Of a stretch of 37,459 bases of DNA, positions 1 to 37,459 are shown one piece after another. The notes beneath the pieces were generated by a model. The model searched no databases, was not told where the DNA came from, and worked only from the letters and a program-made list of their open reading frames with translations. Where the stretch lies: the IMG/VR virus record IMGVR_UViG_3300022562_000399; one strand, 5' to 3'. The DNA comes from a virus (Duplodnaviria > Heunggongvirae > Uroviricota > Caudoviricetes). The stretch's first letter is position 1; each line of letters opens with the position of its first letter. The translations under genes and the position numbers were made by a program.

Positions 1-2888
1 CCGTACACGGTTCCAGGTGCCCACCAGTAAGCCGCCCCATCATGCTCCAGCCCAATGATAGGAATGGTCTTTTGACCCCCGGTTCGCTGAAGGGCCGTTT
101 CAATCAAATTTTCAACAGAGTCGCGCAAATCAGCAACGGAGTTCGCCGCCAAACAGAAACCGTCCGAACACCCTGGTACTGGGCTCATGCACCCGGCACT
201 TCCTGAGATCCACACCGGAATCGGCCCTGGTGCTGTATTCCATGACCCAACCGGTGCGCAGTCACCAGTCGAAGTCAGACAGTTGTTGTGGCACGTGCCA
301 TCTCCCCCTCCCCCAATATCGTCGCAGTAAGCGTAACGAAGCGCGTTGCCAGTTCCGCCGTTCGTGTTGTCGCATACACCCCCCAATTCACAATCCGTAT
401 TTGTCTGGCACGCTTTGTACTTGTCCCAAGTCGTGTCACACGCTGCGTTCGTCGTGCACGCATCACGGGAGCCCCACGGCTGATTGATGCACTGTCCTCC
501 AGAACACAACCCATCGGGGGCCGTCGCACAAAACATGCAATCGGAGTTGTCCGTGCACGCTACTCTGCTGGCACAGTCGCTGTTATCAGTGCAATCACTA
601 CACGAATTAAGCCACTCCTGGCTCATCGTGTCCCCGAACATCGCATCACCGTCTTTGCCATTGATGCACGTGAACGTGTGATCCGACAAACGCTCTCGAT
701 TCGTCGGACTGCACTGACACGGGCCGCCATGATCGGTGCCACCGTAGCAATACCCACTGGCGTAGTAGTCGCACGTACCATCATCACAATCGGCATCCGG
801 ACAATCGGCATTTGTAGAGCATGACGGTGTTCCGACGTGGTTAATGCACACCGACCCGGAACAGATCGGATCGGGACTACAGTTGATTCCCTTCTTCGTC
901 CCACTCGAACAGTAATAGCGCGGCGACAAACCATACAGGCCAAGATCGTTTTGTCCGATCACCACCATCACAAAATCTGGGATCGAGGACACGCCCGAAT
1001 CATTGCGAAGATACAGTTGCGACATGTGGTCCGAATCCAACAGATCGTTAGAGTTGGACGGGGCTCCGTTCAGAATGCCGTAGGTTGCATCGGTCCACCA
1101 CCGCGTCACATCACCCGACGTAGCGCCGCCAACCGTTGCAACCGAAATCTCTGGGATGTCCAACAGCGCAATCTGGATACCCTGATGCACTTCATCGTTG
1201 TCAGTAATGCTGTCCCCAACCAAACGGAAGTGCACAGGGCCATCCGTATTCTGGTCGGTTGCGACAGCTTCCTTGACCACCACTTCCAGCTTCAGCCCAA
1301 CCTCCATCAAGATGTCCGAGATTCTAGTGCGGTCCGCCGATCCACCAGCCCCCGAACCCGTGTTGTCTCCGAGAACGTCCACCGAAGCCGTGGCTTGCTC
1401 ACTCAACTCATCCAACCCAGTCCCGCTGGTCGTCTCCAGGGCTACCATCTGATAGCTTTCGTTAATATCATCCACCACGTCGAACTCTGGTCCAGTAGCC
1501 TCCCACCCAGCACAGTCGGTGTTGTTCGAGCACAGATGAATTTGCAGCTTGTTGTGTGGGCTCGACCCACCTGTGTTCTGATCACGCGCCACAACCGTCC
1601 CAGAGATGGCTGTGACAATCCCGGCTTCATTGGCGGACCAACCAGTTGCTGGGCTCGGATAGGAAATCGACGCGGTGTCCACCCACACTTCGGGGCTAGT
1701 GTTCTGCCCCTGCGTCAGCACATAGCTCGTATCACCGTCGTGTGACGACGTACCGCTGGTCTGATCATCCGTACACGTCGGCGAATCAGTACAGCTTCCG
1801 TTGTACGGTGACGAAGGCGAGCCAGCAAGATCCGCTTCTGCCACAGTCCCGTTCGGAACGCTTTCAAAAATGCCGAAGGATACAATCGCCGCGTCAGCGT
1901 TCGTCCCGGTAGCCACCGCCAAGTCATCAAGACGAAGATTCAACGCCGGACCAAATTCGACACTCGCTACGTTGGCAATCTCAGTGGACGGACGAACTTT
2001 GAACTGCTTCCCAGCGCCACTCGATTGCAAGGAGCACGTCACTGTTCCGTCACCGTTGTCCTTCTGCGACATGGTGGCCTCGAACCACGCTGGCATATTC
2101 AACGTGACAGACACACCGTACGGAGATGGTTTGCACCACTGCTCTCCATTCGTCTGAGCGTGGCACTCGTTCGTTTCTACGACGGTATCTCCATCGTCAG
2201 TGCAAGCCCCCCACCCAGTAGGAACGCCTGCATACTTGTAGTTCACGCATTCCGATCCCGCTTGGGTACAGTCCGCAGCAACTTCGCACGGAGTGCACGG
2301 GTCGTCATTCGTGCCACCTGTGCAAACGTACTTGCTCGACCCGAAGAACGTATTCAGCTTCACCTTCCCGTTACCAAGCCATACGATGTCCGTGTAGCAC
2401 TGGTCGTTACTGCTGCCGTCCTTGAACGTCATCAAGCGATAGCTACCATCCGCCGACATGAGGTCGGGGCTGAACAACACATGTGCCGAAATTTCCCCAG
2501 TTGCGGAGAAGTAAGACGACCCAACAACTACCTTCTCGTCTGACTCGTCGAACCACAAGTGCCAATCGTTGTCGGCTGTTCCTGGCGTGATGCAGATGGA
2601 CGAATTGTTGCTCCCAGTTCTACAGTCGGCGTTCGACGAACAAAACCGCCCCTGATTCGCACCTGAGTCATACTGACACCAAGCTGTTCGTGCAGAGGCA
2701 GACGACAGCGTCGGATCTCCAGTCACCGAATCGAACACATACGTCCGATTCGTACTCTTGAACGGCACAGCGCAAGTGGTGGAGCCTGTATAGCACCCCG
2801 TCTCGAAGCCGGTCATGAAAACGACTTCTGCCGCCAACGCATTCGTAGCAAAGAAAACGCTTGCTACAAGACCAAGTAGTTTAGTCAT
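1..2888 (-). CDS. Partial (>962 aa, runs off the left edge) signal-peptide-bearing Cys-rich protein with an SGNH/GDSL hydrolase domain; not in the ORF track
   Basis: Hand translation from the ATG at 2888 (TGATG overlap with the upstream stop) is open to position 1. It starts MTKLLGLVASVFFATNALA|AEVVFMTGFETG. SGNH block I FRLVGDSIT at 1203-1217, block II-like VGGATSGDV, block III PDFVMVVIGQND at 945-956. Block V (DxxH) would lie beyond the window. Confidence 0.85.
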   Translation of the reverse strand, partial: MTKLLGLVASVFFATNALAAEVVFMTGFETGCYTGSTTCAVPFKSTNRTYVFDSVTGDPTLSSASARTAWCQYDSGANQGRFCSSNADCRTGSNNSSICITPGTADNDWHLWFDESDEKVVVGSSYFSATGEISAHVLFSPDLMSADGSYRLMTFKDGSSNDQCYTDIVWLGNGKVKLNTFFGSSKYVCTGGTNDDPCTPCEVAADCTQAGSECVNYKYAGVPTGWGACTDDGDTVVETNECHAQTNGEQWCKPSPYGVSVTLNMPAWFEATMSQKDNGDGTVTCSLQSSGAGKQFKVRPSTEIANVASVEFGPALNLRLDDLAVATGTNADAAIVSFGIFESVPNGTVAEADLAGSPSSPYNGSCTDSPTCTDDQTSGTSSHDGDTSYVLTQGQNTSPEVWVDTASISYPSPATGWSANEAGIVTAISGTVVARDQNTGGSSPHNKLQIHLCSNNTDCAGWEATGPEFDVVDDINESYQMVALETTSGTGLDELSEQATASVDVLGDNTGSGAGGSADRTRISDILMEVGLKLEVVVKEAVATDQNTDGPVHFRLVGDSITDNDEVHQGIQIALLDIPEISVATVGGATSGDVTRWWTDATYGILNGAPSNSNDLLDSDHMSQLYLRNDSGVSSIPDFVMVVIGQNDLGLYGLSPRYYCSSGTKKGINCSPDPICSGSVCINHVGTPSCSTNADCPDADCDDGTCDYYASGYCYGGTDHGGPCQCSPTNRERLSDHTFTCINGKDGDAMFGDTMSQEWLNSCSDCTDNSDCASRVACTDNSDCMFCATAPDGLCSGGQCINQPWGSRDACTTNAACDTTWDKYKACQTNTDCELGGVCDNTNGGTGNALRYAYCDDIGGGGDGTCHNNCLTSTGDCAPVGSWNTAPGPIPVWISGSAGCMSPVPGCSDGFCLAANSVADLRDSVENLIETALQRTGGQKTIPIIGLEHDGAAYWWAPGTVY

Positions 2889-5641
2889 CATGGGCAGCTA
2901 TTCGCTCCAGCCAATTTCGTCCAGGTACTTTCACCTGCTGGGCACGCGCAAATGTCCCCAGATTGGTCAACAATGATTTGCCCGAAGTTGTTGCTTGCCG
3001 AACACGAGGGCTCCGCAGAAGGAGCTTTCCACAATCTCAGATCACCGCCACGCCCGCTTTGCCCCAGATCAGCAAGTGCAAACGCTCCACTCTCTTGCAA
3101 CAACATCAAGTTCTCACCCCCATTCTCTTGAATGTAAAATTGGTTGCCGCTTGCCCCTCTCATCTTCAAAAAAACCTGAGCCAAAACCCCAGCAACCAAC
3201 GTCGGGCTAACGCTGAACGACTTCGTGCCGTTGGCATAGTACATGTGCAGGGGAGTCGCGGACGAACTTGTCCAATCCAAAGAAGAATCTGTTGAGTTGT
3301 ACTTCACCCCAACTTGATCCGTGTCCCCCCATGTATGCAGGACGTTCGATCCGGCCCAACGGTCAGGAATGTCGGACGCCAGAATGTCGTTCCCCTGCTT
3401 GTACACGGTTGGTGCCAACGTGAGTACCACCTCACCAGCATCTCCATTCGTGCTCGTAAACTCAGGGTAATTCAGCTTGGTGTATTGGCCGACATCCGTC
3501 ACACCGTTTGCGATGTACACGCCGGGGGGGAAGAAGTTGCTGCTTTGTCCAGGCCCCTGCGTGCTGAACGCGGGAAGCGTACACGACCCACACTGGGCGT
3601 TGTACCCGGTGTCAGTGTACGTGTCGTCGTAGCCGTGGCACTGGCTGCCGTCAATGCCGCACGAGCAAATGCGACACACGTCGGTGGCACTCAATTCCAG
3701 AGCAATCACGAAGCACTCGTCCAAGTTACCGTCGAACACTTCCGGACCCGTGTCCCACGAAATCTCAAACGCCGCCGTGTTGTCACCCACATCGACAGTG
3801 GTCGCCTTCGTACCGTTGACCGTGGCGTTGATGTAACCTTTGCCACCGTTCCCACCAGTGCTGTACGTCATGACCGCGTGTCGCCACGTCCCATCAATCG
3901 GCCACGAACTATTGGCCGAGAACCACTGTTGATCCCGGATCATAAAGTCGAGTCGGCTGTTGGTTTCGTCCGTCCGTAACCAGTAGCCCTGCGTGTCGGC
4001 CGCGCCACGCTTGCGCATGATCTGCTGCACGGTATTCGTTCCGCCAACATCAATGTTGCGCGCCCAGCACCCAACCGACCAGTCTCGCGTACCACCGTCT
4101 AGATTCGTCGTACCGCCGCAGGTAGCATCCGTGCACGAGAAATACTCGTTCGTGGTCGTGCTCCAGTTCAGCAGAGCCGACTTCGCACCCTCACGATGCG
4201 CGTTGTTGCTGGGCACCGTGTTGTTGTCGGTCAGGTCACAGGACGCGCCACACGTTGTCGCCGTGTCGTTCAACCGGTTGCCAGACGCCTCGTCCATCCT
4301 CCACACCGACAAGAAGTAAGGCGTCCAGTCTGGAGCCTGGGCAAAGGAGCAATTGCTACCGTCCGCCAAACAGGGCTCCTGCCCGTCGAAGTACACATCG
4401 CCTTGAAACGACGCCGCTGGCCTTTTCGTGTCAATCTCAATCGACGGTGTAAACGACACCGTGGAGATCATCCGTCGGCCGGTCCCAGACATCGTGTCGG
4501 GCGTCAGCGTCCCGTCGATCAACAGGTTCGCCAGATCATCCTGCGGAGGGTGATAGTTCGTCCCACTCACCACAATCTGGTCCGTATCCAACCCAGAAGC
4601 GTTCAGGTTCTTCTGAGCTATGAAGGCAAACGGGCCACCAGTATTCGGCTGCGGGTTCATGAAGACGTTGCGGAACGTAATGAACGCCTGCGGTGGTGCA
4701 TCGACCAAATCGTTGTCCACCTCGATCACGATGAACGCATTGTCTGGGTTCGCCGTCGCATCGAACGACTCAGGAGCCTCGACGTTCAAATCTTCCAAGT
4801 CGATCATGTTGACGATCGACGCATCACTGCCGTTGAGAACGTGCAAGAAGCCCTTCGCCTGCCCGGCAGACGTAAACGTGTGATCGTACGTGATCTCCCG
4901 CATCGAGAACGTCGCCAACCCCTTGCCGGAATTGCTGGCATCTACGTTGACCCCCCAACCCTCGATCTTGTCAAAACGACTGCGCGTGATGTGGAAGTTC
5001 GTCGCCCCCTCGTCCATCAGGATCGCATCGACTCCGGCATTGCGAAACCTCACATCATCGAGCGCCGTGCCAAAATCCAACCGGCCCTTGTAGTGAATCA
5101 GCGTATCAGCGGACCGTACCTGGGCAGCCGGACAATACCCGGCCGACTCACCACCAGACAGACTCAGATGCCGGATCGGGGTGTTGTGCGTAGACGTACC
5201 GGCTGTCCCGATCTCTATGATCGTGTCGCCGACACTACCGCACCACTCGATCATGGATGGCCCAGTAGATCCAGACCCCTCCTTTCCGTAGGCACCACGC
5301 AATTCAACTCCGTTCGGAATCACGAGCGTGTCATTGATCAAACAGTGGCCCGGTGGAAAGTACACGACACCGTTTCCGTCCGTTCCCTCAGTACCACCGG
5401 TCGCGGCAGCAATCGCGGCCTGGATCGCCTGCGTGTCGTTGGTCACGGCACTCGCTTCAGACGACCCGTCACACACGGGATGGTACCCGTTGCTGAAGTC
5501 TCGGACGTTGTACCACCCCTCCGGCAACGGCTCGGACGGGTTACACCCAGTTCCATCCGAATAACAGTTGAACACGGCGGCTTGAGCCGCTGCGGGAAAC
5601 AGGGCCAGCGCCAACACGAAAACGATGTGTCGTACTTTCAT
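2888..5641 (-). CDS. 917-aa signal-peptide protein: pectate-lyase-3-like beta-helix plus LamG/concanavalin-like jelly-roll (tailspike- or adhesin-like)
   Basis: Starts MKVRHIVFVLALALFPAAAQA|A. WYNVRDF...NDTQAIQAAIAAA..GVVYFPPGHCLINDTLVIPNGVELRG is the typical tailspike beta-helix start. WRMDEASGNRLND...WSVGCWAR...WRHAVMTY...FDGNLDE matches the Laminin_G_3 pattern. 24 Cys by hand count. TAATG overlap with the upstream gene. Confidence 0.8.
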   Translation of the reverse strand: MKVRHIVFVLALALFPAAAQAAVFNCYSDGTGCNPSEPLPEGWYNVRDFSNGYHPVCDGSSEASAVTNDTQAIQAAIAAATGGTEGTDGNGVVYFPPGHCLINDTLVIPNGVELRGAYGKEGSGSTGPSMIEWCGSVGDTIIEIGTAGTSTHNTPIRHLSLSGGESAGYCPAAQVRSADTLIHYKGRLDFGTALDDVRFRNAGVDAILMDEGATNFHITRSRFDKIEGWGVNVDASNSGKGLATFSMREITYDHTFTSAGQAKGFLHVLNGSDASIVNMIDLEDLNVEAPESFDATANPDNAFIVIEVDNDLVDAPPQAFITFRNVFMNPQPNTGGPFAFIAQKNLNASGLDTDQIVVSGTNYHPPQDDLANLLIDGTLTPDTMSGTGRRMISTVSFTPSIEIDTKRPAASFQGDVYFDGQEPCLADGSNCSFAQAPDWTPYFLSVWRMDEASGNRLNDTATTCGASCDLTDNNTVPSNNAHREGAKSALLNWSTTTNEYFSCTDATCGGTTNLDGGTRDWSVGCWARNIDVGGTNTVQQIMRKRGAADTQGYWLRTDETNSRLDFMIRDQQWFSANSSWPIDGTWRHAVMTYSTGGNGGKGYINATVNGTKATTVDVGDNTAAFEISWDTGPEVFDGNLDECFVIALELSATDVCRICSCGIDGSQCHGYDDTYTDTGYNAQCGSCTLPAFSTQGPGQSSNFFPPGVYIANGVTDVGQYTKLNYPEFTSTNGDAGEVVLTLAPTVYKQGNDILASDIPDRWAGSNVLHTWGDTDQVGVKYNSTDSSLDWTSSSATPLHMYYANGTKSFSVSPTLVAGVLAQVFLKMRGASGNQFYIQENGGENLMLLQESGAFALADLGQSGRGGDLRLWKAPSAEPSCSASNNFGQIIVDQSGDICACPAGESTWTKLAGANSCP

Positions 5642-8600
5642 TAGTCTAGAAACTCCACAGCGACTCCCACCACATACGAGGAGTCCACCTCGCTAACCGT
5701 TCCGGTAGTCGTAGTCGCGTCAACTACCGCCCTGAAGTAAGCCGTATCATCTGGCTGGCACGTACCATTGCACGTGAGTGCTGTAGTATTCTCCGCCGTC
5801 TCGATGTCGTTCGCCGTCGTGAACGTAATGTCCACCGACTGGGCAGTGCCCCATGTCGAATTGACTGCGTCCGAATCGCCACGGCACATACACGACACGT
5901 CGAAGCCAATCGTATTCGTGGCCGCCTGAGTCTGAATTGCAGACAATTGCACCGTAACCGGCGTGTTTGGGTTGTACTCTTCGGGCAGCTTCATCGACCA
6001 CTCAAACACCCCGCTGGCATTGTCGTCACACTGCACCGAATACATCGACGGCCCAGAGTTCACCGTGATCCCGGCTGGAGCCGTACAAATAGACCCATCG
6101 GCCACCATGTTCTGCACCGGGGGCTCAATCGTATAGGCAGGCAACGGACGATAGGACCAACTCGACAACGAATGCGCCACGCTCGTCAAGTTGACGTACT
6201 TGTTCCCTTTGGCCTTTACATTCGCCAGGGGTGAGATCCAGCGGATACCGCGCCCAACCCCAGTGAACACGTTGTTCTCGATCACGTTGTCCTGCATGTC
6301 AGCCCCGGAATTGCACCCGCTACTGGCCATCCATACGAACGCGCCGTCCTGCGTCGTCGTCACACCATCGCCGATCACCGTGTTCCCACGGATCTGATTG
6401 CGCTCCATCGTGTTGCTCGTTCCACCATTGCACCACAACGCGACCCCGGCGATGTTACCAGTCGAGGCCCGGAGGAAAATCTGATTGTTCTCGATGATGT
6501 GGTCGTCCACGTTGTTGCTGGTTCCGTCCGCGTACACCATGATCGCCGCGTCGGTATTCCCCGAGCCGTCCCCGCAGTTCTTCAGGACGTTGTCGGTAAC
6601 GATGCTGTTGGACGACTTGTCGATCGACACACACTGGCCCGTCGCGACGTTATCAACCACGTTTCCGGTGTTCGTGATGAACTTCGTGTTCGCGTTCTCG
6701 ATCCCGGTGAAGTTCACGTCTCGGATCTGGTTGTGTGCCACAGTCGAATTGATCGTTTTGGCGACACTGATGCCCATGGACGAATTGGTGCCGTCACCAA
6801 TCACGACGTTGTCCGTGATGATCAACCCCTCCTGCAACGCATCCGTGCTCCAGAACTCCATCCCAATTCTGTTGAAGTCCTCGCACACGTTGCCCGTGAC
6901 TTCCGTGAAGTTCGAGTCCTCACCAATCCACAGACAGTTCGAGTCATTGCCTCCAGCACCATTGCCGAGAGTCTTAAAATGGTTCCCCTTCACCTGGCAG
7001 CCGATACAGTTCTGGTTGAAAACCAAGCCGTAGCCACCGTTCTTCGCAGCACCGATGTTCGTGAACAGGCTGTTCTCCACGATCATACGGTTTGTGTTGG
7101 CAGACGACCCGACCACGCGGATTCCGCGATAGCCAAAATCGTCGAACCACACGTTGCTGATCTTCATATCGTCATTGTCACCGGTCAGGTTTCCAACCTT
7201 GAACGCGGCCACATCTCCATACGACGCTTGGTTGGAACTGTTTCCGTCTAGCTTGAGGTCCGACATCGTGAAATTGTCAGTCCCACTCGTGACGTTCGTC
7301 AAAAAGTAGTTCGACACCGCATCGTCGGTGGCTTCCTTCAAAACCGAGTTCCACCCACAACCCTTGATGTGCACGTTGCTCTTGTACGTCAGCGTAGACG
7401 ACACACAGGTCGCATTGCACGGGAACTGCACGATTCCACCGCCAGCCGCATTGGCTGCGTCGATCGCGGCTTGGATCGCGGCCTGATCGTCGGTCGAGTT
7501 GTCGCAGGCTGCGCCGCCAGCGTACGCCGGGTTCGTGATATCGAATATGGCGGCGTCGTCCGTGTACGAACACAGCCACGACGTGCCGTTACACACGCAA
7601 AGCTCGTCGGTGTCGGTGTCGATGTAGCTGATGCCCGGCGTCCGGAAGTTGCACGCAATCGGCGACGTTGATGCGGCGCCAAGAAAGCCGAGCATGAGCC
7701 CGGTATTGACGATGTTGCGGCCGTTGAACTCGGTAATCGCATCCGGGCCAGCCAAGCCATCCGGAGTGTACGAGTACCACTGGCGGTACGCTTCCCCACT
7801 ATCAGGGAACGTGGAGAGCCCAGGAGGCCCCGCGAGCATGGGCCAGGTTTCCGGGATGAATATTTGCTGGCCAGCGATAATCGTAGCATCGTCTGCGGCG
7901 TTGTTCGTCTGCTCGACTATGGCTGGTGTTCCGACTCCACCGGCCCCGGCAACGGCGAAGTTGTCGAAGTTCAGCAGGAACTGCATCTCTGGCGAATAGT
8001 CTGGGTTCGCCTTCAGCACAATGTAAGCGTCTTCTGGGTTATCGAGGGCTTGGTTCGCCTCGATGTACCCGTTCTCTATAGAGATGCGATTGATGGCGTT
8101 GTTCGGCTGCGCGCAGTCCGCATCAGCAGTACAGGATGGTGGGCCACACTGGTCAGTGCCAGAACAATCAGCGTTCGTCTCACAGGTGATGTTGTCAGTC
8201 ACACACCGGTCGTAGATACAGGTCTCGGCTCCCGTGCAGTCGCCGTTCGTGGCGCACGTAGTAGTATCCCAGCACCTCGTGATCGCATCATCACACTGCG
8301 TGTTCGTGGCCAACGTGCACGATCCTCCGTCCGTATCGACACGAAGGAAGCCATTCGCCGTATCCGACCCGGTCGTATCGAACGTGAAGTCACGAAGCGT
8401 AAGCTGGGCTCCAGCCCCTCGGCCTTCCAAGTTGAAATCAATGACGTATCCAACGACGTTGTCCGCTCTCCAATTCTCGAACACGGTATTGAGTGCGCCG
8501 TTCTCAAACTGCACGGCAGGGCCATCGAAGGCCGAGAACTGCACGTTCTCCAGTCGTGTGCCGGAATCAGTCGTTTGCCGGTAACGAATTGCGGTGTCCG

Positions 8601-11600
8601 CTCTGGTGCCACCACCTCCAGCGCCACCATAGAACAGCACATCCTTGATCCAGGCGTTGTGGTAATTGTCGGTCTGGTCGTCGTACTCTAGGATCGTACC
8701 TCCGGCCGCGCCAGTCCAATTGAGTCTCGAATTTTGAGAACCTACAGTCGCCGACCCTCGGCACCCTTGCAAAGCCACGCTATTCGACCACGCCAACGTA
8801 GCAGTCAGCGAACATGTGGTGTTGCAGGGCAACCGTACAATGCCCCCACCATCCGCCTCGGCCGCATCATGAGCCGCCTGAATGTTCGTAGAGTCACACG
8901 TGCCAGACACACGGTACACACCCAGGGCGCTATCCCGAACCGTTGCGGAAACTACATCAGGCGTTCCCGCCGCGAGGGAGAAGTTGATCTCACCGTCGTC
9001 AGCAAGACGAAGGGTCGCATCGGTGGATGCGGTGAACGTACCCGCATTCTCTCCGTCTTCGATTTCGACGGCACGTCCACCTCCAACCACTTGCGCATCG
9101 ACGTACGCCTTGATGGACTCGGCGGACGCTGGCTGCGTAGCAGTAGCGGTCGCCATCGTGTCGTCGTCAAGCAGGGTCGCCGCACCATCACACGTTCCCG
9201 TCAACGGAGTAACGACCGTCCAGGCATTCCCATCGCACCAGCAAAGTGTCCCCTGCCCGGTGGTCGTGTCCTCGTAAAAGTCGCCTAGCTGGCTCGTCGT
9301 GCAGGTATACGGCGCGGTTCCAGAGGACGGAGCCGTCAACTGCTTCCAAGTCGCAGCCGTCGTACACGACTCGAAGTAGGATTGATTGCAAACGTAGTAC
9401 ACGTCAAGCGTCGTGTCGTGGCAGAGCGATTGCCCCTTGGCCTTTCCACTGGTCTCACCTCGGCAGTTCGACGAGTCGAATGCGTCAGCAAAGCGCCGAT
9501 AGAGGCCGCCCGTGGGGCTGTTCGAGTCACCGACCAGCAACTTGCCGCGAGACGTGTCGAAACGCACCTCGCGGTTAAACAGAGAATCATTGATGCGTTC
9601 AGGAACTACCGGACCTTCACCCAACCGATCCTCGTTGTCCGACGCACTGATGAAGTTGCTGACGAACGACCCCGACATGGACGCGCCAGCAGCCAAATAC
9701 GTCGAGTCGAAGTCACCCCCAAAGAAGCCGTCGATGTTGTTGAACGAACTATTCTCGATGCGCAACCGCTCACCGGACGTGCTCGTCGTCCTCGTGCGCG
9801 CGATGACGTAGTAGGGTGGCGGGTCGCTGTCGAGAGCGGTGCTGGTAATGTCCCAAGTCACATCTTCGAGATGGATGTTGAGAGCGACGCTGTTGCTGGC
9901 GGCTCCATAGTTCAAGTCAATGAACCCGGCGTTGTTCGCACTCGACCCCATCTCCGCGTTGGTCTCGAAACGGCCGTTGGACACACTCACAATCGCAGCA
10001 GACGACGGGTTCGCCGTCAGGTCGAAGTACAGCAGGGCACGACCGGTCAAGGTCGTCACTTGATAGTCAGAAGTCCACCGATCCAGCGAGAACCCCTGCA
10101 AATTGGACGACGCAGGAAGGACGGTACGGATCGCGTACACGCCGAAGCCGTCGAAACGCACATTGCGCGCGTGGAAGTTGGTTATGCCGTTCGGCAGGTA
10201 GATGGCCGAATCGGTGTTTTGCCCGAAATGCGTCTTGTCCACGTCCAGGAAGATGTCTGCACCATCAGATTGCAGCCAATACTTCGGCGTGGTCGCACCG
10301 GCCCGCAAACTCATGCCCCCAAACCGGTAAAACGAATAGCCACCCGGCGCCGTGTTTGCGATGTGGAACGCCGCACAGTCCGTGCCTGGAGTACACGATC
10401 CTCCAGCCGTACCTTCCCACACAATGCGAACGTCTTTGTTCGACGACAGCCCACCAAGCAAGTCCGCACTCTTCAGGTTGATCGTCGCCGACAGGTCATA
10501 CGTTCCGGGGTGAATCTTGATCACGGGGAACCCGGTGGACGAATCCGACGCCGACACGCAGTTGGTTTGTGCGTTGTCGATCTCAGCCTGCAACGCCGTA
10601 GTGATGTCGGTACCGTCCAGCCCCTCTCCGAAGTAGATTGTGTCACAAGCAGGAGCCACGTTCGCAGTAGCGGCATCGACGTATGCTTTGATCGACTCCG
10701 CCGACGCTGGTACTGAGCCCGTCACTCCGGTGGTGAACGTATCGTCGTCAATCAACTCCGACTGCTGTATGTAGTCAGTGCAATCCTCGGCCACCCCACC
10801 AGCAGTCACCCCACCAGCGCCAGTGCCAGCCGCACAATTTCCACCATTCCCAGCAAGAGCCGTAGCCGTGCCGACATTCAACGCCGACGGAGCCGTGAAG
10901 ATGAAGTCGTCTGTGCTGGTCGGGTCCACCTGCACGATGTCGTTCAAGTTCGGCGTGTCCGCGATGTTGGACAGATTGACGGGGACCACCACGCCATCTC
11001 TCAAGTTCGCGGTCAGAACATCAGGAGTGCCAGTCGTCAAGATGAAGTTGATGTCCGCATCGTCTGCAATGCGGAACGTCGAATCAGCCGACGCTGTAAA
11101 CGTGCCGGCGTTGTTCCCATCCTCCACCTCGAACGTCTGGCCTGTTGCCCCCGTTCCGACTTGCTCCCAACTCCCAGATCCAACTCCACAGGTCTGCGCA
11201 AACGCCTGATTACAGAACCACAGAAAGCCAGTTCCAGTCTCCTGACAATAGGTACCACCCTTCGCGCTCGTCTGGTCGCAGTCGGCCACCTTGGTCGTGG
11301 GGTAGTACGTGTTGTAACTCGCCGTCTCGTCCCCGGCCCGCAACGCATCCCAATCCGACCGGACGGTTAGCTCGCCAACGGCTGTCGGATTCTGATTGAC
11401 CGAACTATTTGTGATAGTCCCGGCGTCAAGAATCACACGGTTTCCAGTCCCAGACGTTAGTTCGAGTATGTCTGACGTTCCGACCGGCAACGGCAGATCC
11501 TGATAGGCCGTCGGCCAATCGGTCCCAACGGAACCGGCAGTCTTGAAAATATTTCCGTCAACACCGGCATCGGCCTGGTTAAAGCTAGATGTTTCTACCT

Positions 11601-18149: not shown

Positions 18150-21100
18150 TCAGACGGCCGGGTCTGGATCTACCACACGGAACTTAATTGTCACCCGTGC
18201 CTTTCCAGTGGTGGAAGTGGCCAACTCCACGCGGTAGACTCCCACCGTCATCGCCGCAGCCTGGAAAGTCCCCCAGCCAGCGCCTTGGCCGGTGAATCCG
18301 TTGTCCCTCGGGTTCTCGGACAGGCGATAGCCGGTCGTGGATAGGTAGCCATCGGTCCCGTTCCAGTATCCAGCCGCGATGTAGTAGTCCTGGTCCGGTG
18401 TGTCCGCGTCTCCAATCAGGATGGCTTCTCCGGTCACAGAGGACGAGTTGAACGCCTCCATTATCTCGATCTCCACCGCGTCGATGATGTGGTTGGCCGG
18501 TAACTCCACCGAGTCTATCAGGTGCGTGCCAACTCCCAGCGCCTCGGCGTTGACCCAGAAAGTCTTCGACTGTTGCACCGTGGGCTGCACCCCACTCGTG
18601 CGCATGGAACCGGTGGCGGCCAGACCCATGACCCCAGAAGCAGGGCTTACTGCCGCCGACATAGGACGCTCAGACCTCTTCACTGTAATCACCGTCTCTC
18701 GCCACGGCCCACGCAGGCGACCCACCCCACGCACGCGCACGGAGACAGGGATGTCTCCATCTCGGGGAGTTACCAACGCCACCTCGTGGTAGTTGGGGAT
18801 GAAGTTGTCGGTGTCGTCAACGACCTCATCCTCCTCTTGCTGAGACAACAGCAACGGAATCAAAGCGTGATTCTGTACCCAGTGGTTGGAGTAAGTGTTG
18901 TAGTCCCCGTCCACAGACTCGGGCTGCCCAGCCATGATGGCGGCAGCTAGGGAAGTTTGTCCGATGATCACCCACGTGGTGGCAAAAGCCCCCGTATCTT
19001 CGTCCACATACCATGGGGCGTCTTGCAGACGGACGGACATGTTGGAGTCATCATCGTCACTAAAGAACGGCCCAGTATAATCCTCTTCCACAGTAACAAC
19101 CATGGGGTACAGAACACCACCAACCGTGGTCTTCCGCTGCCTGAACAACACCAAATTCGTGAACGCGAACACGGTAGACGTGGCAGTGCCGACCGTGTTG
19201 ATCGTGAACACGTCTGCCGTGGACACAGTGACAGTGTGCTTTCGTAGGTTCCACTGGTCTTGCGTGATACCACCAATGGCCACCGCTCCACCAGCCACCG
19301 TGACAACATCCCCAGACACAAACGGGTGCCCCTTCCATACGATAGTCAAAACCCCATTGACCCCATTCGTAGAGACGTTGGTTATGCTCGACTCGTAGTC
19401 TGAGTAGTCAATTCTCTCCTCGAACACGTCCGCATCCTCGCTCACCTGGAACGGGTAGCGCGTGACGACTCCCAACAATGGAGCACCAGTGAACAAGTCA
19501 GCCGTGTCCTCTCCCAGTTGCACCTCGTAGTAGGCCGCACCAGGAGCGTCGGTCCAGCTTGCTCGCAGGATCGCGTGTGGGCTCTCCCCATAAACCGTGA
19601 CTTCCAACTGGTCGATCACTGGAGCGTCTTCTGGGCTCAACGGTTCTGGTGACAGGGCTGCCATGACTGGGAGACTGTTGTCCGCAGTGTAGACGCGCTC
19701 GTCGTACTTCACCGCCGACAGTTCCACCTGAGTCTCACCGCGCGGCGCAATGCCGGTGACGATGGCCTTCTCGTCGTAGTTGGTCGTCTTCCCGAAGACG
19801 AAGATCGCGGGCTCCAAGGCGTACTCGTCTCGCGGTTGGGTGGCGTCCGCGTCAACGCCACGCTGCCGGTTGTAGAGGGTCAGCGGTCGGTCCTCGGCCG
19901 CCAACGCTCCAGGCAGGATGATGTGGCGATCCGTCGCCCCGCGCGTTACCACGTACGGGCCCTGCACCGAGCCGTCCGGATTGCGCCAGCACAACTGGTG
20001 CTCTTGAGTGTCGCCCGCGCGGAATATCCGCATCTCCGAGAACCAGTAGACCGAGTCCTCGTCCGGAACGTCCACGCTGTTGCCGCCAGCGAGGATCTGA
20101 ATGGATGTGGTGTTGGCCGTGTCGATGATGGCGCCGGTCTTCTCCAGGTAGATCCACGTGTGCTCAGGGCACAGTTCAGCCGCGACCACAAAGTCCGACG
20201 TGGCCGAGTTGACGAACGGGATAGTCCGCAAGTTGATGCGCACGTTCTTGCCAGAGTCACCGACCACCTTGTTGCCTTTGACCCAGCACGACACACCCCA
20301 CTCTTCTCCGGAGTGATCGGCCGAGACCCAGTCCGCAGGCGTCAAGTTGGTCTGGATCAAGCCCCAAGTGTTCGCGCCCGCCGCGCCCTTGTACAGCCAC
20401 GCGCAGTAGTCGCCCGTGTGTGCCTTGCGGCTCTTGCCTCCGAGTCCGATCTCGAAGGAGTCTACCTCCCACAGATCGAAGCCGTCGGCGCCAAGTTCTC
20501 CGTCGCAGTTGACTTCCCAGTTGGCCGAACTGGCGTGCATGTAGATGTAAGCGTTGGCCTTCCACACGTCGGAGTAGAAGATCGCTCGCTCCAACTCTAT
20601 CAACTGCCACTCTTCGGTCAGGATGATGTCGGCGCACGTCTTGTTGGGGTTGGAGTACCCCGTCACGCCATCGTAGGTGCCGTTGGCCGTGGAGTATTCG
20701 CGAATGATCATCTTGACGGAGACGCCCACCGTCTGCGGAGTGGTGGCTCTCACCCACGCGCGTGCTCGCCAGATCGTTCCCTGGGCGAACGAACCAAACT
20801 CGAACTCCACGCCGTCGGTGTCCTGGGTGACTGCCGTGGCGATGCCAACGTAGAGATCGTCCGACGGGTTGCAGTACCCCTTGATCTCGCACACGCCCGT
20901 GCCTTCTCGCGCCGTGCTGTTGCCATCCGCGTCCACAGGTTGCGTGCCAGCGAAGACAGACTTCGGCGTTCCCACCTGGTCATGCGACACCAGGAGGCAC
21001 ACGCCACGCGCCCACTTGTCGTTCTTGAAGGTCGTGGCGGTGGACTGGTCCTCGAAGTCGTACTGCTTGAACCAGTCGGACCAGCGCCCGATCTCGGTGT

Positions 21101-24100
21101 TGGTGCCAGCAGCCGACCAGCCCGTGGGGACCGCAGCCGTGGGATCGCCCTGCCAAGCGTTGTCGGTGCCGTCCTCCAGGAACAGATCGTCCGTGTAGGA
21201 GTCCCAATCCAAGTCTCGATCCGCCACCAGGACGTTGGTGTCGTCGTGGTAGTGGTCGAAGTTGCCAGAGTCCGACCAGTCCGCCATGGGGTGCGAGATC
21301 AGAATGAGATCCCCCAAGCCGACGAGCAAGCCCTCCAACTCCGTACTGAAGGTGTACGACACCCGCTGGTATCGGTTGACGGCCGCGATATAGGACCCTT
21401 CTCGTCGCGCGTGCTCTTGGTCCGTGATGCCACGGATGCGGATGTTCGCCGGATTCTCCATGTAGTTGGAGTCGTAGTAGGCGTGCACCGTCGTGGGCTT
21501 CCACGTGATGTTGTCGATGTACTCCACCATCACAGAGTCGGGGCTCTGCAAAGACATGAAGGAGTAGTTCACCTGCAAGGTGTCCTTCACGATGTTGTCA
21601 GGGCCGAAGACGCCTTTGTAGGTGCTCTGCGCTCGGTCTCTGACTATGGACAGCTTGGAGCCGTTGAAGATCACGCGCGAGCGAACCACGCGGGCCGCCT
21701 CGTTCATGGCCTGCCACAGCGTCGTCTTCTGGTCATAAACCGCATCGAACCAATCCTCTCGAATGGCCGCGATGGTTGCGATCTCTCGGAACGCCGTCCA
21801 GTCGATGGCGTCGTCCGACAGGCCTCCGCCGTACTGCTTGGCGCCCGTCAACAGGTTGTTGGCGTTGCCGTTCGTGGCCATGTCAACGATGGCCCACGCC
21901 GGGTTGCGGGTCGCCACGTCTTCGATGATCTCCGCGACTGCATCCAGTTGCACGTTGGCCGAGCCTTGATTAGCCGAAGCCGACGTTGCAGACGTAGTCG
22001 GGACCGTGTACTGGAACGTCCACCGATCCAAGACCGTGACCACGTAGGTGCCGTTGATCTCCGTGTCAGGGATGCCACCCACCGATCCGGACTGGCCAGA
22101 GATCGTCACCGTCTGGCCGGTCTCCAGGTTGTGCGCTCTCGCGAGACCCTGGTCCGCATCCGTCAGGTGAAGGTCGGAAGGGTCGAGATCTACCGTGATC
22201 ACCTTCGACCCGTTGGCCGTGTTCAGGAAGCCGGTCAGATCCAGCGCCACCTCGGCGCCGCCGTACACGCGCAGCTTGCGGGTCACCACCACGTTGGCGT
22301 AGTTGGCCGTGTTGCGGTTGATGTCTGCCGACGCCACGATACGGGTGGCCAACGTGGTCACCCCTGGATACTGGGCCTGGTTCGTCACCAGATTGCCGCG
22401 CAGCCCCATCCACACGATCTGGGAATACCACCCGACGTGCTTGGGGTTGTTGTCGTGCTTGAAGGTCGGGCGCCGCAGACGTGCCTGGTAGCGTCCGGCC
22501 GGAACAGGGTAGGTCAGGGACAGACGAACCGGACCGTCCGTCGAAGGAGACCATAGGCCCACCGTGGAGTAGCGCGAGCGAACGCGCCCGTCCCATCCGC
22601 CCGCGAGCCATTGCCACCAGCCCTTCTGCTTCCAGACCGTGCGGAAGATGCCCGACCGTGCCCGACCGTTTCCGGACTCGTCGTTGTTGTTCAGCGGTAG
22701 CGCCTTCCAGCGCCCCACCGGGTTGCCGGAGTCGTCGATCTCTTGCACTTCCGGACGCAGCCCGATGCCCACGCGGTAGCGGTCCTTCTCGTCCTGGTGG
22801 AACATGGGAGGGCCGCCCACGTCGAAGGTGACCTTGTTGATCTGTGTACCGCTCGCGTTGATGATGTGGGGACCTTCGTAGTCCTGCCGGATGTGGCACT
22901 CCGAGAACACCCCGTCGTTCCCATTGGTGTCGTCCGGCACGTCGTAAGACGTGTACGGAGCCGTCGAGGGAAGCCCGTACACGGCAGCGTCCGCTGAACC
23001 ATCGTAGAACGTGCCGTTGATCGTCAGAATACAGGTGGTGTCCGATGTGCCGTTGGTGGCCGACGAGTTGGTGATGGTCTGCAACCTCACCGGGTGCACC
23101 AGTAGCTCGTGGTGTGCCACCTCCATCGCAGGAGCCGAAGCCGACAGCGAGCCAGCATCCGGGTCATGACCCCAGAACTTGTCGAAAGAGTCGTGGGTCT
23201 GCTTGCTCGCGTCGTGAGAAATATACTTTCCGTCCGAATCGCTATACTGGGCGAACTCATACTGCTTGAAGTTCTGTGCTCCCTGGGAGCCCCCATCGAA
23301 GTTGGGGTAAGCGACGGGAGGCGTCTGGAAGTCCTTCATGTGGGCTGTGACCAGGCCCTTATAGCCTATCCACACCTGGGCGTTGGCCCACTTGTCGGTC
23401 GTCCAGGCAGGCAGAGTGCCACCAGCCTTCAACGCCACCGTGATCCGGTGGTTGTTGGGGTCGGTGGTCTTGTCGATGTTCGTGATGATCAGCGACTTGT
23501 TGATGTCGGTGGGGTAGAGTTGGCCGCGCGTCTGGTTCGGGATCGCGCCAACCGAATCCTCCGGGCCCAGCAACTCGACGCTGCCCAACGAAGTGTTGAC
23601 TGCTCTGCCGCCAGGGAACCGCGCCGGGTTGTGCGTGCCGCCCGTGGTGTTGATGTTCTCGTTCGGCTCGTAGATGTAGTACGCGACCTCGGGCCGGTAC
23701 GAGTCGCCGTCGTCCTTGGCCACCAGCAGGGAGCCGATCTTGAACTCGTGCACCTGGTACTTGCCATGGCCCAAGCACATGAGGCTGTACTGGATCTGCC
23801 GCGCGTCGTTCGATCCCGGAGGCGGGATGAACTCAGCCTTGGCAAGGTGTTGCCCCTCGTACTCCGTCCACTGTTGCGCGATGTGATCGGGAATCACCAG
23901 GTGCTTGCCATAGGTAACTTGGATCGCTGCGTTGGGTTTGGCCTGGTTGGCTCGCGCCCCGAACTCGTACAGCGGACTTTCAGACACACTCCGGGGTTGG
24001 CCGGGGATCTCGGGCGCCAGCAAAAAGGTGTTGATCAGGAGAGTGGCCCCCAACACGATCACAGCGCCGATGGCTTGGGCAGCCGATGCAGTGCCAAGTG

Positions 24101-24458
24101 CGGCCACTCCAGACAGTTCGGCCAAGCTACCTGCCAGGGCTGGGGCCAAGTATACAGCCGCAATGATCACCACCACCATGAGGATGGCCGACAAGATCAT
24201 CTTGCCCGTGTTGCCGCCTCCTCCGCCTTGGGGAACCGCTACGAAGTGGACCGTGTCGTGGTCCTTGATCTCAGTGGTGGCCCAGTCTTTACGGAGCAAT
24301 GGTTGGCCGTTGTACACGCACACGGTGGGCATGTCGAAGGTGGTCTTCCCCGTCACCTCCAGGTAGCCCTGAATCGTAACGCCATGGCCCGTAATCTCCG
24401 CGACCTCTCGCGTGGTGGGGTCAAACGGGTTGGGTAGGTGTACAACCGCTGCAATCAT
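18150..24458 (-). CDS. Tail tip / host-specificity protein (lambda gpI-like N-terminus fused to a gpJ-like hub), about 2100 aa, with accessory domain insertions
   Basis: N-terminal ubiquitin-like gpI segment ending VHFVAVPQGGGGG followed by a hydrophobic helix. PNAAIQVTYGKHLVIPD, YPGVTTLATRIVAS..N, RNPAWAIVD, FDAVYDQKTTLWQAMNEAARV, YQRVSYTFSTELEGL..GDLILISHP are gpJ/Phage-tail_3 features. Follows NlpC/P60. Start is ATG 24458 or TTG 24464. Confidence 0.9.
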   Translation of the reverse strand: MIAAVVHLPNPFDPTTREVAEITGHGVTIQGYLEVTGKTTFDMPTVCVYNGQPLLRKDWATTEIKDHDTVHFVAVPQGGGGGNTGKMILSAILMVVVIIAAVYLAPALAGSLAELSGVAALGTASAAQAIGAVIVLGATLLINTFLLAPEIPGQPRSVSESPLYEFGARANQAKPNAAIQVTYGKHLVIPDHIAQQWTEYEGQHLAKAEFIPPPGSNDARQIQYSLMCLGHGKYQVHEFKIGSLLVAKDDGDSYRPEVAYYIYEPNENINTTGGTHNPARFPGGRAVNTSLGSVELLGPEDSVGAIPNQTRGQLYPTDINKSLIITNIDKTTDPNNHRITVALKAGGTLPAWTTDKWANAQVWIGYKGLVTAHMKDFQTPPVAYPNFDGGSQGAQNFKQYEFAQYSDSDGKYISHDASKQTHDSFDKFWGHDPDAGSLSASAPAMEVAHHELLVHPVRLQTITNSSATNGTSDTTCILTINGTFYDGSADAAVYGLPSTAPYTSYDVPDDTNGNDGVFSECHIRQDYEGPHIINASGTQINKVTFDVGGPPMFHQDEKDRYRVGIGLRPEVQEIDDSGNPVGRWKALPLNNNDESGNGRARSGIFRTVWKQKGWWQWLAGGWDGRVRSRYSTVGLWSPSTDGPVRLSLTYPVPAGRYQARLRRPTFKHDNNPKHVGWYSQIVWMGLRGNLVTNQAQYPGVTTLATRIVASADINRNTANYANVVVTRKLRVYGGAEVALDLTGFLNTANGSKVITVDLDPSDLHLTDADQGLARAHNLETGQTVTISGQSGSVGGIPDTEINGTYVVTVLDRWTFQYTVPTTSATSASANQGSANVQLDAVAEIIEDVATRNPAWAIVDMATNGNANNLLTGAKQYGGGLSDDAIDWTAFREIATIAAIREDWFDAVYDQKTTLWQAMNEAARVVRSRVIFNGSKLSIVRDRAQSTYKGVFGPDNIVKDTLQVNYSFMSLQSPDSVMVEYIDNITWKPTTVHAYYDSNYMENPANIRIRGITDQEHARREGSYIAAVNRYQRVSYTFSTELEGLLVGLGDLILISHPMADWSDSGNFDHYHDDTNVLVADRDLDWDSYTDDLFLEDGTDNAWQGDPTAAVPTGWSAAGTNTEIGRWSDWFKQYDFEDQSTATTFKNDKWARGVCLLVSHDQVGTPKSVFAGTQPVDADGNSTAREGTGVCEIKGYCNPSDDLYVGIATAVTQDTDGVEFEFGSFAQGTIWRARAWVRATTPQTVGVSVKMIIREYSTANGTYDGVTGYSNPNKTCADIILTEEWQLIELERAIFYSDVWKANAYIYMHASSANWEVNCDGELGADGFDLWEVDSFEIGLGGKSRKAHTGDYCAWLYKGAAGANTWGLIQTNLTPADWVSADHSGEEWGVSCWVKGNKVVGDSGKNVRINLRTIPFVNSATSDFVVAAELCPEHTWIYLEKTGAIIDTANTTSIQILAGGNSVDVPDEDSVYWFSEMRIFRAGDTQEHQLCWRNPDGSVQGPYVVTRGATDRHIILPGALAAEDRPLTLYNRQRGVDADATQPRDEYALEPAIFVFGKTTNYDEKAIVTGIAPRGETQVELSAVKYDERVYTADNSLPVMAALSPEPLSPEDAPVIDQLEVTVYGESPHAILRASWTDAPGAAYYEVQLGEDTADLFTGAPLLGVVTRYPFQVSEDADVFEERIDYSDYESSITNVSTNGVNGVLTIVWKGHPFVSGDVVTVAGGAVAIGGITQDQWNLRKHTVTVSTADVFTINTVGTATSTVFAFTNLVLFRQRKTTVGGVLYPMVVTVEEDYTGPFFSDDDDSNMSVRLQDAPWYVDEDTGAFATTWVIIGQTSLAAAIMAGQPESVDGDYNTYSNHWVQNHALIPLLLSQQEEDEVVDDTDNFIPNYHEVALVTPRDGDIPVSVRVRGVGRLRGPWRETVITVKRSERPMSAAVSPASGVMGLAATGSMRTSGVQPTVQQSKTFWVNAEALGVGTHLIDSVELPANHIIDAVEIEIMEAFNSSSVTGEAILIGDADTPDQDYYIAAGYWNGTDGYLSTTGYRLSENPRDNGFTGQGAGWGTFQAAAMTVGVYRVELATSTTGKARVTIKFRVVDPDPAV

Positions 24459-24460
24459 CT

Positions 24461-24856
24461 TCAATCACTCAGGGGCCGGTAGTACCGGATCGTCTGGTAG
24501 CCACACTGGAACATCCACTTCAAAGCCGTGAAGGCCACCGGCTTCGTGATCTCGGTGTGCAGGATGCCACCGCCATCGTTCTCCAGATACACTCCAACGT
24601 GGGCCGCGTCGTCCGTGCGCCGAGCCATCACCGCGATGTCGCCGTCCTTGGGCTTGGCCACCAGTCGGTAGCCGCAACGCTCACACATGGCCTCTTCGTC
24701 GTCGGCCAGGAGGTTGATCACCTCCGTGCGGTTGTTGATGTCCACGACCACCGGAGGCAGGGTTCGTCCGTAGAACCGAGCCTGCACGAACCGCGTGAAG
24801 TCCCAGCAGTGCCCCATGCTCTTGCCCACCAAGTTGTTGACCTCGTCCGCCGTCAT
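24461..24856 (-). CDS. NlpC/P60 family tail assembly protein (lambda gpK-like)
   Basis: Catalytic pattern HCWDF...AAHVGVYL...GILH, located between DUF1833 and the tail tip gene. Confidence 0.88.
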   Translation of the reverse strand: MTADEVNNLVGKSMGHCWDFTRFVQARFYGRTLPPVVVDINNRTEVINLLADDEEAMCERCGYRLVAKPKDGDIAVMARRTDDAAHVGVYLENDGGGILHTEITKPVAFTALKWMFQCGYQTIRYYRPLSD

Positions 24857-24862
24857 GCCCTA

Positions 24863-25417
24863 CTACTCCTGAGTGTAGAGGAGCGGGAAGCGGTCGCGGG
24901 TGTAGTTCGCAGCGGGGAAGATTTTGTTCATCACGTCGTCGAACGTAGCCACGCCCTCTACCTTCATGTTGTCTGCCTTCACCGCGTGGAGACGAAGCGT
25001 CAACGGCGGGTCCATCTGCGGCTTGCTGGGGTTGCTCAACAGGTAAGGCCGGTAGGTCACGTAGATCGGCGCGAAGCTGGTGGTCGCTTGCTGTAGTGGG
25101 TCCATGAGGATCTTGCCCACGTTGTCGATGGACAGCTTGAACTTCGGCAACTCTCCCTCGCGCGTGGCCGGTAGCTCGAAGCCGAACGCCGCAGGCAAGA
25201 AGAGAACCATCTCTCCGGGGTTCAGTTCGGCCGTTCTCTCCAGCCCACCCTCGAACTCGTCCTGGCCCTGAACGAAACGCATGGCCGCAGCCACGCCGTT
25301 CTCGTCCACGATGTCCACGTTGCGGAACTCGATGGTGTGGACGATCACGTCGTCCGACGGGTTCGAGACGTAGGCTTCCTGGATCGCCTCGTCCCACATG
25401 TCCCTGGTGTCAGCCAC
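24863..25417 (-). CDS. DUF1833 family minor tail protein (gpL position)
   Basis: EAYVSNPSDDVIVHTIEF...FLPAAFGFELP...LSIDNV...VTYRPYL...PQMDPPLTL...NKIFP..NYTRDRFPLL. GTG start with GGAGG SD. Confidence 0.85.
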   Translation of the reverse strand: MADTRDMWDEAIQEAYVSNPSDDVIVHTIEFRNVDIVDENGVAAAMRFVQGQDEFEGGLERTAELNPGEMVLFLPAAFGFELPATREGELPKFKLSIDNVGKILMDPLQQATTSFAPIYVTYRPYLLSNPSKPQMDPPLTLRLHAVKADNMKVEGVATFDDVMNKIFPAANYTRDRFPLLYTQE

Positions 25418-25426
25418 TACCGCCTC

Positions 25427-26215
25427 CTACTCCTGCACAGTGTAGCGCAGGATCACCACGTACTCGCCCTTGGTCGAATCGAAGGTGGCCTGGTTCATGC
25501 GCACCTGGTACATGCGAGCGACCGTCTGGGCCACGTCCATCTCCGCGCCATCGTCGCCGTGGCCGGTGATCACGTTCTCCTCGTTGTACTTCGTCGCCGG
25601 GGTGCCGCTCTTCAAGTCCAAGCCGCTCACGATGTCCGTGATGGCGTTGTCGTTCGGAGCGCCCACGTCGATGCTCGCCGCACCCGAACAGTCGATGGGC
25701 TCCAGCGTCACCACCGAGCACCCCACCACCGTGTGAAGCAGCGGAGGTTGACCCAAGATGATGTACTCCGCCGAAGGCGTGTCGTGCAGGTAGGTGATCT
25801 TGGCGCTCATGGCGTAGACCACGTCGTCCTTGCGCTCTTCGTCGTCGGTAAACTGCGACAGGATGTAGACCTCCGCGCGCACTGTCCACCACGCCTGGTT
25901 GGTCACGACCACCTGCTCTTCCGGTGGCTGCGTGAACTGGGCCTCCACGAACTTCGACTCCTTGTCCTTCCAGACGTTGATCCAGAACGAGTCGGCGCCG
26001 CCCTTCAAGGCGTGCTCGTACCACGCGCGGAACTGCCGTTTCTGCTCGCCGGTCAGGGTCCACTCAAAGGTCTGCGTAGTCCCGGCTTTCGCGTACAGGC
26101 GCCTCTGCTTGACTCGTCCGGACTCCATCTCCGTGCGCACGAACTTGGGTTTGCCCTGTTGCGCGTAGGAGACCGCCTCCGGGTAGGGAAGATCTCGGGG
26201 GTAATACTGAGGCAT
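25427..26215 (-). CDS. Distal tail protein (gpM-like) with a C-terminal extension domain of about 120 aa
   Basis: Immediately after the TMP (TAATG overlap). LPYPEAVSYA..VRTEMESGRVKQRR...WTLTGEQKRQFRAWYEHALKGGADSFWI is a typical Dit N-domain. Confidence 0.8.
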   Translation of the reverse strand: MPQYYPRDLPYPEAVSYAQQGKPKFVRTEMESGRVKQRRLYAKAGTTQTFEWTLTGEQKRQFRAWYEHALKGGADSFWINVWKDKESKFVEAQFTQPPEEQVVVTNQAWWTVRAEVYILSQFTDDEERKDDVVYAMSAKITYLHDTPSAEYIILGQPPLLHTVVGCSVVTLEPIDCSGAASIDVGAPNDNAITDIVSGLDLKSGTPATKYNEENVITGHGDDGAEMDVAQTVARMYQVRMNQATFDSTKGEYVVILRYTVQE

Positions 26216-28824
26216 TAGCTCTGCCCTCCTCTCGCGCGGTCGAGACCGTACTGGCCTTCCAAGTCACGCGCCAACCCCGTACCGGACCGGATGTTCTCAC
26301 CCATCTTCTTCTCGATGCTCTCGATGATCACGTCAATGTGCATCCCACCGGACGCATCCTGCCGAGACTCCTGCCTGGCCTGCGTTCCCGAAGCGTTGTT
26401 GATCACATTGACCGTGACTCCAGAACCCCCACCTCCCGTGGCACCACCAAACAGCGACGCCTGAGGAGTCAGGTTGGGGTTGAAGATCACCGGAGACGGG
26501 ATCACAGAGGTGCTGGTGGAAGTCTGCACCGCAGGAGTTGGTGTTCCTCCGAAGAATCCGGCCGCACCTTGCCCCACCGCGCCAGTGATCAGTCCAAGGA
26601 GGGCCGACATGAACTGGTTGGACGCCAGCTTAGCAAGGTTCTGGAGCATGTTGTCGATCAAGTCCGAGAACTTCAACTTACCGGTTGTGATGAAGTCCGC
26701 GAAGGCATCGCGCAGATCCGTGAAGTAATCCGACAGCACCGTGGACAAGTCCTTGCCCAAGTCGGAGAACTCGGTGCGAAGCTGCAAGATGGTCTTGCGC
26801 ACTTCGATCTTCGCGTCCGCGATGCGCTCTTGTAGCGTCTTCCACTTGAACTCCGCTTCGTCGGTATCGGTCTCCGTCTTCACATCTACCGATCCGCCAC
26901 CAGCCAGCGAGCCAGCGTTGGCCTGAATGTTGTTGAACTCCGTGATAGCTTTCTCGCGGAACTTCGCGAGCAATTCCGACAGATGCTCAATGCCTACAGC
27001 GTTACCCAAAGCATCGACGGCCGCTCCGGCTCCGTTGTCCAACATGCCAAGCAGGGCTTCCGAGACCGACTTCCCCTGGTCCACAGCATCCAACTTGGCC
27101 ATCATCTCTGCGATGCCCTTGGGTCCCATCAGCTCGTTCAGAGACTCCATGATGGACCTATGGATGCGCTCTTTTTCTTTGGCCGCCGCCTCTTTCAACT
27201 TGTCGGCCGCTCCCGTTAGAACTCCAGATGGGTCCACCGCATCCCAGAATACCCCCCACAGGTTCTTGAACCTCCCAAAGAAGTTCACCATGTTGTTCCA
27301 GTATTCCTTGATCTTGTCGATGGTGTCGGCGACCACCTCTTTCATTCCCTCCCACAAGGGAGTCCAAATCGACGTGAAGACTATGCCGATCTTCTGTGCC
27401 GTCTTCCACACGTAGTCAGCCACGTCACTGAAAGAGACACCGAAGTATTTCATTGCAGCGGCAATGGCCAACACGCTCACAGCTAGGATCGGATGGGAGA
27501 GGGCTGGGCCAATCATGATTTTGAAGAGCTTAGTAAGGGAGCCGCCCAACTTGGTGAAGCCGGTGTAGGTAGCAGCGAGCCCTGGGGCCATGAGCACTAG
27601 GGCGGACGCAGCCGTTACCGTAGCCAAGCCGAACGCGATCATCTTGGCGATGCCTGTGCGAGACTGCTCATTCAAGTTGTAGAACGCAGTGTTGATCGAC
27701 GCAAGAGCGTCAGCAAACTTCTTAATCGAAGGAGCAAGGGCCGCGCCGATCTGTTCTTTGAACGCCTGCCATCCCTGGCTGATTCTCTTCATCGAACGGT
27801 CGAGCGTGTCCATCTGGATCAGGAACGCCTTAAACCGCGCCCCATCCGACTGCTTGACTTCTCCGAACTTGTTGGCGAAGTCCTGGGCGTTGGCCCCGGT
27901 CAGCGACAGAACCGCACCCAAAGACTCGGCCTGTTGGATCAACTTGGTGAACTCGACCCCGTTCTCCTCCCCCACCTGCTTCAACCACTGCAAGGTAGCT
28001 ATCAGTCCGTTGTCCGCGATGCGCTGGTGTAGCTCGGACGTGGTGATGTGCAACTTGCCCATGAGCTTTTCCAACTCGCCCACCGGCTTGAGCAAGCTGG
28101 TCATGATCGCGCGCATCTGCGTAGCCACTATGTTGGTGTCACCTGTAACGCCGGTCAGGGTCGCAAAGACCGCTGAAACCTCGTCGAACGAGACCTTCAA
28201 GGCGTTGGCGTTCGGGGCCACCACTCCCATGCTGTGGGCCAACTCGGGCAGCGTCGTCTGTCCGAGTCTAACCGTGGTGATCAAGAGATCGGAAGCGTGG
28301 GCCACCGCTCCGATGGTCGTGTCTCCGTACGCCTTGGTGACAGCAGACAACGCGCGGACCGACTCCTCCGTAGTAGCCAATCCGCCGATAGCCAACTGGT
28401 TGGCGACTTCGAGGATGCCAGCCGCGTCGGCAGCTTCACCGAATGCCGAGACAATCTGGTAGGTGGCGTCCCTCAAATCCTTCAGACTGGTGCCGGTCTG
28501 GCTGGCCATCTTCTGGATCGTGGTGTTCAGCTTCTCGACTGCCGCCGTGCTGTCACCAGACAGCAGGGTGGCAATGTTCGCCATCTGCACCTCTGCTTCG
28601 GAGAACGCATCGAGAGAGCCCTTGATCTGCCGGAAGCCGAAGAAGAACGTGACCAAGGCTCCCGCCAGCACCTTCAGCGTGCGAGCCATGTTCTTGGCCC
28701 GCTTGTCCGCGTCGTTGATGCTCTCGCCCGTGTCCTTGAACTGGCCCTGGGCCTGCTTCAGCGCCTTGTCAGCTTCGTTGCGGAACTTCAAAACGAAGCT
28801 GAGGTCGTTCTCGTTTGCAATCAT
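26215..28824 (-). CDS. Tape measure protein (TP901-type core), 869 aa
   Basis: Ala/Gly/Lys-rich helical sequence, LGQTTLPELAHSMGVVAPNANALKVSFDEVSAVFATLT core, hydrophobic central segments, C-terminal GVTVNVINN. ATGA overlap with the upstream chaperone. At about 1.5 A per residue this implies a tail of roughly 130 nm. Confidence 0.95.
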   Translation of the reverse strand: MIANENDLSFVLKFRNEADKALKQAQGQFKDTGESINDADKRAKNMARTLKVLAGALVTFFFGFRQIKGSLDAFSEAEVQMANIATLLSGDSTAAVEKLNTTIQKMASQTGTSLKDLRDATYQIVSAFGEAADAAGILEVANQLAIGGLATTEESVRALSAVTKAYGDTTIGAVAHASDLLITTVRLGQTTLPELAHSMGVVAPNANALKVSFDEVSAVFATLTGVTGDTNIVATQMRAIMTSLLKPVGELEKLMGKLHITTSELHQRIADNGLIATLQWLKQVGEENGVEFTKLIQQAESLGAVLSLTGANAQDFANKFGEVKQSDGARFKAFLIQMDTLDRSMKRISQGWQAFKEQIGAALAPSIKKFADALASINTAFYNLNEQSRTGIAKMIAFGLATVTAASALVLMAPGLAATYTGFTKLGGSLTKLFKIMIGPALSHPILAVSVLAIAAAMKYFGVSFSDVADYVWKTAQKIGIVFTSIWTPLWEGMKEVVADTIDKIKEYWNNMVNFFGRFKNLWGVFWDAVDPSGVLTGAADKLKEAAAKEKERIHRSIMESLNELMGPKGIAEMMAKLDAVDQGKSVSEALLGMLDNGAGAAVDALGNAVGIEHLSELLAKFREKAITEFNNIQANAGSLAGGGSVDVKTETDTDEAEFKWKTLQERIADAKIEVRKTILQLRTEFSDLGKDLSTVLSDYFTDLRDAFADFITTGKLKFSDLIDNMLQNLAKLASNQFMSALLGLITGAVGQGAAGFFGGTPTPAVQTSTSTSVIPSPVIFNPNLTPQASLFGGATGGGGSGVTVNVINNASGTQARQESRQDASGGMHIDVIIESIEKKMGENIRSGTGLARDLEGQYGLDRARGGQS

Positions 28825-29222
28825 CGCCTTTTTCCACGCCTCGTAGTAGATGCACCGCCACCCGCTTTTTGCTGGGCCGCAGCCATCTTGGCTTGGTGGC
28901 GCCTATCCTCGGCCTCTTTGAGGTCTGCGACCACCTGGTCTACGACCTGCCACGCATCCAGAAGGAGTGCGGGCTGGTCACGCCACGTGCCTGGATCGGG
29001 AAGACTGCCCCGCTTCATCCAGGTGTACGACTCGACCAGGCTATTGTACCACGCCGGGTTGTCGTAGAAGGGCCGCAGTGGGCAGAGCGTCCGAAGCTGC
29101 CCGTCCCACTGGATCGGTTTGGTGGCTGCGCCGCTACACCCGCGCTCCACCTTTTGCAATTGTGTGCACTTCGAGCAATCGTAGGCCGGGAGGGTGCGCC
29201 AGGCCAGGACTACTCGACGGAG
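28821..29222 (-). CDS. Tail assembly chaperone C-terminal part (gpT-like), probably expressed as a -1 frameshift fusion with the upstream ORF (about 272 aa)
   Basis: The -1 frame is open from the slippery site: (K)LRRVVLAWRTLPAYDCSKCTQLQKVERGC..., in frame with track ORF 28821..29159. GSLPDPGTWRDQPALLLDAW resembles the C-terminal motif of gpT-like chaperones. Confidence 0.8.
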   Translation of the reverse strand, partial: LRRVVLAWRTLPAYDCSKCTQLQKVERGCSGAATKPIQWDGQLRTLCPLRPFYDNPAWYNSLVESYTWMKRGSLPDPGTWRDQPALLLDAWQVVDQVVADLKEAEDRRHQAKMAAAQQKAGGGASTTRRGKRR

Positions 29223-29638
29223 TTTCCCCTTTGCTCAGTGTTCAGAGCGTTGTCTTGGTTGATCTCCCCAGCCAACTCGGTGACCACCTCAGACGGAATC
29301 CGATCCATGAACGCCTTGGTGACCACCTGGGTCTGAACGCCGCCCACGTTCTCCTTCGTGGTCTGGAAGGGAATCTCTTCCCCCTTCGTGTCCACGAAGT
29401 TGCGGCACCCGCGAAGGCCCAAACGCACGGTCTCGTACGCGGTCGTGTACCCATGAAACGACAGCGACATGCCGGACTCTGCCTTCGAGTCGGGTTGGAA
29501 GCCCATGGACGAATCCTTCACGAGCATCCGCTGCCGACCCGACAACGTCCCCAGCACCCACACCGTCGGTGACTCTCCCGCGTCGAGCTTCGACGTGTAC
29601 TCCCTCGTCCCGTCAATCGTCAGTCCTACCAGCGCCAT
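29210..29638 (-). CDS. Tail assembly chaperone (gpG-like), 142 aa
   Basis: Lies between tail tube and TMP, has a GGAGG SD and ends in a slippery site. Confidence 0.8.
   Translation of the reverse strand: MALVGLTIDGTREYTSKLDAGESPTVWVLGTLSGRQRMLVKDSSMGFQPDSKAESGMSLSFHGYTTAYETVRLGLRGCRNFVDTKGEEIPFQTTKENVGGVQTQVVTKAFMDRIPSEVVTELAGEINQDNALNTEQRGNSVE
29222..29228 (-). other. Programmed -1 ribosomal frameshift slippery heptamer G GGA AAC
   Basis: X XXY YYZ heptamer in the correct phase (codons AGG GGA AAC), three codons before the chaperone stop, at the canonical gpG/gpGT position between tail tube and TMP. Confidence 0.85.
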
Positions 29639-29656
29639 GTCTTTCCTCCACTCTGC

Positions 29657-29691
29657 AAAAAATAAGGGCCATTCCTTGCGGAATAGCCCCT
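29657..29691 (-). terminator. Rho-independent terminator after the tail tube gene
   Basis: Transcript AGGGGCUAUUCC-GCAA-GGAAUGGCCCUU then AUUUUUU: 12-bp stem with two G-U pairs, GNRA loop and U-tract. Confidence 0.8.
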
Positions 29692-29742
29692 ATCTTACCA
29701 CGCCCCCTTACCGTAGGCCTGGTCTTCCTTGTCGGTAGGAAC

Positions 29743-31068
29743 CTAGCCGACCCAGATTGCAACCTCGTCGTTGCCGTTGTTCGGGTCCACACGGCTCGCG
29801 ACTGCGGACAAGTCGAGGATCAGATCCCCGTCTCTCTCGCCGTATGGCTGCGACTCCGCCTGCAAGCAGGGCGTGATCCACGCCACCGCGTTGCCGACCG
29901 TGCCGCCCCCAATCACCGCGCCCATGTCGAACCGATAGGCGTTCTCCAGGGCCTTCCAGAATCCGTGCGAGTCCTCCGCGACGAACTCGGGGTCCGCCGT
30001 TGCCGTCGGTGCACGACTGGAGACCTTGGAGCCCTCGTTGCCCTCGTTGGCCGAGACGCACTGGCGAGGCACCACCGTGTTCGCCAGATCGAAGCCGAAG
30101 GACGCAACGCAGAGCGTGGTGTCCGGCTTGCCCAGGTTGGTGGCCGTGCCGTGCTTGAGGATCGGCAGGTACAACTGGGCGTTCTCGACGGTCGGGGGCT
30201 CCGTGGTGTCGAACGTGTTCGTGGTCGGGAAGGTTCCCTGTTGCGCGTCCACGTACGAGCCGACGAAGTTGAACGTCAGCAGCCCGATCTCGCCAGCGGT
30301 CGCGTCCAAGGAGACGCTGCCACGGCAGCCAGTCATGATGTGCAGAGAGCCGTCTCTGTAGTAGTACAGCGTCACCGACTGGTTCGCGGTCTCCGGGGAG
30401 GTGCCGAGATCCAGCGGTTTGTACAGGAAGCCGTCGGGCACGCACCAGAACACGAACATGTCACCGGCCGCAAACGATGTGCCGATGGTGGGGGTGATGG
30501 CCGCCCCTTGGGCCAGGGCAAACGAGACCGAGTCGGTCATGACCACAGCCGAGTTGTCGATGGCCGCGTTGCCACCAGCGCCATCACCCACGGCCGGGCT
30601 CGATACCTGGAACGCCGCCACACCAGTGCCACCAGGAGTAGTGCAGCGAATCACGACTCGGCGCGGATACGCGCCAGCATACGTGCCGGTCTTGGTGAAG
30701 GTGAACTTGCCAGTGGGAGTGGCGCCCAGCGGAATCGGAACATCCCACACACTGTTGGCATCGTCGGCTCCTGCCGACACCTGAGACGAGGACATCCAAC
30801 AGGCACGCAGGAGACGACCCAACTTGCCCTCGGACGAGTTGTTGCCCCAGCCCTTGACCTCAACCTGGAACTGTAGGTTGGCCAGCTTGCGGGCAATGAC
30901 GGAGGGCTTCGGGGAGCCGTGACCCTCCATGATCTGCCGGGTGATCCGGTTGAAGTCCGGGGTGAACTGCGGGTCGATCACCTCGATGGCATCCGCCGCC
31001 GTGGGGATGGCGTCGGCATCGAAGGTGGACTCCAGCTTTGCCCAGAGCACGCCTTTGTTGTAGTACAT
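29743..31068 (-). CDS. Major tail tube protein (Phage_tube_2-like) with an inserted surface domain, 441 aa
   Basis: VLWAKLESTFDADAIPTAADAI...ANLQFQVEVKG...GRLLRAC...SVTLYYYRDGSLHIMTGCRGSVSLDATAGEIGLLTFNFVG...FGFDLANTVVPR. Strong GGAGG SD, followed by a terminator. Confidence 0.85.
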   Translation of the reverse strand: MYYNKGVLWAKLESTFDADAIPTAADAIEVIDPQFTPDFNRITRQIMEGHGSPKPSVIARKLANLQFQVEVKGWGNNSSEGKLGRLLRACWMSSSQVSAGADDANSVWDVPIPLGATPTGKFTFTKTGTYAGAYPRRVVIRCTTPGGTGVAAFQVSSPAVGDGAGGNAAIDNSAVVMTDSVSFALAQGAAITPTIGTSFAAGDMFVFWCVPDGFLYKPLDLGTSPETANQSVTLYYYRDGSLHIMTGCRGSVSLDATAGEIGLLTFNFVGSYVDAQQGTFPTTNTFDTTEPPTVENAQLYLPILKHGTATNLGKPDTTLCVASFGFDLANTVVPRQCVSANEGNEGSKVSSRAPTATADPEFVAEDSHGFWKALENAYRFDMGAVIGGGTVGNAVAWITPCLQAESQPYGERDGDLILDLSAVASRVDPNNGNDEVAIWVG

Positions 31069-31135
31069 GTCTCAATCCTCCAGAAGGGGCTCCCCCCACG
31101 AGGAGGGCTCCCTGCAATTGTACCAGGTTCCCAGC

Positions 31136-31609
31136 CTACCTGGGCTGCGTCGTGTCACCGTCCTTGTGCCGGTAGTGGTACTGTACCGTGAAAAAACCTT
31201 CCAATTGGCGGTCGGTCGAAGAGTCCACCAACAACTCGTTCGAGACTTCCTCCGCGTCGATGGCCAACCCGTCTAGGCTGCCCCCCTGAGTAGTGCTCGC
31301 TCGGATCAGCGCGTGCAGGCTCGACAGGATGCCAGTCAACACCGTGTCGGGCTCGTCGTCTTTGGGCAGAAGCACGTAGAACTCGAAACGGACATTCATG
31401 TAGCAGTCGTACCGGCCCCCCACACCAGTCAACAGGCGCTTCTGCTCGTTGACCACTCGGAGTCCAAGGGCGGAGGTCTTGCGTCGATCCAAGCTGGTCA
31501 AGGGAGCACGTCGTACCACGTCCCACGCCCAGCCGTTGTCCACCACGGTCATGGCTTCGAGGTCCGTCTTGATGATCGCCATGATCTGTTCGCGTCTTGG
31601 GTCCGGCAT
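31136..31609 (-). CDS. Tail terminator / tail completion protein (gpU/gp17-like), 157 aa
   Basis: Directly upstream of the tube gene. RREQIMAIIKTDL...SLDGLAIDAEEVS...FTVQYHYRH is typical of tail terminators. Confidence 0.65.
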   Translation of the reverse strand: MPDPRREQIMAIIKTDLEAMTVVDNGWAWDVVRRAPLTSLDRRKTSALGLRVVNEQKRLLTGVGGRYDCYMNVRFEFYVLLPKDDEPDTVLTGILSSLHALIRASTTQGGSLDGLAIDAEEVSNELLVDSSTDRQLEGFFTVQYHYRHKDGDTTQPR

Positions 31610-31610
31610 G

Positions 31611-32306
31611 TTACACCTTCGCAGTCCTGGTCTTCTTCATCACGTTCGTCCGGATGCGATCAATCGCGCGGTCGATCAAGAAAGACTTCCCAGCCTCCAG
31701 CGTTTTGCGCATCCCAAGCCGTGCTGGTATCGACACCACAGTCAGCAGGATGTACAGCAACACCAGCTTGCCGTCGGCGCCCTTGGTAGCGATGAACTTC
31801 TTGCCGGTGTTCGGGTTGTCCCACCGGAAGGTGTTCTCCCAATCCCTCGCGCTCGCCTTCAGGGGAACTCCCCGCGAGTCCAACGCCGCAGGCAGAGGAA
31901 CCGTCAAGTAGGTCGCCCGCACCGGAACGATGTCGGGCAGCGTGCCCGCCTTGCCGACGGTGCCGAACTCGTGCACCTTCAACCACGACTTCCCACCGAT
32001 CCGTGCTTGTAGGTTCTTGATGGTGCGCGCCTTGTTCACCTCGAAGTAGAGGCTATCCATGGCGCCGCCCGACCTACGAGACAACGTGTTGGGCGTCGTG
32101 CCTCCTGGCCAGTTCCCAGCGTGCCGTGTCTCCAGTGCTCGAATGACTCCTTGCAGGAACCACTTCAGTTCGATCTTCAGAGCCTTGACCGCTTCCCTCT
32201 CGAAGTTGACTGACAAGTCTCTGGAGAAGTAGGCGAGCCCTACCGCCGCGTCTTTGAAACGCTTGTTCTTGTACTCGAAGACGATCTCGGTAGCAGGCTC
32301 AGCCAT
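31611..32306 (-). CDS. Neck / tail completion protein (HK97 gp10- or virion morphogenesis-like), about 231 aa
   Basis: Basic protein with LSRRSG..MDSL and KVHEFGTV...YLTVPL, and C-terminal VSIPARLGMRKTL. Position between adaptor and terminator. Probable start MAEPAT at 32306. Confidence 0.6.
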   Translation of the reverse strand: MAEPATEIVFEYKNKRFKDAAVGLAYFSRDLSVNFEREAVKALKIELKWFLQGVIRALETRHAGNWPGGTTPNTLSRRSGGAMDSLYFEVNKARTIKNLQARIGGKSWLKVHEFGTVGKAGTLPDIVPVRATYLTVPLPAALDSRGVPLKASARDWENTFRWDNPNTGKKFIATKGADGKLVLLYILLTVVSIPARLGMRKTLEAGKSFLIDRAIDRIRTNVMKKTRTAKV

Positions 32307-32321
32307 TGCAATTAGTTGCAC

Positions 32322-33230
32322 TCAGGGGGCGTACTGATACCAAACCACTGGAGGATCAGCCCCTAAATCGGTAACGAACGTCCACGTGGTACCAGAAATT
32401 CCGAACTCGTTGGCCAAGGTGGGCGTCTCCTTCAGATTGAAGAACATGCCTCCCCACTGAACAATGGGGGTACCCACCGGAGTGTGGGCAGAAGTCCACG
32501 TAGTGCCAGAACCAGATAGCTCTTCTCCAGTCGCCCACACATACGTCGGTTGCGCGTCTCCTAGCGAGTACAAGCTGCCTTCACTTGTGATAGGAGTGAT
32601 GGCCGTTGGAACGTAGCGAATGTGGCGCCCCAGCACGCGCGTCAACTCCATTCGCAGGGCTGACACATCGGGGGCGTTCTCTGGATTCGAGATCGCCACC
32701 GCTGGATTGCCCGCCAACTCGATGATGGTGGCCAACTCCGCCGCTTGTACGAGCCAGGACGGAAGTTCGGTTTGATCGTATTGGGTCGGATCTCCTCCAT
32801 CCAAGTTGAACCCGGCGTCGTAAGTCACACGCACGTAGTAGTCCGACAAGTCCGTGTCCACTATGTCAACGACCCCTCGCTCGTAGTCGTAGATCACCCA
32901 GTCCGCTAGGTTGGCGGTCGTGAAAGTGTACTCCTGAGAAGCATTGAACAGAGAAATGGTCTGAGCCGTTTTGATCGACGGAACAGTGAGGGCAGACATG
33001 AACCCACGAGTCAACAGCAACCGACACCTTGGATGCCCAGGTGACCAAACTCCGAACCGCACCCTGAAGGTATCGGTGATCGAAGCTGCCCCGAACTTCG
33101 TTCGCAGAAGGGACTCCAAGGTGTCGGTCACTGTTTCAATAGCATCCGAGATCGCCGTGTTCACGTCGGTGGCGTTCGGCAAGTACATGCGGTCGCGCAC
33201 GTTCGCGACGGGAACCAGTCGGATGCTCAT
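32322..33230 (-). CDS. Head-tail adaptor (gp6/gp15-like) with a C-terminal extra domain of about 80 aa
   Basis: VANVRDRMYL...DAIETVTDTLESLLRTKF...YVRVTYDAGF...LPSWLVQAA is the connector pattern. AGGAG SD. Confidence 0.7.
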   Translation of the reverse strand: MSIRLVPVANVRDRMYLPNATDVNTAISDAIETVTDTLESLLRTKFGAASITDTFRVRFGVWSPGHPRCRLLLTRGFMSALTVPSIKTAQTISLFNASQEYTFTTANLADWVIYDYERGVVDIVDTDLSDYYVRVTYDAGFNLDGGDPTQYDQTELPSWLVQAAELATIIELAGNPAVAISNPENAPDVSALRMELTRVLGRHIRYVPTAITPITSEGSLYSLGDAQPTYVWATGEELSGSGTTWTSAHTPVGTPIVQWGGMFFNLKETPTLANEFGISGTTWTFVTDLGADPPVVWYQYAP

Positions 33231-33239
33231 GGTCTACTC

Positions 33240-33641
33240 CTACAGATCGAGGATGTCGCCACTGGAGCCAGCCGCTTGTTCAGCCGCGATCTCCTGCTCG
33301 ATCTCTTTGATCTGCGCCGGGTCGGAGATGGTTGTCAGCCCCTTCTCCTTCATCTTCGCCTGGAACTTCTTTGCGATCTTCTTGTCCTTGGCCGTCTGGG
33401 CTGCGTTCGCCCGATCAGCGGCCGACTCCGCCTCGATCAAGGTGAACTTGTCGGGGTGGAATTTCAGAGCCATCTCCCCAATGTGCTTGGAGACCTCGTA
33501 AGGCTTGAAGAGTTTCCCCCTCTCCGTGATCTGCCCAGGAACCACCGGGTTGTTCCGAAGGTCTCCCCCGCCATGGGTGAATAGCACCGAGCCGATCACC
33601 AGCCTTTCCATCGGATTGTTTGATGTCCACGCAATCTTCAT
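33240..33641 (-). CDS. Hypothetical protein, 133 aa, charged C-terminus
   Basis: GGAGGT SD before the ATG at 33641. Position just after the MCP is typical of small head-associated proteins. No recognisable family. Confidence 0.7.
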   Translation of the reverse strand: MKIAWTSNNPMERLVIGSVLFTHGGGDLRNNPVVPGQITERGKLFKPYEVSKHIGEMALKFHPDKFTLIEAESAADRANAAQTAKDKKIAKKFQAKMKEKGLTTISDPAQIKEIEQEIAAEQAAGSSGDILDL

Positions 33642-33678
33642 CACCACCACCTCCACAGTGTTTTCACCATTCTAACCC

Positions 33679-33715
33679 AAAACAACAAAGGGGGCTGGGT
33701 TTCCCCAGCCCCCCT
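33679..33715 (-). terminator. Rho-independent terminator after the major capsid gene
   Basis: GGGGGCUGGG-GAAA-CCCAGCCCCC perfect 10-bp stem, followed by UUUGUUGUUUU. Confidence 0.85.
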
Positions 33716-33746
33716 CGTGCACAGGGTGCGGTCACGGCCAGGAGGC

Positions 33747-34775
33747 TTACGCCACCAGGCCGGTCGTCTTCACCGTGGCCAACTGCTCCTCGATTTGGAA
33801 ATCGACTCGCGAAGTCACGACGAAGTTGAACGTACGCGCCGAGATGTTCTTGTCGAACTCGATGGTCACGCGCCGCTGGATGCCCATGATCAGGTTCAGA
33901 GGATCGCAGAAGATCATCTGGGCCAGGGGCATCAGAGACACGGCCTCGACCGGCGAACCGTACGCGAAGAGCGGCTGCTCCTTGGTGATGTTCGTGTCAC
34001 CGAGAACGGTGGCGCGAGCACCCAGGCGAGCCCGATACGAGATCTCCTGGTCCACGGAACAGAAGTGCCGCATGGCGGGTCGGTTGCGCAGGTACGCATC
34101 CGGCATCGCGTGGAGCACCGCCTCGAAGTGATCCTCGTGGATCGCGCCCGCGTTGATCGTGGCGCCGTTGACGGTGTTCGTGGTGATGCGCTTCAGGAAG
34201 CCGTCCCACTGGAAGAGGTACGGGTCCGACGCCGACGGCGCAGTGCCGCCATACAGGTTGTCGGTCGTCTCGGCCAGGATTCCAGCCTCTTCGAGATCGA
34301 GGGCGACGCGCTCGGCCATGAGATCCAGAATGGTTCCCATGATGCCGCCAGCGTTCGGGCCACCAGTGCCCGTCGGTCCACCGGCTGCGCTGTTGCCGCG
34401 CTCGATGTTGTCCTCGATCACGTCGTACGTGAGTACGACTTCAGCAATGACCTCCTTGGTCACCAACTGGATCTGAGACGTAGTCGGCTTGGCTCGCGCC
34501 GTCTTCTCCGTCTTCGGGTCGAAAGCTCCATCTACTGCCGCATCGGCCAGCGCCGTTGCTTCGGTAGCCGCGCGGAGGATACGCTTGCCGAATCCGATCT
34601 TGTTGATCTTCCTCGTCGGAGCGTTCATCTCCACCACACGGATCTGCCGAAGAAGGGTCGGCTGGGCAATGAGGTTGCGGATGAAGCGGTTTGCCTGCTC
34701 GGGGTTCAGAACACCACCATTGCTGGTCAGTTCTGAAGCCACCATATCGGCTTTCAGGATCGCCTCGTTTGTCAT
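33747..34775 (-). CDS. Major capsid protein (HK97 fold, PBSX XkdG-like), 342 aa
   Basis: GGVLNPEQANRFIR...KINKIGFGKRILRAATE...AEVVLTYDVIEDNIE...DLEEAG...GIQRRVTIEFDK...FVVTSRVDFQIEE. AGGAGG SD and downstream terminator. Confidence 0.92.
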   Translation of the reverse strand: MTNEAILKADMVASELTSNGGVLNPEQANRFIRNLIAQPTLLRQIRVVEMNAPTRKINKIGFGKRILRAATEATALADAAVDGAFDPKTEKTARAKPTTSQIQLVTKEVIAEVVLTYDVIEDNIERGNSAAGGPTGTGGPNAGGIMGTILDLMAERVALDLEEAGILAETTDNLYGGTAPSASDPYLFQWDGFLKRITTNTVNGATINAGAIHEDHFEAVLHAMPDAYLRNRPAMRHFCSVDQEISYRARLGARATVLGDTNITKEQPLFAYGSPVEAVSLMPLAQMIFCDPLNLIMGIQRRVTIEFDKNISARTFNFVVTSRVDFQIEEQLATVKTTGLVA

Positions 34776-34808
34776 TGCTCTCTTCCTCCTAAGAAGATCG
34801 TTTGGTCT

Positions 34809-34826
34809 GGCTGGATTGCCCCAGCC
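34809..34826 (-). promoter_or_regulatory. Stem-loop GGCTGG-N6-CCAGCC between scaffold and MCP, with no U-tract
   Basis: Perfect 6-bp inverted repeat in the 60-nt intergenic gap. A role in stabilising the MCP mRNA is inference. Confidence 0.35.
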
Positions 34827-34835
34827 TTGTCCTTG

Positions 34836-36131
34836 TTACAGGGTCAGGCCGGGCCTTGCCCCTCGGTCACGTCGTGCCAGTCCGGTGTCGAGAAAGGGAA
34901 GCTCATCCCCAGCGCGACCTCGAAGGCCGTTGGTGTTCTTGATCACCCGTTGCGTCGGTTCGTCGTCGCTGGTGTGAATCGTTCCATGCACGGCCTCGGC
35001 AGCCTCGTCGGCAGCCTTGGCTACCGTTTCGACTCTCTCCGTGACCTCGTCGAGCTTGGTCTGGATCGGTGCAACCGCCTCGGCAACAGCCGACTTGATG
35101 ATGCTCACCCAGTCCGCACTCGGCTCGGTAGCAGGGGCTTCGGTCGCTTTCGCTTCCGCTTCCTTCGCCACCTGGATCTCGGTCCCGGCTTCGGTCTCCG
35201 TAGCCTCGTCGGCCTTGGCTACCTCTTCCGTGACCTGCTCCGACGTTGCACCCGTGTCGGCCTTGACCACTTCCTTGTCGGAAGCAGCGTCGGCTTCGGT
35301 AGGCGCCTCGTCACTCTTCACGGCCTCGACCTTCTCGGTCTGCTCCGTGTTGCTCTTGCTCTCGGTCTCGACCGGAGCCTCGTCACCCTTGGTGACTTCC
35401 TTGGTCTCGGTCGGGGTCTCGGTACCATCGGCGGTCTTCGCTACGGTCTCGACCGGCTTCTCCTGAGCCACGACCTTCGGTGCGCTCTTCAGGATCGAGT
35501 CCAGCTTGAACGCCTCGACCGGCAACGAACCAGCCAGCGCCATGACGTAGGAGCGAAAATCTTCGATGGCCTTGGACACCGTAGTCACGGCAACGGATTG
35601 GTTCTCCGCTTTCTGCACCGAGTTGTAGATGGTGTCGTGCAGCATCGAGATGCCGAGTTGCACTCCAGGCAGGAACCCAGCCGAAGCCAGGTTGTCCGCG
35701 AACGAGACGCTTTCCGGATACGTGGCCAAGCCCTTCTCGACGTTGGCCACGACGATGGCATGGTTGTCGTCGAGCTTCATGACCACGCGCTCGCCTCGTA
35801 CGTCTGCATCCTGCACGAACAGGACAGCGTCCTCCGTCTCTTCGACGGTGTCGATGCTGAATCCCGCCGCCTGGAGGTGCAGCTTGCTTGCTTCGAGATC
35901 AGCCGCCTTGCTCACCGCCACGCTTGACACGCGGGGGCCCTCCGGCTTGCTGGTCCCGAAAATCGAACCGAATGAAATCTTCATGTCAGAGTCCTCCGCT
36001 CCTGGTTGGTCGCTGTGTTTGAGGATGCGCCAAGGGATCATGTTGGCTCCCGCCTTCACGATGGAGATGCGCCGAACGTCCACGTCCGACATTTCCTGCA
36101 CCTCAATCACAGCTTTGATCTTGTCACGCAA
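34836..36131 (-). CDS. Capsid scaffolding protein (probable), 431 aa
   Basis: Between protease and MCP. N-terminal VRRISIVKAGANMIPWRILK, long acidic low-complexity E/A/T/K linker (about 35130-35460) and helical C-terminus. No Cys seen. The TTG start overlaps the protease stop. Confidence 0.65.
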   Translation of the reverse strand: MRDKIKAVIEVQEMSDVDVRRISIVKAGANMIPWRILKHSDQPGAEDSDMKISFGSIFGTSKPEGPRVSSVAVSKAADLEASKLHLQAAGFSIDTVEETEDAVLFVQDADVRGERVVMKLDDNHAIVVANVEKGLATYPESVSFADNLASAGFLPGVQLGISMLHDTIYNSVQKAENQSVAVTTVSKAIEDFRSYVMALAGSLPVEAFKLDSILKSAPKVVAQEKPVETVAKTADGTETPTETKEVTKGDEAPVETESKSNTEQTEKVEAVKSDEAPTEADAASDKEVVKADTGATSEQVTEEVAKADEATETEAGTEIQVAKEAEAKATEAPATEPSADWVSIIKSAVAEAVAPIQTKLDEVTERVETVAKAADEAAEAVHGTIHTSDDEPTQRVIKNTNGLRGRAGDELPFLDTGLARRDRGARPGLTL

Positions 36132-36903
36132 CTGCGTCTGCCTCGCCTACGACAGAGAACCGATGGACATGGCCTTCTGCTTTCTCCGTCACTGTTGCTC
36201 GTCGGATCGCGTGGGAGTGGCCGTCCACTTCGTTGGTCTGCCCACCCAGGAACTCTCCGCTTTCATTGAATCGTACCACGAAGGAGTGCTTGTGGCCGGA
36301 AATTTCGTTCGTCAACCCCTCCACCATGGGGTCCACTTCGATCTCCACAACCTTGACCTGCTTCTTGCAGACCGCGTCCATGGAGAACCCGTTGAACTCT
36401 CCGGACTTCACGGCCGCCCAGGTGTCAGCGTCGGGGATGTGAACGCCGACTACCCAGGCCCCAGGCACGAATACGGGATCACCGTCTCTCGCGATGAAGG
36501 ACTCGACGACAGAGTGGGTGTATCGGTCGTCTACTTGGTCGTGATTTTGGTCGATGGCGTGTTGGTGCCCTTTTGTCAAGAACTTGTGCGCCATTTTCCG
36601 GATCTCATCCGGACGCATGAAGTCGCCTTGGGTGTCAGGCACCCATGGAACGTAGACCTCCGACCACACGATCTGCAACTCGTCGTCGGTCTTCTTGACC
36701 TCGCCGGGCAGGGGTTGCGGAGGGGAGATCACTGCCGCCTTCTGCACCTCGTCGGTGCCCTCGGCCACGTGCTTCAAGATCTCGACCAGGACGATCTCGT
36801 CGCTGGTAGTGGGTTGGCCTAGGGTTTCGAGGAGGGCCGTGGCGGCTGCTTTTCTGGTGGTGGCGTCCATGGGCGATGCACTTGTCTGCACCATTATACC
36901 CAT
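36124..36903 (-). CDS. XkdF-like putative prohead serine protease
   Basis: QIVWSEVYVPWVPDTQGDFM..DEIRKMAHKF...IDQNHD...VVESFI...GAWVVGVHI.D..TWAAVKSGEFNGFSMD matches the XkdF family pattern. The true start may be downstream (MDATT). Confidence 0.88.
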   Translation of the reverse strand: MGIMVQTSASPMDATTRKAAATALLETLGQPTTSDEIVLVEILKHVAEGTDEVQKAAVISPPQPLPGEVKKTDDELQIVWSEVYVPWVPDTQGDFMRPDEIRKMAHKFLTKGHQHAIDQNHDQVDDRYTHSVVESFIARDGDPVFVPGAWVVGVHIPDADTWAAVKSGEFNGFSMDAVCKKQVKVVEIEVDPMVEGLTNEISGHKHSFVVRFNESGEFLGGQTNEVDGHSHAIRRATVTEKAEGHVHRFSVVGEADAVA

Positions 36904-36921
36904 GGGGTGGGGGTGTGCGGG

Positions 36922-37137
36922 CTATTTCGTGCCGAGCGTCTTGGGGTCCACCGTCGGCCACACCTTCGGGATGTCCAGGGCGATGCCCAACTTGGCCATG
37001 TCCTCCAGATCCTTGGCCACGCCCTCGCGGAAGGCTTTGGCTTCGGGGGTCTGGAGCCGGGCCTGCCGCTTCAGCGCCAACTCCATGATGATCTCGACCA
37101 TCTCGTCTTCGGTCAGGGTTCCGTCTTTGTGTGCCAT
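36922..37137 (-). CDS. Small hypothetical protein, 71 aa (MAHKDGTLTEDEM...)
   Basis: The ATG at 37137 lies 11 nt after the upstream stop. The longer 145-aa track version overlaps the neighbouring gene and is unlikely. Confidence 0.55.
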   Translation of the reverse strand: MAHKDGTLTEDEMVEIIMELALKRQARLQTPEAKAFREGVAKDLEDMAKLGIALDIPKVWPTVDPKTLGTK

Positions 37138-37148
37138 TGCAACTATCT

Positions 37149-37457
37149 TCACTTGTAGCGTTTGCGCAGCTTGCGCATCTGCTCTTGATTGTCGAACGGG
37201 TTCAACTCCCCATGGTACTCCGCCTTCTGCTCCCACAAGAAGTCCTCGTGCTTGAACCGCTTGCGGTGGTCGTAGAGGTTCTTGAGGATCACCGGGGGGA
37301 TGCCCTTCTCGAACGCCTTGCACGTCTTGTCCCCGTTGTAGTGCACGCACTGATTGCACTGGCTCGGGTTGATCTTCTGGCCCGGTACGTTCTGCCTCTC
37401 GCGCATGGTCACGAGGCGGTCGCGCGCCTTGTCCTTTCGTTCGGATCGGGAAGCCAT
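37149..37457 (-). CDS. Hypothetical phage protein with a CxxC-x8-C...H motif, 102 aa
   Basis: CNQCVHYNGDKTCKAFEKGIPPVILKNLYDHRK. The ATG overlaps an upstream TGA (TGATG at 37455-37459), showing coupling to an off-window gene. Confidence 0.75.
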   Translation of the reverse strand: MASRSERKDKARDRLVTMRERQNVPGQKINPSQCNQCVHYNGDKTCKAFEKGIPPVILKNLYDHRKRFKHEDFLWEQKAEYHGELNPFDNQEQMRKLRKRYK

Positions 37458-37459
37458 CA

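Follow-up and report, generated by a model that had tools for sequence, protein, structure and literature searches.

What kind of enzyme is encoded at the left end of this phage DNA, and where would it act? The window analysed here is a 37,459-nt stretch of Caudoviricetes DNA, in which a sequence-only reading had proposed an SGNH esterase interrupted by a Cys-rich insertion and had likened the enzyme to virion esterases such as G7C gp63.1. Here we describe the complete gene, which encodes a predicted secreted protein of 1303 residues from an uncultured marine-sediment phage represented by metagenome contigs only, with an SGNH domain that is intact but split.

The left window edge cuts a minus-strand ORF (3..2891) that is still open at that point. 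JGI contig L001 is 100% identical to window positions 1-15641 and 5951 nt longer, and on it the full ORF spans L001:12751-16662 (1303 aa), of which L001:15640-16662 lies outside the window. The JGI gene call on L001 begins at an internal Met and yields 1038 aa. Since the homologue alignments begin at the signal peptide, the ATG at 2891 is taken as the true start codon; it overlaps the stop of the upstream gene (ATGA). The ORF had been described as one that the gene track missed, and this is borne out: it leaves the window, and the JGI call uses the internal Met. In numbering from the first ATG the nucleophile is S561, corresponding to the S560A control proposed earlier. The features are listed below in window coordinates, unless L001 is named.

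3..2891, minus strand: 5' part of the esterase ORF, first 963 codons of 1303, from the ORF list and its translation
2829..2891, minus strand: predicted Sec-type signal peptide, residues 1-21, whose basic n-region and hydrophobic core are followed by A-L-A ahead of the predicted cleavage site
1872..2828, minus strand: N-terminal beta-sandwich, residues ~22-340, with small Cys-rich loop inserts of its own
1257..1871, minus strand: second beta-rich region, residues ~341-545, conserved across the family, modelled at pLDDT 25-50
912..1229, minus strand: N-terminal half of the SGNH domain, residues 555-660, 0 Cys, with blocks I, II and III
1203-1217, minus strand: block I GDSIT with the nucleophile S561, invariant in 9/9 members
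1110-1130, minus strand: GGATSGD, residues 588-594, at the position expected for block II; G588 invariant in 9/9 members
945-956, minus strand: block III GQND; N648 invariant in 9/9 members
153..911, minus strand: Cys-rich insertion, residues 661-913, 253 aa, 32 Cys
3..152, minus strand: start of the C-terminal half of the SGNH domain, residues 914-963, the helix and strand after block III
L001:15751-15762, outside the window: block V, D1001-R-I-H1004, invariant in 9/9 members

The domains follow in the order signal peptide, lectin-like beta-sandwich, second beta-rich region, SGNH catalytic domain, small Cys knot, Thr-rich linker and a C-terminal domain of 228 aa. The beta-sandwich is probably a concanavalin-A-like jelly roll, which we offer as a lead only: its model has a mean pLDDT of 47 and supports a suggestion of fold class at most. 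The best VIA-align matches of this model were lectin-like and glucanase jelly rolls, led by 5joz_B (Z 11.8, 163 residues, rmsd 3.1).

For the catalytic domain, the motifs GDSIT (residues 559-563) and GQND (residues 646-649) lie exactly where they had been placed. The earlier reading had named the lack of a DxxH block V as the result that would speak against an esterase; the block was found 38 codons past the window edge, as D1001/H1004. In a PDB profile search it aligned with block V of solved SGNH esterases, and only SGNH esterases were matched there. The two halves of the domain give exactly complementary matches to PF13472 (Lipase_GDSL_2). The N-terminal half covers profile positions 2-80 at E 0.15, which is weak by itself (PF00657 positions 4-92 are matched by the same half at E 0.017), with the S561 motif at the start of PF13472 (position 2) and the N648 motif at the end of the match (position 80). 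Profile positions 81-177 correspond to residues 919-1011, at E 2e-8 and 35.4 bits when the piece 540-1070 is searched (cutoff 32.9); the full-length protein reaches 32.5 bits, 0.4 under the cutoff. Residues 914-948, where the fold had been said to resume as a helix and strand, align to PF13472 from position 81. With Pfam, the in-window fragment alone gave no SGNH match, and the match appears once block V is included. Among seven family members tested, four match PF13472 at E up to 1.

The AlphaFold model joins both halves into one three-layer alpha/beta/alpha, flavodoxin-like SGNH fold, with pLDDT of 70-86 in the SGNH core and 70-82 in its N-terminal half. Using VIA-align, the model was superposed on 1yzf with Z 18.8 and an rmsd of 2.0 A over 173 of 195 residues (model residues 13-484), and the aligned ranges lie on both sides of the insert. 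The best 50 VIA-align matches are all SGNH hydrolases, many of them carbohydrate esterases (Axe2, CE3, sialate O-acetylesterases, Ape1). SGNH proteins also dominate the top Foldseek matches in the PDB and among viral structures, and phage tail fibres and minor tail proteins that bear an SGNH domain are among the BFVD matches. As the insert interrupts the alignment, Foldseek against the PDB and BFVD gave half-domain alignments only, with E no better than 0.003, and VIA-align was needed for this reason. With both halves and block V found and a single modelled fold, the proposal of an SGNH esterase domain interrupted by a Cys-rich insertion stands. Block I varies across the family (ATDS, ISDS, GGS), and the Ser, Asn, Asp and His are unchanged in all nine full-length members, which argues for retained catalysis.

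The insertion runs from C661 (909-911) to C913 (153-155), with the length and Cys number originally given for it. Residues 660-913 hold 32 Cys (12.6%), compared with 0 in residues 541-659 and 1 in residues 914-1030. The five units of the form C-x-x-[ND]-x-[DA]-C that had been read from it (CSTNADC, CTDNSDC twice, CTTNAAC and CQTNTDC) are present; 5000 composition-preserving shuffles gave a mean of 0.12 such units and a maximum of 2. An insert occupies the identical site, the loop after block III, in 9/9 full-length members, with 164-280 aa and 20-33 Cys, where the value of 33 may depend on where the alignment draws the boundary. The short inserts of the members P0005 and P0010 have 164-167 residues. 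The Cys number within the insert is even in eight of the nine, and for the insert of the present protein sixteen disulfides are predicted. A conserved core of 20 Cys opens with a CxxG..C..N.DC module, followed by a GYC-x-GGTDHG-x-PC-x-C segment, and continues through YCINN and a CxDNSDC cluster to a closing GC-x6-C-x-x-G-x-C, and lineage-specific extra modules are added on top of it. CxxNxDC modules also occur in several different loops of one fold, varying by family member. The insert had no match in Pfam, NCBIfam or an ESM Atlas feature search, and the whole protein likewise had none for it in PHROGs. Zn_ribbon_bTOP1, Toxin_23, DX, DUF5763 and DUF7107 were rejected as short Cys-pattern coincidences far under the cutoffs. 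The insert is modelled at pLDDT 22-50. The catalytic face of SGNH enzymes is formed by the loops of blocks I, II, III and V (PMC9487903). As the block III loop is one of these four, the insert is probably an extra wall or arm beside the cleft, and the role of lid or binding arm suggested for it is plausible, judged from its position.

The family consists of nine full-length members and two fragments. Eight matches were obtained from 1.84 billion cluster representatives, two more through a profile search and one further fragment through a genome-contig scan. Scans of viral and metagenome contigs returned the P0006 contig again and nothing further, and neither the esterase region nor the C-terminal domain had a relative in a tblastn search of 50,697 GenBank phages. 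Phage structural or lysis genes were present on every contig examined except one 2.3-kb fragment, on which only another signal-peptide gene was seen besides. Two members from the genome scan belong to MAGs labelled Binatota and Myxococcales; as the contigs in question are one phage-like contig of 75.8 kb and one fragment of 2.3 kb, the labels were not taken as evidence of the host.

In the phage studied here, the esterase gene lies directly after a gpJ-like tail-tip gene and before the lysis cassette, which is the slot of a tail fibre. This slot would also suit a virion protein and counts against reading the protein as an exported enzyme. A neighbouring gene encodes a pectate-lyase-like beta-helix, and an SLT-type endolysin is encoded two genes downstream (L001:17390-17962). 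The phage genome is of ~103 kb, and among the capsid relatives are two siphophages of ~100 kb, RcZahn and DLP_5. The esterase and its upstream partner form a two-gene cassette that occupies different slots in different phage types: it lies between head genes in two other phages, and in three phages it does not adjoin the lysis genes. Translational coupling links the conserved partner genes to the esterase. The N-terminal domain of Mtd is weakly matched by one partner (E 2.4e-4); searching the partner proteins against PDB sequences gave nothing useful, the sole match being one to a DotG repeat. No AT3 or MBOAT membrane acyl-donor partner was present in the loci examined, in this phage and its relatives.

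The N-terminus and the Cys content bear on the site of action. The predicted signal-peptide region has a Kyte-Doolittle peak of 2.6 over 10 residues, compared with at most 1.9 in virion proteins, and an equivalent N-terminus is present in all eight full-length relatives, including members in sipho-, T7-like and SU10-like phages, which share it. By sequence rules, n-, h- and c-regions with small residues at -3/-1 were recognised in the nine members, five partners and three further neighbours. The upstream gene of each of five examined members also encodes a Sec-type signal peptide, whereas the neighbouring true virion proteins have none. Cys totals are even in the protein, in its eight full-length relatives and in the examined upstream partners, but not in the neighbouring true virion proteins. 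In this phage, signal peptides together with 2.6-8% Cys are limited to a block of five genes; in four other phages they are found mostly in the partner-plus-esterase pair, one of these phages having two more such genes. By comparison, Cys makes up 0-1.6% of the capsid, portal, tape-measure and tail-tip proteins there, and none of these begins with a hydrophobic stretch. Where a virion protein would begin with an anchor and carry no export signal, the esterase has, by the same rules, a Sec-type N-terminus followed by a jelly-roll-like domain that is common to the different phage morphotypes. With a Sec-type signal on every member and on the examined upstream genes, the protein looks like an exported enzyme and not a cytoplasm-built tailspike, export being predicted from sequence rules and conservation. 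The virion-esterase framing modelled on G7C gp63.1 is thus doubtful, since the Sec-type signals and even Cys numbers are unlike those of true virion neighbours and the cassette elsewhere lies between head genes.

We therefore favour, with a probability of about 0.6, a Sec-exported, disulfide-stabilised multidomain carbohydrate O-acetyl esterase that is made late in phage infection. In the proposed mechanism S561 would act as the nucleophile, the block II Gly region and N648 would form the oxyanion hole, and D1001 and H1004 would complete the catalytic pair. With this set complete, the enzyme should hydrolyse ester groups, acetyl most likely, by the usual acyl-enzyme mechanism. The insert beside the catalytic cleft probably shapes which polymer enters. 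Given the export signals and the paired Cys in both the esterase and its coupled partner, the periplasm or the cell exterior is the most likely place for the protein to fold and act. Its target is most likely an acetylated polysaccharide of the host envelope or slime, and the adjacent exported beta-helix proteins would act alongside it.

A role on the particle could also follow export. The esterase and its partner might fold in the periplasm and dock at lysis onto particles built in the cytoplasm, as a receptor-modifying tail or head appendage, with the receptor bound by the Cys-rich insert and destroyed by the SGNH domain; we consider this rather unlikely. The fibre position of the gene in this phage would suit such an appendage, as would the conserved, coupled partner genes and the weak Mtd match, and the HEF esterase is likewise split by a receptor-binding domain, between N117 and D356/H359 (PMC4729479, PMC9487903). 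The two phages with the cassette between head genes speak against docking, and the identical N-terminus in sipho-, T7-like and SU10-like phages indicates that there is no morphotype-specific anchor domain. Moreover, we know of no mechanism for post-lysis docking in tailed phages. It is improbable, in our judgement, that the protein is a phage counterpart of the haemagglutinin-esterase design, with a disulfide-knotted receptor-binding insert, Sec export together with a fibre-like partner and loading at lysis; if true, this would be an undescribed extracytoplasmic branch of tailed-phage assembly. We regard as quite improbable an ordinary tailspike esterase of the G7C gp63.1, Aristophanes and Possum kind, assembled in the cytoplasm, in which the hydrophobic N-terminus would be no export signal and the Cys would bind metal or be oxidised only after release. 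There is ample documentation of phage tail proteins that contain an SGNH deacetylase domain (PMC8471582, PMC9569702), and the BFVD matches and the neighbouring beta-helix gene agree with a tailspike. Against this reading stand the n-h-c regions across members, partners and neighbours, and also the marked difference in Cys content from true virion proteins, which suggests that folding takes place in another compartment. A tailspike also fits poorly with a PHROGs search of the whole protein in which no tail fibre was matched, and with the negative result in the 50,697 GenBank phage records.

The remaining alternatives concern the reaction. An Ape-like peptidoglycan O-acetylesterase could serve as a lysis helper, exported before lysis sets in and clearing MurNAc O-acetyl groups for the phage lytic transglycosylase, an activity that O-acetylation blocks (PMC1199599). 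The SLT-type endolysin downstream agrees with this, as does an endolysin-like gene that follows the cassette in the P0010 phage (GH108 by reading of an N-terminal motif only); C. jejuni Ape1 was matched structurally with Z 15.6, and N. meningitidis Ape1 has a domain inserted in its SGNH fold (PMC9487903). We nevertheless find a lysis helper very unlikely: Ape1 ranks 41st among the VIA-align matches listed, under many carbohydrate esterases, and a protein that exceeds 1000 residues, has lectin-like domains and comes with a fibre-like partner is much bigger than the job needs. In three phages the cassette lies away from the lysis genes, and here its neighbours are beta-helix proteins of polysaccharide type. 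That the SGNH domain is an acyltransferase in the style of OatA, PatB or OafB, or a catalytically dead binding scaffold, is extremely unlikely. The same triad also occurs in SGNH domains that are transferases (PMC9487903), and the variation in block I would be compatible with lost or altered activity; against this stand the lack of an AT3/MBOAT acyl-donor partner in any locus and the four catalytic residues invariant in nine members.

The exported carbohydrate esterase that we favour is a variant of a known enzyme type, and the split design is common to about ten phage proteins only. It is already known that phage SGNH esterases strip acetyl groups from host sugars and that SGNH domains carry insertions in Ape1 and in HE/HEF. 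What is new is a conserved array of disulfide-type modules, 164-280 residues long and of no recognisable family, in an active-site loop; a conserved, predicted export signal on the enzyme; and a two-gene cassette with an exported partner that travels between unrelated phage lineages. Should the predicted export be correct, there are phages that move large carbohydrate-active enzymes through the inner membrane late in infection, a point that bears on the relation between the virion and fibre-like phage proteins with a signal peptide. As the CxxNxDC modules occur in several loops of one fold, they may represent a natural route by which extracellular enzymes gain stabilising hairpins, and such small modules are of practical interest too.

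Among known systems, the phage tail SGNH deacetylases (G7C gp63.1, Aristophanes, Possum and the esterase petal of the epsilon15 tailspike) similarly have an SGNH domain within a large multidomain protein of the late region, and the present protein has partial fold matches to phage SGNH tail proteins. Unlike it, the tail deacetylases are not known to have a signal peptide; their Cys are few, their SGNH domain is uninterrupted, and a virion anchor forms the N-terminus. They are expected to deacetylate host surface polysaccharide, as proposed here (PMC8471582, PMC9569702). Another phage group, the sialate O-acetylesterases NanS-p and vb_24B_21 of Stx prophages, belongs to the SGNH superfamily and combines a lectin-like jelly roll with expression from the late region (PMC10462455). 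The lectin-like domain of this type (6yp6) matches our N-terminal model with Z 9.4. These esterases differ in their SASA subfamily, atypical oxyanion hole, continuous catalytic domain and lack of a Cys-rich insert. To our knowledge, the NanS-p and vb_24B_21 esterases are not virion parts.

N. meningitidis Ape1 and CE2-type enzymes, SGNH esterases of the periplasm or secreted, have a carbohydrate-binding module that is placed within the SGNH fold or appended to it (PMC9487903). This module is a beta-sandwich CBM without a Cys-rich array, and the enzymes are cellular proteins, not phage-encoded. Its position in N. meningitidis Ape1 also differs from that of the phage insert, being in an early part of the fold. 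In HE/HEF of influenza C/D viruses, coronaviruses and toroviruses, a receptor-destroying SGNH esterase has a second domain between the block III Asn and block V, and the disulfide-bonded proteins enter the secretory pathway through a signal peptide (PMC4729479, PMC9487903). HE/HEF are membrane-anchored envelope proteins of animal viruses and have no sequence relationship to the phage esterase. Their insert is the receptor-binding (R) domain, a jelly-roll lectin, whereas the phage insert is a low-complexity cysteine-knot array. No HE or HEF chain is among the listed Foldseek PDB and VIA-align matches, and the likeness, limited to the topology of an insert between blocks III and V, is best described as a design analogy, not homology. 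The best structural matches are small GDSL/SGNH esterases with the same four blocks (E. faecalis 1yzf, Axe2 3w7v and yeast Iah1 3mil; Z 17-19, 170-190 aligned residues, 17-21% identity), which consist of a single domain of ~200 residues. In E. coli TAP, block III and block V are spaced by ~80 residues, compared with 353 in the phage esterase.

The frame encoding the esterase is a single open frame in window 3..2891 (minus strand) and leaves the window at its left edge. A record of the neighbouring 917-aa protein comes from a JGI contig of 25.9 kb, of which one stretch (L001) matches window 1-15641 with 100% identity and extends 5951 nt beyond it; there the esterase frame closes after 1303 codons (L001:12751-16662; protein P0002). 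JGI's own call for this frame begins at an internal Met (L001:13546) and gives 1038 aa, but homologues align from the signal peptide, and the ATG at 2891 is therefore the true start. This ATG and the stop codon of the 917-aa gene overlap in an ATGA (window 2888-2894, minus strand), a junction suggesting that the two genes may be translationally coupled.

The sequence-only reading had proposed an SGNH esterase split by a cysteine-rich block, and correctly placed GDSIT (residues 559-563) at 1203-1217 and GQND (residues 646-649) at 945-956. The proposal was to fall if no DxxH block V followed; D1001-R-I-H1004-P was found 38 codons past the window edge. In Pfam, residues 919-1011 matched positions 81-177 of PF13472 (E 2e-8, 35.4 bits, cutoff 32.9), and residues 558-655, searched alone, matched positions 2-80 (E 0.15). 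As one piece ends at 80 and the other starts at 81, they tile the profile exactly, with the Cys block between them. An AlphaFold2 model of residues 540-1066, insert included, was built from a seven-sequence family alignment and reached a pLDDT of 70-86 in the enzyme core and 22-50 in the insert. In VIA-align both halves superposed, across the insert, on SGNH hydrolases of solved structure; 1yzf of E. faecalis matched best (Z 18.8, rmsd 2.0 A, 173/195 residues, model range 13-484). The 50 matches listed were without exception SGNH enzymes, and carbohydrate esterases were numerous among them. When PDB sequences were searched with a profile, only SGNH esterases matched, at block V. We put the probability that the split SGNH domain is intact at about 0.9.

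The Cys block runs, as first described, from C661 (909-911) to C913 (153-155), with 32 Cys (12.6%) within residues 660-913; there are none in the 119 residues before it and one in the 117 after. The block contains five copies of the heptad C-x-x-[ND]-x-[DA]-C, against a mean of 0.12 and a maximum of 2 in 5000 same-composition shuffles. Searches of Pfam, NCBIfam and the Atlas gave no family match for the insert. The catalytic face of SGNH enzymes is formed by the loops of blocks I, II, III and V (PMC9487903). The chain exits the fold 13 residues past N648 and re-enters one residue ahead of the helix equivalent to the usual post-block III helix, so that, judged by these exit and return points, the insert emerges from an active-site loop, in agreement with its earlier placement next to the active site. 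It probably forms a substrate-shaping wall or arm; a role in binding is a tentative proposal, somewhat on the doubtful side.

Searched exhaustively with phmmer, 1.84 billion cluster representatives yielded eight matches: the esterase, one fragment and six relatives of full length. Two further full-length members came from a profile search and a second fragment from a genome-contig scan. In all nine full-length members S561, G588, N648, D1001 and H1004 are invariant and the insertion lies at the identical point, with 164-280 residues and 20-33 Cys. The Cys count is even in eight of the nine, and the odd one may stem from the alignment boundary. A core of 20 Cys is common to the family and contains the following segments.

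First module: C-x-x-G-T-x-x-G-x-x-C-x-x-N-x-D-C
Second segment: G-Y-C-x-G-G-T-D-H-G-x-P-C-x-C
Turn: Y-C-I-N-N
Cluster: C-x-D-N-S-D-C
Closing segment, directly ahead of the helix resuming the SGNH fold: G-C-x6-C-x-x-G-x-C

Extra modules give P0002 and its relative P0006 twelve additional Cys beyond this core. A CxxNxDC-type module precedes the fourth SGNH strand in four members, and the member P0010 (L009:4225-7380) carries two extra CxxNxDC micro-modules, the first between blocks II and III, the second behind the fourth strand. The same small module also occurs in the N-terminal domain of P0002 (several copies) and after its block V (one). A single fold thus receives this module in more than one of its loops. 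The contigs of two members, in L009 (75.8 kb; the fetched stretch has the esterase with its partner gene and an endolysin-like gene) and L010 (a 2.3-kb fragment), were binned in MAGs labelled Candidatus Binatota and Myxococcales, labels that are weak host hints at best.

Block V is followed by a conserved knot of 5-6 Cys and then by the C-terminal part of the protein.

L001:15946-16659 (beyond the window), Thr-rich linker and 228-aa, 8-Cys C-terminal domain, residues 1066-1303

For the 228-aa domain Pfam gave no match and GenBank phages contained no relative; the member P0009 has a Laminin_G_3 domain in its place. The model of residues 22-545 was poor (mean pLDDT 47). Its first ~320 residues resemble concanavalin-A-like jelly rolls (lectins, glucanases, alginate lyases), with 5joz_B as best match (Z 11.8, 163 residues, rmsd 3.1) and the lectin-like domain of the Stx-phage esterase vb_24B_21 among the others (Z 9.4); the predicted N-terminal jelly roll is no more than a lead.

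In the window lies the late region of a siphovirus, with genes for a protease, a tail terminator, a tape measure, a gpJ-like tip protein of 2104 aa and a major capsid protein that shares 49% identity with its counterparts in the ~100-kb phages RcZahn and DLP_5. Between the tip gene and the lysis cassette lie five consecutive genes, of 1029, 3118, 917, 1303 and 209 aa.

Window 2888-18068 (minus strand) and L001:16717-17346, five-gene signal-peptide block
Within L001:17390-19509, SLT-type endolysin following the exported block (phrog_669, E 7e-38)
Within L001:17390-19509, 101-aa holin-like protein with one hydrophobic segment (lysis cassette)
Within L001:17390-19509, 130-aa spanin-like protein with lipobox (lysis cassette)

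All five block proteins have a basic-hydrophobic-AxA N-terminus (Sec-type signal peptide), 2.6-8.1% Cys and, in the mature protein, an even number of Cys; a like signal peptide is present in all eight full-length relatives. Cys makes up 0-1.6% of the window's head and tail proteins, none of which has the hydrophobic N-terminus.

In all five loci of relatives that were examined, a partner gene lies just upstream of the esterase gene and overlaps it.

L002:8493-10019, partner gene
L003:5587-7434, partner gene; HK97-type phage, pair between capsid and connector genes (L003:5587-10805)
L004:8706-10016, partner gene; T7-like phage, pair between portal and scaffold genes (L004:8706-13729)
L005:7671-10007, partner gene; pair among SU10-type tail genes (L005:7671-14020)
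L009:2768-4357, partner gene; pair ahead of the endolysin-like gene

The five partners have a signal peptide, 436-778 aa and 2.8-5.3% Cys. Three share clear homology and are also weakly homologous to the C-terminus (residues 704-806) of the 917-aa protein in the window; for the partner in L004, BLAST gave no match. A GGTG motif opens the mature part of several, and one matches Mtd_N weakly. In the window's phage the pair follows the tail tip; the virion proteins adjoining it in the other loci are again without signals and without Cys. This distribution argues that partner and esterase move as a cassette, like a mobile two-gene unit across unrelated phage types. The loci also hold a terminase gene with an intein (L002:1-686), an 810-aa double GT2 glycosyltransferase inside the structural module (L003:12377-14809) and HNH endonuclease genes within the tail gene block, one directly after the esterase gene (L005:2968-3387 and 14040-14495).

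We propose that P0002 would act as an exported, disulfide-stabilised carbohydrate O-acetyl esterase with standard SGNH chemistry, S561 serving as nucleophile, D1001/H1004 as acid/base pair and the block II Gly with N648 as predicted oxyanion hole. A polysaccharide substrate is slightly favoured; the target would probably be an acetylated envelope or slime polysaccharide, attacked jointly with the adjoining exported beta-helix proteins. Export is likely, and the combination of signal peptides and Cys would favour folding outside the cytoplasm. The same pattern, set against the virion proteins, speaks against a conventional, cytoplasm-assembled tailspike, which seems here quite unlikely. SGNH enzymes on phage tails are themselves well documented (PMC8471582, PMC9569702).

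Less unlikely, if still improbable, is that the esterase docks onto particles after lysis, as a hemagglutinin-esterase (HE)-like receptor-binding and receptor-destroying device. Lytic transglycosylases are blocked by O-acetylation (PMC1199599), which would suit a peptidoglycan de-O-acetylase assisting the SLT endolysin, a role we consider very unlikely. A transferase or an inactive scaffold is highly improbable.

SGNH domains interrupted by another domain are already known. In Ape1 of N. meningitidis the domain is interrupted by an inserted carbohydrate-binding module, and the esterase domain of viral HE and HEF is non-continuous (PMC9487903). The oxyanion Asn of HEF is N117 and its acid/base pair D356/H359 (PMC4729479); these flank the receptor-binding domain, which thus occupies the same topological interval as the phage insert. 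What is new in the phage family is the type of insert and where exactly it sits, together with the export signal and the behaviour as a cassette.

Follow-up and report, generated by a model that had tools for sequence, protein, structure and literature searches.

In a siphovirus of ~103 kb from marine sediment, g3118 is a single, genuine late gene, and its product strings five right-handed beta-helix modules together in a single chain of 3118 aa. In our best explanation, which we consider reasonably likely, the product is a Sec-exported, disulfide-stabilised, probably homotrimeric fibre with five glycan-binding or glycan-cleaving heads, the first of which (module 1) comes from a bacterial family of exopolysaccharide (EPS) loci. 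The explanation combines an open reading frame, a module layout, beta-helix homology, a bacterial affinity of module 1 and a locus-wide signal-plus-cysteine pattern, all read from the data, with the export, disulfides, trimer, activity and targets that we infer. The window is the whole stretch of DNA analysed (37,459 nt), and the following genes in it are needed for the argument.

1-2891 (running off the window start), minus strand: g1303, signal peptide, 66 Cys, faint GDSL/SGNH match
2888-5641, minus strand: g917, the downstream partner, signal peptide, 24 Cys, PF12708 beta-helix (2e-9) paralogous to module 4
5641-14997, minus strand: g3118, 3118 aa, Sec-type signal peptide, five right-handed beta-helix modules, 98 mature Cys
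14979-18068, minus strand: g1029, the upstream partner, fibre-like, signal peptide, 32 Cys
18150-24464, minus strand: J, tail-tip I-J fusion, 2104 aa, 0.6% Cys, no signal peptide

Siphovirus late genes lie on either side of g3118, which sits in the late operon immediately after the tail-tip gene J. The matches of J to PF13550 (2.7e-14), phrog_469 (5e-78) and phrog_31 (central tail fiber J, 3e-54) indicate that the locus is the tail-fibre slot. As an earlier note on this DNA had stated, one 3118-aa protein is encoded at 5641-14997: the ORF list and the translation gave a single open frame with an ATG start and no internal stop, and GGAG is found ~10 nt 5' of the ATG. The 3' end of g1029 overlaps the g3118 start by 19 nt, the g917 start overlaps the g3118 stop (TAATG), and g917 and g1303 overlap at ATGA; four genes of this signal-bearing block overlap one another. 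The gene call on the JGI contig is shorter (3027 aa). Because the alignment of the bacterial module-1 homologues to g3118 begins at the signal-peptidase site, the 3118-aa start is favoured over the JGI call and the upstream start is taken as real. The chain can be divided as follows, from the N-terminus to the C-terminus.

14926-14997, minus strand: Sec-type signal peptide, aa 1-24 (MRSRFVKAAISAVATVLLSSPALA, cleavage before ATWYV), three K/R in the n-region, hydrophobic core, ALA at -3/-1
13300-14925, minus strand: module 1, aa 25-566, complete copy of a secreted right-handed beta-helix family, 22 Cys
13225-13299, minus strand: Thr-rich linker of 25 residues, aa 567-591, GPTTTTTTLAPTTTTTLSTTTTTLP, read from the translation
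12688-13224, minus strand: region with no assigned fold, aa 592-770, 6 Cys, last ~60 residues paralogous to aa 1393-1448
11278-12687, minus strand: module 2, aa 771-1240, beta-helix-type, paralogue of module 3
10657-11277, minus strand: connector 2, aa 1241-1447, small Cys/Trp knot, repeated 'EVEDG' domain (1286-1350), shaft ending in the SAESIKAYVDA motif
9442-10656, minus strand: module 3, aa 1448-1852, beta-helix-type, self-BLAST match to module 2 and profile match to AlgE
8923-9441, minus strand: connector 3, aa 1853-2025, two Cys/Trp knots, SAESIKAYVDA motif, second 'EIEDG' domain
7678-8922, minus strand: module 4, aa 2026-2440, beta-helix, paralogous to the N-terminal domain of g917 (BLAST 3e-19)
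7552-7677, minus strand: connector 4, aa 2441-2482, Cys/Trp knot, 4 Cys
6148-7551, minus strand: module 5, aa 2483-2950, beta-helix
5644-6147, minus strand: C-terminal domain, aa 2951-3118 (168 aa), predicted all-beta, 6 Cys

The strings quoted in the earlier note are all present (ATWYV at aa 25, LSLQAGDTICRDAG...DDIGFME at aa ~517-557 and the Thr linker GPTTTTTTLAPTTTTTLSTTTTTLP at aa 567-591), and the module starts it proposed at 12676, 10647, 8920 and 7550 (aa 774, 1451, 2026 and 2483) fall within a few residues of the borders from self-BLAST and alignment. Its label 'choice-of-anchor-Q-like' for 13325-13450 found no NCBIfam match: a scan of g3118 aa 1-600 and of the homologue P0007 returned no family at E<=0.01.

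Judged by its homologues, module 1 and the signal peptide ahead of it are a full-length copy of a secreted beta-helix family that bacteria encode in exopolysaccharide-synthesis loci. The family, which is uncharacterised (P0007/P0067), has 58 representatives at E<1e-3, mostly of 580-700 aa, with the domain beginning at aa ~20-35; module 1 is a full-length member with 42% identity to the closest representative, P0007, and the same signal-peptide position. In the tree, module 1 groups, with 100/98 support, with bacterial sequences from a Myxococcales EPS locus, from Binatia MAGs and from a cellular contig of 100 kb, and the organism titles of its nearest relatives are Myxococcales and Binatia-type bacteria. 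Family members in EPS loci adjoin Hepar_II_III lyases, glycosyltransferases and Wzy. In four other phage contigs, the members keep their signal peptides and lie within blocks of signal-bearing, Cys-rich genes, one of which contains a sulfatase; the family has undergone several transfers between bacteria and phages. The proposal that module 1 is a stand-alone secreted bacterial protein is supported as to the full-length copy and the bacterial clade, but the family is not restricted to hosts and occurs also in phages. In a comparison of the best matches of module 1 and of the rest, module 1 has bacterial secreted relatives as proposed, but the sequence searches found no phage-fibre homologue of modules 2-5. 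Viral relatives of the remaining modules are protein-language-model look-alikes only, namely viral fibre-type clusters for module 2, the connector and the C-terminus. For the g3118 architecture as a whole, no relative was found.

The joining of a bacterial-type module to a phage-type chain could in principle come from an assembly chimera of a bacterial gene and a phage fibre gene near 13,200-13,350, which we consider highly improbable. No stop interrupts the frame at either putative join, the phage gene g1029 terminates inside the 5' end of module 1, and codon usage is continuous along the gene, with module 1 like the rest (RSCU r 0.88). The JGI contig and the window are identical over 19,952 bp, and the Logan index (run X1) has 80/80 sampled words of 12900-13700. 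P/T linkers behind this domain are normal in the family, and homologue P0006 carries a similar one behind the same domain. On the other side, one sample is the sequence source for all of the locus, and in the one run that contains it the Logan contigs stop at 12,051, 12,340 and 15,092, the pieces inspected leaving 12,341-15,091 uncovered.

The claim of five concatenated beta-helix heads in one chain was borne out by PF13229, by the AlgE profile and by the models of modules 4 and 5. In the module 1 family, 20 of the 26 aligned members match PF13229, and the family profile matched mannuronan C5-epimerase and lacto-N-biosidase in the PDB at 1e-6; g3118 aa 20-570 alone gave no Pfam match. Modules 2 and 3 match each other by self-BLAST with E down to 1e-15, and module 3 also matches the PF12708 region of g917 (1.6e-4). 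Module 5 matched AlgE4 at 6.8e-9 (phmmer), the phrog_2234 tail spike at 4e-5 and, under the Pfam cut-off, PF13229 at 8e-5. A joint profile of modules 2-5 and g917 matched AlgE6 at 6.6e-13 and AlgE4 at 5.7e-11. The AF2 models of modules 4 and 5 were comparable to solved beta-helices (VIA) with Z 20-23 and rmsd 2.7-4.3 A over 228-336 residues, in a prediction whose mean pLDDT over aa 2020-3118 is only 48. The module 4 model reached Z 22.8 to 7chu, 21.5 to 8ja4 and 20.3 to AlgE4 (rmsd 2.7-2.9 A), and the module 5 model reached Z 20.3 to PL6 alginate lyase and 20.0 to the RbmB lyase; the model of aa 575-1450 (the region of modules 2-3; pLDDT 37.6) was unusable. Modules 2-5 probably arose by duplication inside the phage, with g917 as a further paralogue. 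Module 4 contains a 12-Cys insertion (aa 2227-2295; window 8113-8319) that is absent from g917 in the alignment.

The Azotobacter AlgE C5-epimerases (A-modules; AlgE4 2pyg, AlgE6 5lw3) are the best match to modules 2-5 in both sequence and structure (6.6e-13; Z 20.3, rmsd 2.8 A). Some AlgE proteins have two A-modules per chain. AlgE epimerases are secreted, and export is also predicted for g3118, by Sec rather than type I secretion; unlike AlgE, g3118 has no R-modules, and the catalytic stretch is non-conserved in every module. The AlgE catalytic motif is YG(F/I)DPH(D/E), with Tyr149, Asp152 and His154 in AlgE4. HMMER aligns the GYGFDPHEQ stretch of AlgE4 and AlgE6 to profile positions that are not conserved, and DPH occurs in 0/5 aligned modules. 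The description of the heads as 'depolymerase-like' fits their beta-helix fold, but its enzymatic half can only be proposed, the AlgE catalytic motif being absent from all modules.

The five heads would stand in series, spaced by the Thr linker and by short repeated trimeric connectors. Self-BLAST of g3118 matched aa 1286-1350 to aa 1974-2038 (52% identity), aa 1415-1442 to aa 1942-1968 (71%) and aa 711-823 to aa 1393-1503. The aa 592-770 region has no Pfam or PHROG match, and the Pfam scan of connector 3 gave weak GYF_2 and DUF2510 matches only. Three copies of aa 1286-1450 (connector 2) were predicted to form an in-register homotrimer with ipSAE 0.77 (best control 0.00), contact agreement of at least 77%, partner pLDDT of at least 63 and same-residue contacts along 1378-1440. 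In the calibration, 21 of 30 proteins whose solved structure is a pair of one chain attained the ipSAE mark, against 0 of 23 single-chain structures; this calibration applies to two copies, not three, and the score could come from solved phage fibres that the model has memorised. The earlier label 'jelly-roll' for the last 168 aa is backed only by a low-confidence all-beta prediction (AF2, beta strands only, pLDDT about 45-57). The domain has no Pfam or PHROG match, and among its protein-language-model look-alikes the nearest 100 are, without exception, viral hypothetical proteins of ~170-190 aa.

Next, we examined the export signature across the locus. Signal peptides were called by a manual rule (positive n-region, hydrophobic h-region, small residues at -3/-1), which picked out g1029, g3118, g917, g1303 and a 209-aa gene, that is, every gene in the run of five that separates J from the lysis cassette. 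The Cys content of these five is 2.6-8.1%, compared to mostly 0-0.8% in the other virion proteins (three at 1.6-3.1%), and their mature Cys counts (32, 98, 24, 66 and 16) are all even. Export appears to be maintained across the whole locus, since the neighbours carry signal peptides together with high, even Cys numbers and the phage-borne family members keep theirs. The suggestion that the signal peptide came with capture of a host gene agrees with its location, which is the same in the secreted family, but the feature is common to the whole five-gene locus and is kept in other phages; it is neither peculiar to a captured module nor the remnant of a single capture. In our reading, g3118 is one of five translationally coupled, signal-bearing, Cys-paired genes that fill the tail-fibre slot up to the lysis cassette.

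A classical tail fibre assembled in the cytoplasm, with an N-terminal hydrophobic stretch that does not serve export and with incidental or metal-binding cysteines, is improbable in the face of this pattern. Beta-helix tailspikes normally fold in the cytoplasm, g3118 is positioned after J, and the JGI gene starts lie downstream and omit the signal peptides of g3118 and g1303. But the alignment with the bacterial homologues starts exactly at the cleavage site, five adjacent genes have the n-h-AxA grammar and Cys-rich products with even Cys counts while the other virion proteins are mostly Cys-poor, and four capsid relatives have ordinary, Cys-poor fibres, with no signal peptide in their tail genes by the same heuristic. 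We infer export of g3118 from this sequence grammar. The protein probably folds and works outside the cytoplasm, the compartment where phage particles are built, because it has a secretion signal and a first unit copied from an EPS-cluster enzyme. Its chains would be threaded via SecYEG, would fold and form disulfides in the periplasm and would reach the outside upon lysis, where they may bind, and perhaps cut, several different host surface polysaccharides.

For the final location of the exported protein, we favour, by a narrow margin, a free or envelope-associated enzyme/adhesin array over a virion-fixed part, which seems somewhat unlikely. In the latter case, g3118 would be a side fibre maturing after export: folded and oxidised in the periplasm, it would dock on J, directly or via g1029, when holin, endolysin and spanin break the envelope, and each particle would receive a five-headed, multi-specific fibre. 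The canonical tail-fibre slot after J, the late operon and coupled translation, the predicted in-register trimers of the connectors and the viral fibre-type look-alikes are consistent with a side fibre, as are the fibre-like motif block that g1029 has in common with g3118 (aa 1363-1483) and the lack of a further side-fibre candidate in the slot. However, the mature N-terminus is an enzyme module that aligns with the start of free bacterial enzymes, and no anchor domain was found in g3118 by Pfam or PHROG, although one of an unrecognised kind may lie elsewhere in the chain. In SU10-type phages, the homologous signal-bearing genes, including a sulfatase, lie between terminase and portal and seem to be cargo, not tail. 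J (2104 aa) might by itself be the receptor-binding protein, and no published precedent was found for assembly across a membrane barrier. Applied to the whole block, such a two-compartment assembly would have five Sec-exported, disulfide-locked proteins fold in the periplasm and dock on the cytoplasm-built tail tip only at lysis, with one head and its signal peptide derived from a host EPS enzyme; we regard this as somewhat unlikely.

The g3118 protein can be compared to known phage tailspikes and depolymerases (Acinetobacter phage Fri1 gp49, Klebsiella Kp7 gp51, CBA120 TSP1-4, phi92 gp150 and K5A lyase), which have the same right-handed beta-helix (Z 17-23 to modules 4 and 5). Like them, g3118 is located at a tail-fibre locus and would target glycans, its trimer and targets being predicted. 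In those tailspikes, each chain has a single beta-helix and a virion anchor at its N-terminus, lacks a signal peptide and contains few Cys, whereas g3118 has five helices in 3118 aa, a Sec signal, 98 Cys and no anchor domain found. Phages CBA120 and G7C achieve polyvalency via separate tailspike genes joined by N-terminal adaptor domains. The comparison with these two phages made in the earlier note is apt for function, but not for gene organisation: the heads of g3118 are in one ORF, and Pfam and PHROG found no CBA120/G7C-type adaptor domain in it.

A lysogenic-conversion product of benefit to the host, acting as a cell-surface adhesin or EPS-remodelling enzyme in the manner of MAT fibres, WceF and RbmB, is very improbable. 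The lambda region after J is a known moron site (lom), and the module 1 family occurs in bacterial EPS loci. Exported tailspike-like or fibre-like trimers are also found in bacteria: WceF of Pantoea stewartii is a Tat-exported, tailspike-like trimer encoded in an EPS cluster (PMC7949094), and the mosaic adhesive trimer (MAT) fibres of Bdellovibrio bacteriovorus are signal-bearing, ~1000-aa, trimeric, phage-fibre-like mosaics outside the cytoplasm (Caulton et al. 2024, PMC10769870). But no promoter or terminator above chance was found between J and the signal-bearing block, nothing promoter-like separates the block from the late operon, and no integrase was seen within the window. WceF is likened to g3118 by description, with a Tat signal instead of Sec, and Vibrio cholerae RbmB (PDB 9ozd) matches the module 5 model (Z 20.0). 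WceF, RbmB and the P0007/P0067 family are stand-alone cellular proteins of 480-740 aa, whereas in g3118 the domain heads a polyprotein-sized chain. MAT fibres are cellular and g3118 is phage-encoded; they have a conserved ~130-aa domain after the signal peptide and often an S74 chaperone-protease (PMC10769870), a family that the Pfam scans did not find in g3118. Environmental phage genes for beta-helix proteins or CAZymes carry signal peptides in a minority of cases: deep-sea sediment viruses encode NosD-like beta-helix proteins, with a signal peptide on one contig (PMC13452462), and 5% of prophage CAZymes are signal-bearing (PMC13507307). Concatenated modules, locus-wide export signals and Cys pairing are not described in these two reports.

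The g3118 locus has its whole fibre slot in the grammar of secreted, disulfide-bonded proteins, with one module traceable to a bacterial EPS-locus enzyme. It departs in this from the general view, to our knowledge, that tailed-phage particles are completed in the cytoplasm and that tailspikes are Cys-poor and without export signals. If the proteins join the particle only after export, a new assembly route for tailed phage would follow; alternatively, phages may secrete large multi-specific glycan-targeting arrays as accessories. Both readings bear on phage passage through biofilm matrices in sediments, and g3118 is a concrete case in which host slime-synthesis loci and phage receptor-binding genes have exchanged an enzyme. 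By placing the starts of g3118 and g1303 downstream, the JGI gene calling dropped both signal peptides, and since automatic calls can remove them in this way, such cases may be under-counted in annotation.

g3118 (protein P0001) is a single open reading frame of 3118 aa (5641..14997, minus strand, ATG start) with no internal stops in its translation. It was recovered from a marine-sediment metagenome. All large genes of the window lie on the minus strand and constitute a siphovirus late module, and the JGI contig L002, which is 100% identical to window 1-19952, reveals the rest of the locus downstream of g917. The genes are as follows:

36124-36903, minus strand: prohead protease, late module
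33747-34775, minus strand: major capsid protein (phrog_1623, 9e-88)
late module, minus strand: tail terminator and major tail protein
26215-28824, minus strand: tape measure protein
late module, minus strand: minor tail proteins
18150-24464, minus strand: J, I-J tail-tip fusion of 2104 aa (PF13550, 2.7e-14; phrog_31 'central tail fiber J', 3e-54)
14979-18068, minus strand: g1029, the first gene after J
2888-5641, minus strand: g917, after g3118
1-2891, continuing on L002 17062-20973, minus strand: g1303, 1303 aa, with signal peptide, 66 Cys and only a faint GDSL/SGNH Pfam match
L002 21028-24077, beyond the window start: 209-aa gene, then the lysis cassette

The lysis cassette on L002 consists of an SLT lysozyme, a holin-like 101-aa protein and a lipoprotein, which may be a spanin. 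J is almost twice as large as lambda J, and it appears from profile matches to carry, fused at its N-terminus, a segment resembling tail assembly protein I (Lambda_tail_I, 0.0024; phrog_32, 5e-5). A GGAG stands ∼10 nt before the ATG of g3118 at 14997, and the first 19 nt of g3118 lie within the end of g1029. The g3118/g917 overlap reads TAATG and the g917/g1303 overlap ATGA; g1029 starts with an ATG at 18068 that is also preceded by GGAG. Promoter- or terminator-like sites in 1-19000 did not exceed those in shuffled sequence, and none was found between J and the block formed by g1029, g3118, g917, g1303 and the 209-aa gene. The JGI gene caller starts g3118 at residue 92 (91 codons cut) and g1303 ∼265 codons too late, so that the signal peptides of both are lost. 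The alignment of bacterial homologues to the first beta-helix module of g3118 begins at the first mature residue, which argues that the long forms are real.

We also considered whether g3118 is an assembly chimera, which we regard as very improbable. The window record and the JGI contig are exactly alike; 80 of 80 sampled words from 12900-13700 are present for run X1, the only sequencing run found to hold the stretch, in the Logan index; the frame is open through the Thr linker and the 5' end of module 1 overlaps the phage gene g1029; and composition is continuous along g3118. With 44% of the Logan contigs of X1 read, those on the stretch end at 12,051, 12,340 and 15,092 and leave 12,341-15,091 uncovered, a gap owed to that coverage and speaking neither for nor against a chimera. 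These ends (window 12022-12340 and 15092) flank module 1 together with the beginning of module 2. They may mark strain variants or branching of the graph at the cassette, or may stem from nothing more than the partial read-out of the run. The stretch was found in one sample only when others were searched. Against 5.8 billion proteins, the sole match to the whole g3118 architecture was g3118 itself. Neither megablast nor tblastn matched the structural module, aa 1-600 or aa 590-3118 to any INPHARED phage. Scans of IMG/VR with module 2, g917, the J C-terminus, the module 4/g917 alignment and the connector domain 'EVEDG' returned no relatives, nor did scans of JGI metagenomes with module 5 plus the C-terminus or with the EVEDG connector.

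The borders of the g3118 parts were set by self-BLAST of 150-aa chunks and by alignment A2 (modules 2-5 and g917):

aa 1-24: signal peptide
aa 25-566: module 1
aa 567-591: Thr linker
aa 592-770: region of unknown fold
aa 771-1240: module 2
aa 1241-1447: connector 2
aa 1448-1852: module 3
aa 1853-2025: connector 3
aa 2026-2440: module 4
aa 2441-2482: connector 4
aa 2483-2950: module 5
aa 2951-3118: C-terminal domain

The starts that the earlier note had proposed for the four further modules lie a few residues at most from these borders. Modules 2 and 3 are paralogous (about 30% identity, E down to 1e-15 by self-BLAST), and the connectors share repeats, the 'EVEDG' domain (52% identity) and an SAESIKAYVDA motif (71%). 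Among the paralogues, module 4 is nearest to the N-terminal domain of g917 (3e-19), and it has a 12-Cys insertion (aa 2227-2295) missing from g917. The motif C...G..(F/Y).D....L.(C/W).C.....W ends each beta-helix module (7552-7677, 9300-9441, 11140-11277) and recurs at the C-termini of g917 and g1029, with weak likeness to DUF2510 and GYF_2; it may represent a small disulfide-knotted capping unit.

g3118, whole and in pieces, scored below every Pfam threshold, and Pfam, PHROG and NCBIfam scans of its sub-segments gave almost no matches. Family profiles were more informative. PF13229 was matched by 20 of 26 aligned members of the module 1 family, whose profile matched mannuronan C5-epimerases and lacto-N-biosidase in the PDB at about 1e-6. 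The joint profile of modules 2-5 and g917 matched AlgE6 (6.6e-13) and AlgE4 (5.7e-11) across its first ∼200 positions, g917 matched PF12708 (2e-9), and module 5 alone matched AlgE4 (6.8e-9) and a tail-spike PHROG (4e-5). AF2 runs used an alignment of paralogues only. No usable model was obtained for aa 575-1450 (pLDDT 37.6), and that of aa 2020-3118 (pLDDT 48 overall) was confident just for aa ∼2030-2220. With this weak model, Foldseek gave beta-helix matches at a TM of only 0.1-0.45. In an exhaustive structural comparison of the same model, module 4 matched Geobacillus virus E2 ORF18 (Z 22.8), an alginate epimerase/lyase (Z 21.5) and AlgE4 (Z 20.3), with rmsd 2.7-2.9 Å across ∼230 residues; module 5 matched a PL6 alginate lyase (Z 20.3) and the V. 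cholerae RbmB lyase (Z 20.0), with rmsd 3.9-4.3 Å across ∼320-336 residues; and many phage tailspikes followed at Z 15-19. The beta-helix modules predicted earlier are thus supported by the profile matches and, for modules 4 and 5, by Z scores of 20-23 on a weak model, the fold of modules 2 and 3 being assigned by homology only. The AlgE catalytic stretch GYGFDPHE lies opposite non-conserved residues in all modules in the A2/profile alignment, so AlgE-type epimerase activity was rejected; catalysis of any kind by the g3118 modules is unproven.

Oligomeric state was addressed by co-folding three copies of the connector segment aa 1286-1450 alongside three controls. The connector trimer gave ipSAE values of 0.77, 0.77 and 0.73, and the best of the three controls 0.00. 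In calibration, which was carried out with two copies and not three, the ipSAE mark was reached by 21 of 30 proteins whose solved structure pairs two copies of one chain and by 0 of 23 whose solved structure is a single chain. In the model, contact agreement was 77% or higher and pLDDT 63 or higher. The many same-residue contacts at 1378-1440 indicate a parallel, in-register three-fold shaft in the model. This prediction supports, and does not show, trimerization of the g3118 connector; likeness to solved phage fibres may contribute to the score.

An exhaustive HMMER search of 1.84 billion representatives found 58 relatives of module 1, most of them 580-700 aa long with the domain starting at residue ∼20-35. 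They begin with typical signal peptides, after which the sequence reads A(T/V)YYIGxFxGS, and Cys makes up 2-7% of them. The closest relative, P0007 (42% identity), comes from an uncultured Myxococcales MAG, where its gene, on a contig of 69 kb, is divergently oriented from a heparinase II/III-type lyase and adjoins GT4 glycosyltransferases, UDP-glucose/GDP-mannose dehydrogenase, asparagine synthase and an AlgX/GDSL protein. P0067 shows the same synteny, with Wzy and a flippase (80-kb contig), P0008 belongs to a Candidatus Binatia MAG, and a cellular contig of 100 kb encodes P0015. An IQ-TREE tree of 39 domains groups module 1 with precisely these bacterial members in one clade (support 100/98), and by its relatives the module is a bacterial-type secreted protein. 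The host-type origin proposed for module 1 holds to that extent; the family is not host-only, being found in phage contigs too. Its phage-borne members (P0010, P0017 and P0029, ∼1000 aa; P0041, 602 aa), on contigs with SU10-type or P22-type portals, are dispersed across the tree, which implies at least three changes of context. The codon usage of module 1 resembles that of the rest of g3118 (RSCU r 0.88) and its branch is long (1.06), so any transfer would be old; recent capture was rejected on that branch length and because codon usage is fully ameliorated. Another homologue, P0006, has a P/T linker after the module-1-type domain and then further Cys-rich domains, so linker-mediated fusion is normal for the family. 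A near-copy of P0006 is encoded on L097 (CAXQPB010000050.1), whose 'Nitrosopumilus' label was rejected at 65% GC; the contig is almost certainly mis-binned.

By a heuristic rule, each of the five block proteins has at its N-terminus a positive n-region, then a hydrophobic core, then a site of AxA type. Their Cys content is 2.6-8.1% (8.1% in the 209-aa protein), compared with mostly 0-0.8% in J, tape measure, capsid and other virion proteins; the three higher exceptions are a minor tail protein and a small ORF (1.8-3.1%) and the major tail protein (1.6%). The mature Cys counts of g1029, g3118, g917, g1303 and the 209-aa protein (32, 98, 24, 66 and 16) are all even, for which chance is about 3% under random parity. 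Other phage contigs with the module 1 family have four consecutive signal-bearing genes including a sulfatase (L006), two each (L100 and L101), or a run of seven, of which one has 88 Cys (L102). The predicted signal peptide is a trait of the locus as a whole and is not peculiar to one captured module; its presence on all five block genes and on other phage contigs calls for revising the suggestion of the earlier note that it may have come from capture of a host secreted gene. On L006 (9622-18579; also L007), of SU10-portal type, the genes encode 132, 1029, 1389 and 443 aa and lie between terminase-side genes and the portal; the 443-aa product is a PF00884 sulfatase, an enzyme type unexpected in a virion. 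On L102 (807-16141), of P22-portal type, the 88-Cys protein in the seven-gene run is 1233 aa (7.1% Cys), and the portal gene beside the run contains an intein with an HNH domain.

The data fit a g3118 chain that is exported, disulfide-bonded and trimeric and whose five beta-helices are directed at glycans. Such a chain may be a virion fibre, as its slot after J, its late operon with coupled translation, its predicted trimeric connectors and its viral look-alikes by protein language model suggest. It may also be a free or envelope-bound array, since the enzyme module itself forms the mature N-terminus, no anchor was recognized, the linker resembles those of secreted CAZymes, and homologous signal-bearing genes in other phages lie outside the tail module, together with a secreted sulfatase. 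The published near-precedents, none of which describes an exported fibre set that is both concatenated and locus-wide, are WceF, a Tat-exported, tailspike-like trimer encoded in a bacterial EPS cluster (PMC7949094); the Bdellovibrio MAT fibres (PMC10769870); viral NosD-like proteins of deep-sea sediment, one with a signal peptide (PMC13452462); prophage CAZymes, 5% of which have signal peptides (PMC13507307); and the genes with signal peptides in Porphyromonas phages (PMC10367356).

Four complete IMG/VR relatives of 92-120 kb (G001, G002, G004 and G005; contigs L088-L096), with capsids 48-54% identical, served as controls. By the same heuristic, their tail and fibre genes have no signal peptides, and Cys is only 0-1%; the exported block would therefore be specific to the window phage and not inherited with the capsid lineage. 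J, sought by protein and then by PF13550, was not found in five capsid relatives, whose tail modules differ. The tail-tip/fibre module of the four controls is entirely different from that of the window phage, which shows that modules have been swapped between the head and tail-tip regions in this lineage.
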